Source of the DNA: Octopus bimaculoides
Lineage: Eukaryota
DNA: 63,428 nt
Assembly (NCBI RefSeq): GCF_001194135.2
Contig: NC_068999.1
Location: forward strand, 36,972,879-37,036,306
Direction: 5' to 3'
Shown: positions 1-63,428 of the stretch, piece by piece
Position numbering within the stretch: the stretch's first letter is position 1
Layout: every line of letters begins with the position of its first letter
The notes under the pieces: model-generated
The model's database searches: none
Seen by the model: only the letters and a program-made list of their open reading frames with translations
Told to the model about the DNA's origin: nothing
Program-made: the position numbers and the translations under genes

Positions 1-7
1 ATGGTAC

Positions 8-271
8 TGTTATATGGACTGTTAGATATGTAATTCGTCTGACGTTCCGTGTGTCATGTGGTTCGTCTGAGTTCATTGTTTCATTGTTGTTGTCTTGTGG
101 GACTGTCGGAGTAAAAGGTCATTGATATATATATGGCGGACATGACTTTTGTTTATTCATAACGAACATTGGGTGAGTGCGTTCTTTGTATGTAATTGAA
201 CAATAAATGTAATAATTAAATTGTATAACTCGTTGTGTTATCTCTGCGAGTCACCCGAGGGAAACATAACA
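8..271 (+). mobile_element. Solo LTR (264 bp) of an LTR retrotransposon
   Basis: Starts TGTTAT (8) and ends ATAACA (271), flanked by an identical 5-bp TSD GGTAC (3-7, 272-276). An internal AATAAA lies near 203. TGTT...AACA termini with a 5-bp TSD fit BEL/Pao or some Gypsy/Copia elements. Confidence 0.85.
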
Positions 272-734
272 GGTACAAAATGAGAAAAGTAATAAGGAAT
301 CAGAAATTATTCATTTTGACACAGTTACCAATTTTTCCCCAGTTTCATAGTAATTCCAAGTGTTTGACAGAATGATGAAAAAAGAAAAAAAAAGGTTCGA
401 TTTAATGAAACATTTGAATATATATGCAATAATTCTAAAGCTGAAAATGAAAACTTTTAGCTGTTGAGAGATGTAATTTTATAATTAAAACTAAATTCAA
501 AAGTTTTCTTTACCTCCTTGCTTCATAAAACAAGACCAGTTTTCAAATCTTCACTGAAATAAGTTTAGAAGTAGAAATGTGTGTGTGTGTATGCACGCCT
601 TTAACTGCTATTGATCAAGCCCAGGTGAAGCTCAGTCCTGCATTGAAAGATTTTGGCCTAGAGGCAATAACATTTTTCTATCAATCTTATCTTTAAATAC
701 ACCTATATTTACACAAACACACATACACTCACAC

Positions 735-1100
735 ATGGATGCATACATACATTTTCGGGAGTGTTCTGTTGTTTCCTTTTCCTCTGTCATCTGAAAAGCA
801 TCTACAATTCCCAGGGGAAATTGTAAAGTGCTTTGAGACTAGGTATAGACTGTTTTTTTAATTGAATTATTTGGTGTCTCTTAAATGGCAAAAGTCTATG
901 GGTATTTATCATAAAAGAGAATCCATTACATATTCTAAGTCAAGATACCTTTGTATATTGAAAGAGAGCCTCATCGTGCCTGATTGCTGGGAGGTGTGTG
1001 TGGGGTGGGGTGGGGCTTCTAGTATTGAGTGCTACATACCTTTCCTAGCAGCACCCCACCCCCAATAACTAGATGCCTGGGGCAATTGCTCCCTCCGCAC
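735..1100 (+). repeat. Unclassified dispersed repeat, copy 1 (copy 2 inverted at ~22940-23285)
   Basis: Aligns by eye to the reverse complement of 22940-23285. The ORF track gives near-identical peptides NYLVSL(K/N)WQKSMGI at both sites. Confidence 0.8.
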
Positions 1101-2493
1101 CCCTATAAATCCAGCCCTGGGGTCAACTCTGGTGTGCATGTCAACCTCTTCACTCATACCTTAACCCCATCTAGCATACAGAGGCACACATCCTCCCTCT
1201 TTGGGTTCGTTGACTTGAGCGACATAATGACCCCAATAGTGCTGGTGACACAAAAACAAGCATCCAGTACACAGTGGAGAGTGGTTGGCACTAAGAAGGG
1301 TACCGAACTGTAGAAACCATGGCTAAGCAGGGATTGGAGCCCGATGCAATGTTTGACTTGTTGGATCCTTGTCAAACTGACTAGCATGAACATTTATGTT
1401 AAATAATGATGATGATGATGAGATATATATATATATATATGTATATCATTCTTATAGGTGACTTAATGAGAGTGATGAGGAATGTGTCTCACATGTGCGA
1501 CCCTATGGAATTGGAAAGACACATACGACACTTCTTCCACTACATGTAGTTCTCTGGCTAAAATCAAAGGGACAGGATTAGAGTGTACAAAGGTGCCAGG
1601 ACTAAGTACAACGCCATCATAGAGAGTGGTGCTGAGAGGATCTGCCTGCTGTACATTCTGGAGTAAATTCTGGAGCAGCACAGAAAGGACCAGAAATAAG
1701 ATAAATAAGGCCAATACTTGGTGTGACAACAAAAAATACCGAGCCTCAATAGAAAACAAGAATGGAACACCCACCACCACATTGCACCACATGACTAAAG
1801 AAAGTAGGGATGGGAAGAGAGGAAAAACGAAGAAAAAAAACCCTAAATAATACTCAGAAACAGACATATATGCACTCATCACTGATATTTATGAGAAATA
1901 GAAATAGATGTATAAAAAAAGCAGCTAAATAGATAAATAAATAAAACTATATAAATGGCATAAATACATACGAAGCAAACCCATACACACAAACACATGA
2001 AACTTCATGGACTGTCATAACAATGTCAACAACACGACTAACATGGTCAGCAGTGGCGGTGCCAATGATGGCAATAGCATCAACTACTATGATGGCAACA
2101 CCATGGGCAAACACACATGCACAGAGGAATACAGGAACTGTTCCATTCTTTTGGGTGGGGATGTTAAGAGGAGTTCTTTGGGGTTTGAATCATTCACCTG
2201 TGCAAACGTAGGTGTTTCATTCATCATCCTTAAACAAAACTTATTCAGGGTCCTTTTGAGCAGGATGGGCTGCTCAACTTGTAGAAAATTCTAACTGGGT
2301 CCCACCTGCAAGGTCATGTGTTGTTTATCTTGCTATGAGATCACCATGTTGTGCACATATGGTTGTGATGCATGTACCCGGTTCTACCCTTAGCAGACAG
2401 GTAGTCATGATGGGTATGCTGAACTTTGTATATTTGTACTTCAGTGTCAGTCTGATGGCATGCATTCCTCTCTCTCTCTTTCAATAATAATAA

Positions 2494-2685
2494 TCCTTTC
2501 TACGATCGGTACAAGGCCTGTAATTGTGGAGGCGGGGGCTAGTCGATTACATCGACCCCAGTGTTTCACTGGTACTTAATTTGTCAACCTTGGTGGAATT
2601 TGAACTCAGAACATAGCGGCAGATGAAATACTGTTAAGCATTTCACCCAGCGTGCTAATGATTCTGTCAGCTTGTTGCCTTGAAT
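2494..2685 (-). mobile_element. SINE family A (abundant octopus SINE, core ..gtcgactttgcctttcatcc..gataaaataagtaccag..)
   Basis: Reverse complement of the same ~200-bp unit seen at 4270-4880, 10390-10840, 21530-21732, 23340-24195, 34050-34240 and 59700-60300, with an (ATT)n-type tail. Confidence 0.8.
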
Positions 2686-2875
2686 AATAATAATAATAAG
2701 AAGAAGAAGAATAAGAATAATATAAATAAAATGTCAAATGTTTTGGTGCATGACTTTTGGCCCACCCTGTATATTTGTTATATATATATAATGTTAAATA
2801 TTTATTTTTTTGTTTTGGTGTTCATTTAAAAAAAAAAAATCCTTTCTCTTTTTCGTTTTTTGTACCACTCCTCAG

Positions 2876-2912
2876 TATGTTACACCAAGGAGATGCTGAA
2901 TTGCGGAAGAAA
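2876..2912 (+). CDS. Candidate internal coding exon of an unidentified gene (xMLHQGDAELRKK)
   Basis: Strong polypyrimidine tract plus CAG acceptor at 2874-2875 and a GTAAGG donor at 2913. It is phase 2 to 0, compatible with the candidate exon at 8756. Alternatively the frame runs on to a stop at 2957. No recognised homology. Confidence 0.3.
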
Positions 2913-4269
2913 GTAAGGAAACTTGTTGATGCTGGATTGTTAACTTTCAACTCTTGAGCGGCTAATTGGAGACACCACCAAATTTCCACCACCACAACAA
3001 GTCAACCACATTTAGACCATTCGGTCTAGTCTACACACTAGAATAGAATCTCATTGGAAGCCTTTTTTTTTCTTTTCCTTTTTTTCTTATTTACGTAAAA
3101 ACATATCTTTACCTTTCCCCCTTCTGCTAACTCACCCAACCCCTGCAGTGAGTGATCTATAGTTTCTGAGAACATTTAGTACAGCCATGCACACCCAACA
3201 CACATATGAGCATTATTATCCTTACACGTGTGTTTTTTTAACCATTAGTCAGGGGTGGGTGGTACAGGGCCCATAGTTTTATGCAAATGAAGTTATTGTG
3301 ATTTGATGTTCAGTTTAGATGATGTAGGTTTGTGGTTGAAGGTGGATTGGTGGGCAACAGGGTTAGAGTTTCACAGGGTATCAGTTAAGTGGCAGAAGAA
3401 TTGTACAAAAAGCATGTAAAAGAAAAAAAGAAACTTTTTTTTAAAACTCATTAATCTGGGTGAAGGGAGAGAAAAAGCCTGTTTTGGTTCCTTTTGACAA
3501 ATCAGTAAAGAATAATTGATTGTAATTAATGTGGTTACTGTTGACAAGGACGAAAGTTCCAGGTGGAGGCAAGATTAGGGAAGAAGGATTGTATAATGTA
3601 TTTAGCTAAAAAATGTAAATGATGAAACACAATGTGTGATATGATGAGAAGATGAGAAAAGTTTGTCAGATCAGGGGAGCAGAGCCTGTTGTAATCGTAT
3701 AATGAAAAACATAGTGAAGACAGCTTGAAACTGGATCAACAACCTATTTCTCTCTCCTCATCTTTCCTTCATTTGACAAGAAGTTCTGCAAACCCTCCTT
3801 CAGACCTACATCATCACTGATGTCCTTTAGCTTAAAAAAAAATTATCTAAAGTTAAGCAGCTTAAATGATGGAACCACAGCACAAAAAAAAAAAAAATGA
3901 AAAACAAAACAAACATTTAGATGTGACCCTCGATTTATAAACAGCATGTGATACCACTGCCTGATGCAGGATTTGAACTCCTGAGCTATTAACTAAAAAG
4001 CCTATATGTTATCTGCTTGACTATTTGAGCTTCCAATTTCTTTTGTTGAGTAACATTTATAGACTAATGTATGACTGCAAGGTCTTTGGTCTTGTACACA
4101 AACTCACAGCTTTCAGGTCACCGTGAACACCCTACTAGTCACTTTAACTAGGGTATTGTATACTGTAGAATACACAAGCATAAAAATAATAACTCAGAAA
4201 TATTAAAAAAGCACTCATCATCATTCTTCTTCTCATTATTATTATTATTATTATGATATATATATTAAG

Positions 4270-4880
4270 AAGGCAGTGAGCTGACAGAATCGTTAACACC
4301 CGGACAAAATGCTTAGCAGCATTTCATCTATCTTCAAATTCTGAGTTCAAATCCTATTGAGGTTGACTTTGCCTTTCATCCTTTGGGGTTGATAAAATAA
4401 GTACCAGTTGAGTACTGAATTCAATGCAATCGACTTACACCCCTCCCCAAAATTGCTGGCCTTGTGCCATAATTTGAAATCATTATTATTAAGATAGCAA
4501 GCTGGCAGAATCATTAGCATGCCACACAAAATGCTTAGCGCCGCTAAGGTCAACTTTGCTTATCAGCCTTTTGGGGTCGATGAAGTGATTACTAGTTATG
4601 TACTGGGGTTAATATAATCAACTAGCCCTGACCCCAAAATTTCAGGTCTTATGCCTTTAGTAGAAAGGATTATTATTATTATGGTGAATTGACAGAATTG
4701 GTAGTGTCAGACAAAATGTTCAATGACATTTGTTACAGCTCTTTACATTCTGAGTTCAAATCTCACCAAAGTCAACTTTGCCTTTCATCCTGCCAGGGTT
4801 GATAAAATAAAGTACCGGTCTAGTATTAATACCTTTCTCTCAGAATTTGAACTTGTTCCCAAATATGAAAGTTATTATTA
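4270..4880 (+). mobile_element. Three head-to-tail copies of SINE family A
   Basis: Units start at ~4270, ~4491 and ~4681, each with (c/t)tg(g/a)cagaat..., gtcaactttgc..ttcatc and an attattatt tail. Confidence 0.8.
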
Positions 4881-5664
4881 TGGCTAGACAGGACTATAAT
4901 TTTGTAGGTAAGGTGAGATCTTAGGTTAGAGAAATTTACTCACCCCACTGCAGTTTATTATTGGTATTTCTCGTCTTGAATCCCAACATTTGACAGAGGA
5001 ATAAATATCAGTGTCAATTCTGATAGAATTTGAACTAAGAACTGCAAATATTTCGATAGTTGCTCTTCCTGGTGAACATTGTGAAGACTGTATGCTGTCA
5101 CACTTAATATTTTGCTATATTTACCTTACAAGCCATCAAAAACGGTAACTTTGACCCTCTGGAATGGATACAATCATAAATGAAAAAAATACAGTAATAG
5201 TCAGGTGTTCATCTAGTACACTGTATCTCTCTTTCAAAAAAAAGAAAAACCAAAAATATACCAATTTTATGCTTGAAAAATTAATCCAATATTTTCCACA
5301 TGTAGAACAGTGGAGTTTGGCTCAGTGCTGTAAGAACCTGTTTAGGTTCATTAGCATTTCCTACTTCAGTATCTCATTGCTTTTTAGTTCAAACCTTGTC
5401 ATGACTAAGACAACACCATTTTCTTTCCTTCTACAGTGAGCCTGTTGACTGTTTCTTCTCCCCACTTTTTTTTCTCTCTTATTATTAGGAGACAAAAATC
5501 TATATTTGCTTCCTTGAGATAAATTTTACTAAGAAAACCTTTACTATGTTCTTTTTTTCCCCTCTCTCTGAGATTCTCTGTAAATTTAGCAAATAAAATC
5601 TATTTTTCTGCACATTGTCCTTTGTTGGTTTTTATGTTTGTTTTATAATCAAAGGATTATTTTT

Positions 5665-6040
5665 GGCCTTTTAACCATTTCAGTCATTAGATTGTGGCCA
5701 TGCTGGGGCACTGCCTTGAAGAATTTTTAGTAGAATGGATTGCTCCAGTACTTTTATATTTTTAAGCTTGGTACTTATTCTATCACTCTCTTTTGCTGAA
5801 CTGCTAAGTTATGGGGATGTAAACACACCAACACATTGTCAAGCAGTGGTGGAAGACAATCATACAAAGACATACACACACCCTCATGATGTGCTGTTTC
5901 AGTTTCCGTCTACCAAAATCGACTCACAGGCCCGAGGCCATCATAGGAGACACTTACCTAGGGTGCTTTGCAGTGTGACTGAACCCAGAACCATGTGGTT
6001 GGGAAGTAAACTTCTTACCACAAAGCTGTGCCTGTACTTA
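5665..6040 (-). mobile_element. SINE family B (5665-5885) followed by tRNA-headed SINE family C (5885-6040)
   Basis: B matches 27545-27750. C matches 15715-15865 and 54655-54815 (..cagtttccgtctaccaaa..gaaccatgtggttg..cttcttaccac). Confidence 0.75.
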
Positions 6041-6293
6041 TGGTGGTAACTTACATGTCAAAATCAGTAAAATGCATGCAAATAATTCAAAATAGTGAAA
6101 GTCAACCGTTAAGGATGAATCTGATATAAATATAGTTTAAGTTAATGTAAATACATTTAAAGTAGTGAACTTAACAATGTAATTATAATTATGTATTGAA
6201 GAAATGACAACAAGAGCTCATTTTTTTTTTTTTTTCTAATTTCACTGAGATACAACTCTGGATGTTTCTAAAATTTCTGGTTTATTTACATAT

Positions 6294-6573
6294 GCAAGAT
6301 GTCTACATGTTTCTAGACTATAATGTAGGAATGAATACTGTACTCTTCAAAAATATCAAAAATGAAATAAAAGTCTTATAAAAAATATACCAAATGTCAC
6401 ATTAGAATGAGTTCTTAACAAATACTTCAAAAGGTAATCAATCATTGCTTGACTGGTCTCAAGAACAACTACACAAGGCTTAAACATTTCTGGGTTACAT
6501 ACACAGAGTCTAGATGCTTCTGGACTATATATATATATATATATATGTGCAAGGAGTCTACATACCTTTGGAC

Positions 6574-6605
<32 letters not shown>

Positions 6606-6770
6606 CAAGGTGTCTATATGTTTCTGGATTGTATACACAAAGCGTCCAGATATTTCTGGACAACACAGACAATGAGTACTTCATGTAGGAAACAATGTCA
6701 TATATTTCAAAATATCAAACATGAAAAAAATATATTAAACATCACATTAAAAATGAGTTTAACGTATACT
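6294..6770. repeat. Degenerate ~22-bp motif array with microsatellite spacers inside a larger local duplication
   Basis: Motif GTCTAnATGnTTCTGGACTATA at 6301, 6508, 6556, 6612 and 6644, separated in part by (TA)n/(TG)n. 6340-6420 resembles 6700-6770. Confidence 0.6.
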
Positions 6771-7134
6771 TAGAGGGCAATGCTTGCTAGATTAGTTTTG
6801 AGAATGACTATTCTGCATTTACGAAACTACAATCTATACAAGATGCAAAACCATTCAATAAGTAAGCAACATTGTGATCTTATTTTAAAATACTTATTTT
6901 GTGTTATACATTATATATATACATTAATATCAAACAGTGAGGATGAGTTCTCAACACTGCGCTGGTAGATAAATATTCTTTATTTGTGGGTTAACAAGGA
7001 TACCTTTGGTTTCATACCAAAAGAAAATTTCTCAGCAATTGACAAGCCTTTCATATGGGATGTTGGTATACATCTCCATCTTGAATGAGAATACACTACA
7101 CATTTATATTTATATATATATATATATATATATA

Positions 7135-8623
7135 CCATATATTTCCGTGTACAAGATGAGGTGAAAATTTCTTTAAAAATTTCATTTATCTCTTATCTGT
7201 AGTATAAGATGACTGCTAATTTTAACAACCATCTGTGTGCAGGCCAGCTTTTGCAACAACAGGTATCTTTAGAAATACTGGCCATGTACAGATGATGTTA
7301 TTACAATTTTTTTTATTATATCCTTAGAAACTAAAGGAGTGAAAACTGCACTTTAAATGCACAGGATGAGAAAATGAGGTTTACGGTGATTATTATCCTG
7401 CATGGCTGATGGTACAAAATTAAAACCTATGGTTATTTTTAAACATAAAACAAAGCCCAAAATACATTTTCCTCCTGGCGTTTTTGTTCATTTTCACGAG
7501 AAAGAGTGGTGCGAAATTACAGCTTGAGAATATTTAGAACGGGGCGAGGTGGCATACGAAACCAGCGCAGTTTATTGGTTTTGAGATATGTTTTGCAGCC
7601 ACTTAACGGCAAATACTAAAACCCGGTTATCCGGAACAATATTGATATTGCTGTTATTCCTGATGGTTTGATTCCTATACTGCAGCCACTTGATGTCAGT
7701 TTAAATAAACCATTTAAAGATAATGTGAGAGCAACCAATGGAATGTCTGGATGATGAATGGAGAAAAATCTTGTACAAAAGGTGGAGCTATGCATGCTGC
7801 CTCAATGTTCTGTGATTTTGTTATAAAGGCATGGGACAAAGTTAAAGTAGAAAATGTGATAAAATCATTTAAAAAATGCAGTGTCTCTAATGCCATGGAT
7901 GGTACTGAAGATGATATTCTGTACAATAGCGATGAAGTCGAAGTCAGTTCACCAGAACCAGACTGGAATCCTTATGATGATGGCATATGTGATGAAACTT
8001 TTAGAAACAGATACTGATGATTGTGAGGTGTTTGATGTGGCAGGTTTGATGTTTTATTAATATTAATTATCTTGATAGGAAATTTTAAAAAATTTATAAT
8101 GTCTTATGTTTTAAATGCAACAACTGTAAAATAATTTTATTGAAAAATAAAGGTTGTGTGTAATCCAAATTGTGTTATTTACCACCAAATGAGAATAGAT
8201 ATTTTATGAAAAATATAAATATGTTATTACTACAGTTATACATTATCATTGAAATTTTTGAAAGGTTAGCAAATGATAAAGGTTACTGTGAGTGCAACCA
8301 AAACTCAATGTTTACATTTTCTCAGCCGAGCTTGCATAGATAAAAGTTGATTTCAATGACAGAGAATTATCTCTCAAACAGGCTATTTATTGTAAAGGTA
8401 TGCCAATAATATAAAAAATGCTTTTATTACCTATATTATTTGTTTTTATTTTGTTAATCTATTCACGTATGTCTGTGGTTATCGCTCTAAGGTCAAGGTT
8501 AGCTTACTTATAAAATTACTTAAAATTTGAAGTTTGATTTTTAGAATGGTGGTTTAAGACAACGCCAAAATTCTCGGGTAAATTTTTGAATTTAAAGCTA
8601 GTCTTATATGCAGAAATATACGG
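7135..8623 (+). mobile_element. pogo-superfamily DNA transposon (POGK-like), decayed and internally deleted
   Basis: TIRs CCATATATTTCCGTGTACAAGA and TCTTATATGCAGAAATATACGG, with TA TSDs at 7133-34 and 8624-25. DDE_1 remnants SCMADGTKLKPMVIFKHKTKPKIHFPPGVFVHFHEK and IAVIPDGLIPILQPLDVSLNKPFKD. Confidence 0.85.
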
Positions 8624-8755
8624 TATATAAATGTTTCTTTTTACGTCAAGTTATATACAAAAACAATTGAACATTAAACTGAAGGACTACTGAATACTTT
8701 ATGGTTTGAGCAGTTTGTATAGAGATGATGACATTATAGCTCTTTAAAATTTCAG

Positions 8756-8839
8756 ATGACTAAAACCCCAGATGGAAAAAAAGCAGTGAGATACAGAATG
8801 AAATACACACACAAAGAAGAAATTCTAACATGCTGCTAG
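8756..8839 (+). CDS. Candidate terminal coding exon (MTKTPDGKKAVRYRMKYTHKEEILTCC*)
   Basis: TTTCAG acceptor at 8750-8755, purine-rich exon-like composition, stop TAG at 8837-8839. Phase 0 matches the donor at 2912. No recognised homology. Confidence 0.3.
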   Translation: MTKTPDGKKAVRYRMKYTHKEEILTCC

Positions 8840-9234
8840 CTTCTTATGCATCATCACTATCATTTTATATCCACTGTCTGTACTACCATGAACCTTAAGG
8901 GTCACCACTACTTGTGTCAGTTCTTATGATATATATATATATATACAGATTTAAAAAATGGAGCAACAATTAACAATGTTATTTTAACTATAATTAAACT
9001 ATTACCATTCAATACCAATGATCAACTTCTAAATGTTAATTGTAGCTCCATTTCTTCCCTTATCTGAATATATTAAACCATGGTTTTACCATTTAAATTA
9101 CCAACTACTGTTAACCCTATAGCAAGGCCTATACATAGGTAATACACCAGTAGTGCCTACGGATACATTTATCTCTTAGACAGTTGCATAACCTCTAACC
9201 CATAAATTTTTAATATATATATATATATCCGTTT

Positions 9235-9420
9235 TCGTGCGGGTGACACGTAAAAGCACCCACTACACTCTCTGAGTGGTTGGCGTTAGGAAGGGCATCC
9301 AGTTGTAGAAACTCTGCCAAATTAGATTGGAGCCTGATGTAGCCATCCGGTTGCACCAGTCCTCAGTTAAATCATCCAACCCATGCTAGCATGGAAAGCG
9401 GACGTTAAACGATGATGATG
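9235..9420 (+). mobile_element. Repeat family D (RTE 3'-tail/SINE ending in (GAT)n)
   Basis: ..gtggttggcgttaggaagggcatccag..catgctagcatggaaagcggacgttaaacgatgatg. Other copies lie at ~32845-32950, 44250-44360, 49480-49985, 55135-55620 and 56510-56860. Confidence 0.8.
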
Positions 9421-9436
9421 ATATATATATATATAT

Positions 9437-9655
9437 ATAAGCAAAGTTTAGGTTAGTTAAAATGTGTTTGTGACCTATTTCAACTGCTAAAAGGTAAATC
9501 CACTACAGATGCGATAGAGAAAATTTTTGTCTTATGATAAAAAGGTGATCTTCAACTGAAGAGAAAAATTTTCTCTATGGTAGCTGCATTGAATTTGTCT
9601 TTTAGCAGTTGAAATATATCACAAATGTATTTTAACCAACCTAAACTTTGTTTAT
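9437..9655. mobile_element. MITE-like palindrome with ~90-bp imperfect inverted arms
   Basis: 9437-9527 (ataagcaaagtttaggttagttaaaat..ttcaactgctaaaag..atagagaaaattttt) pairs with 9561-9655 (..aaaattttctctat..cttttagcagttgaaat..ccaacctaaactttgtttat). Confidence 0.75.
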
Positions 9656-9728
9656 GCTGAAACACTGCTTGGTGCTAATAGTTCAGTAATATATATGATT
9701 GAAATTTTTCCATAATACCTGATATTTC

Positions 9729-10360
9729 TCAGAGAAATTTCCCAAACACTGTCCCAACGGAAATAAATACAAATGCTAACCCTACACCTTCTTTATAGCC
9801 ATATTCTGAGACTGGCAAGTCATTGGAACGATATAACTCTACCAGTTTCCAACAACTCACCAGGAAGTGGGCTAAATCAGGAATCATTAAAGCAACATTT
9901 CGTACATTTTGGAATGTTCGTCCATGTGCATAGATTACATGTGTTATGAATTGGTCCATTCCACTGAGCAAGATGTGTATTGTGCTAATGCAAATGATGA
10001 AAAATATCTTCTTGAAGGTGACGGAATTGCGAGAGTCACACATGTTTAGGACTATTGCAGTAACAATCATTTCGGTGATCATGAAGTAGATGTGGTGGTA
10101 GAAGTATGGATAAAAATCTTCGTTGAAGTAGTTAAATATGGACCACCATGAATAATAATGAGGATAGATGTTTATGACAAACAGACTGAACATCACCCAG
10201 CGGACATGTATCCGAGAAAATATTAAGCTGTATATGTATTTTACACTTTCGTATGTTATTGCTACAAAGAATACAGTGAAAATCCAAACTCCGAATGTCT
10301 GTGGCGTTGCGTTGAAGTAGATGTGTTTGTACAAAATGATTCCTTGGTTTTCATAGGCAC
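9729..10360 (-). CDS. Terminal coding exon of an uncharacterised multi-pass (~7 TM) membrane protein
   Basis: 632-nt open frame from a CTAG acceptor (10361-62, after a long pyrimidine tract) to TGA at 9729-31, phase 1. Translation GAYENQGIILYKHIYFNATPQTFGVWIFTVFF..PHYYSWWSIFNYFNEDFYPYFYHH..HILLSGMDQF..PDLAH..FGKFL* contains six hydrophobic segments. The ORF extension to 10469 runs into SINE/intron sequence. Confidence 0.9.
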
Positions 10361-10389
10361 CTAGAGGAGGAAGGAAGAAGAAAGGAATT

Positions 10390-10840
10390 AATAATGATTT
10401 CGAATTTTGGTACAAGGCCAGCAATTTTGGGAGCAGGGGTAAGTTGATTACATTGACCCCAGTGGTCAACTGGTACTCATTTTATTGACCCTAAAGCACG
10501 AAAGGTAAAGTCGACCTTGACAGAATTTGAACTCAGAATGTAAAGACAAATGAAATATCACTAAGTATTTTGCCTGGCATGCTAATGATTCTGCCAACTT
10601 GACACCTTAAGAAAAGAATTAATAATCATTTCTACTATAGACACAAGGCCTGAAATTTTAGGGGTGGGGTCTAGTTGATTAAATCGACCCCAGTGCTCAG
10701 CTGGTACTGATTTTATCGACCCTTGAAAGTATGAAAGGTAAAGTTGACCTCGGCAGGATTTGAACTCAGAATGTAAAGATGGACGAAATACCACTAAACA
10801 TTTTGCCCAGTGTGCTAATGATTCTGCCAGCTCACTGCCA
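10390..10840 (-). mobile_element. Two tandem SINE family A copies
   Basis: The same family A core occurs twice, immediately inside the intron acceptor of the membrane-protein gene. Confidence 0.8.
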
Positions 10841-12539
10841 TAATAAGAAAAGATGAAGACTAAAGAAATATTTTGAGTTCATTTATTAGCAACATTAGAT
10901 GGAAAATGTTCAGTGAGAAGNNNNNNNNNNNNNNNNNNNNNNNNNNNNNNNNNNNNNNNNNNNNNNNNNNNNNNNNNNNNNNNNNNNNNNNNNNNNNNNN
11001 NNNNNNNNNNNNNNNNNNNNNNNNNNNNNNNNNNNNNNNNNNNNNNNNNNNNNNNNNNNNNNNNNNNNNNNNNNNNNNNNNNNNNNNNNNNNNNNNNNNN
11101 NNNNNNNNNNNNNNNNNNNNNNNNNNNNNNNNNNNNNNNNNNNNNNNNNNNNNNNNNNNNNNNNNNNNNNNNNNNNNNNNNNNNNNNNNNNNNNNNNNNN
11201 NNNNNNNNNNNNNNNNNNNNNNNNNNNNNNNNNNNNNNNNNNNNNNNNNNNNNNNNNNNNNNNNNNNNNNNNNNNNNNNNNNNNNNNNNNNNNNNNNNNN
11301 NNNNNNNNNNNNNNNNNNNNNNNNNNNNNNNNNNNNNNNNNNNNNNNNNNNNNNNNNNNNNNNNNNNNNNNNNNNNNNNNNNNNNNNNNNNNNNNNNNNN
11401 NNNNNNNNNNNNNNNNNNNNNNNNNNNNNNNNNNNNNNNNNNNNNNNNNNNNNNNNNNNNNNNNNNNNNNNNNNNNNNNNNNNNNNNNNNCCCTTAAATT
11501 AAAAAAATTTTTTTTTTTTTTTTGCATAATTGTACAAATTCCCATGTGTAGAACAAAAATTCACAAAAATTTTCTGAAAATTCCAAGAAATAAGAGTTAT
11601 TAGTGGATGAAATACCTCTAAGCATTTTGCCCAGTGTGCTAACGATTCTGCCAGCTCACTGCCATAATAAGAAAAGATGAGTTATTAGGTGTTATAGGTG
11701 GTGCTTGAAACCAGAATTTTGCCTTCTATCGATTTTGGAAGAATGAAAGGAGGAAGACAGCAGAAAATGAAAAAAAAAAACATTGATGTACATACCACGG
11801 AAGACGGTGTCAAAACAGGAACAAGTGCAGCCAGAACGATCAACAGGAGCTTTATCTGGTACCCAGATTAATTTGTAGAAGACAGCTGTGAAAATATTAG
11901 GATAATTAAGAAGATGAAAGGTTTAACTGTGATAGTTGGGAAGAAAGGTAGAAAATGGTTATTTGAGGTTTAAAACTCTTGGAATCATCAAATATACTGA
12001 ACACAGGCATGGCTTTGGAAGTGCAGGAATGGTTGTGTAGTTAAGTGTTTGCTTCCTGACAACATAGTTTCAGAGTCAGTCTCACTGCATCTCACCTTGG
12101 GCAACTGTCCTCTACAATAGCTTCAGGCCAACTAAAGCCTTGTTAGTGGATTTGACAGGCAGAAACTGAAAGAAGCCCATCATGTATGTGTGTGTGTCCC
12201 CGTGTCCTTGTCTTCACATTACATGATAGTTATAAATGATTGGCATGTTATACAAGCAGTGTCATTCATTTTCAATATTGTGAAAACATGTCTGGCCATG
12301 AGGGAAATATTACCTTACTTGAAACCTCCGACAATCTTTCTTGCCAACCTCTGAAAACCTCTCTCGCCAACCTCCAATAATCTCTCCCTCCTCCAGCTGA
12401 CAGTCTTTTTAAATACTTTTCCATGGCAGGAAATACACCTTCTGCGGCAGTTATAACGAAATTGCTTTCTTATATCAGAATAAAGCGTTTCAACAGAACG
12501 TCTTTATCCCCAGGAATTACCGGGTACACCAGCTTGTAT

Positions 12540-12572
<33 letters not shown>

Positions 12573-12731
12573 NNNNNNNNNNNNNNNNNNNNNNNNNNNN
12601 NNNNNNNNNNNNNNNNNNNNNNNNNNNNNNNNNNNNNNNNNNNNNNNNNNNNNNNNNNNNNNNNNNNNNNNNNNNNNNNNNNATATATACCAATATATAT
12701 ATAAACACTCCGTATAGATACATATATATAC

Positions 12732-12766
<35 letters not shown>

Positions 12767-13099
12767 CATAAACATATATATATATATAAACACTGTCTCT
12801 CTTTCTCTTCCCCTCCTCTACCTCCCTCTGTCTCGCCAACACTCCACACCTCCCTCTCTTTCCTCATATCACCCTCTCTCTTGCCTTCATATCTCCCTCT
12901 CTCTTGCCTTCATATCTCCCTCTCTTTCCCTATTCCCCCCTCTGTGTTTCTTCTTTTCTACCTCCCTCTATCTCTCACTTCCTCTCTTTCCTCTACTCCC
13001 CCTCTGGGCTTAAAAAACGAAGATGGCACCAAAGTGGGAGAAGAAAGAATTGAATCTTCTGTTGTGAGCATAGATGATTGCTAGCAGTAATCCGGTAAA

Positions 13100-14010
13100 C
13101 AACATCATCATTGAATGACCAGTTCAAAAGTGTCTTAACCACCCCATTGGAAACCAGACAAGTCAATGAACCAGTGGACTTCTTTGCCGCCTCACTAGCA
13201 AGGCAATCATGATGGAATACATCGACATTAGCGAAGATGATATACTACTAGCCATAGATGAGGTGGACGCAAACTAAACTGCTGGTCCTAATGGTTTCCC
13301 AACAACCCTCCCCAAATCATGTGAGCATGCCCTGGCAAAACCCCTCCAGAGCTTTCTTGCAAATGGCAGACTGCCAAGCAAGCTGAAGGAGGGAATAATA
13401 ATGCCCAATCCATAAAGGGGGAAGCAGAGCAGATACCAAAGACACATCAGCAAAGTCATGGAACAGATAGTCAGAGGGAAACTAATCACATTCCTTGAAG
13501 GAAATAACTTGCAGAGTGATACCCAGCATGGCTTTTGACCAGGTAGGAGCTGCCTGACCCAAATCTTACAACATTATGACTGGGTGTTGAGACAATTACT
13601 TAACCACTCAAGTGTGGATGTAGTATACCTTGATTTTGCAAAAGCTTTTGACAAAGTGGATCATGTATGATATGCCACAAACTGCGTGATCTCAGCATAG
13701 CTGGAAAACTTGGAGAGTGGTTACATGACTTTCTGAAAGATAGAAGACAGGCAGTAGTGGCCAATGGAGCCACCTCAATGAAAACACAAATAGTGAGTGG
13801 CATTCCACAGGGCACTATCTTGGGACCACTGTTTTTCATAGTGGCCCTCTCAGATATGCTCTCAACTGCCCAGATAGCCACCCTTGCTAGCTATGCAGAG
13901 GATACGAAAGTCTCGCAGAAAATACAGAACCCCAGCGATGTTGCACATCTGCAGCAGGAGTTGGACTCAATTTACAGATAGGCTGAGGATAATAATATGC
14001 AACTTAATGA
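13100..14010 (+). mobile_element. CR1/Jockey-group LINE reverse transcriptase fragment (decayed)
   Basis: YLDFAKAFDKVDH, GIPQGTILGPLFF and YAEDTK (degenerate YADD) motifs with stops and frameshifts. The RT breaks off at ~14010. Confidence 0.85.
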
Positions 14011-14016
14011 TCTTTT

Positions 14017-14067
14017 CAGGGTTAGGGTTTTAGGGTTATGGTTAGGAGGTTAGGGTTAGGGTTAGGG
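14017..14067 (+). repeat. Interstitial telomeric-type repeat (TTAGGG)n running into a gap
   Basis: tcagggttagggttttagggttatggttaggaggttagggttagggttaggg, followed by N. Confidence 0.8.
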
Positions 14068-15079
14068 NNNNNNNNNNNNNNNNNNNNNNNNNNNNNNNNN
14101 NNNNNNNNNNNNNNNNNNNNNNNNNNNNNNNNNNNNNNNNNNNNNNNNNNNNNNNNNNNNNNNNNNNNNNNNNNNNNNNNNNNNNNNNNNNNNNNNNNNN
14201 NNNNNNNNNNNNNNNNNNNNNNNNNNNNNNNNNNNNNNNNNNNNNNNNNNNNNNNNNNNNNNNNNNNNNNNNNNNNNNNNNNNNNNNNNNNNNNNNAATG
14301 AATCAGGGACCGGGGGTCCCCCCATTCGTCCCTCCCCCTCTCCCGAACCAAAAAATAAGGGATTTGCAGCATATTAGGAGGCCAGGGTACTTGATTCCAC
14401 GCAAAAAATCCGAGGGTTTTTTTTTTTAGTGAAATACGCGCGGTTGTTACTCTGAAAATTTACCGAAGTTTTATAGAGTAATCTCCCTTTAATAATTTTC
14501 TGGGAAGATTCTACTTCATGAGATGTAATTTTTTTATTATTCAAGAAGCTTCGCGTTTTTTTTTTTCTTAGTGAAAATCGTGCGTGTGTTACTCTGAAAA
14601 ATTACCAAAACTTCTTGCAAGATAGATCATTCAACTATTTTAGCTACAGACCACAGACTACTACACTTATCTTATATTCTATTAACTTTGCAACTTTTTA
14701 AGCATAAAAATCTTCCAGAACAGTCAAACATCCATAGAGATACAGGAAAAATAATTTTGAGGTACAAAAATCTTATTTACTTATTGTTATTAATGTTTAT
14801 CAGAAAAAATCAGCATTCATCGAATGAAAATGAAAATGTTGTTGAGAGAGAGATAGAAAGCGAGAGAAATAGAGAGAGTGTGTGCACGCGCGTCTGTAGA
14901 TAGAGAGAGACAGGCAGAGTTCATCAATAAAATGAAAAGGTTTTTGTTGAGAGAAAGAGGGCGAGAGGCGTTTTTTGATACCACTCCCTCTCTCATTGTT
15001 ATTACCACTTTGTCGCTTCCCTTTTTTTACTCTTACTTACACTCACTGCTACTCCCTTACAAGTTCATTATTATAATGT

Positions 15080-15400
15080 TGTTGGCACTCCGTCGCTTAC
15101 GACGACGAGGGTTCCATTTGATCCGATCAACGGAACAGCCTGCTCGTGAAATTAACGTGCAAGTGGCTGAGCACTCCACAGACACGTGTACCCTTAACGT
15201 AGTTCTCGGAGATATTCAGCGTGACACAGTGTGACAAGGCTGACCCTTTGAATTACAGGCACAACAGAAACAGGACGTAAAAGTGAGAGAAAGTTGTGGT
15301 GAAAGAGTATAGCAGGGTTCGCCACCATTCACCTGCCGGAGCCTCGTGGAGCTCTTAGATGTTTTCGCTCAATGAACACTCACAACGCCCTGGGCCATTG
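15080..15400 (-). mobile_element. SINE family E
   Basis: The reverse complement of 15330-15400 matches the sequence following the tRNA-like head at 38868-38985. (AAT)n-like tail. Confidence 0.75.
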
Positions 15401-15652
15401 CGCCTCCACACATTTGAGATACACGTGTATATAGTTTAATCAATTCAGTTATTAGTTATTTTTTTAATGTTTTCAGTTTATTTTGTTTGTGGAAGTATTT
15501 TCGTTTTGTTTTAACATACAGCCATAGAAATCATGCCAAACGAGATTGGAACCTGGTGTAGCTCCCCGGCTCACCAGTTTCTGGTCAAACCATCTAACCC
15601 ATGCCTGCATGGACAAATGGATGTTAAATGAAGATGATGATGATAATGATGA

Positions 15653-15710
<58 letters not shown>

Positions 15711-16687
15711 CATACAATAGGCTTCTTTCAGTTTCAGTCTACCAAATCCAATCATAAGGCTTTGGTAAACTCAAAGCTAAAGAGGAAGACACTTGTCCAA
15801 GGTGCCACACAGTGAGACTGAACCTGAAACCATGTGGTTGAGAAGTAAACTTTTTACCACATAGCTAATAACTGAATTTCTCAAAGAAACCATTAAAATA
15901 TTTGAAGAAAATAAGGGAATAAATTTCATGCCAGCAAGTTAAGCTGAAATGAGTAGACTGATATCTGAAACATTATTAACATAAATTATATCCAGTTTCT
16001 ATGTTGGCAGTCCAAACAGTTCATAACTGGAGTTACTGCCTCTGAGATGCCTTCTTATACATTTCAGTTTTCATGGCTGAATGCACTTCCTAAAATTAAC
16101 TACTCTACAGAAAATGCACTTAGCATAGAGTGTCCTAGATGTATTTTTCCATGGCACCAGCAATGGTGAAGTTGCCTTACACCCAGCAGGCTAAAGACTC
16201 CTCAGTATTACTCTACAGTACTACTGTTCATTTAAGGTAGCAGATTACAAAGGGAATAGAAAAGCAATGACTGGAGAGCTAGTGGAAGTGAAAGCTAGAT
16301 GAGGTGGTAATGGAAGATAGACAGTATTGGCAGCTACATGTTTGTTGAGCTGAGAGAAAGATTGAATAATGGATACTAATGTGTATGTATATATATATAT
16401 ATAGATATGAGTTATTTAGACATTAACAAATTTATTAGAATATTTAGCTGAAGATCAGAATAGAGTATTCTTTACTCTTAACTGTGAAACGATCGTACTA
16501 AATTAACTAAAGGCAGGTGGTTTTTTTACTCTTCTCTACTGTTTTTTGTTCTGTGTGTATCAAAAATATCGCTATCAATCTGGAGTAATAATTTGTAGTT
16601 TTGAAATCAGTAGTTCTTTGACTGCTATTTCTGAATTCTCAGTATGTTGGAGAAGCAGGTTACTGTCAATCCCTATATATTTATGAT

Positions 16688-16721
<34 letters not shown>

Positions 16722-17961
16722 AGAGAAAATTGGTATGTGAAAGCATGTGGTTGGATGTATAAAAGATAAACAAGAGTGAAAAAACTACAGAAGGTTTGTG
16801 TTACATGGTTAAAGTATATATTTAAAATATGTCAGAAAAATGTTATAAAATTTTTTTGGTATATAACCATTGTATTTGGAGAAATAACCGGTTTTGTGTT
16901 GTCTTTTCAAATTTCTCCCCAAGAGCGTAGACATGTTACCATGAAGTAGAGAAATTTCCTAGTTTCTATCACTGCTATCATTTTAATCTTGATTTCAAAA
17001 TGCTTGTATGGGTGGACAAGTCTTTTCCAGCGTTATATGTCGCAAACTGACAGTCTTCTGTCATCTCATTTGTAAGGTATGACATCTTGAAACCAATTTA
17101 TCCCATGTTATCCTCTTTCACAAGTTACATCCACTTTAAGTGACTTGCACTTCTTTATACAACTATCATTGTATATTCACAAAATAAGCTCATACTTGTA
17201 CAGTCTTCTTTCTTGCACATTATATATAATGCTGTTATGTCCCACTTTGCAATCACTCAATTACAGAGTGAGAAACCTTGTAAAAGAAGTTCTTTCAGTT
17301 GATAAATGTTAGGTACTGTGGCTAATTCCTAGCAGTGAACCATGGACTCTTACAAAGAAATTATCAAACAGGATAGATGACTGTTATACAAGGATGCTAC
17401 AAATGGCCTTAAATGGAAAATGGCAGCAAAGTATAACAAATGAATGCCTTTATAGAGACCTGCCAAAAGTTAACAAGATCAGGCAAAGACAATTGTGACT
17501 ATCTGGTCACTGTGAGTACCACCATGAATTAGAAGCATCCAAATTAGTCTGGTGGAACCCACTTCATGGTGATGTAAGAAGAGGAATACATCATCACACT
17601 TACATCAACAACTTGATTGCAGACACTGGCCTGGAATGTATCCAGGACCTTCAAGAAGTGATGTTGAACTGAGAAGTGTAGTGGGTGAACTTTGTTGCTG
17701 CAGCCCGGGTTGGAATATAGCTATGAAAAAAAAAAAATCCCACTTTTCTCTCACATCATCTGTACAGCTCCAAGAACTACATTATCAGCATATTGAAGTT
17801 ATCTTAGACAGGTGTTATCGAACTCCTTTGCTATGCCTTAGAGGGGTATACTAAAAAGAAGGCTGAGGACTGGTCCTTGGTAGATCCTACTCGCAGGCCA
17901 AATTCATTTTGATAATTCTCACTTTGCTAACTGAACACCTCAGTTATACAAGCCATTCATT

Positions 17962-18717
17962 TACCCCTCGTTTCCTTTGCAATCACTAGATTATGGAGTA
18001 TGAAACCTTGTAAAAGGCCTTCTTTCGGTTAACAAATGCTAGGCACTGTGGTTAATTCTTAGCTAAGTATGTCTCCTGTAGTTGTCTCACTCGGAAGAGG
18101 TCATTGGTAATACCTCTTCTTGACACAAAATCAAACTGCATCTCATACAGCCTGATTCACTTGTGAACTCTTCCAATAACTTTCAAAACCTGGTCCATCA
18201 ACACAATGCCTCTGTCATTTCCTCTCTCTAATTGCATCTCTTTTGCCCTTGTAATAGTTTATGAGTATACTGCTATACAAGTCATTGGGTTAGATTCTTT
18301 TCTGTACTACCTAATTGACTATGCATGTAACTAGTGCATGACCTACCTAGCAAGTATTTTCAACATCTTAGTGACCGCTTGACAGTTCAGCTGCTTTATT
18401 TGAATGAAAATCAACAGTTAAGTAGGGAGGAGTTGAAATATTTAATTCGGGGAATCAAATAATTTAATAAGATACACTAGTACTAAGGAAAACATCAAAC
18501 CACCACCCCCATATAAAAAAAACAGACATGTTTCAGTCTTATTAGACCTCCTCAGCTAAGCATACATTTCATTGTACTTGCTAAAAGAGTGAATAGAGTA
18601 CAGGAGACATACTCAGCTAAGAATTAACCACAGTGCCTAGCATTTGTTAACCGAAAGAAGGCCTTTTACAAGGTTTCATACTCCATAATCTAATGATTGC
18701 AAAGGAAACGAGGGGTA
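17962..18717. repeat. 119-bp near-perfect inverted repeat with ~520-bp spacer (foldback/MITE-like)
   Basis: 17962-18080 versus the reverse complement of 18599-18717 differ at only ~2 positions, with TA at the ends of both arms. An older diverged copy of the arm lies at ~17240-17335. Confidence 0.85.
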
Positions 18718-19096
18718 GTGTTGTAATAATCAATAAGCAGGATTACAGTATTGTAATATGTGTAGGCAAGGGAGAAGTAACACAGTTTCATTAACAACAA
18801 AAATCATGGCTGTGTGGTAGCTTGACTTGCTAGAAATAGCAACCAAATCTCCCTCATATCATATTGTAACCTTAAAAAAGAAAGAAGAAAGTAAACCTAC
18901 CAACCTAAGCTGGCATGGAAAATGAACATTAAATGAACAAACGTTGGACAATGTAGTCTTAGATATACAAAGAAGTTGAGATGGTCATAGCTGGAACAAC
19001 TGATAATAAATCCACACAATCAGGGTTGTATTGAGGGATCTACAACACAAAACATATAAATATACACAAGCATAAATATGTTTAGAAGGGACTCAC

Positions 19097-19295
19097 CAAT
19101 ATGTAGAAAAGGGATCAGAATTATAAATATTACTGCAAATATGAAAGGAAGAGCTTTCTTTTTTATTCCATCAAAAGGAGGACAACCTTGGTAATGAAGC
19201 TTTGTAAGGCGCCGTTCCACATAGTCTTGGAATCGGTTGTTCAAGGAAGAGGTTTTGTGATTTGACAGGTTATACATCTTCTCGTAAAGGTACTT
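19097..19295 (-). CDS. Internal coding exon of the uncharacterised membrane protein (first TM helix)
   Basis: TTTCAG acceptor (19296-97) and GTGAGT donor (19096). 199 nt, phase 0 to 1: KYLYEKMYNLSNHKTSSLNNRFQDYVERRLTKLHYQGCPPFDGIKKKALPFIFAVIFIILIPFLHI-G, in phase with the 10360 exon. Confidence 0.8.
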
Positions 19296-19899
19296 CTGAA
19301 ATTTGAAAAAATGTAAATATATCCATGTGTACGAGAGAGATACATGTATGTGAGAGGGAATGATGGAATGAGAGAAGAGAGAGAGAGAGAGAGCAAAGGA
19401 GATTGAGAAGAGAGAGAACGAAGGAGAGGGAGAGAGAAAAGAAAGCTGGGTATTCACCCTTTAGCATTCAAATTTCTTTGTCAAATATATTGCTTGTTTA
19501 TTCACATTGTTTATTCACATCATGCATTATCTTATAGCTTTGAGATTTAGATGTGACTGTTCATCTTTACAATGAGATTTTAGGATCTGTGTAAGAGGCA
19601 GAATCTGGCTGGTTTGAATATAAAATTGGTAGAATATTTGGGCCGGATGTGGCTGGTTTAAATTCTAAAGAGTTAAAGGAATCTGTTAAAGCGTATAGGA
19701 AAGGTGAATGTGCATCATACGGACATAAGATATGCCATGTTGCTAGGTGGGTGGATAGTGAACCATGCTGTGTGGTAGGTGGATAATGTACCGTGTTATT
19801 GGGTACATGATGGGCTATGTTGTTGAGTGACTCCTTTATGTCTGTCCACCACAAATATTGGAATTGTAAAACCACTAGAAATGGGGGGGGGGGGGGGGA

Positions 19900-21329
19900 G
19901 GAATTTTAAGTTAAAGTGTATCATGCACACAACCCCCATGCCTTGAAGAACATACCCAATGTATCTCTGTTTGTTATATGGATGGCTAATTCAAAAGCAT
20001 GGGTTACTGTTGTTGTTTTTGAGGATTGGTTCTTCAATCATTTTATACTAGAAGCAGAGAAGTACTGTAAAGAGAAGGGGATTCTTTTTAAGGTTTTACT
20101 TAACTTATACAAGGCTCCTGGCCACCCACAAAAGACCATAGATTTTGACCGCCATATACCTCCCACCAAACACCACGCCCTTTCTGCAGCCAATGGATCA
20201 GGGAATAATTGCTATCTTCAAGCGTTACTAGATGAAGCATACACTACGACAAGCAATAGCAGCAACTGATCTTGATGAGTTCATCACACTTCATGACTTT
20301 TGAAAGAAATACGGTATCTACAAGGCTTTATAGAACATAGCAACAGCATGGAATGATGTACAGAGGACAGCTACGAATGGTGTATGGAAGAAGTTGTACC
20401 CTCAATTCGTGAATGATTTTAAGGGGTTTGATAATGTTGCCATTAACAAAATGTTGGCGACTACGAGCAAAGAACTGGAAATAGATTTGGAGGATTTTAC
20501 AGATTTATTTGAAAAATACAAGCAGCCCTTGACGAACGAGGATTTGATAGAGCTTCACGGGCAGCAAAATAAAGATAAAGAAGAAGAAGAAGCTGAACCT
20601 GAGCCACGTGACTTTACCATTAGGAAAATGCAGCAAGCATTTGCATATATCGAAAAAAGTCTTTCTATGTTCAAGGATATGGATCCAAATGCTTAACGCT
20701 TTCCAAGATTATAGGGGCTTGTCATGAAGCTTTTGCTCCTTATAATTGTAATCCTCGAGGAAAAGAAGACATTTCAAGGAACACTCAACCGGTTTTTTTA
20801 AATGCATCGAACAAGAACAGCCAGAGCCAGCCGTTGATGTTGACGATTCAGTCACCTACATCCACGATGTAAACCACCAAATTGTATGTACGTATTGGTA
20901 AATTTAAAATAATTTAGTTCTTTTTTTTTTGTTTGTTTTACTATTGCAAAATAATAATAATTACCGAATTTGTTTTTTAAGCTTAAAAACAGCTTTTTTT
21001 CTTTTTTTACCATGTTTTGTCACAAATCACATTCACAAATAAAGCATCCGCGATGTACGGTAAACACCGCCAAATTGTATTCATAAATTTAGATGACTTT
21101 GTTTTTACTGTACTGGATTAAAAAATAAAAATTGTTTGCAAGCTTAAAATAGGTTTTTATTAACCATGTATTATTGAAAATGTATTCATAAAGTACAGAG
21201 CTCGGAATGGTTATTATCGGTTTAGCCTAGAGACAAGTAAATTCGGCCTAGCCTAGCCTAGAGACAAGTTAATTCGGTTTAAGTAGTGTCTCCTGGAATC
21301 AATTAACGACGTAGGGTGATGTATGCCTG
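19900..21329 (+). mobile_element. Tigger/pogo DNA transposon, 5'-truncated and decayed
   Basis: TIGD1/Tigger-like peptides SKAWVTVVVFEDWFFNHF, APGHP and LQPMDQGIIAIFKRY. The right TIR ..GTATGCCTG ends at 21329, followed by TA. Confidence 0.85.
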
Positions 21330-22214
21330 TACAGGCCTACTTTATGAGCAATGGTCTGGAACTAAGGAACTAAATAACTAACACACACACACGAACAGGC
21401 CTTCACTCAACAATGCAGGCAAGATCACTAGCTGTCTTATCAACAATACGGACACATAGCGTGTAATGATTGTAGAATGAGGAAACGAACAGGAACTTCT
21501 TCAATAAAAAAAAAAATTTCTTTACAACCTTTTCTACTCTAGGCACAAGGCCCAAAATTTTGAGGGAGGGGATCAGTCAATTAAATCGACCCCAGTATGC
21601 AACTGGTACTTAATTTATCAATCCCGAAAGTATGAAAGGCAAAGTCGACCTTGGCGGAATTTGAACTCAGAAATACGAAATACCGCTAAGCATTTCGCCC
21701 GGCGTGCCAACATTTCTGTTAGCTCGCCGCCTTGTTTTCTTTACAACCTTGGCACCGAACAGACAGCGACCAGTCAAATAAACACTAAAACACCAAGAGA
21801 GAAAAAGATTAACGAAGAAATATAGCGGATGAAAATGGACAAGTTATTGTAGACAAGTAATGACAGGTAGAGAGAGATACCTGAAAACCTGATATTTCTC
21901 TTTGACAAAACCTAAGTAAAAATTGAAAATCCTATACTTACACACAAACTATTAAACCACATGCCTGTAATGTTTTGTTTTTGATGTTAAAATATAACAA
22001 AAGCCAGAGGAAGTAAAGTTGCTGGTGGATAAAAATGATAAATAATGTGTCGTAGGTGTTTGAGGAGAAGAGAAAGTTGACTGATTACGAGTTTGTCCTT
22101 GTTTATAGTTAAATCAAAGTCAATCCTGAACGAGCAGAACTATTAATAAAAGACGTATTTTCAGATATTGTATGTTTTAAATACTTTATATATATATATA
22201 TATATATATATCAC

Positions 22215-22383
22215 ATTTTCTAAGCAATAATGTTGATGGTTTTCAATGTATTTTTGAGAGCGAGAGGTACTAAGGAATGAATGCTTGTACAATTCACAGG
22301 TGTCTTTGTTTAAGACAGTAGGATGTAATTTTAGGCTGATACTTCCCGCAAGTTGAGCAAATACACAGAGACTCCTTGATAAA
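22215..22383 (-). CDS. Candidate upstream coding exon of the membrane-protein gene
   Basis: Open frame (L)SRSLCVFAQLAGSISLKLHPTVLNKDTCELYKHSFLSTSRSQKYIENHQHYCLEN. The GTGATA donor (22214) is phase 0, matching the 19295 exon. Two possible phase-2 acceptors (exon start 22383 or 22374). Splice signals are weak. Confidence 0.45.
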
Positions 22384-22490
22384 CTTGACACATTAAAAAA
22401 AGGTTTTTAATTAGTGAAGGCCAAGTTGGAAGAACGACTGCTGCAATTATAATATGGGGAGCATTTTATTCAAAATCCAAATTTGGATCA

Positions 22491-22702
22491 GATCTTGTTA
22501 AATTTCTTCCAATCACTAGAATTCAAATTTTCACCAGATTTTTTTTTTTTTTATTTAGAAAAACGTAGTCTTACACGTTGATGGCGAAAATCACATTAAT
22601 TTTGCTAGAAATTAATTACAAAGAAATTACAAGTCTGGAATAGTTGAAAATAATCTGGTGAAAATTTGAAATACTTCAACTTGTTGCAAATTTAACAAGA
22701 TC
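22491..22702. mobile_element. MITE-like inverted repeat
   Basis: gatcttgttaaattt..ttcaaattttcaccagatt pairs with aatctggtgaaaatttgaa..aaatttaacaagatc. Confidence 0.55.
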
Positions 22703-22939
22703 CCCAATTTCAAATCAGTGTTGAAGATGTCACATTTGAAATTAATGAGAGTGCATCGGAACAATTATTTAATTCAAGCAAAATATTGATTTCTAATATT
22801 AGCTCAAAATGGTAGTAGTGGTAGTGAAGAGAATATAGTCGTTTATTAAATCACTACAATACATGGTTAATGTTTTATTTTTTGAACATGGATGGATAAA
22901 GAGAAGGGGTTACTGACAGGGCCACATTTATAGAAGTAC

Positions 22940-23285
22940 AGAGGGGGCAATTGCCCTAGGCATCTAGTTATTGGCGGGTGGGGGATGCTAGGAAAGGAAT
23001 ATAGCACTCAATGTAGGAAGTCTCCATGCGCACCTCCCAGCAATTAAGCATGAAGTTCTCTTTCAATATACAAAGGTATCTTGACATCTCAAAAAATGTA
23101 ATTGATTCTCTTTTATTTGATGAATACCCATAGATTTTTGCCAGTTTAGAGACACCAAATAATTTAATTTAAAAAAAACACAGTTAATATACCCAGCCCC
23201 AAAGCACAGGGGAATTGTGGTTGCTTTTGGGACGACAGAGAAAAAGAAACAGAACATTCCTAAAATTGTATATGTATGCAATGTA
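22940..23285 (-). repeat. Unclassified dispersed repeat, copy 2
   Basis: Reverse complement of 735-1100. Confidence 0.8.
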
Positions 23286-23712
23286 TGGTAGCGAGGAGAA
23301 TATAGTCGGTTATTAAATTACATGCATGCATGAATGTGTATATTGACCCCCAGATGCTCAACTGGTACTTATTTTATCAACTCCGAAGGATGAAAGGCAA
23401 AGTTGACCTCAGCGGAATTTAAACTTAGAACGCGAAGACAGACAGAATACCTCTAAGCATTTTGCCCGGCATCCCGCCGTGCCACCTTAATAATGATAAT
23501 AATGTTTTCTCCTACAAGCACGAAGCCTGAAATTTTGTGGGATTAGGTTAGTCAATTACACCGACCCCAGTACTTAACTGGTACTTATTTTATTGACTTC
23601 GAAAAGGTGAAAGGCAAAGCCGACCTCGGAGGAATTTATAATAATAATAATAATAATAATAATATATGATTTCAAATTTTTGCCACAAGGGCAGCTTGGG
23701 TGAGGGGATGAG

Positions 23713-24087
23713 GGAAAGACTTCCTTTTGAAAATATTAGACATAGTGGAAAATTGAATTCCTACCATGACTTATAATAATAATGATGAGAAAGTCATAAA
23801 AATTAAGAATTTCTATTACAAAAACTTAATTTCGGTATTATGTATATACACGTCCCAAAGATACGCAAAGTTCATAGAGTTAGGCAATTTATGTCTTAAC
23901 GTTAGGCAAAGTGGGACATGAATGTACATAAAACAGAAATGAAGTTTTTTTGTTTTTTTTTAAATACAAAATTCTTAATTTTTATAACTTTCTCATCGTT
24001 ATAAGACATGGTAGGAAATCAATTTTCCACCATGTCTAATACATTTAAAAAAAAATTTATGGGCGGGGTACAAAAGGAAGTCTTTCC
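23713..24087. mobile_element. MITE with ~130-bp TIRs inserted inside a SINE family A copy
   Basis: GGAAAGACTTCCTTTTG..ttagacat(a/g)gtggaaaattga..cctaccatg..gatgagaaagt..aaaattaagaattt mirrored at the right end ..CAAAAGGAAGTCTTTCC. SINE sequence resumes on both sides. Possible 8-bp TSD gaggggat/gaagggat. Confidence 0.75.
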
Positions 24088-25059
24088 GAAGGGATTAAGT
24101 CGATTACATCAATCCCAGTGTTCCACTGGTACTTAATTTATCGACACTGAAAGGATGAAAGGCAAAGTCGACCTCGGCGGAATTTGAACTCAGGTCATAA
24201 ATAACCACAAAGAACAATGGAAGGGACATTTACAACGACTAAATTTTTTTAAAATGGCTGTTTTCACGGATCGGACCAAAACAAAAAGTGAAAGAAAATT
24301 AGATGGATAAAATGAATGAAGATAAGACGGAAAAAAATAATTGCTTTTCACACTAAAAATAAAACCAATGATATTTTCACTATTGGATGTAAGTAGGATT
24401 CAAGTAAAGTAAGGAAAGCATGTTGAACAAAGCTAAGTAGAACAGGTAAGTAGATAGTGTACAGGTGAGATAGTATGAATAACAAACATACATATATTTA
24501 TTTACACAACTGTTTTATATCTAAGCTTTTAGCGCTGGCATTTTCCCTTCAATAATTGCTGCTCTGCAACTCTTAATCTCTTCACCTTAAACACACAAAA
24601 ACCTCAACATTGTTTGGTTGACAACCACATTATATATATATATATATCATAAGCAACATTTTCCCTTGCTCACACATAAAAATACGTATGTATAAATATA
24701 CCTCTATACACGTATACACACGTTTCAGGTAAACAGTGATGATCTGTTTGAGAGAGAGAGAGAGTGATGTTTCTAAGGAACTATAAAAAGTGGCATTAAT
24801 TCTTAGTTCCAACTCTAAATGTAATACAATAGAAGTTTTCTAGTTAACAGTAGTTGTAGCATTGACAGAATATAAAAACTTACTTGTTGAAGTATCACAG
24901 TATTAATTGTACGTATTTGTTAAAAGATTTGCACGACACAAGTAAAATGTGAAATGTCCAGCAAATTGTCACAGCCGAAACGAATAAACAATCCCAATAT
25001 ATATAGGACACACACACATAGCATAAATTTATATATATACATACATGTATGTGTGTGTG

Positions 25060-25260
25060 TTAGGTCGCTCTTGAGCACTACTGGTACCAAGTAATCCTGT
25101 TACATAGTTGGGTCGTCGCGACTAAACCGGCAACCTCACCTAGCGTACTTGGTGAGGAATATGATTGTGGGACACCTTGCAGGACAAAAAAATAAGACCC
25201 GTCAAAGGGCGGAAGAACTACAGCGTAGTCAACGGCCATTCAAAAACGTTTTGTTTGTGT
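25060..25260. promoter_or_regulatory. CpG-rich patch, candidate (bidirectional) promoter
   Basis: About ten CpGs in 200 bp in otherwise CpG-poor non-repeat DNA, between the divergent genes. A minus-strand GTAAGT donor lies at ~24883, and there are loose GGCAAC and ACTACA motifs. Inferred only. Confidence 0.3.
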
Positions 25261-25369
25261 GTGCATGTGTGTATATATATATTGTATTTCAAACTGTATT
25301 GTGTGTGTATTGTGTTTTAAATTGTATCTCAATTTTTATTTTATTTTATCCCCCTCCCCACCTTTTTTT

Positions 25370-26405
25370 ATATGATAAATGGATAAGGGGTGGATGGTGC
25401 TCTGTTTACCCAACCCGTAGCAAAGGCCGTCTATCTAAGAGAAGGTAACTCTGAGTTTAAATACTTCACTGCTGTCTTGTAGTTGGCCTTAGATTGGGCG
25501 AAGACTGGGAGAAGGATATTGATATAAAACCTGTGACTGCAAATGCACCCAATGATGTCGACTTTCTCTTCTTTTTAGATCATGCTTTGTAGTTTAGAGA
25601 GTGGGAATGATTTCTGTGCAAAAACTTTTCCTCACTTTAAAAAGCGTCAAACACAGGTATTGCTGTAAAGGAAAGAGAAATGAACATCTTGTATGCACAT
25701 GGCTGACCGAAGCCTAAAAAAGGCACAACCAAACAATGAAAGATGATATTGATACTGAAGCAAATGGCAAAAAGAGCTCTGAAACATTTTGTCCTGTGGT
25801 CTGGCCTGGCAGGTGTTCCAGAGCACCACAACCTGGACCCGGTCGTCATCCTGCAATTGTGAGTAAATTCAGGTTAAGAGATCTGCGCTTGTTGCAAAAG
25901 AGTTACAGCGATATGATATAGATGTTGTAGCATTAGCCGAAACAAGAATTCGTGGAAAAGGGTGTTTTGTAGAGAAATCAACTGGGTGAGTGACATTTGC
26001 AATTAAAACCACTATGGTTTCACAACTACCATGTGGTCATTCTGAACGTTTGATATCTTTAAGACTTCCATTAAGAAAAGATCGCTATGCAACACTCATA
26101 AGTACAAATGCTCCAGCTATGAATTCATCAGAGGATGATAAACTTGCCTTTTATCTATCACTTACAGAAATTACACGCAGTATCCCCCCTGATGACAAAG
26201 TTGTCATTTTAGATGATTTTAATGCTCGCGTTGGTGCAGATTGGGAGACCTGGGATATCTTAGGAAGGCATGGGGTTGGGAGTTCCAACAGTAATGGTTT
26301 ACTACTATTACAAATGTGCGTAGAGAGGGATTTGCGTGTCATGAACACAATGTTTCGGCTAAAAAATAAGTATAAAACGACGTGGATGCATCCTGATTCT
26401 AAGTA
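25370..26405 (+). mobile_element. RTE-clade LINE 5' part (AP endonuclease), decayed
   Basis: DDFNARVG, GRHGVGSSNSNGLLLLQMC and KTTWMHP motifs in ORF 25990-26406, with upstream stops. Confidence 0.85.
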
Positions 26406-26744
26406 AGGTTCTTTTGCACACACGCTTTGTCTTGCCAAACACGCGAAAACACATAGATACACAAACAACAATTTACACATCACAAATACCACAACTGCAT
26501 TTGTTTCTTGTAAACATTTTTTCATTTATTATTGTTTACCTATTGTGATATAACAAATGTTACCATTTTAATAAATAACTTATAACGCATTCTAAAAGTT
26601 TTGTCAACTTAATGTTCTACACCGCATTCAACCAATTTTACACCTGATTATAAACAAGAGAGACAGCAAACACGTAAATTGAACATCGGCTTCCTCCGTG
26701 GCAGAATCCAAAATACATCATATATATATATATATATATATATA

Positions 26745-27480
26745 GGAATCTTGAAAGCATGAAGTGGATTCGATCCACTATACCCAAATTTGAATTAACA
26801 CTGCGTCAGAACTTTTCCCACGTGGAACAATGGTTTTGATCTGACAGCAGTTAGATATTTCCCAGACGCCTTTAGCTAGGCCGAAGCGATGTCGCCAACA
26901 CTTGACCCTTTCTGACCTCTTCTTCTCCATCAAATCTAGAATAGAGATAACAAGACCGCCAGCTAAATCCTTTGTTCTCACTATTCTTCTAGATAGCTAT
27001 AAAAACAGGAGACCCCAAGCCAAACGTTTAGTGGTCACTTGGCGACAACGGAGCGAAGCAACTCGTGACAACCAGCAGTTAGGGAATGGACATCTACAGA
27101 TACAGTCACAAGCAGTCAGCCACCTAAAAGACAACACGACAAAAGGGAGAAAGAAGTTTACAACCAGCCAACTATGAGACACAACTTCCCTCGACGCTAT
27201 AACTATCACTAGCTCTCATCTCTTTACTCGGTAAACCCTGTGTTTTTATCTGTTTACTATTACAAGAATGTGTACACACCTATACAGGCCAAAATTAACT
27301 TTCTTTTCCTTGCATGCTTTAAGAACTGTGTTATACGATTACACTAACCTACCCGTCGTGGTATGGCGACATATAAAGTAACGGTAAATAAATATTTCTA
27401 TAAAAACTTCATAAATTGTTTATCTTGCGCATCCCGCAGCACATCGCTACAAACTAACAATTATCGTTACAATTGGTAAT
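26745..27480. repeat. Unclassified dispersed repeat abutting (TA)n, long copy
   Basis: Both ends align with 48956-49250. This copy carries ~400 bp extra between aggccgaa and aggccaaa. Confidence 0.75.
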
Positions 27481-28629
27481 CTCTGACTTAAACATATCGA
27501 TACCATTACGCACGCACACACACACACACACATATATATATATACTCTTTTACTTGTTTCAGTCATTTGACTGTGGCCATGCTGGAGCGCTGCCTTTAGT
27601 CGAGCAAATCGACCCCCAGGACTTATTCTTTGGAAGCCTAGTACTTATTCTATCGGTCTGTTTTGACGAACCGTTAAGTTACGGGGACGTAAACACACCA
27701 GGATCGGTTGTCAAGCGATGTTGGAGGACAAACACAGACACACAAACATATANNNNNNNNNNNNNNNNNNNNNNNNNNNNNNNNNNNNNNNNNNNNNNNN
27801 NNNNNNNNNNNNNNNNNNNNNNNNNNNNNNNNNNNNNNNNNNNNNNNNNNNNAGTCTATCCTCCTCAGAATGTAATCTCTCTAACATTCTCTCTTTGCTG
27901 TACTTGTCATGTTGTTGTCAACTTTCAGCTGTTTCAGTGGAAACATAACAACATTCACCTTACTAATTTAGGAGCAACTGCAAACACCACGGGCACAGTC
28001 ATTTTCCATCTGGCTGGATTGTTAGAGTTATTTGAGAGTTGGGGAAAATGCAAGCTATATTTAGTTAGGGCTTATTATCCTCCAAGTCCAGATTCTTCTT
28101 TTATCCTTTGATAAAATAAATCAGATGTTTTCAATCTACCTGCTACATGAAGTTTCAGCATACCTTTGTCAATCTACTGATGCTACTTGGAGGCCTACAG
28201 TTTGAATGGGGTGTTTCTGTGGCCTACAGTTTGAATGGGGTGTTCCATTGACCTGATCATAAAATGAAGTACCAGTAGTCGTGTATTCTTATGATGCATT
28301 CTAAGTATAAATCAAATCATAATGAAGAGAGTGACAGAAACATATCTCATATTTTACACTGCAACTGTTGTAATATTGGTAAAGATAGGCAAAAGGTAAT
28401 GGCATCTTCATTTAGGTAAAGTTTATTGCTTTTTATTCAATTACCTGTATAGTTTGGATTGGTATATACTGTGAATTTTCTATTAAAACGTTTATCGAGA
28501 CTGATGAATATGGGAATTTTTATTTTTATTTTTGTTGCACCCTGTAAAAGATTTACTTTATATATCCATATGTATATTGTGTGTTTTATATAACACTCAA
28601 TATTGATAATTGAAATTTTATATTCCCAG

Positions 28630-28853
28630 GAACAATCATACAACGACATCGTATTCCTAAACCACAGCCTCATGATAAGGAGCTTTATACTCTGGAAGAC
28701 TTCAATGTTGGGTCAGTTGTGAACTTTTACAGCAAAGTCTTCAAGATAGTTGACTGTGATCCATTTACATATAATTTCCTGTACAACAATGGTGAGAAAA
28801 TTCCTAAACCTGGGACAGTTCCCAAGGATCCCTATACTGAATATCGCCGAACA
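28630..28853 (+). CDS. EFHC2: EF-hand domain-containing family member C2, first visible exon (C-terminal half of DM10-1)
   Basis: CAG acceptor at 28627-29 and GTACGT donor, phase 1 to 0: GTIIQRHRIPKPQPHDKELYTLEDFNVGSVVNFYSKVFKIVDCDPFTYNFL..PKDPYTEYRRT. Confidence 0.93.
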
Positions 28854-31191
28854 GTACGTGTAAACTAATTTCACCTCAAGCAAAGCTATCAGCTCTATTC
28901 TATGCATTTCTTTTTTTTAAAAATTTTTGTAATATGCAAATATTTTTCTCTTGCTAAGTTTGTATATTGATTCCAGGCAAAACCAGAGCCATGCCTTAAC
29001 CCAGTATTTGACAATTATTTATTTTATTAATTTTCAGTATTTTATATTATTGATCATTAGTATTTAAGTGGTACTTTTGGAACTGACCCAAGTACTTGAA
29101 TGAAACTTACTGTATTATCCTCACAAGGATAAAGGACAAAGTCCATCCTGGTTGGATTGGAATTTAGAACATAACGAGATGTAACTAAAGTCGATGAAGT
29201 GTTTTGTTTGACATCTTCATCATCGTCCTCCTCGATTAACATAAACTATCCATACTGGCACGAGTAGGATGNNNNNNNNNNNNNNNNNNNNNNNNNNNNN
29301 NNNNNNNNNNNNNNNNNNNNNNNNNNNNNNNNNNNNNNNNNNNNNNNNNNNNNNNNNNNNNNNNNNNNNNNNNNNNNNNNNNNNNNNNNNNNNNNNNNNN
29401 NNNNNNNNNNNNNNNNNNNNNNNNNNNNNNNNNNNNNNNNNNNNNNNNNNNNNNNNNNNNNNNNNNNNNNNNNNNNNNNNNNNNNNNNNNNNNNNNNNNN
29501 NNNNNNNNNNNNNNNNNNNNNNNNNNNNNNNNNNNNNNNNNNNNNNNNNNNNNNNNNNNNNNNNNNNNNNNNNGCATTCAAGGAACAATAATAGAATTGA
29601 GTGGGGACAGGATCAACTTGAAGAAATTGCAAAAAGAGTATCGGGCACTGAATACAGAAATTTTGGTTTGAATCTCAAGCCTTTAGTTTTTCAGTCTACC
29701 ACTTTCCCAACTGAACTCTTTCAGATACCACAATGCGAATTATAGCTGACCAACATAAGACAACAGCTGAGACATCATAGGTTGGCTGATTGTGATAGTG
29801 AACACTATTGTGCAGGAGCTTCTGTATTAAGATTTCATTTTCAGTTTGAAGCAAACATTATTCTTATTTTTTTTGTTTGACTTCAGGGTTAACCTTTTAG
29901 CAGACCTGTAAGCAAAAGCATTCCTGCTTTATTATATTTTGTTTCTTTCAAGCATCCTGTATGTACAACTGCATTATCAATGTCCTTCTGTTTTTTTAAA
30001 GATAGTAGCATGTAACATGAGATAATTGGATGCTATTTTTACCAATTTGAATGATCTTTTAGAGATTTCGTCATAGACTTAAAACTATAAGTAAATGCTT
30101 TTTCCACAAGTTAACCCTAATCAGGACTATGACCAAGGACATTCCAATCATGGCCATCCTATGTTATTATTCAAGGTGCAGAGCATTGGGAATCAAGTCA
30201 TTCGATATATTCTGCCTTTCTTTGTGTGTGGTGATTCTAGATGGAAATTACTGTTGCATTTAGCATACTGAATAATCATGCAGAGCAGTGGTTCCCAAAT
30301 TCTTCACAACTAATGATTCCTTTCATAAAAAAATTGAATTTTCTCGAAAACCCCAAGATTTTGAAAGGTTTATTTACTTAATAGATATTGAGCTTAGCTT
30401 GCACAATCCGGGTACTATGTTTTTGGATGCTAAGTGTCTCTGTAGAGCTCAAGCAGAAAACTATTGATGCAGACAGTTCCTCAACATCAAACCAGATCAT
30501 TTCATTTAAGTTGTACCATGAGTGCGGTAATGTCCAATTTACACCTACCCCTCCTTGAAGATATAAGACATTTGGTTTAGACAAATTACATTCTTATAAG
30601 TATCTGCAATGGTATCTCGTTTTGTTTGACATCTTCATCATCGTCCTCCTTGATTAACATAAACTATCCATACTGGCACGAGTAGGATGATTTGGCAGGA
30701 TCCATCAGGTGTGGAAAATGAATTGTGCACCTATATCTATTTTAGCATGGTGTCTATGGCTGGACATCCGTCATAATGGCATCCACTTTACATCCCAGCA
30801 TGTACCATTTAGCCTTGCACTCAACATCATTAGCGTCATAGTCATTACCATCATCATCATCATCATTTCCTCCTTCACCACCATCTTCATTATTGCCAGT
30901 GGCAACATCATCATTGTCATTGACATCAATATAACCATCATTATCATCATCAACATTGAATATTAGATATTCCTTGCTGTTATGAGTCAGACAGTTTTCC
31001 TTCAGTAGAGCTTTAGAAAGAGATGTTAGTTGACTCTTATGATATGGAGATTCAGTGTACAGTTTCTAAAACTCAGGCAACCATTGGAAATTTAGCCCAG
31101 CATTCTATGACATTTTCTACCTTTCTACTTATTAATTTTACAATGTTACTGAAAACTTGCAAAGAATTTATCATTGTCTTCTCTTCTGAAG

Positions 31192-31443
31192 GTTGATGAA
31201 GGCCAGAAGCCCATGCGACCTTATCAAAAGATCGATATGTTGAAGCAGTTCCTTGTCCATGACCAGCATGTACTTAGATTCTACTGTCTCTGGGATGACT
31301 CGGATGCAATGTTTGGTGACCCACACAAGATGGTGCTTCTCTACTTCCTCTCTGATGACACAATAGAAATCCATGAAGACATCCTGCCTAACAGTGGCCG
31401 TGACCAAATTTCAGTTTTCATCAAAAGAGGGAAATTACCAAAA
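31192..31443 (+). CDS. EFHC2: EFHC2 exon (start of DM10-2)
   Basis: AAG|GTT..AAA|GTAAAT, phase 0-0: PMRPYQKIDMLKQFLVHDQHVLRFYCLWDDSDAMFGD..YFLSDDTIEIHEDILPNSGRD..KRGKLPK. Confidence 0.95.
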
Positions 31444-32409
31444 GTAAATATATTTTGTGCTTTTCTTCTTCAACAAAATTTGGTTATTTCAAACAATTTT
31501 CTACTGCATCATCTGCTAAACCTCTGTGTTGCTGGGATGTGTACAGCTTTGTGTGTTCTTTTTTGGCTGTTAGGAGCAGTGCAAATGCTTCCCAGTATTG
31601 TATTGCATCTTTTGTTATGGAGTCTGATGCAGTCTTTGGTTGTATTAGCATTTGTGCTGTATGTGTAATGCATTGGGTACGTGGCCAGATGGTGCTTGTT
31701 TATTTTCTTTGAAACTTGGTCTATTTTAGTTTGAGGCATTTTCCCCTTTCACAGAATATATATCACCAGATATTTGCAAGAGTTCTTTCCAAAATTGTTT
31801 CCCTTATAACAGTATTTCTTCTTCTCCATATTTGATATACTTGTTTTATTATTCATGTGTGTTTTGGGTATAGCTTGGCAGTGTAGAATGCATTTCATAC
31901 TTCATATATAGTCGTCATCTGTCCACTGTTATCTTTTGGTTTGTTTTGCTCTTGTGCAGTGTTAAGTTTTTAGCACAACACCATCTCTAGAAATGTGCTA
32001 TGGCTTCTTTTGTATCTTGATTGCCCGAGGCTCACAAATCAAAATTCACCTATTTGTTTTCTTACTTTTATTACTGAGCATATCTGCTTTTTTCTCTCTG
32101 TTTAAGATGAGATATGCTGCATCTTATATTCATTAATTCTCTCTTAAGTTGTTTAAACACCGTGTTCTATGTTGTCTTGTTCATATGTGAAAGATTGTAT
32201 GTGTATGTGTGTGAACTGTATAAACATTACATTTGTGTTTATGTTTAAAAATGTAAATACATATATGATTATTATTTGTACTTGCATTTCTTTTTTTGTT
32301 TTTTAATAGGGATGTCATATTTTCATCTATTGCTTCATTTTGTACATCACACATTTCACTTAAGGAACAATCAATAACAAGTTGACAAAAGTTCCTCACT
32401 ATTTCCTCT

Positions 32410-33760
32410 CCTGTTCCTTACATAGACAAAACTTTCTTGAAAATCCTTGCTGTACCAAGGAGTGCTGTTGTTTGCATGACTTGTGACTTTGCATCAGTAA
32501 AGATTTTATTTACACACTCCTCAAAACTGCCTGATATGCATCCCAATGCTCCCATCTTCGCTGAAATCATTAAGACTAGACAACACAAGATGATATGGTC
32601 CGCTGTCTCATTGTGCTGGTTGCACATTCTGCATTTTGTGTTAGAGCCTGTTTTCATTATTTTGCTTCTATAATTGTTTGTAGTCAGGCATTAATCTTGT
32701 GCAGCGAGAAGCAATCGTGTTTCTGCTTTTAGTCTAGCAAATTTAAGCTGCTTTTATTGTCTTTTACTTAAGCTCACTTCCTCTCTGTCAAGCCTTATAA
32801 GTTATTTGCCACGGAGTGGTTTTTATCTTCATTTCTCTTTCAATCATCATCATCATCATCATTGTTTAACGTCCGCTTTCCATGCTAGCATGGGTTGGAC
32901 GATTTGACTGAGGACTGGTGAAACCGGATGGCAACACCAGGCTCCAATCTGTTGTTTCTTGTCTCTTTGACCATCTCTGCTGTGATATCATCTGCGGTCA
33001 GTGTATCAGTGTGGTTTGTTTCTGTTTTGTATTCTGTTGCCTCTTGTGTTACCTTATTACATGCAGTAGTCTTCCACTCTTTGTTTCAAAGTACTTTCCT
33101 AGTCCAACTGTTGTTATTTTATAACTCTCTATCTGTATTAGACCACAGTCTCCTGAGCAGGGTAGATACATTGTCTGCATCTGCTTTGGGGTGGTCATTT
33201 TGGTACACTGGTTAAGTTTTCTGTTTTTTCTGCCTAGGGTTCTCAATTCACTGATATTCTATTTTATTATGTTAAAGCTGTACTTTATGACTGGTATGGC
33301 TAGCGTGTTTATCCCTGTTATTTTATTTTTAGCATTAAGCTCAGTGTTTAATACTACTTTAACTCTTCTAAAATACTCTCCTAATTTTCTATTTCATTTC
33401 TGTGTTGTATTTTAGCTGTTTTGTCTGTTCCTAGATATTTGTATGAGTGATTATGGTCTAATTCTCTTATTTATGTGTCTATGTTGAGAGCAGTATTTTC
33501 AAGGTTGATTACTTCGTCTCTTCTCAATGTGACTTCAGCACATTTGTCCAGCCCCATGATCATTCTGATGTCCTTGCTAAAACAATGGAAAATTTTGACA
33601 AGGTTTCTTTGGTGTTTTAGTGAAAATTTTAAGGTCATCCATGTACAGGAGATGGTTTATTGTTTGTCTATACCACCTATAAACTTAGCAGGGTTAGAGA
33701 AAGGCAGCAAAGCAAGGGTGACAGTGAGTCTCCCTGTAAAATACCCTTTCTGATGGGTAT
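32410..33760 (-). mobile_element. R4/Dong-like (restriction-like endonuclease) non-LTR retrotransposon, decayed and deleted
   Basis: INHLLYMDDLKIF (RT) near 33620-33660, the CRMCNQHNETADHIILCC zinc motif and the C-terminal TALLGTARIFKKVLSM*. A family D repeat interrupts it at 32845-32950. Confidence 0.8.
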
Positions 33761-34600
33761 AGGGTAGGTTTTAATGACTTCTGAGTCATTTTTTAATGTT
33801 ATAATACTTTTCCACTTTGCCATTACATGTTTGATATATTTTAGTAGTAGTGTAGATAACTTATTATCATTTATGGTTTCCTTTCATTATAACTTTATTT
33901 CAGCTGCCTTTGTACTGTTGACCTCCTCCAGAGGCCAAGCGTAGCAAGGGCACTTTTGTTTTGCTCTGAATGCTAAAATCATCACCGTTGTGTTGTTACT
34001 ATTAATAGTAGTGGTATTTTTAAGGAGGTGATATGTCAGAATTGTTAATTTATCAGATGTAATACTTAATGAACATTTTACCTGTCTTTATGTTCTGATT
34101 TCAAATTTTGCTGAGGTCACTTTGGCCTTTCATCCTTTCAGGGACTATAATTATCAGCTGAGCACTGAGGTTGGTGCAGTCAACTAATCCTCTCATCCAA
34201 AATTTCAGGCCATGTGCCTATGGTTGATGGGATTATTATTATTTCATATATGACAACTGATTAGACTGTAACAAAAGATTCCTACCATTTGGCTACAATA
34301 AGTAGGATATGAACTCAGGATTTAAGATGCCAGAACAAATACTATAAGATTAGTTCAAGGCTATTATAGAAGACACTTGCCAAGAACTATATGGTTGAGA
34401 AGCAAACTTGTTGCCACACAGCCATACCTGTGCCTCCATCTTAAATGGGAAGTTCTCCAAAGACAAAACATGATAGTAGCTAGTATATTTATGTCCAAAT
34501 CTACTGAAATGTATTGACAATGAATAGGCGTGTCATTGCTCTGATTCTTGCTGTTAATTGTGCACATGACAAAATTAATCAATTATATTCCTTTATTCAG

Positions 34601-34705
34601 GTACCTGATGGTCTGCCTCTCCATGGTCAAAAGGTTGACCGAACAGTCTTAAATGTTTTTGGCTCAATGCATTCTAAAGGACGTTACATTCTGGACAACT
34701 TAAAG
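34601..34705 (+). CDS. EFHC2: EFHC2 exon (DM10-2 insert)
   Basis: TTCAG|GTA..AAG|GTAATA, phase 0-0: VPDGLPLHGQKVDRTVLNVFGSMHSKGRYILDNLK, comparable to the EFHC2 ..GQITDRAVLN.. region. Confidence 0.9.
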
Positions 34706-35619
34706 GTAATAAGTGTGAAGGTAGTTCTTTGTTTTTGTATCTTAATTGAGTATCTACATATAGAAGTGGAGTACTAACGAATAAGGCTAAATATAATGGT
34801 GGTTGCTTTTACATGGCACCAGCATGTGTGCTTTTACATGGATAGCACAAGCACAAACGAGCCTGCATCACTAAGATTTGTATGTATGTACGTGTATATA
34901 TGTATATATATATATATACACATACATATACTGTGTGTGTGTGTGTGTATTATCATTGTTGTTGTCAACACCACTTGTCAGAGTTTGGTTCATTTGAAGC
35001 TTCACTGATGCTTAAATTTGGCATTAATCCAATGGCGCAGTTGGCAAGGGAACTATTTGGTACTCCTCTTCAGCAACACACCTGCTCCAATCCCTCTATA
35101 ATACTATTGTCCTTTAAGATAAGGCATAAAGACACCTCTTTCAATATTATACCACAACTCAAATTTAGAGTCTTATTTTGTAAGTTGGTGACCTCACAAA
35201 CATTGCTGCCATATAAAAAGCATCTATTACACTGTAAATTGATTGACGTTTGGAAAGGCCTCCAGCCATACAATCTATGTTTGTTTGTTTGTATGTATAT
35301 ACTTATTCAGTTTTATTTCAAGATTTTTTACCAATAAAGAAAGAGCAAGTTTCTAACCTTGATCCAAACATCCTTCACTGGAATTTGAATAACATCAACA
35401 AGGTGTTTTTGTGTGTATGTATGTATATATATATATATATATATATAATTCAAATATAGGATAAAATCTTTAGAAGAATTTATTAAGTAGTTAGCATGAA
35501 AGAAACCTCATAAAGGAAAAATCCATTAATTATTCCCAATAAATATATTTATTTATATTAAGAGCATTACTATACATAAATGCCTCAAGCTAGGAGGGAC
35601 TCACTTCAATTACTCCGAT

Positions 35620-36450
35620 CTAATCAAGCAGTCCAAATGTTGGTATGAGTACTGGCACTGCAAACACATTGTAGACCACTGTTTTATTGAAAGCAGAGAC
35701 GTCTGAGATCTATATTTTCTTTATTTGGCTGTAATTTTCTTTTGTGACAGGTGTTTTGTTACAGGTGCCATTGTAAAATGTGTTTTCATCCACCACTAGA
35801 TACCTATAACATTACTCATCAGATATAGGGAATACATTTAAGCCATTGATGGAAATGTAGCTAGTCTGGTTTACCGTTTTCTCTCTTTTCACAACCATAT
35901 AGCAACATTTAATCTGACCACACCCCAGAACTATATCCTATGAGAATGTTGTAACCAAGTAAAAGTCTCTTTTTCATCTCATGCATATTCTTTGAAGCCA
36001 TCCACGAAGGAACAGAGTGCTATTTTGGTATTTCTGTTTCCTTGTAAACCAGTGAGATATCCTTCAGAATTCCTTAAAAAGCTTTCAGAAGATATAAACA
36101 GCATCACAGAGAGGCTATCCCCTTCGAATATGCCTCTGCAATACTTTATTTTACTAATGGTAATACAATCACTCTTTGTATTTAATTTCAGGTTGGCTAT
36201 ACCTTCAACTATGCTCGCTGGAACTTTAGCAAGTTAAAGGGCTTCTAACATCAATGCATGGGGGACAGAGTCAAAGGTTTTCTTGTAGTCCATCCACATT
36301 GAAACCAGGTTCCTGCACCTCTGACATTACAGTTTTGTTTCTTAACAATTGTTTGACAATTGATTGTACACATTGCTGTACCATCAATGTGGACTAATGA
36401 AGTAGCCTTTATATGGTTGCCTGATCTGCTAGGAACAGCAGCCAAGCTCT
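35620..36450 (-). mobile_element. Decayed RTE-type endonuclease fragment
   Basis: Frameshifted remnants resembling the LINE AP-endonuclease N..NG.YL..F and TWL motifs; heavily degraded. Confidence 0.45.
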
Positions 36451-37854
36451 TCCAAATTGCCTCCCCTCCCCATTTCTTTGAGAATGGATACAGTAGATAA
36501 CATGGTCAAGGATTTACTATACATAGGAAAAAGATGGGATGGTCACAGGCGGAATGTTTGGAATTATAGGTTTGCATGATCAAAGCTAAACTAAAAATGA
36601 AGACAACTAAAGCTAACCCTATTCACCGAAACCCCATTGATGCATCCTTTTTTATAGATAACAGTAGAAATGACAGAAAAGAAACAACATGTCTGTAGAC
36701 TAATGGCTGTACAAATAATGAGAAAAAAAGCTTTAGTGTTGTTGTTGTGATTGTCATCTTAACTCTTTACATACTGACTTCAAATCCTATCAGTCAAAGT
36801 TGCTATTTGTCCTTTTGGGGTCAATAGAATGGTTGGTTGATTGATAAAATGTTAGACCAAATACCTTGTAGTATTTGTTTTGGTTTTCAACACATTGAAT
36901 TCATCAGTGAACACAGTGGTGTGCAGAGTGGAGAATTTCTGCAGGCTTTCTATAGACAAAAAATTACCCAATACTGCAAAATGTACATGAGCTTTCCTTC
37001 TACAGAAATCTCATGAACAATAATCCATGAATGGCTTCAAATATGTTGTTGGTGTTTAGTCCCATATAAACCCAAAGTGAGTAGAACTATATGGAAAGCA
37101 TTTCCAGTTATAGTCTTCTAATCTTATTTGCAGACAATGTATGGTCAAGAAGTTCACATTACAACCCCACAACTTTACTTTCAGTCCCACTGTGTGGTAC
37201 CTTAGCTATCTTCTACTATAGTTTTGAGTTGACCAAACCCTTGTAACAGGATTTGACAGACAGGAACTAAAAGAAGCCAGTAGTACACACACACACACAC
37301 ATTTATGTATGTGTGTGTATTTGTGTCTCAATGTCTTGACATTGCATAATAGTTGTTAGTAAATATCACCACCATACAAGCAGTCTCATTCACTTCCGGT
37401 CTTCCTTGCAAACAGATCTGCCAAACGAGAAGTATTAAATTACTAGGAACCAGGTGATGGTTGTCAATGATAAAGGCATCTAACTGTAGAAAATTTGCCT
37501 CAGTAAATTCCCTTTACCTATCTCCCAGGCAAATATAGGAATGTGGTTTAAACTGTTGTGAGGCTGCTAATTCTAAAATGTCAAGTGATCCCATACAGGG
37601 TTCTTCAATGGCTCCATTTTTATATGTTATTGTTTTTGCTGTTGTTGCTGTTTAACTCCAACTTGAATTCTCCTTCTTTTCCAGCGCTAGTTAGAAATAC
37701 ATTATTCACAGTATCTTTCACTTTTTCCATAATAGTAAGATGTGATTCAAGAGAGATGTTGTTATCATTTCTAGCAGGCTGACCGACCGTGTTGTCTAGT
37801 AAGTGATGTATTTCCTTTAAAATGTAATTTTTGATGACTGATTTCATCATCCAG

Positions 37855-37993
37855 ACAGGTGAACCTGATATGTCTTACTATCATGCCTCTGATCTTCGTC
37901 TTGGAAATATTATCAATGTCTATAGTCGACCGTTCCTGCTTTGTGACTGTGATGGCTTCACAAAGGAATATTACAAAACCAATTATGGAATTG
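37855..37993 (+). CDS. EFHC2: EFHC2 exon (end of DM10-2)
   Basis: CCAG|ACA..ATTG|GTAAGT, phase 0 to 1: TGEPDMSYYHASDLRLGNIINVYSRPFLLCDCDGFTKEYYKTNYGI. Confidence 0.95.
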
Positions 37994-38103
37994 GTAAGTG
38001 ATTTACTTTCGTTTGTGTCAAATGTCATGAAATTTAAATAAAAGTGGGATTTAGCTAGATTTGCGAATCTCTCATGTGTGCATTAGTATGTATATAGGCA
38101 TAT

Positions 38104-38138
<35 letters not shown>

Positions 38139-38867
38139 GATTTTTTAATGTTCATGTTGGTAACAACCATACCAGCATGGAGAGTATATGCTAAATGATG
38201 TTATACAATAAAACTATCCTTATGTTACTAAGTTAAATTTGTTTTATCTAAACAAAAAATAGACACATGTCTCAGAATTGGTAAATATCCATGTGAGGTG
38301 TATACCACATGGAAGATTCAAAGGTGTTAAGACACAGAAGGCTCAATCATGCATAATACATACATATATGCAGTTGGGGTTTTGATTATAAACTTCTGCA
38401 TTCAATTCCTGGACCAGACAGTACATTGTTAACTTGATATTTGACTAGAATTTTGAATGTTTAACATCATTTATACATTAAAGAACAATTCCAACTTCAA
38501 AGAGCTACTCTATCATCTTATTCTGATGGATAAGAATACAGTCTATGAGAAGTGACATCCTCCAGTTGTTGTTTACATGGGGGTAACCAAAAGAAGCCAG
38601 AATTATTTTGCAATATTATTTTCTTTTCTTAGTTTTAAATGTTTACAATGTCATCACCTCCAAAGTTCTCTCCATTTGAAGCAATGCATCGGTTCAGATG
38701 TTTTCCACTCTTGCAAAGTGACGCCTTTCAACGCCTCTGTCATTTTTCCCCCTTCATCTCTTCCGCATCTGCAAAACGTTTTCCTTTAAGGACTTTTTTC
38801 ATTCAGGGGAACAGAAAATTTTGCAGAGAGCAAGATCGGCTGGAAAGGGAGGGTGGGTAAGCAATGG

Positions 38868-38983
38868 CCCAGTGGTTAGGGCAGCGGACTCGCGGTCATA
38901 GGATCGCGGTTTCGATTCCCAGACCTGGCGTTGTGAGTGTTTATTGAGCGAAAACACCTAAAAGTTCCACGAGGCTCTGGCAG
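38868..38983 (+). mobile_element. tRNA-derived SINE head (family E), truncated
   Basis: A-box TGGCCCAGTGG and B-box GGTTTCGATTCC, followed by the family E body. Confidence 0.75.
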
Positions 38984-38984
38984 G

Positions 38985-40020
38985 TGATAAGCCTATATGG
39001 CTAATTAATGAAATAAAGCAGGGTCATGCCATTTAGGGTCAAAAATTGTCCCGTACTCAAGGCAGTGCGCACAACCACATTGTCATGATGAAACCACCAC
39101 TCACCACTTTTCCACAAATCAGGGCATTTTGTCTCACTGCATCTAGTAGATGCTTCAGAACTGCAAACTAAAATGTCTGGTTAACAGTTTAATCAGATGG
39201 GACAAATTCAGTGTGGACAATTCCTTTTGCATTCATAAAACAAATCAGTATCATCTTCGCTTGACACACTTTTTGGGGGTTTGGTAGCATTGAATGCTCA
39301 CATTGGCTTGATTGCTGCTTCATTTCCAGGTTGTAGCCAAAACACCACCTTTTGTCACCAGTGAAAACCTTTAAGTAAAGGTCCAGATTAACTTCCAACT
39401 GTTCTTGCAGTTTATGACATGCATTCAGTTTTGTCTGCTTTTAATCTTCCTCGAGCAAGTGAAGGACAAATTTTGTTGCAACTCTTTTCATTAATAATTC
39501 CTAGCTCAAAAATTTGTTGGCAAAGCTCCATAACACCCCAGTCATATCAACCACTTCATTGACTGTTCGGTGATGGCTGTCCAAGATCAGTTCAGGAATT
39601 TTCATGTTTTCATTCGTTTGGGAGGTCAACAATCGCCCTGAACACAGTTGGTCTTCAAGTGATAAGTGACCATTCCTAAAGCGTGAAAACCACTCATAAA
39701 CCTGTGTTTTGCTCATGATAGCAGTGTCCTTGTAAACTGTTTGAAGCATGACAACTGATTTGGCTGCTGTTTTCCCCAGCAGAAAACAGAATTTCATGGA
39801 AGCACAGTGTTCCTTCATTTCAGCCATCACAAAAATTGATGAACAGAGGAGAAGCACTGCAATACAGTCACATTGCATCACAGTATGACCTCATGGGATG
39901 CTACCAGTCAGCAGGCTGATGCCTGAGGGCCCCATCAAGTGGCTTCTAGCTGTGGAAGCCTGAACTCCAACAGGCTTGGTCCACAGAAAATGTTTCTAGT
40001 TATTTTTGAGTAGCCCCTCG
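38985..40020 (-). mobile_element. mariner transposon, decayed, 3'-truncated
   Basis: MKFCFLLGKTA..MSKTQVYEWFSRFRNG..LED and FTGDKRWCFGY (TGDE-W.Y) remnants. TIR TA|CGAGGGGCTACTCAAAAA at 40022-40003. Confidence 0.85.
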
Positions 40021-40302
40021 TATTCCTCTACTTTATCCCTGATTGAACTAGCATTCCACTATTACCTTACTGTTTTTATAATCATTTACGACCACATTAT
40101 TCATTGTATCCTCCCTATTTCTTAAGATGATAGTGAGTTCCAAGAATTTGGTTGTTATTTGTAGCAGGTTAAGATCAAATATTCACACAGAGATTTCTTC
40201 AGTTTCTCATGATCCAGTTTATTCACTAGAGGAACTTAGCCAATGTAGATTAAAATGTTCTATGTAAAGCAACAACACAATGCCTGAAGCAGATAGGTGC
40301 TA

Positions 40303-41533
40303 TTAGGTCATCAACTATGAAATTTGTAGTAAGGTATACGGTAAGCTTTGACAGTTGCTCATTTTGTGCCATTATTATATTTTGACAATCTTTATTTTTG
40401 GTTAGAAAGCTGACACATCTATTTCTTTATTCTAACTCGTTTTGCACTTTACAAAGTATTTATAAATCATTTTTTGCTGTTTTTGGCTTAGAGGTGGATA
40501 AATCAGAAATTCATACAGTTTTGAAATATAAGTGTTTTCTTGGAAATACAGCATTGCAGACAGCCTGGTATATTAATGGAGTATGTCGTTCTAATGTTAT
40601 TACACAGCAGACAGTATCAAATCAGTTTGCAAAATTTTGTTCTGGTAACTTCGACCTCACAAATGAGCAATGCAGTTGACCAGAAACAAAAGTGGATAAT
40701 GACAAACTGAAAGTCACCGTCGAGTCAGATCTATCTTAAAGTGTCCCTGAATTATCATTGTTGTTTGGTGTTAGCAAGCAAACAGTATTTACTCACCTAA
40801 TTCAAATAGATAAAGTGAAACAGTAGGATAGGTGGGTTCCACATGAACTCAGTGAAAATTAGAAACAGCAACGTTTGGAAGCCAGCATTATGCTACTTTC
40901 TCGTCACAAAAAATTAATCATTTTTAAATCGAATTGTAATGTGATGAGAAATGGATCCTATACAACAACTGTCAACGTTCAGCACAATGGTTGGACAAAG
41001 ATATGTGACCAAAACAGTCCAAAAAGCAAAATTCATCAAAAGAAGCTGGTGGTCTGGTGCAGGTGTGATCCATTATGATTTCATTAAACCTGGCTCATCA
41101 ATCATGGCCATAGTATACTGCAGACAACTGGACCGAATGATGCAGAAATTTAAAAAAAAAAAAAAAAAAAAAAAAGATCCACTCCTATTTAATTGCAAGA
41201 CAACACCAGACCACACATGGTAAAAATGTCATTGGTGAAAATACAGTTCTCCATCATCCACCGTACTCACCTGATCTTGCCCCTACTGACTACCACTTCT
41301 TTTTAATGGGAAAATAATTAATTCCAATGATGCTGTAAAACAGGCCTTCCAAGATTTTATTCACTCTCGATTGCCAGGCTTTTAAATATCCAGGCTAAAC
41401 AAGCTAATCCTGAAATGGCAAAAGTGTATTGACAATATGGGTGCATAATTTGATGAATAAAACTATTCCTTATGTTTATAAAACATTAGCAAACTTTTTC
41501 TCTTTTCTACAAATTTCAGAATTGATGACCTAA
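40303..41533 (+). mobile_element. Full-length (1231 bp) decayed mariner, Hsmar1-like
   Basis: TIRs TTAGGTCATCAACTATGAAATTTGTAG and CTACAAATTTCAGATATTGATGACCTAA, with TA TSDs at 40301-02 and 41534-35. Remnants VDKSEIHTVLKY..FCSGNFDLTNE, WVPHEL and HPPYSPDLAPTDYH. Confidence 0.9.
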
Positions 41534-41828
41534 TAATTTCTTGTGAATAGTAAATCTAAAAATTTTATCACATGTATTAGGCATTAAATTACGACAGTTA
41601 AGATTGACCAGATTATCAAGTATCTGTTCTACAAGACAGTTAAGTGAGCAAAGACAATGTTAAGTAAATTACTTTGTGGATCAGAAGTCACAGATTTTAA
41701 ACAAAAAGGCTAATACTTCACTACCACTTCATCTTTTCATTTAAACTAATAATATTTTCTTTCTCTACCCTACCTATGTTGAGTGTCTTCACTTTCCTTT
41801 TCATTACAAAAAACATCAATATTCACAG

Positions 41829-42140
41829 AAAATTTTACACCAATTAAACACACAAAGGAAGTCAATGCACCCTTAAAAATGGCTCTACCACCTTACAATG
41901 GTTTTGGAAGCGAAGAAGACTCCCTTAGTAATTGTCGATCTATCATTCCAAAAGTTCCACAGAAAGATTTCCTTAAATTCATGAAGTATGACAGATCAGG
42001 GTTCAACAGCAATATTCTACGGTTCCTCGCCAAACTGAAAATACCTGTTGTTTCTGCAGATAAAAACAGGGATTTCATTATCAGTTATTATCTATCAGAT
42101 GATACTATATCTGTCTTTGAGCCTGTAATCAAGAACTCTG
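41829..42140 (+). CDS. EFHC2: EFHC2 exon (start of DM10-3)
   Basis: CACAG|AA..TCTG|GTAAAG, phase 1-1: ENFTP..LPPYNGFGSEEDSLSNC..SNILRFLAKL..FIISYYLSDDTISVFEPVIKNSG. Confidence 0.95.
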
Positions 42141-43099
42141 GTAAAGTATTTTGCCTGTTTTTAAATCCTCTTTGCCTTTTATATTTTGTGTGTGCATTGT
42201 CTGAATTTGTTACTGTAATATTGTTATTGTGGATGTGTTGTTGTTGTTGTTGTCATTGTTTAGTTATAGATCATCTTTGATCAAGCATTTTACAGCTGTG
42301 ATCATAACCATTTTCTACTTCTAGATATAAAGTATCTACAACAACATCATCAATGAAAATATGATTTGATGGTAAATGAGCTGAAATTTCTTGAGAGTTG
42401 AGAGTAAATATAAGATCCTGTTGACTCAGGCTTTTTTTTTTTAATCAGACTCTTACATTGACTCTGATTAGACATTCCAGCTATGGCCATATTATTCTTT
42501 TAAATAACAGTAATTTCCTTTTAGTATATATAGAACTACGTTGCACATATCCATTTTTTAAAATAGATAGTAGAGTATGACTTGAGTGAGATGCAGCTGC
42601 TATTTTTAGCAGGCCTTGTAACTGTGGAGAATCTTTAAGAGGTGCCTTGTCCAAATTTTATACGGATGTTTACCTCTTAATGTTGACTTATAGATATCAA
42701 AGGTCAAGCACATGGACCTCACACTTGAAATGACCACAAAGTTCATGGCTCTGTCCCTGCTCTCCCTTATCTAAATTTTTCAATATCTTTTCCCCTGTAT
42801 CTCTGTTTTATTGTTAGTAGTTTGTATTATTCCATACATCATCCATTTTTCCATACATTATCAGATATACCTCATTTATCAATATCTCCTCATGTCATAG
42901 CTTTGTGATGTTCTTCTACCCTTGTTTTGAGGTGGGTGGGGTGGGGGGGGGCATGTTTCGCCTTTGTACAACCTACCACAGCTTCATGGGATGGAGCTGA
43001 TGCAATCTTTTGGCTATATTCTCTTACTTGAAGGAGATATTTGTGAAGTGTTGTATTACTCTTGAGAAGTGTTGTATTATTTTACCCTCAAAATAAGGG

Positions 43100-43330
43100 C
43101 AGAGGAACATCGCAGAGCTATGACAGGAGGAGATGTTGAAAGATCAGGTATAGCTGATCATATATCGAAAAATGGAGACCACCTCCTCCTATGAGATGAA
43201 GTTAAAATAATAGAGAACACCACTGAAAAACACAAAAACTAAAAGAGGCAGCACATATGCTACGGCATAACTTCCTAATTAGACCTAGTGCAGATAGGAG
43301 TAGCATATGGGAACCAGTATTAAGGGAGGG
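43100..43330 (+). mobile_element. Penelope-like GIY-YIG 3' remnant
   Basis: SGIADHI..GDH...DEVKII..KEAAHML..RPS..IWEPV-like frameshifted peptide. Confidence 0.5.
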
Positions 43331-44533
43331 TCGGAAAATATTAGATTTATAAGCCCTAAAATTCACTCCATAATCGCCCATGGGTATATGGTGTATTGGT
43401 TAAGAGCACAGGCCAATAACCCCAAGATTCCGAGTTCGATTCCAGGCAGTGACCTGAATAATAATAATAATAATATCAAAAAAATACCTTAGGAATGAGA
43501 ACCGAAGTTCGAAATTCCCCTAGGTCAAGAGTACATCAGCCAAAACATTGTGATAACAACAAACAAGATGAGGACAAATGTCCATCAAATGTAATTAATG
43601 TACAATAATTCCTCATCTCTCAAATATACAATTGTACTGGGGTTAAAGTAATCAAATTACCCTGTCCCATAAAATTTCAGGCCTTGTGCCTATAATAGAG
43701 AGGATTGTTATTGTTAAGGCTATAAGCTGGCAGAATTATTAGACTATCTTATATATGTGATGAAATTTACCAAGGAGGACATCATCCTGGTGATGAGGAC
43801 ATATATGGAGTATTCAATTTTTAACAATGACCAGTAATGTATCCCTGAAACAGCTGTGAATGAAACATCCTCCTATTTTTGGGATCCTATTTTATTTATG
43901 TTTTCCCTTATATCTACTGTTATTTCTATCTTATTTTATATATGTATAAGTGATTTTTAGTCGATTTAGGTGATTTGCTATTTTAAAGGTTGATGTTTTT
44001 ATTCAAATTTATCAATCTCTCATTCATTTTGCACCTCCTATATTTATCATGCATAATGCCTTACATGTAAATTTTATTTGTATGTAATTTTATATGTATT
44101 TTTATATATTATCATTTTTCGCCTATATTTTAATGTATGTTTGGTTTTATTCTTTATAACATTGGAGAATCTTTACACCTCTTCATGCATGATTGATGTT
44201 GATATGTATAGATATATATGACTCAACTAATTTGATTAAATATTTTCATCTATCATCATCATCATTTTATGTCCATTTTCCATGCTGACATGAGTTGGAC
44301 GGTTCAACTGGTTCTGGTAAGCCAGGAGGCTACACCAGACTCCAGTCTGATCTGGCAGTGTTGCCATTTATTATTGTTATATTTTCATTCACCCCCAAGG
44401 GTGGTTGACTGGCAGAATCATTAAAGCATAAAATAAAAATCTCTTGTAATATATCATTTAACTGGAGCTTATCATATTTCATATGTGTATTTCGTGTGCA
44501 AGATTCTTGATGTGGATACGCATGTTGAAATAA

Positions 44534-44635
44534 ATACAATTAAACCTTGGGAGAGGCATTATGCCGGTAATAAAGGACTGAACCAGTGCGTGTGTTTATT
44601 ACCGGCATAATGCCTCTCCCAAGGTTTAATTGTAT
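44534..44635. other. Perfect 41-bp inverted repeat with 20-nt loop (hairpin)
   Basis: 44534-44574 ATACAATTAAACCTTGGGAGAGGCATTATGCCGGTAATAAA is the exact reverse complement of 44595-44635. Confidence 0.95.
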
Positions 44636-44831
44636 ATCATTTGGCATTTTATGTTATGAGATCTGTTCCTGCCAAAGCAAAATTTGCTTTTCATCTTTCT
44701 GGATCAATAAAATAAAGTATTAATCAGGTTCTTTCATTGATTTAAGCAACTGATCTACTTTCCTCAAAATTCTTAGCCTTGTGCTTCTCAAAGAAAAGCT
44801 ATTTTATCTCCTTTTTCTCAATAATGTCAAG

Positions 44832-45025
44832 GTTTTGTTGGTGGCAAGTTTTTGGAGCGGAGTCGCATGAAAAAACATGAGCAAAAATTCAACACTGAAC
44901 TCTCTAAGTATTATTTAGCAGAAGATTTGTTTGTTGGAAATACAGTGGAGTTTGTTAATCATCAGTTTCTTATAACAGACATCGATGAGTATACACTGAG
45001 GTTTATGGAAACAAGAGCTGATCAA
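44832..45025 (+). CDS. EFHC2: EFHC2 exon (end of DM10-3)
   Basis: CAAG|GT..CAA|GTAAGT, phase 1 to 0: GFVGGKFLERSRMKK..YYLAEDLFVGNTVEFVNHQFLITDIDEYTLRFME. Confidence 0.95.
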
Positions 45026-45439
45026 GTAAGTGCATGTCTTTTATTTATTGCCAAAGAAGTTTCTTTGGCAACCATGTGGTTTTGGGTTCAGTTCCACCTT
45101 ATAGCACCTTGGGCATATGCCTTATGTTTTTGCTTAGGTCTGACAAATACCTTGTAAGTGAATTTAGTGAACAGAAACTGTCAGAAGCCTGTTGTATATA
45201 TACATATATATACATGTGTGTGTATGTATGTATGTCTGTATGTATGTATCTATATATATATATATATATNNNNNNNNNNNNNNNNNNNNNNNNNNNNNNN
45301 NNNNNNNNNNNNNNNNNNNNNNNNNNNNNNNNNNNNNNNNNNNNNNNNNNNNNNNNNNNNNNNNNNNNNNNNNNNNNNNNNNNNNNNNNNNNNNNNNNNN
45401 NNNNNNNNNNNNNNNNNNNNNNNNNNNNNNNNNNNNNCA

Positions 45440-46197
45440 AAAGTTGGAAGACGACGGGATAAATTTCATCAGTTGGCTATAAAAGGAGATAATAATTTTT
45501 CCTTAGTGCAAGTTTTCAAGAGTGCAGTTCAATTTGAACAGTTATATTTTAAAAGCTATAATTGAAGTGAAAAAGGAGAATATTCAGTATATTTTGCTTT
45601 ATGAGTTCAATAAAGGCAACAACACAATGGAAAATGTGAGGAATATTAATGCAGTATATGGGGATCAGACAATAAGTGTAAGCCAGTATCAATGGTGGTT
45701 CCAGAAATTCTGAGCTGGAAACTACAGCCTAGAAGACAAGCCTCATCCTGGAAGATCTGTAGAGCTTGATAAGGGTTTCCTGCAAACCCTGATAGCTGTT
45801 GAGGAACTAGCAGAACAACTTGGATTTAGTCATTCAACCATTCATCGACACCTGTGTGCCATCAGAAAGGTCAGCAAATTGGGTCAATGGGTTCCTCACA
45901 AACTTTCCGAGTCTAATTGCATGCAGAGAGTGAATGTGTGCTCTTCTTTGCTGCCATGTTTCACAAATGAGCCTTTTTTGGACTGAATAGTGACTGGTGA
46001 TGAGAAATAGGTTCTCTATTAAGATGCCAAGTGCTGAAAACAGTGGATAGGGAAAGGAGAAACACCAGCACCCCAGGCTAAAGAACGTCTTCACCCACGT
46101 AAGGTGTTGTTATCTGTTTGGTGGGATATGAAAGGTTTAGTCCACTTTGAACTTTTAAACTCAAACCAAATGATAACAAAGATCTACTGCAAGCAGT
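45440..46197 (+). mobile_element. mariner transposon (third lineage), decayed and truncated
   Basis: EVKKENIQYILLYEFNKGNN..INAVYGDQTISVSQYQWWFQKF, WVPHKL and VTGDEK remnants. The left end is in a gap. Confidence 0.85.
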
Positions 46198-46199
46198 AG

Positions 46200-46640
46200 T
46201 GTTAGTCTTGAAGAAGGGCAAAATCAGATTATGGATAACGTTGGGGGAGGTTATGAAGCAAATAGAAGAGACGGGCTATGAGTATTTGAGGATACTGGAA
46301 ATGGATAAATTGATGGAGAAAGAAATGACAGAAAAATTCTAAGGTGGAGTACTTGCACATACTGAGACTGATAGAAAAAAAAAAGGGGGAGGAAGAAAGA
46401 CAGGGAGAAAAAGCAAAGAGAATAAAAGGAAAAAGAAAAGAAAATTACAGGAAAAGGAAATAAAATTTACATGTTCTTCTCAATATGTCTAACATACCAG
46501 TTAAGACAATCTTTTGCACTTCCTGCATGGATTATAATCCAGAGATCATCCTCAAATAATTTTCAGCTTCTTTTTTGATCATTCCAAGTGCTCCTACAAT
46601 CACTGGTTTTGTAACCATGTTCAGATGCCACATCTTTTTG
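46200..46640. mobile_element. Two R4-like LINE fragments in opposite orientation
   Basis: 46210-46365 (+) resembles a post-RT Y.YLGIL segment. 46460-46640 (-) resembles the PVIVGALGMIKK..QEVQKIVLTG C-terminus. Confidence 0.5.
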
Positions 46641-46855
46641 ATTTCTATCAGCAATTCTTTATACAATTTGTTCATTTAGTGTGCTGTTTGTTTGAATGAT
46701 GATATAAATACAAATGATTATGATAATGAAAATTGTAGAAGATGGTGATGATGATGATAATAGGGATCTTGACCATGATGATGATTTTGCTTTTACCATT
46801 TTCCAACCTTTCTTATGATTTTTTTTATTTGTTTTCTTTTTCTTTAACTGAACAG

Positions 46856-47190
46856 TTTCCAACATCAAACATAAAGCTGATCCTTGAAAAAATTAAAAAC
46901 TCCAGAAAAATTGGAAGAAATGATTTTCTGAGGAAGTTCTATGCAAAAACAAATGGTGATGAGTCTTCAGCAGTTGTCAGCTACCTTGATTTCTCATCGG
47001 TGTTGTCTGAATGCCAATTAGACCTTTGTGAACATGAAATTCTTGTGCTGGCCCGTCACTATGGCAACAAAAGAAACCCTGAAGATAACTTTGAAAGATT
47101 GGTCAGCTGTGTCCGGGAACAGTTAAAGAAAGTCAATTATGAAGACTACCATAAGATTTTGGCACGGTTCAAATATGAAGATCGCTCTGA
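46856..47190 (+). CDS. EFHC2: EFHC2 exon (EF-hand region)
   Basis: AACAG|TTT..TCTGA|GTAAGT, phase 0 to 2: FPTSNIKLILEKIK..VSYLDF..EHEILVLARHY..LKKVNYEDY..YEDRS-E. Confidence 0.92.
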
Positions 47191-47225
47191 GTAAGTATTA
47201 ACTGATGATGGCAATGATAATGAAT

Positions 47226-47261
<36 letters not shown>

Positions 47262-48910
47262 TCTTATCATAATCATCATCATGACTGTCTTAATGCCCAC
47301 TTTCCCTACATGAGGCAGATTCTCTGTCAGTTTTCTCACCTGTTTTCAAAAAAAAAAGGTAATAATACCTAGCCTATTGAATGATAAACAATTAAAAAGT
47401 GAACTAGAAAACAAATAAGACTGATTGAATAGCTCCTTCCTTTTCTACTCAGGTTTCTAATATTATTTTACTCTTTCTCGGTTTGCCATTTTTTGAAGCT
47501 AGGTACAATTTGAAAGATAAGCAATATTAGTTTACATTATAGTTTTCAAAATAGTATTTTATTTTTTATTTAGACAGAGGCCCTGGGAAGGAGTAGAGGT
47601 TTTGAGTTTTATCTGAGAAGACACATACACATAGAAAATTTCTTTACATTAGATATAATCCTCAACCTACCTAGTTGCAATGATGCTACCCTTAGAAACC
47701 CCACCCAACTCAATAATATCACCCTAATGCGACCCTCCACAATACTACCCATATGACCACATACACCAATGGCCATACCACCTCCAACTCCAACACTGGT
47801 TATTGATAATGCCTCTTGCTTTTCTCTTCTGCTAACTAGCCACAACAAACCTAACCTTCTCAATGATTAATTCCAATCCCATTACAAGCAGGAAAAGCTG
47901 CAACTTTCAGGTGTCTCAACTATGCCCTCTTTCAAGTTTCTGTCTGTGCAAATGCATAGTAGTAACACCACACTCCCACCAAACAAGGGTCTATTTCGGA
48001 GGCACTGTTGATTTTAAGAGACACTACTGAGCACTCATAAAATCTTTTTCCAATTCAACTTTTAAATTATCTACCTCTTCAGCAACTTAAATACACAACC
48101 GCAAATCCCCAGATATTCCTTATACATTGTCCTGGCCCATCATCAGTAAGGCTTCCCCATACAACACCAACCTTGACATTTTTATACTGTTTAAGGGAAT
48201 CGCTAACCTTTGCAACCACAACTCTTCATTAATTAAGACATTCTCAGAATCCTTTGATGTAAACACAGGTACTAAACATCATTTTTCCATTTTGTGAAAT
48301 CTATGTAACCCCCTAATTACGATTAACCTTAACTACATTTAATATTAAGTTACAAACTTGTTCACACTAATAACTAAAACCTTTCTGCTACATATTCATT
48401 CTGAATATTACCTTTGATGATTACTCCTGCCCAGAACATCCACCCTTACAGCCACCCTTAACCTCGTTCCTTGAATTTCATTTCTCCATCTCCTCCTTGC
48501 TTCTTCAAACAAAACTACTCTTTGAAGCTGACCCATCCTCATTCCTAAAATTCACCCATTGCCACTTCACTAAAATATGATTAACTTTTAGTAGAAAGTG
48601 GGTTATACATCTTTAGATTGTATACCTGACTTTCTACTATAAAATTAAAGAAATAGACGGAACGCTGAACTCCAGACTAAACAACTTAAACAATATTTAT
48701 TTAGATGGTAAAACATACATATCTTTAGTTATACATCTTTAGAGGTGAGAATAACGAGCTGTCGAGTATAAGACCGAAAGATGTAGGGACAGCTTTTAAN
48801 NNNNNNNNNNNNNNNNNNNNNNNNNNNNNGGGAAACACTTGCTTTATTAATTCTACGCATGCACAGGTGTTACTACAAACTCTTTCCCCACTTTTCTCTC
48901 ACTCACTACA

Positions 48911-48955
<45 letters not shown>

Positions 48956-48958
<3 letters not shown>

Positions 48959-49250
48959 AATCTTGCAGGCGTGAAGTGGATTTGATCCACTATACCCAAA
49001 TTTGACTTAACACTGCGTCAGAACTTTTCCCACGGTGGAACAACGGTTTTGATCTGTCAGCAGTTAGATATGACCCAGACGCCTTTAGCCAGGCCGAAAT
49101 TCTTTACCTTGTATGCTTTACGTACAAACTGTTATACTATTACACTGGCCTACCCGTCGTGGTATGGCATTTATTAACGTAACGGTAGATAAATATTTCT
49201 ATAAAAACTTCGATCACTCTTCATCGTTCATCTTATAACCAGTACAATTG
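48956..49250. repeat. Unclassified dispersed repeat abutting (TA)n, short copy
   Basis: Aligns to both ends of 26745-27480 and lacks the ~400-bp middle. Confidence 0.75.
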
Positions 49251-49342
49251 GTAAATAATACTTATTGTTACAATGGGTGACACATCGACTACACAACACA
49301 ATAACATTAACCGTTACATTGGTAACCCTACCGTTACATATG

Positions 49343-49421
<79 letters not shown>

Positions 49422-49441
49422 GGGATGAGGTNNNNNNNNNN

Positions 49442-49483
<42 letters not shown>

Positions 49484-50179
49484 GGGATGAGGTGGTGAAG
49501 CATGACCTTTGAACATTGGGCCTCACAAAGGCAATGACAGGAGATTGTGACCTTCAGAGATATGCTGTGATTGAGAAGATCCAACAACTAAAGTGAGATC
49601 GCAGCCATGGCCAATGCCAGTGTTGCATGTCCAACCCATTTATGAGTACCCTTGATGCATCAGGCGATATGATATGCTTGAGAAGACCTGTTGAATCAAG
49701 TAAATCCAAAATTGTAGCTGTGGCCATTGGCCCCTGTTCCAGTGGCACGTAAAAAGCACTATCTGAATATGATAGATGCCAGGACCGCCTGACTGGTTCC
49801 TGTGCTGGTGGCACGTAAAAAGCATCCACTATACTCTTGGAGTGGTTGGCATTAGGAAGGGCATCCAGCTGTAGAAACACTACCAGATCAGATTAGAGCC
49901 TGGCGCCTCCTACTAGCTTGCCAGTCCTTGGTCAAACCATCCCACCCATACCAGCATGGAAAATGGACATTAAATGATGATGATGAATGATGTCACACAC
50001 ACATACATATATGTATATAGCCTTACATATACATATATACACATACATACATAAACACACTCACACACACATATAAATATATGTATATATACCAACATAT
50101 GCATATCATGTGTGTATATGTATACATGTGTGAGTGTGTATATACATACACATGTATATATACATGTGTGTGTGTGTGT

Positions 50180-50238
<59 letters not shown>

Positions 50239-50272
50239 AAGTATGGGGTTTTAGTTCACAGGTGATCTAAAC

Positions 50273-50545
50273 CAGGGGTTTTCAAACTGTGGTCCATGGA
50301 CCACAGGGGGTCCGTGGACAGCAAATACTTTTTATGGCCAATTTGATTTTATATATGTTTTGTATTCGAAATTTTTTAACTGACAATAAACCTATTTGTT
50401 AAATACTGTTAAATAAACAAATGTAAAAATATGTTATTTTAAGCAAATATTTATGTATAAATTTCATAAGCGTTTATAAGGGGGTTTCTAAGGTAAAGCC
50501 TGAAATATAAAGGGGTCAGCAAGTCAAAAAGTTTGAAAACCCCTG
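50273..50545. mobile_element. hAT (Charlie-type) MITE, 273 bp
   Basis: TIRs CAGGGGTTTTCAAACT and AGTTTGAAAACCCCTG, with a perfect 8-bp TSD ATCTAAAC (50265-72, 50546-53). Confidence 0.95.
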
Positions 50546-50949
50546 ATCTAAACAATTAGGTACGCTAGGCAATTTTTTCCCAATAATAATATTGTATACT
50601 ACTTGAGATGTTTGCCTTGCCTTAATGTTTGGTGTCCTCTTTAGCAATTATATATATACATACATGTATTTGAAAAAATGATCAGAAATGGCTTTTCTGA
50701 TAATTTTTCCACTTTAATAATTAGATCTTTATTAGTTATTAAGCATAATCTTTTTTTAAATACCTAATAACTTACAAACATCTCAGTATTAAAGTGGAAA
50801 AATTATCAGAAAAGTGATTTCTACACCTACAATACTGAACCAAAGGCTTTCTAGTTTTTATTTTACTACACACACACATGCACCTATTTAATTTATCTTT
50901 CACTAGTTTCAGCTAGAGGCTGGGTCCATACTGGAGCACCGCCTTTCAG

Positions 50950-52200
50950 TGTGTATGGGTTTTCTTTCTTTACTGCTTTTGCTGAAGCAGCAGGTTGGAA
51001 GGATGTACTCTTCTTTTTTGCCTCCTGCTGCAGTATAGATTCATCAGGTATTTCAAAGAAAACTGTGTCCAAATGCTCTTTGAAGATCCCCATATCTCCA
51101 CCTCACATACCTCTGAGGTTGTTTGGCAGAATGTTGAATAGTTGTGACCCCTGAAACACAAATTGTTACAGTACTGGGTTCTTATTTGAGATGGAGAAGA
51201 GAGGATATTTGGTATTATGCAGTGCTATCCAGTTCAGTAGTTGGTATTGCTTTCAGCTCCAAAATTGGGAGTTCCACCTTCCAGGATCTTGTTTCTCCCT
51301 ACGGATTAGAGCTTCAGTTCCTTTAGCCTCACCCAGTAGCTCATCGTTTCATTTCATTGAGTCAATCTTCTTTATGTAGTGGAGCTGAATTGCCTCAAAT
51401 TCTGCTATCAGTTTGACACTCTGTGGTGACCACAGATGGGAACAGTAATCCACATGACAGAGAATAAAAATTCTCCTCAGGAGTAGTGCTGGTTTTTTTT
51501 TTTTTTTTCTGGTTCTGAATGATTTCAGAATCCATCCAGCTACTTACCTGAATATTGCTGCCATCTTGGTAATATGTACATGGAATTTTGCATCATTATT
51601 CATGTGGGTTCCCAGTTCATGCATGACTGGGATTACAATACCCACTGGTCCTGTGTATTCTGATTGTTGTCTATTTGTGGGCAAGTAGTGGAGTGCTTGA
51701 AACTTCTCAGCATTGTACTGCATGTTATTTTCATCAGCCCATTTGTATACTGCATGCAGTATAAAAAAGGGGTTGATGAAAATTGTTTAGCAGTTTTAGC
51801 ATATCATCTGGGTCCTTGATTGCCAGTGATATTTTTGTATTATTAATGTAGCTGGTGATAGTGGCTGATTGTATGGCCAACGGAAAGTCTGAGAGGGCCA
51901 CCACAAGCAGCAATGGTCCCAGTACAGTTCCTTGAGGGACTCTGCTGTAGACTGATGTCTCCCCAGGGAGAGCACCATTGGCAGAAACTGTCTAACTTCC
52001 TTTTAGAAAGTCAAGCAGTCACCTAATTTTGCAGTGATGCCAAGGCCATGCAATGTGTAACATATCATTCCATACTTAACTTTGTCAAAGGCCTTGGCAA
52101 AACCAAGATATCACATTCAGATTTGAATAGTTGAGCTGCTGTTTCTGTACCATGACGGAATGCTATTGTAGCTGTGAGAGGCAGACCCCCCCTCCAAAAA
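50950..52200 (-). mobile_element. CR1/Jockey-group LINE RT and 3' end, decayed
   Basis: FAKAFDK near 52085-52105, a frameshifted PQGTVLGP region, and the C-terminal FKEHLDTVFFEIPDE. Similar to the 13100-14010 fragment. Confidence 0.75.
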
Positions 52201-52259
52201 AAAACCATGTTGCATGTTTGTGAGCAAGTTATTTTCTTCTAGGAATGTGATCAGCCTCC

Positions 52260-52291
<32 letters not shown>

Positions 52292-52793
52292 NNNNNNNNN
52301 NNNNNNNNNNNNNNNNNNNNNNNNNNNNNNNNNNNNNNNNNNNNNNNNNNNNNNNNNNNNNNNNNNNNNNNNNNNNNNNNNNNNNNNNNNNNNNNNNNNN
52401 NNNNNNNNNNNNNNNNNNNNNNNNNNNNNNNNNNNNNNNNNNNNNNNNNNNNNNNNNNNNNNNNNNNNNNNNNNNNNNNNNNNNNNNNNNNNNNNNNNNN
52501 NNNNNNNNNNNNNNNNNNNNNNNNNNNNNNNNNNNNNNNNNNNNNNNNNNNNNNNNNNNNNNNNNNNNNNNNNNNNNNNNNNNNNNNNNNNNNNNNNNNN
52601 NNNNNNNNNNNNNNNNNNNNNNNNNNNNNNNNNNNNNNNNNNNNNNNNNNNNNNNNNNNNNNNNNNNNNNNNNNNNNNNNNNNNNNNNNNNNNNNNNNNN
52701 NNNNNNNNNNNNNNNNNNNNNNNNNNNNNNNNNNNNNNNNNNNNNNNNNNNNNNNNNNNNNNNNNNNNNNNNNNNNNNNNNNNNGATCACTGT

Positions 52794-53460
52794 AAAAATT
52801 CTTGATATCAAGAGTGAAGAGAAGTTTCAAGGGGCCAGGAGAGAAAAAGAAAGAGTTGAAGAGATGGAGAACATGGTTAGTGTCACAGATGTGGGAGTGG
52901 AGGGAAGCCACTAGGGGGCCAAGGACATGGTCGAGGTATTTTGAGATCATTTCCGTGGGGCAGTTACAGGCAGAGACAATGGGGCAACTAGGGTTGTTGG
53001 CCTTGTGGATTTTGGGAAGGAAATAAATGATGGTAGGGTGTATAGAGTGCAGACAATGAGGTTTGAGGTGGTGAGAGGGAGATGGGAAGAGGAGATGAGG
53101 TTATGGATAGTGGAGGACATAGTCTGTTGTTAGGCATGGCGCTGGAAGGCAGAGGGGAAAAGGAAGAGGTGTCTTGAAGTTGGCGGAGAGGTTCAGCCTT
53201 GTAGAGGTCTGCATGCCATACCATCACAGCTTCACTCTCATCAGCCAGTTATATGATGATGTCTTGGAAGCGTTGAAGAAATCAAAAGGCTGAGTGTTTG
53301 GCTGGGGAGATGTTAAAATTTCGGGGACACCTGCGAAAGTTAAACCAGTCCTCGACACACAGGCAGATGCTTGGAACTAGCCAGGAGCTGGTGTCCAGTG
53401 GAATGGTCTGTGGCCCAGGTAAGTGAAGCAGTCCTCTTCATTAGATGCAGATGGAGTGTT
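52794..53460 (-). mobile_element. Penelope-like element RT fragment
   Basis: NPSCPIVSACNCPTEMISKYLDHVLGPLV..DTNH..LLFTLDIK, the PLE RT signature (RPIVS..CPTE..S..LD..D). It runs into a gap. Confidence 0.85.
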
Positions 53461-53812
53461 GTGGAATACCAAATTACACTTACATGTTATTGATCAACAT
53501 TAAACTACAACAGAATGTATTGAATCAGTCTGAGGCTACAGTAGAAAATATAGCTCGCTACTGGGCAGAGGTAGAAAAGTATTGTTCAAAATGAATTTAC
53601 AGCAGAAGGTATTATTCAATATGAGGCAGGAGTTGAAGGAATAACTCAATATGAGGTGGAGGTAGAAAGTATAACTCAGCATCAAGCTACAGTATACAAT
53701 GTTGTAAATTGAATCAAGCATAGATCTTTGTGAATGTAAAACAAACCTTTTATCCAAATGGCCATACTTGCACCAGATTTTCATCTGTTATTCTGGTTTT
53801 CTTTTTGTAAAG

Positions 53813-53905
53813 AACTGGTTACTTGCCTGCCTCAGCAATTCGAAGAATAATGTTAGGTCAAAAATTTCCAATCTCAAAGGATTTACTGGATCACCTTCTA
53901 CAAGG
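53813..53905 (+). CDS. EFHC2: EFHC2 penultimate exon
   Basis: TAAAG|A..CAAGG|GTAAGT, phase 2-2: TGYLPASAIRRIMLGQKFPISKDLLDHLLQ-G. Confidence 0.9.
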
Positions 53906-54214
53906 GTAAGTGGAATTTACAGGTATTTGATTTTTTTAATTTTTTAAATCTTTGCTGAGAAGTTCACTTGCCAACTGTGTGGTTTCACGTTCCATCCTTC
54001 AAAAAAGCACTCTATGCAAATGTCTTCTTTGATAACCATAGATTGGGAATGCCTTTTGAATGAAATTCTGTAAATGGCAACCTACCATATACATGCAAAC
54101 ACACATAGGTGCCTTGATATATCTATATCTTTCCATCGATCTATACATATAAATAAATATGGCTGGCTTGTTAGCAATTTTTAAACCAAAAGACAAATAT
54201 TTATATGTCGCTAA

Positions 54215-54339
54215 AGCAACTGTGAGTGCTATTCAGCACCAGTATTGCTAGAAATAAGAGTTAAAACAACTCATAGTGACTACGAGTTGTTTCTACTCTT
54301 ATTTCTAGCAATACTGGTGCTGAATAGTGCCCTCAGTTG

Positions 54340-54341
<2 letters not shown>
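54215..54341. other. 63-bp near-perfect hairpin (1-nt loop), MITE-like
   Basis: 54215-54277 pairs with 54279-54341, with a few mismatches confined to the base and near the tip. Confidence 0.9.
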
Positions 54342-54397
<56 letters not shown>

Positions 54398-54623
54398 TCA
54401 AATTAGAAGAATGAAGAATTTGAACTTTGAAACTTTGTTAATTTCCAGTTAGAATAAACGTCTGACAAACGTTTCAGTTGCTTCACACATATTCATATGC
54501 AGCGATTTATGGATTATTGGTGCAATCTCTTCGGGGTGAATGAATTTGACATCGTTTGAAGAGGAATTTTCCTCAATTACTTTGAGTTATGTTTTGTTAG
54601 AGTCTGGTCTCTGACAATAACAG

Positions 54624-54657
<34 letters not shown>

Positions 54658-55134
54658 TATGATGGGCTTCTTTCAGTTTCTGTCTATGGAATCTACCAAA
54701 TCCATTCACAAGGCTTTAGTTGGCCTAAGGCCATAGTAGAAGATACTTGCCCAAGATGTTACATAGTCGGATTGAACCTGGTGCCATGTTGTTTAGAAGC
54801 AAACTTCTTACCAAGCAAGATTGTCTGTGGAAGACCTGCAGTCACAGATGCAGACCGGTCTCCCCACCTCTCCACATCACAAATGTTGTCCAAAGGAAAG
54901 ACAAAAGCTGATACAACTCAGTGCCAGAGACATTGCAACTCATTTCTAGAACTGAGCAAACTGGAACAACATGAAATAAAGTGTCTTGCTCAAGAACACA
55001 ACACACTACCCTGTCCAGGAATTGAACTCCCAACTGATTCTAAGCCTGATGTTCTAATCACTAAGCCATGTGCCAACAAATACATACATGCATACGTATG
55101 TGTGTGTGTGTATGTATTTGTATATACATATCAT

Positions 55135-56330
55135 CATCATCATCGTTTTAACATCTGATTTTCATGCTGGCATGGGTTGAACGGTTTGACTGAGGACTAG
55201 CAAACCAGGAGACTGCACCAGGCTCCAATCTGATCTGGCAAGGTTTCGACAGCTGGATACCCTACCAAACGCCAACTACTCTGACATTTTAGTGGGTGCT
55301 TTTTATGTGCCACTAACACGGGGTCATTCAGGCAGCACTGGCATAGACCAAACTTGAATGGTGCATTTTACGTGCTACTGAAACAGGAGCCAGTCAAGTG
55401 GTACTGGCATCAGCCACGACAATCAATCAATCTTATTTGGCTCACCAGGTTCTTCTCAAGCACAACATCTCCAAAGATCTTGGTCACTTGTCATTGCCTC
55501 TGTGAGGCCCAACATTCAAACGTCATGTTTCACCACCTCATCTCAGATATTCCTGTGTCTACCTCTTCTGCAGGTCCCACCTCTTTTAGGGTGTGATACT
55601 ACTTCACACAGCTGTCCTCATCCATACATAACACATGACCATACCAGCGCAATTGCCTCCCTTGCACACCACATCTGATGCTTCTTATGTCCAACTTTTC
55701 TCTCAGGTCGCTTACACTCTGTCATGTATGCACACTGACATTACACATTCAGCAGAGCATACTAACTTCATTTCTTTCAAGCCAATGCATTTCCTCAGCA
55801 GTTGCAGCACATTTTTCACTACCATATAGCATGGCTGTTCGCACACATGCACCATACAGTCTACCTTTCAGTCCAAGTGAGAGGTCCTTTGTTACCAGTA
55901 GAGGTAGGAGCTTTGTGAACTTTGCCCAGCCTATTCTTATTCTAGTAGCTATACTCTCAGAGCATCCACCACTGCTACTGATTTGATCACCTAGGTAACA
56001 GAAGCTGTCAAATACTTCTAGTCACACTCCACCCCCCACCCCGGCATGTGATGGAAGCTGTTTTATGCACATTTCCAGTGTTTGTTGCCCATCTGCCACA
56101 CACAAAAACTATCTTCCCAGTTAACCTTCCTTTGAAATTGCTGCAGCTCTTATGAGTCCATAGCTTACACCAGGTACATCTTATGAAGTTTCTACCTATG
56201 CCTTTATCAAGCAGGGCCATCAACCTAAAGAGATTTGTGGTTTGTCTATTTTCTTACTAAGACTTTTGACTTTGCTAGATTTTGTCTTTGCTAAGGCCCT
56301 TCGATTCTTGACCTTGCTTCCACACCTGAA
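55135..56330 (-). mobile_element. RTE-clade LINE 3' portion continuous with the family D tail
   Basis: GWAKFTKLLPLLVTKDLSLGLKGRLYGACVRTAMLYGSE at ~55810-55930, followed by the family D 3' UTR and (GAT)n tail at ~55135. Confidence 0.85.
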
Positions 56331-56376
56331 ATTTCTCTTCTAGTTCTGGTAATAACTCAGCTATTAGAAAGGTCTA

Positions 56377-56380
<4 letters not shown>

Positions 56381-56446
<66 letters not shown>
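56381..56446. repeat. (TA)n microsatellite (representative of many TA/TG/CAT/AAT tracts in the window)
   Basis: Direct reading. Confidence 0.95.
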
Positions 56447-58843
56447 TGCAGGTATAGACATTCTCACATGCATTCGTATATTGAAATGCTTGTGTGTGTA
56501 TTCAATATATCATCATCATCATCATTTAACATCTGTTGTCCATGCTGGCATAAGTTAGATGGTTGATCAGTTAGGAGGCTGCACCAGACTTCAGTCTGAT
56601 CTGGCATGGTTTTCTACAGCTGGTTGCCCTTCCTAATGCTAACCACTCCAAGAGTGTAATGGGTGTTTTTATGTGCAACTGGTACAGGTGCCATTTGTGT
56701 GACACTGATATCTGTCATGACTGCGATTTTGTTTAGCTTGATGGGTCTCCTTCTCAAGCATGACATAATGCCAAAGGCCTCGGCCATTGCCTCCATGAGG
56801 CCCAGCACTCAAGAGAAACTCAGCCACTTTGCCTTCGTGAGGCTCAATACTCGAAAGCAACTCAGTCACTTTACCTCTGTGATACTCAATGTTCAAATGG
56901 TGCTTTTAAATATTCAAATATATGAATGTATGTGAGTGTGTGTATTTTGGTAGCAGTGCTGTGGCTGGTGGTTATAACTTGTCTCAATCTTTTTTTAAGT
57001 ATTTCATACAGTGTTATCTTTAAGAAGCCAGTTGATTGATTGCTAGATTCAAGGAAGGCACCTTTATATTGTAGCTTGATGTACAAGGAAAAGTTAACAA
57101 ATATACTTCAGATGACACTCTTTTGTCTGAATATGAGTGCAGGCATGGTTGTGTGCTTCAGAGATTTGCTTCACTATGACATAGTTTAAGGTTCAATTCC
57201 ATTGCATGGCACTTTGAACAAGTGTCTCCCACTATAATTCTCAGTGTCAAATTTCAGAGACAGAAAGATTGTGAGAATCTATAGAAGTAACTACTCTTCC
57301 TTTTGAATGGTAGACTATCCATTATCCAGTCTATTTAAAACTCTCACATGGCCCTTTGGTGCCTTTATCAGAATCCATTCTGTTGCAAGAATTTTGACCT
57401 GGTCTCTGCTTCCTTTCAGCTGTCTTGGAGCTTTCTATAAACTTACAGAGACTGTATTCTCCAATAGCGAATACATTTGATGGTAGAGTTCCATATATAC
57501 TATATCTGGAAAAAAAACTTAATTTTTTGTTCTTTGTCACTCGCTGAAAAAGGGGCATTTTTCATAATTGTTGGAATGTCTCCAATACTGGTGAGGTTGA
57601 TGCTGTTAAATGTTAAAATCTAACACTGCAAAAAAGACATGGGCAAGAAGAGGAAATTCCAGAGGCTGATGTTACAGAGAGCAAAGACTAGGAATTCTGG
57701 TGAGATGACAGGGGTAGTGAGAGATAGAGAGAAAAGTGGGTTGGGAGTTAGTCATTGCTGGAATGTCTTTGATTATAAGTTAACTTGTTCTGGGAAGTTG
57801 CACAGTTAAACAAAAATATGTAAAAGCAGGAGAATCTTTACCAGTTAATTTCACATGCTAGTAAAAGCAATTGAATGTCTCTCAGATCTCATCCTATTGT
57901 CTTTAAAAAATGAGAACACAGTGGATAGTGTGTCGTTGGATAATATCCTTCTGAAGGCATGCGGCTGAAGATGGTGCCCCAGCATAGCTCTAGTTCAATG
58001 ACTGAGACAAAAGAATTAGTTTTCGATACACTCTAGACAAGATGGTCGAAGCTGGAACGTCTCTCATTATAAATCCTCTTAATTAAAACTCATGTAGGTT
58101 ATAGATGCCAACATCCATAAGATGAGACAACAAAAATACCTCCATGAGGATCAATGAAATTGCTAAAAATAATAGCTTAGATTAGTTTTGAATTGAATTT
58201 CCTTAAATTAATTTAATTCTTTATTTTAATCAAGTTATTCAATTTATTTTTCATCTAAGTAGTATTTAATATAAATACATTGAGATCCAAGTTACAACCC
58301 CATGATGGTGATCTATACTGAGACAATGCATCCACAACCTAGCCATACCTAATCCTATCTAAGATGCAATTCCAGTCCTTTATTAATACTAAAGAGCAAG
58401 ATGTTCCAGGGATGTTGAAGAAACTTGAAGACATCCTGTCATTTTAACCAAGATGAAGCATGCATGGTTTCTAGTCAGATTGGTCAATTAGTTTTTAAAT
58501 TCTTGTACAATGAAAAGTTTGATTTGGACTGATAACAAATTTAAATGTTACAAGGGATTTAGATTCGGTCTTTACTAATATTTCTACCAAATACTAGCCC
58601 CCAATGAATTGTATATCTTTAAGACAAGCATTATCTGAAAAGAAAAGTTGTCCTCCAATGACAAACACAACAGTGATTCACATATTTGCTTTTGAAACTG
58701 CATGAATGTATTAATAATGAATATGTACATTATCGTATAGATTCTCATTATTTTCCATGCACATGATTATTCATCATAATAATTATATATCACAAATAAT
58801 TATATACCACATTTATTCCTGTTCTATCTCCTGATTTTTTTAG

Positions 58844-59036
58844 GTTCACTAATGAGGAATGTTCTATTGAGTACGAAGAGCTTGTTAGTAAAATTGACTG
58901 GCAAGCACATCAACTTTCACAAATTGTGGATGGAGATACAAATCTGCTGAATGTAATGAAAAGCAAGGTGGTAGTTGATGATGTGGCATATGAACAGCTG
59001 ATTAATGCTCTCTACCCAGATGAAGAATTACAGTAG
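58844..59036 (+). CDS. EFHC2: EFHC2 terminal exon
   Basis: TTTAG|G acceptor, phase 2: FTNEECSIEYEELVSKIDWQ..VAYEQLINALYPDEELQ*, stop TAG at 59034-36. AATAAA at 59289. Confidence 0.9.
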
Positions 59037-59312
59037 TTTCACGAGTGTGTTATGCAACATGTATTTTATGTGTACACGTGGATGTATGTGTATACATATG
59101 CATGCATGTACACACACACACACTCACACATATGAGTGAGTGGACAAACAAAAGAATGACACTCAACATATTTACTGGCAGTTACATGTATGGATCAAAA
59201 CAGCTTTGATTCAAGTTTGTTGTTTCTGAGTTTCAAGTGTGATGCTAATCTTCAGCCATTTTCAGCCGTTGGAATACCAATGAATTTGAATAAAACTATT
59301 TTGATACATCCA

Positions 59313-59347
<35 letters not shown>

Positions 59348-59875
59348 TATAGGTTTTTCATTGAGTTTACTATGGTTATTTGTAGTGTTTGTTAGAAGGG
59401 AAATCATACTTTTAATTTTTTCAACTCCTACAGAACGAATTCTGTATACATAGAAATACATATAAATACACATAAACACATATATTCATACACACACACA
59501 TGCATATAAATACACAGGTACACACATGAGAATTATGTGTGTGCTTGTGAATGTGTTGGAGGAAAAATATACATAATGTAGGATAGCTAGGCAGGTAGAG
59601 TGGAATAAATGAACATACATATCTATACATACATTTGAGTTTGCATTGGAAATAACAGGATTTCAGAATAAATATTAGATTATACGTTCAAGATTTCAAA
59701 CTCTTTAGGGTCATCTTTGTCTTACTTTGTTTGAAGGTCAATAAAATAAATACCTGTCATTTACCTGAGTTGATTCAATCAAATCATATAAATTTGATAC
59801 CTTGTACCACTAACATAAGCATTTCATCCAGCATGCTTATGATTCTGCCAGCTTGCTCCCTTAATAATAATGATG

Positions 59876-59909
<34 letters not shown>

Positions 59910-60699
59910 TGATGATGACCACAAAAGTAGAAGGTGGGGTGAGCACCATTTTTAATAATGCTTGCTTGGAAATTTCTGGTTAACAGGCACTAATCCTCAG
60001 TTACTATAATGAAGCTCTCTGTTTCTGATTTGAATACAGATATTTTAGTTCAGATATGACCACTGATGGATCATATCTGAACCAACATCAGGATTGCTGG
60101 TAGGAACATTGCCACATCGGATAAAATACTTAGCATTTCTTTCAGATTTACACTGTGATTTCAAATTCTGCCAAAGTCAATTTTGTCTTTCATCTTTTCA
60201 GGGTAAATGAAATAAATACCAGTTGGACACTGGGTTAAATATTTGGCTCATCTTCTCCACCAAAATTTCAGGCCTTACACCTTTGTAAAAAGAATTTATC
60301 ATTATTATTATTATTATTATTATGGCTGCCATACTGTGAAGTCACATAAATTTGGTGCTCCGTAAGTTGAAAAAGTATTTGTAATCTTTTCAGCCTTCAA
60401 AGGCCCCATTTTTGTCATTTCTATTGTCACCATTACATTTCTCAGATTATCTGGACTGTACAGATAGTAATTTTGTGTAGAAATATCCCCCTTTTTGCAG
60501 GGGGTGCACTTCTATAAAGTTTGAATTTTAACTGCTTTCAATAAAAGCAAATATTTTGGAATATTCTGTAATTATTTCAAAAGGCATCATAATGTTCAAC
60601 AACGATAATTACTTCTTTTATTGGCTGCAAGGACTAATATAAAGATACATAAAATGAGATGACACAAGTATGAATGCCAGTGGGTTTTCAAATCAATTA

Positions 60700-61730
60700 A
60701 ACATTATAAACAACAATAAAAAATTAAACAAAATAAAACTCCCAATAGGGGAGGCACTTTAAGGTCCTTGTAGAAAAACTCAGAAAAGCCACAGGTACCT
60801 GATCAACAGGGCAAAAGCCCTTCTCCTGTTATCTTTCACAGGTGTACACTCAGAATTGGTCCTTTCACACTGGCCATTCTTCCAATATTCACCCACCTTT
60901 GAATAAACTTGTTACAAGGCAACAATTCCCTCTCCACCCTCAACTTCCTTTTCAAGTGAAACTTGAAGAAGTCGACGAGGGCTTGGCCAAAGAGGAAAGT
61001 GTCTCACTTTAGCCGTTTCAGACAAGTCCACCATACTACTCCTTTCGCTACAGTCACCAGACAAATAAAAATTACCTGCTTCTCCTGGCCAATTGAAGGG
61101 TGACAGGGTAATCTTCACTATGGATTCAGCTGATAGCCAGGTCTGTCCTACACACAACTCCAGGTATTCGACATAAAAACCCACATGTCAGTAATACTCA
61201 GGCACTGGACAAGGGTGTGCAGAATGGTTTCATCATTCTAGCCGCACTACAGGCGGGACCGACTGATGGCACTTTCATGCCTGTAAAGTTTATCTCGTAC
61301 AGGCAGTGGCCCTTGGTAGCACTGCTAGGCAAGGGATTTCTGGAAGTTATCCACTGACTTAAGCCCAAAAGTTCTCCAAAACAGACCAGTTGGTTGATTC
61401 TCTTTGACACCTAGAGTTTCTCTGAGAACATTGTTGCACTTCCACCCCCCCACCTAACACTCTTTAGAATGCTAGAGTGGAACTACCACCAACCACATTG
61501 CCTGCCTGGCAGAGAGCTGTGAGCACTTGATGGCACTCAAGATGTCACGCGACCCTCCTCAGTCTACACCTAATCCAGGACTGCAGCTCAATGAATGAGA
61601 TGAGATGAGCTGCAGAAAAGTGAGTCTGACAAATGGTGGCCACACCTGCTCACCGTCAAGGAAACGCTGGAGATGCCATAGCCTGAGCGCATGTTTGCAC
61701 ATCAGCTGCACATTCAACTCGATGTTGAAT
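60700..61730 (-). mobile_element. Tx1/L1-group LINE ORF2 C-terminus and 3' UTR, decayed and 5'-truncated
   Basis: HALRLWHLQRFLDGEQVW, a zf-RVT-like C..NDETILHTLVQC, and ALVDFFKFHLKRKLRVERELL..FIQRWVN remnants with stops. Confidence 0.75.
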
Positions 61731-61761
61731 TGATGTCTTTCATTATTTCTTTGTTTTATTA

Positions 61762-62070
61762 TGTAGTGGCGCGTGTGGCCGCCATCTTGGGAAGTGCCAT
61801 TGCGCATGTGCAAGGGACTTGCCGTCAGCGGAAGTACCCGAATACGCATACGCAATGCAACAGGTTGAGAGAAAGCTACAGCGTCCGATCTCTTCTCCCT
61901 CTAGCAGCGGTGGTGACAACACGTATCTCCCAACTCGACCTCGATATGTGGTCGAAGCTTCTTTGGTATTCTAGCGGCATGCCTATTCACCCAGGAACGA
62001 AACGGCTCTACACCAACCGAGAATAAACTATTGATCTGTTGTTACCGTTATCCCTCGTGTTGTTGTATTT
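61762..62070 (+). mobile_element. LTR-like, CpG-rich segment (no intact 3' CA terminus)
   Basis: Starts TGTAGTGG. Contains the YY1-type GCCGCCATCTTG, the ETS-type CGGAAGT and AATAAA at ~62023. No matching TSD found. Confidence 0.4.
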
Positions 62071-62825
62071 CTGGTGTTGAGCACCAGTCTTTTTGGAATT
62101 TGAGTTGTCGATAACGTAGAGTTTTTTATGTGAGTTGCGAAGTTGAGTATTTTTTGTTGTAAAATTGAGTGTCAATCATTGGTGTTAATTGTTGATATTG
62201 TTCGTGTTTTTTTTTGTGTCTTCCCGTTGTGGAAAATGGAGNNNNNNNNNNNNNNNNNNNNNNNNNNNNNNNNNNNNNNNNNNNNNNNNNNNNNNNNNNN
62301 NNNNNNNNNNNNNNNNNNNNNNNNNNNNNNNNNNNNNNNNNNNNNNNNNNNNNNNNNNNNNNNNNNNNNNNNNNNNNNNNNNNNNNNNNNNNNNNNNNNN
62401 NNNNNNNNNNNNNNNNNNNNNNNNNNNNNNNNNNNNNNNNNNNNNNNNNNNNNNNNNNNNNNNNNNNNNNNNNNNNNNNNNNNNNNNNNNNNNNNNNNNN
62501 NNNNNNNNNNNNNNNNNNNNNNNNNNNNNNNNNNNNNNNNNNNNNNNNNNNNNNNNNNNNNNNNNNNNNNNNNNNNNNNNNNNNNNNNNNNNNNNNNNNN
62601 NNNNNNNNNNNNNNNNNNNNNNNNNNNNNNNNNNNNNNNNNNNNNNNNNNNNNNNNNNNNNNNNNNNNNNNNNNNNNNNNNNNNNNNNNNNNNNNNNNNN
62701 NNNNNNNNNNNNNNNNNNNNNNNNNNNNNNNNNNNNNNNNNNNNNNNNNNNNNNNNNNNNNNNNNNNNNNNNNNNNNNNNNNNNNNNNNNNNNNNNNNNN
62801 NNNNNNNNNNNNNNNNNNNNNNNNN

Positions 62826-63428
62826 GCAAACTACCCCCAGAACTAGATGAAGCATGGCTCATGACAGCAATAAAATACAACATGAAGGAAGAGGCCAAGA
62901 TATTGAAGGCCACAAGAACAAAGAGTGTGGATTATTGGGGATATGGAATCGAACTGACTATCCAGGCAACAGTGGAAGACCTTAATAGAATTGACGAGGA
63001 GATAGCGCTACCTGACGACCAAACATTAAGAGTGAAAGTGGAGGGCAGGCCGCCTACATGTTTTGCACGTGGCGAGAAAGGCCACATGAAGGCGAGATGC
63101 CCGCAGAGAGAACCAACAGAAAAACAGGAAGACACGAACCAGGTAGTACAGACAGAGACAGAAGAAAATACAACGGAGGAGGGATTTACGGTAGTGGAAA
63201 GAAAACGAAGAAGGAGTTGAAGATCAAACTCACCACCAGAGAACCAGAAAAAGAAGAAAGAAGTGGAAAAGGAAGCTGTAACCAGAGGGAAGGCAGATGA
63301 AGAGGTGACGGAGAAAGAAAGAGAGAAGACAACTACTAAACAGGTGGATTTACAAGAGGAGGGAACAGCGATAATGACGCCGGTTTCCCCAGCGAAGGAA
63401 GTGGATTCGAGAGTTGAAACATCTGACG
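62826..63428 (+). mobile_element. Tx1/L1-group LINE ORF1 (gag-like, zinc knuckle), continuing beyond the window
   Basis: RVKVEGRPPTCFARGEKGHMKARCP (CX2CX4HX4C with the second Cys replaced by Arg) and EGFTVVERKRRRS, followed by acidic low-complexity sequence. 5' UTR at ~62075-62240 before the gap. Confidence 0.8.

What the first reader, a model, noticed from the sequence alone, without database searches (positions are those of the whole stretch)
9729..22383. Orphan ~7-TM histidine-rich membrane protein with an enzyme-like polar core
Splicing 19295-19097 to 10360-9729 (phase 1 to 1, 8.7-kb intron) gives a C-terminal block with seven hydrophobic segments (ALPFIFAVIFIILIPFL, FGVWIFTVFFVAITY, WVMFSLFVINIY, IYFMITEMIVTAIVL, IFFIICISTIHILL, VALMIPDLAHFLV, VGLAFVFISVGTVF). 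His/Asp/Glu residues sit in or beside the helices (YPHYYSWW, NEDFY..YHH, TE, IHI..GMDQF, PDLAH). The candidate exon at 22.2-22.4 kb would add a Cys-containing, possibly signal-bearing N-terminal region. I do not recognise the family. Membrane-embedded His clusters are typical of Zn-dependent 7-TM hydrolases (CREST superfamily: alkaline ceramidase, PAQR, SID-1, TMEM8) and of heme b membrane proteins, but the CREST SxxxH/D/HxxxH pattern is not clearly present. It may therefore be an uncharacterised invertebrate membrane enzyme or receptor family.
Basis: partly seen in the sequence, partly recalled or inferred. Interest (0 to 1): 0.72.

Follow-up and report, generated by a model that had tools for sequence, protein, structure and literature searches.

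The report
Unnamed conserved seven-helix membrane protein gene
This is a real, already annotated octopus gene for a 313-residue seven-helix membrane protein; it is not an orphan, because its family runs from protists and fungi to amphioxus, yet the family has no name, no known function and no detectable relative among known families or solved structures.

Summary
The gene model is incomplete. A 90-nt exon (11885-11796, phase 1 to 1) lies inside the supposed 8.7-kb intron. It encodes CxCxC-F-D, which holds four of the five universally invariant residues of the family. The true first coding exon is 21962-21942, not 22.2-22.4 kb. All three N gaps are intronic.

The corrected 313-aa product is identical to Octopus bimaculoides LOC106871771 isoform X1 (XP_052830807.1).

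The protein is not an orphan. A profile search found 721 representative relatives, from molluscs, annelids, flatworms, arthropods, amphioxus and hemichordates, plus Acrasis and a mucoromycote fungus. None is characterised and none hits Pfam.

A confident AlphaFold model of the six-helix core (pLDDT 91, pTM 0.87) has no significant neighbour in the PDB. Membership of CREST, of the TLC/ceramide-synthase family and of haem-b proteins was tested and not met.

The real core is C93, C95, C97, D99, N183, E200, H232 and D265.

The most likely function, inferred and not shown, is an intramembrane enzyme or ion/metal-handling protein whose polar site opens to the extracytosolic side.

The parts
21942..21962 (-). 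Coding exon 1: ATG at 21962, MWFNSLC, donor GTAAGT
   Evidence: Pattern search and splice context. Matches the N-terminus of RefSeq isoform X1.
19097..19295 (-). Coding exon 2: cytosolic N-terminal region and most of TM1. Isoform X2 starts at Met14 within it.
11796..11885 (-).
   Evidence: tblastn with orthologues, AG/GT sites, phase 1 to 1. C93, C97 and D99 are 100% and C95 is 93% conserved.
9729..10360 (-). Coding exon 4 with stop codon (9729-9731): the second part of the extracytosolic loop (YKHIYFNAT) and TM2-TM7. Holds N183 (10122-10124), E200 (10071-10073), H232 (9975-9977) and D265 (9876-9878).
   Evidence: AlphaFold model pLDDT 91, pTM 0.87. dN/dS 0.16.
10361..11795 (-). Intron 3, containing assembly gap 10921-11490
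11886..19096 (-). Intron 2, containing assembly gaps 12573-12682 and 14068-14296 and interspersed repeats
19296..21941 (-). Intron 1
22187..22400 (-). It is upstream, non-conserved sequence, possibly 5' flank or UTR.
   Evidence: Stops in all frames beyond a 17-codon ORF. Frameshift and lost donor in O. sinensis.

Best explanation
SHOWN:
- The locus is Octopus bimaculoides gene LOC106871771. It has four coding exons on the minus strand and encodes a 313-aa polytopic membrane protein.
- The protein has a roughly 54-residue N-terminal tail, TM1, a roughly 40-residue loop carrying the invariant C-x-C-x-C-[F/W]-D motif and a beta-hairpin (YKHxYFN), then a compact six-helix core (TM2-TM7).
- It belongs to an old, eukaryote-wide, unnamed family that is kept under purifying selection.

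INFERRED:
- Topology is N-terminus in the cytosol, with the Cys loop and the TM3-TM4 loop (N183-[D/E]) on the extracytosolic (luminal or extracellular) side.
- The near-invariant E200 (TM4), H232 (TM5) and D265 (TM6) lie about mid-membrane. N183/D184, D239/Q240 and R257 lie at the outer ends of TM3, TM5 and TM6, under the Cys loop.
- The extremely aromatic TM3 (YPHYYSWWSxFNY) lines the same side.

My best reading is an intramembrane enzyme, either a hydrolase or a transferase. Its substrate would be a lipid, a lipid-linked molecule or a small amphipathic molecule that enters from the outer leaflet. A His-Asp/Glu pair would carry out catalysis. The CxCxC-D loop would either hold a structural or catalytic metal or supply a cysteine nucleophile.

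The identity, gene model and family part is about 0.95 certain. The enzyme mechanism is about 0.3-0.35.
For: Gene model and identity:
- Searches give the exons and splice sites.
- The product is an exact match to XP_052830807.1 / UniProt A0A0L8HC99.
- The locus is collinear with O. sinensis.

Family breadth:
- 58 close hits.
- 721 representatives at E<=1e-3 and 110 at E<=1e-30.
- Named members come from Branchiostoma, Ptychodera, Lingula, Owenia, Macrostomum, Penaeus, Anabrus, Acrasis kona and Jimgerdemannia.

Selection and structure:
- dN/dS is 0.16.
- Seven helices are modelled. The full-length orthologue gives pLDDT 79. The window's own TM2-TM7 core gives pLDDT 91 and pTM 0.87.

Conservation, weighted over 162 full-length members:
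- 100%: C93, C97, D99, N183.
- 90-98%: N120 98%, D265 97%, Y114 95%, H232 95%, E200 94%, C95 93%, W176 93%, R257 91%.

Topology: Lys+Arg are enriched before TM1 and in the TM2-3, TM4-5 and TM6-7 loops, and depleted in the TM3-4 loop and at the C-terminus.

Interpretation: charged residues buried at mid-membrane and invariant across kingdoms fit a catalytic or ligand/ion site better than a passive scaffold (inference).
Against: - No homologue has any experimental annotation.
- No Pfam, NCBIfam or PDB sequence match exists.
- No structural neighbour exists that could transfer a mechanism.
- I could not read model coordinates, so convergence of E200, H232, D265, N183 and the Cys loop is inferred only from their depth along the helices.
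- The Cys loop is modelled with low confidence (pLDDT 55-63).
- The TM5-6 loop also carries about 2 Lys/Arg, so the topology is only moderately supported.
- The same residue set (His, Asp, Glu, Asn, Cys) would suit a metal or cation transporter equally well.
Confidence: 0.6

Rival explanations
1. It is a transition-metal or small-cation transporter or channel. The extracytosolic CxCxC-D loop captures the ion and passes it to an intramembrane Asn/Glu/His/Asp site (N183, E200, H232, D265).
For: The invariant set consists of classic metal ligands, and a CxCxC motif is typical of metal binding (established knowledge). Non-invariant His positions are swapped for Asn, Gln, Ser or Thr, as in a polar conduit. 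The aromatic and acidic outer vestibule is NEDFY and YYSWW.
Against: No internal inverted repeat was detected between TM2-4 and TM5-7 (hhalign probability 0.2%). There is no fold or sequence similarity to any transporter in the PDB or Pfam. Extracytosolic cysteines are likely to be oxidised.
Confidence: 0.2
2. It is a non-catalytic receptor, a scaffold, or a subunit or chaperone of another membrane complex. The conserved polar residues would serve helix packing or partner binding.
For: Small 7-TM proteins without soluble domains are often adaptors. Lineage-specific paralogue expansions occur: tandem pair in octopus, at least 3 copies in Lingula, at least 10 in Macrostomum. The only Foldseek matches are GPCRs, at noise level.
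Against: Invariance of buried Glu, His and Asp plus three cysteines from Heterolobosea to chordates is unusual for ligand receptors, which diversify. GPCR matches have TM-score <=0.30 and E>0.4.
Confidence: 0.15
3. It is a very divergent TLC-domain (TRAM/LAG1/CLN8) acyl-transferase-like protein. UniProt's automatic name for the Macrostomum members suggests this.
For: UniRef labels four Macrostomum lignano members 'TLC domain-containing protein'. The size is similar, at about 200 aa and six helices. A 13-column local resemblance exists, NEDFYPYFYHH against RKDFGIMFLHH of the Lag1p motif.
Against: Pfam PF03798 hits none of more than 60 members scanned, including the Macrostomum proteins, while the controls CerS6 and CLN8 hit it. 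hhalign probabilities are 0.6%, 0.17% and 0.14%. Reciprocal HMM searches are negative apart from one single-helix noise match. CerS6, Lac1 and Lag1 structures are in the PDB copy but are not among the Foldseek matches listed. The second His of the 'HH' is Gln in 72% of the family. The inferred side of the membrane is opposite to that of the CerS motif.
Confidence: 0.05
4. This is the first reader's idea: a Zn-dependent 7-TM hydrolase of the CREST superfamily, or a bis-His haem-b membrane protein.
For: Seven helices. In the close animal set six His are conserved. The N-in/C-out topology resembles PAQR/AdipoR.
Against: The alignment shows no conserved SxxxH, no conserved HxxxH and no conserved His in TM7. 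Only one His is conserved family-wide. No Pfam hit to the HlyIII, ceramidase or Per1 families. The only CREST-family structure among the listed Foldseek matches is myomaker, at E=2.0 and TM-score 0.17-0.24, which is noise.
Confidence: 0.03

Closest known systems
RefSeq LOC106871771 (O. bimaculoides, XP_052830807.1 / UniProt A0A0L8HC99) and its orthologue LOC115222212 (O. sinensis, Argonauta hians)
   Same: The window's four-exon product is identical to XP_052830807.1 and 92% identical to the O. sinensis protein. The exon structure is the same.
   Different: Nothing differs. These are the same gene and its orthologues, all labelled 'uncharacterized protein'.
TLC-domain proteins (ceramide synthases CerS/Lag1/Lac1, CLN8, TLCDs; Pfam PF03798)
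   Same: A helical core of about 200 aa and six helices follows a first helix and an inserted loop. There is a local 'DFxxxxxHH' string at the start of a helix, then a mid-membrane His and acidic residues on the next helices. UniProt auto-names the flatworm members 'TLC domain-containing'.
   Different: There is no HMM, profile-profile or fold match. The HH is not conserved (H/Q). The invariant CxCxC-D loop has no TLC counterpart. The predicted membrane side of the motif is opposite.
CREST superfamily (PAQR/AdipoR, alkaline ceramidase, Per1/PGAP3, TMEM8/myomaker, SID-1)
   Same: Seven helices, probable N-in/C-out orientation as in PAQRs, and polar His/Asp residues within the bilayer.
   Different: The defining Ser-x3-His, Asp and His-x3-His motifs are absent. 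Only one His is conserved. There is no fold or HMM similarity.

Membership tests
Unnamed eukaryotic 7-TM family defined here (LOC106871771-like) | C-x-C-x-C-[F/W]-D motif in the loop after TM1 | tested here: met
   The window encodes C93-T-C95-S-C97-F-D99 in exon 3. The motif is 93-100% conserved in 162 members.
Unnamed eukaryotic 7-TM family defined here (LOC106871771-like) | N183-[D/E] at the end of TM3, [T/S]-E200 in TM4, H232 in TM5, D-Q (239-240), R257 and D265 in TM6 | tested here: met
   All are present in the window protein. Conservation is 81-100%. The HMM built from alignment A3 recovers all 272 family sequences and none of 120 TLC proteins.
CREST superfamily | Conserved Ser-x-x-x-His (TM2), Asp (TM3) and His-x-x-x-His (TM7) | tested here: not met
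   No such conserved columns appear in alignments A2, A3 or the 162-sequence alignment. TM7 has no conserved His.
CREST superfamily | Fold superposable on AdipoR, ACER3 or myomaker | tested here: not met
   In Foldseek against the PDB, the only CREST-family structure among the listed matches is myomaker 8t06, at E=2.0 and TM-score 0.17-0.24 with model 1. None is listed for the high-confidence core model.
TLC domain (TRAM/LAG1/CLN8) | Match to Pfam PF03798 above threshold | tested here: not met
   There are 0 hits for more than 60 members even at E<=10. The positive controls CerS6 (2.6e-49) and CLN8 (1.4e-8) do hit.
TLC domain (TRAM/LAG1/CLN8) | Profile-profile homology to TLC proteins | tested here: not met
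   hhalign probability is 0.6% against CerS6, 0.17% against a 4-sequence profile and 0.14% against a 16-sequence TLC profile.
TLC domain (TRAM/LAG1/CLN8) | Lag1p motif with invariant His-His and downstream Asp residues | tested here: inconclusive
   A local 13-column resemblance (DFxxxxxHH) exists. However, the second His is Gln in 72% and the first is His in only 64% of members.
TLC domain (TRAM/LAG1/CLN8) | Fold similar to the CerS6, Lac1 or Lag1 structures | tested here: not met
   These chains are in the PDB copy, but none is listed among the Foldseek matches. The best match overall has E=0.43 and TM-score <=0.30.
Haem-b membrane proteins (cytochrome b561-like) | Two or more pairs of transmembrane His conserved across the family | tested here: not met
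   Only H232 is conserved at 90% or more. H171 is 52%, H192 is 64% and H268 is 49%.
GPCR-like 7-TM receptors | Significant fold similarity to GPCR structures | tested here: not met
   GPCR matches have E of 0.5-3 and TM-score of 0.14-0.30.

The most novel reading that the evidence does not exclude
The gene is a member of a previously undescribed, possibly LECA-age class of intramembrane enzymes (or metal or cation handlers). The class would have its own seven-helix fold and a CxCxC-D loop plus an Asn/Glu/His/Asp core. It would have been lost from vertebrates and, as inferred from the absence of any Pfam family, from the standard model organisms, which would explain why it has never been studied.
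Probability: 0.35. Interest if true: 0.75.

Novelty: categorically new. Interest (0 to 1): 0.52.

Why it matters
If the family really has its own fold and chemistry, it adds a new type of membrane enzyme or transporter. That type would be widespread in marine invertebrates, some insects and crustaceans, early-diverging fungi and protists.

No vertebrate member turned up among the named hits, and no Pfam family covers it. It is therefore likely to be absent from the usual model organisms. This is an inference; vertebrate absence was not tested exhaustively.

The invariant residues (C93, C95, C97, D99, N183, E200, H232, D265) give an immediate mutagenesis plan.

A caveat applies to the 'categorically new' rating. 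It reflects failure to place the family in any known kind, not a demonstrated new mechanism. Many such 'dark' membrane families exist, so the practical interest is moderate.

Tried and rejected
- Direct splice 19097->10360. Rejected: exon 3 is present in all homologues and in RefSeq.
- Exon at 22.2-22.4 kb. Rejected.
- An exon hidden in the N gaps. Rejected: the product is complete and identical to RefSeq.
- Pfam, NCBIfam and PDB sequence searches with single sequences and with profiles. Nothing found.
Nothing significant.
- TLC hypothesis. Tested five ways and rejected. The single P0074 hit to the TLC HMM is one hydrophobic helix aligned out of order.
- Domain fusions in longer members. None found; P0092 is a partial tandem duplication of the family itself.
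- Internal 3+3 repeat. Not detected.
- Bacterial, archaeal and viral homologues for operon context.
- Gene neighbourhoods of environmental homologues. Uninformative, sparse, eukaryote-like contigs.
- Literature searches by locus names and by motif strings. No papers.
- Handing the spliced window protein to the structure, profile-search and contig look-up tools. I used the O. sinensis orthologue and the window's own exon-4 translation instead.


Full report
OBSERVATION

On the minus strand, 19295-19097 and 10360-9729 are open. They are flanked by AG acceptors (…TTTCAG, …CTCTAG) and the first is followed by a GTGAGT donor. Joined directly, they give a 276-codon frame ending in TGA.

tblastn with the best homologues shows a third block inside the supposed 8.7-kb intron. 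It lies at 11885-11796 and encodes AVFYKLIWVPDKAPVDRSGCTCSCFDTVFR, with acceptor TTTTCACAG and donor GTATGT. It is 90 nt long and runs from phase 1 to phase 1, which is why skipping it keeps the frame.

The first coding exon is ATGTGGTTTAATAGTTTGTGT|GTAAGT at 21962-21942.

The four exons give a 313-aa protein. It is letter-for-letter identical to XP_052830807.1, 'uncharacterized protein LOC106871771 isoform X1' of Octopus bimaculoides (UniProt A0A0L8HC99). Isoform X2 starts at Met14 in exon 2.

ASSEMBLY GAPS AND THE 22.3-KB EXON

The three N runs (10921-11490, 12573-12682, 14068-14296) are all intronic. The O. sinensis locus is collinear with the same four exons.

The orthologous O. sinensis sequence carries a 1-bp indel and lacks the GT. 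It is not coding.

Exon 4 has dN/dS = 0.16 against O. sinensis.

FAMILY

The protein is not an orphan.

- A word-indexed search gave 58 relatives in molluscs, Lingula, a nemertean, Owenia and krill.
- A full HMM scan of 1.84 billion representatives gave 721 hits at E<=1e-3 and 110 at E<=1e-30.
- Named members include Branchiostoma, Ptychodera, Macrostomum, Penaeus, Oratosquilla, Anabrus and Polyplax. Outside animals they include Acrasis kona (Heterolobosea) and Jimgerdemannia flammicorona (Mucoromycota).
- Transcript-like contigs with uninterrupted ORFs exist for cephalopod relatives.
- A motif scan of 185,579 prokaryotic genomes and of IMG/VR found no relative.
- Every source calls these proteins 'uncharacterized' or 'hypothetical'. 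The exception is four Macrostomum entries that UniProt auto-labels 'TLC domain-containing'.
- No paper mentions the locus names or the motif strings.

ANATOMY

AlphaFold2 on the O. sinensis orthologue gives seven long helices and a hairpin at 100-118 (pLDDT 79, pTM 0.71). The window's own exon-4 product (TM2-TM7, 209 aa) gives pLDDT 91 and pTM 0.87.

Weighted conservation over 162 full-length members:

| Residue(s) | Conservation |
|---|---|
| C93, C97, D99, N183 | 100% |
| N120 | 98% |
| D265 | 97% |
| Y114, H232 | 95% |
| E200 | 94% |
| C95, W176 | 93% |
| R257 | 91% |
| D239, Q240, T199 | about 81% |

In the close animal set H116, H171 and H232 are invariant, and H72, H192 and H268 are at 90% or more. 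Family-wide, H171 is 52% (Asn 29%), H192 is 64%, H193 is 25% (Gln 72%) and H268 is 49%.

Lys+Arg counts favour a cytosolic N-terminus, with the Cys loop and the N183-[D/E] loop on the extracytosolic side. The TM5-6 loop weakens this inference.

By position along the modelled helices, E200, H232 and D265 are near mid-membrane. N183/D184, D239/Q240 and R257 are near the outer surface. I could not read coordinates, so actual convergence is untested.

COMPARISON WITH KNOWN FAMILIES

- Sequence libraries: Pfam, NCBIfam and PDB sequence searches, with single sequences and with profiles, find nothing.
- Fold: Foldseek of both models against the PDB gives no match better than E=0.43 or TM-score 0.30.
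- CREST: the SxxxH, D and HxxxH motifs are absent, and myomaker appears only at noise level.
- Haem b: only one conserved His.
- TLC: this lead was tested specifically.
  - PF03798 hits the controls CerS6 and CLN8 but none of the family, including the Macrostomum proteins.
  - hhalign against CerS6, a 4-sequence TLC profile and a 16-sequence TLC profile gives probabilities of 0.6%, 0.17% and 0.14%.
  - Reciprocal HMM searches are negative, apart from one out-of-order single-helix match.
  - The only resemblance is a 13-column string, NEDFYPYFYHH against RKDFGIMFLHH. Its second His is usually Gln in this family.
- No internal repeat and no informative domain fusion.

INTERPRETATION

Shown:
- A real, expressed-type, selectively constrained gene of a deep eukaryotic 7-TM family.
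- The family has a signature CxCxC-[F/W]-D loop and an Asn/Glu/His/Asp transmembrane set.
- It has no detectable sequence or fold relationship to any characterised family.

Inferred:
- The buried invariant charges and the Cys loop form one extracytosolic-facing site.
- I rank an intramembrane enzyme first, at about 0.3-0.35. It would use a His-Asp/Glu pair, possibly with a Cys nucleophile or a bound metal, on a lipid or amphipathic substrate.
- A metal or cation transporter comes next, at about 0.2.
- A non-catalytic receptor or scaffold follows, at about 0.15.
- TLC or CREST membership is at 0.05 or below.

VERDICT

The family cannot be filed under any known kind, hence the 'categorically new' label. 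That label reflects ignorance, not a demonstrated new mechanism, so interest is moderate.

Noticed in passing
window 31174-47194, + strand: Neighbouring gene on the opposite strand with at least two DM10 domains (Pfam PF06565, E=7e-21 and 5e-14). This is an EFHC1/EFHC2-like ciliary protein gene, split over several exons.
   Followed up: partly
window 62826-63220, + strand: An ORF next to an assembly gap encodes a gag-like segment with a CCHC-type knuckle (CFARGEKGHMKARC) and an acidic tail. It is probably a retroelement fragment. No Pfam hit at E<=0.01.
   Followed up: partly
window 24193-24089, 23637-23339, 21728-21575, 10833-10673; L002 many sites: A 100-160-nt interspersed repeat occurs several times around and inside the gene. 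It matches about 8 places in the 27-kb O. sinensis locus at 75-93% identity. Such insertions explain why intron 2 is 7.2 kb here and about 2 kb in O. sinensis.
   Followed up: no
O. bimaculoides LOC106879219 / O. sinensis LOC115222213 (P0004, P0006); not in the window: A 288-aa paralogue (about 65% identical) has a neighbouring LOC number in O. sinensis and a nearby accession number on the same O. bimaculoides chromosome. This looks like a tandem duplication in octopods. Only one copy lies in this window.
   Followed up: partly
P0109 cluster (Macrostomum lignano): At least ten near-identical copies exist in the flatworm genome. They are the only family members carrying a functional-sounding name ('TLC domain-containing'), which my tests do not support.
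   Followed up: yes
P0092 (454 aa, environmental): One distant member is a partial tandem duplication of the family domain: two CxCxCWDG motifs in one polypeptide.
   Followed up: no
   Followed up: no
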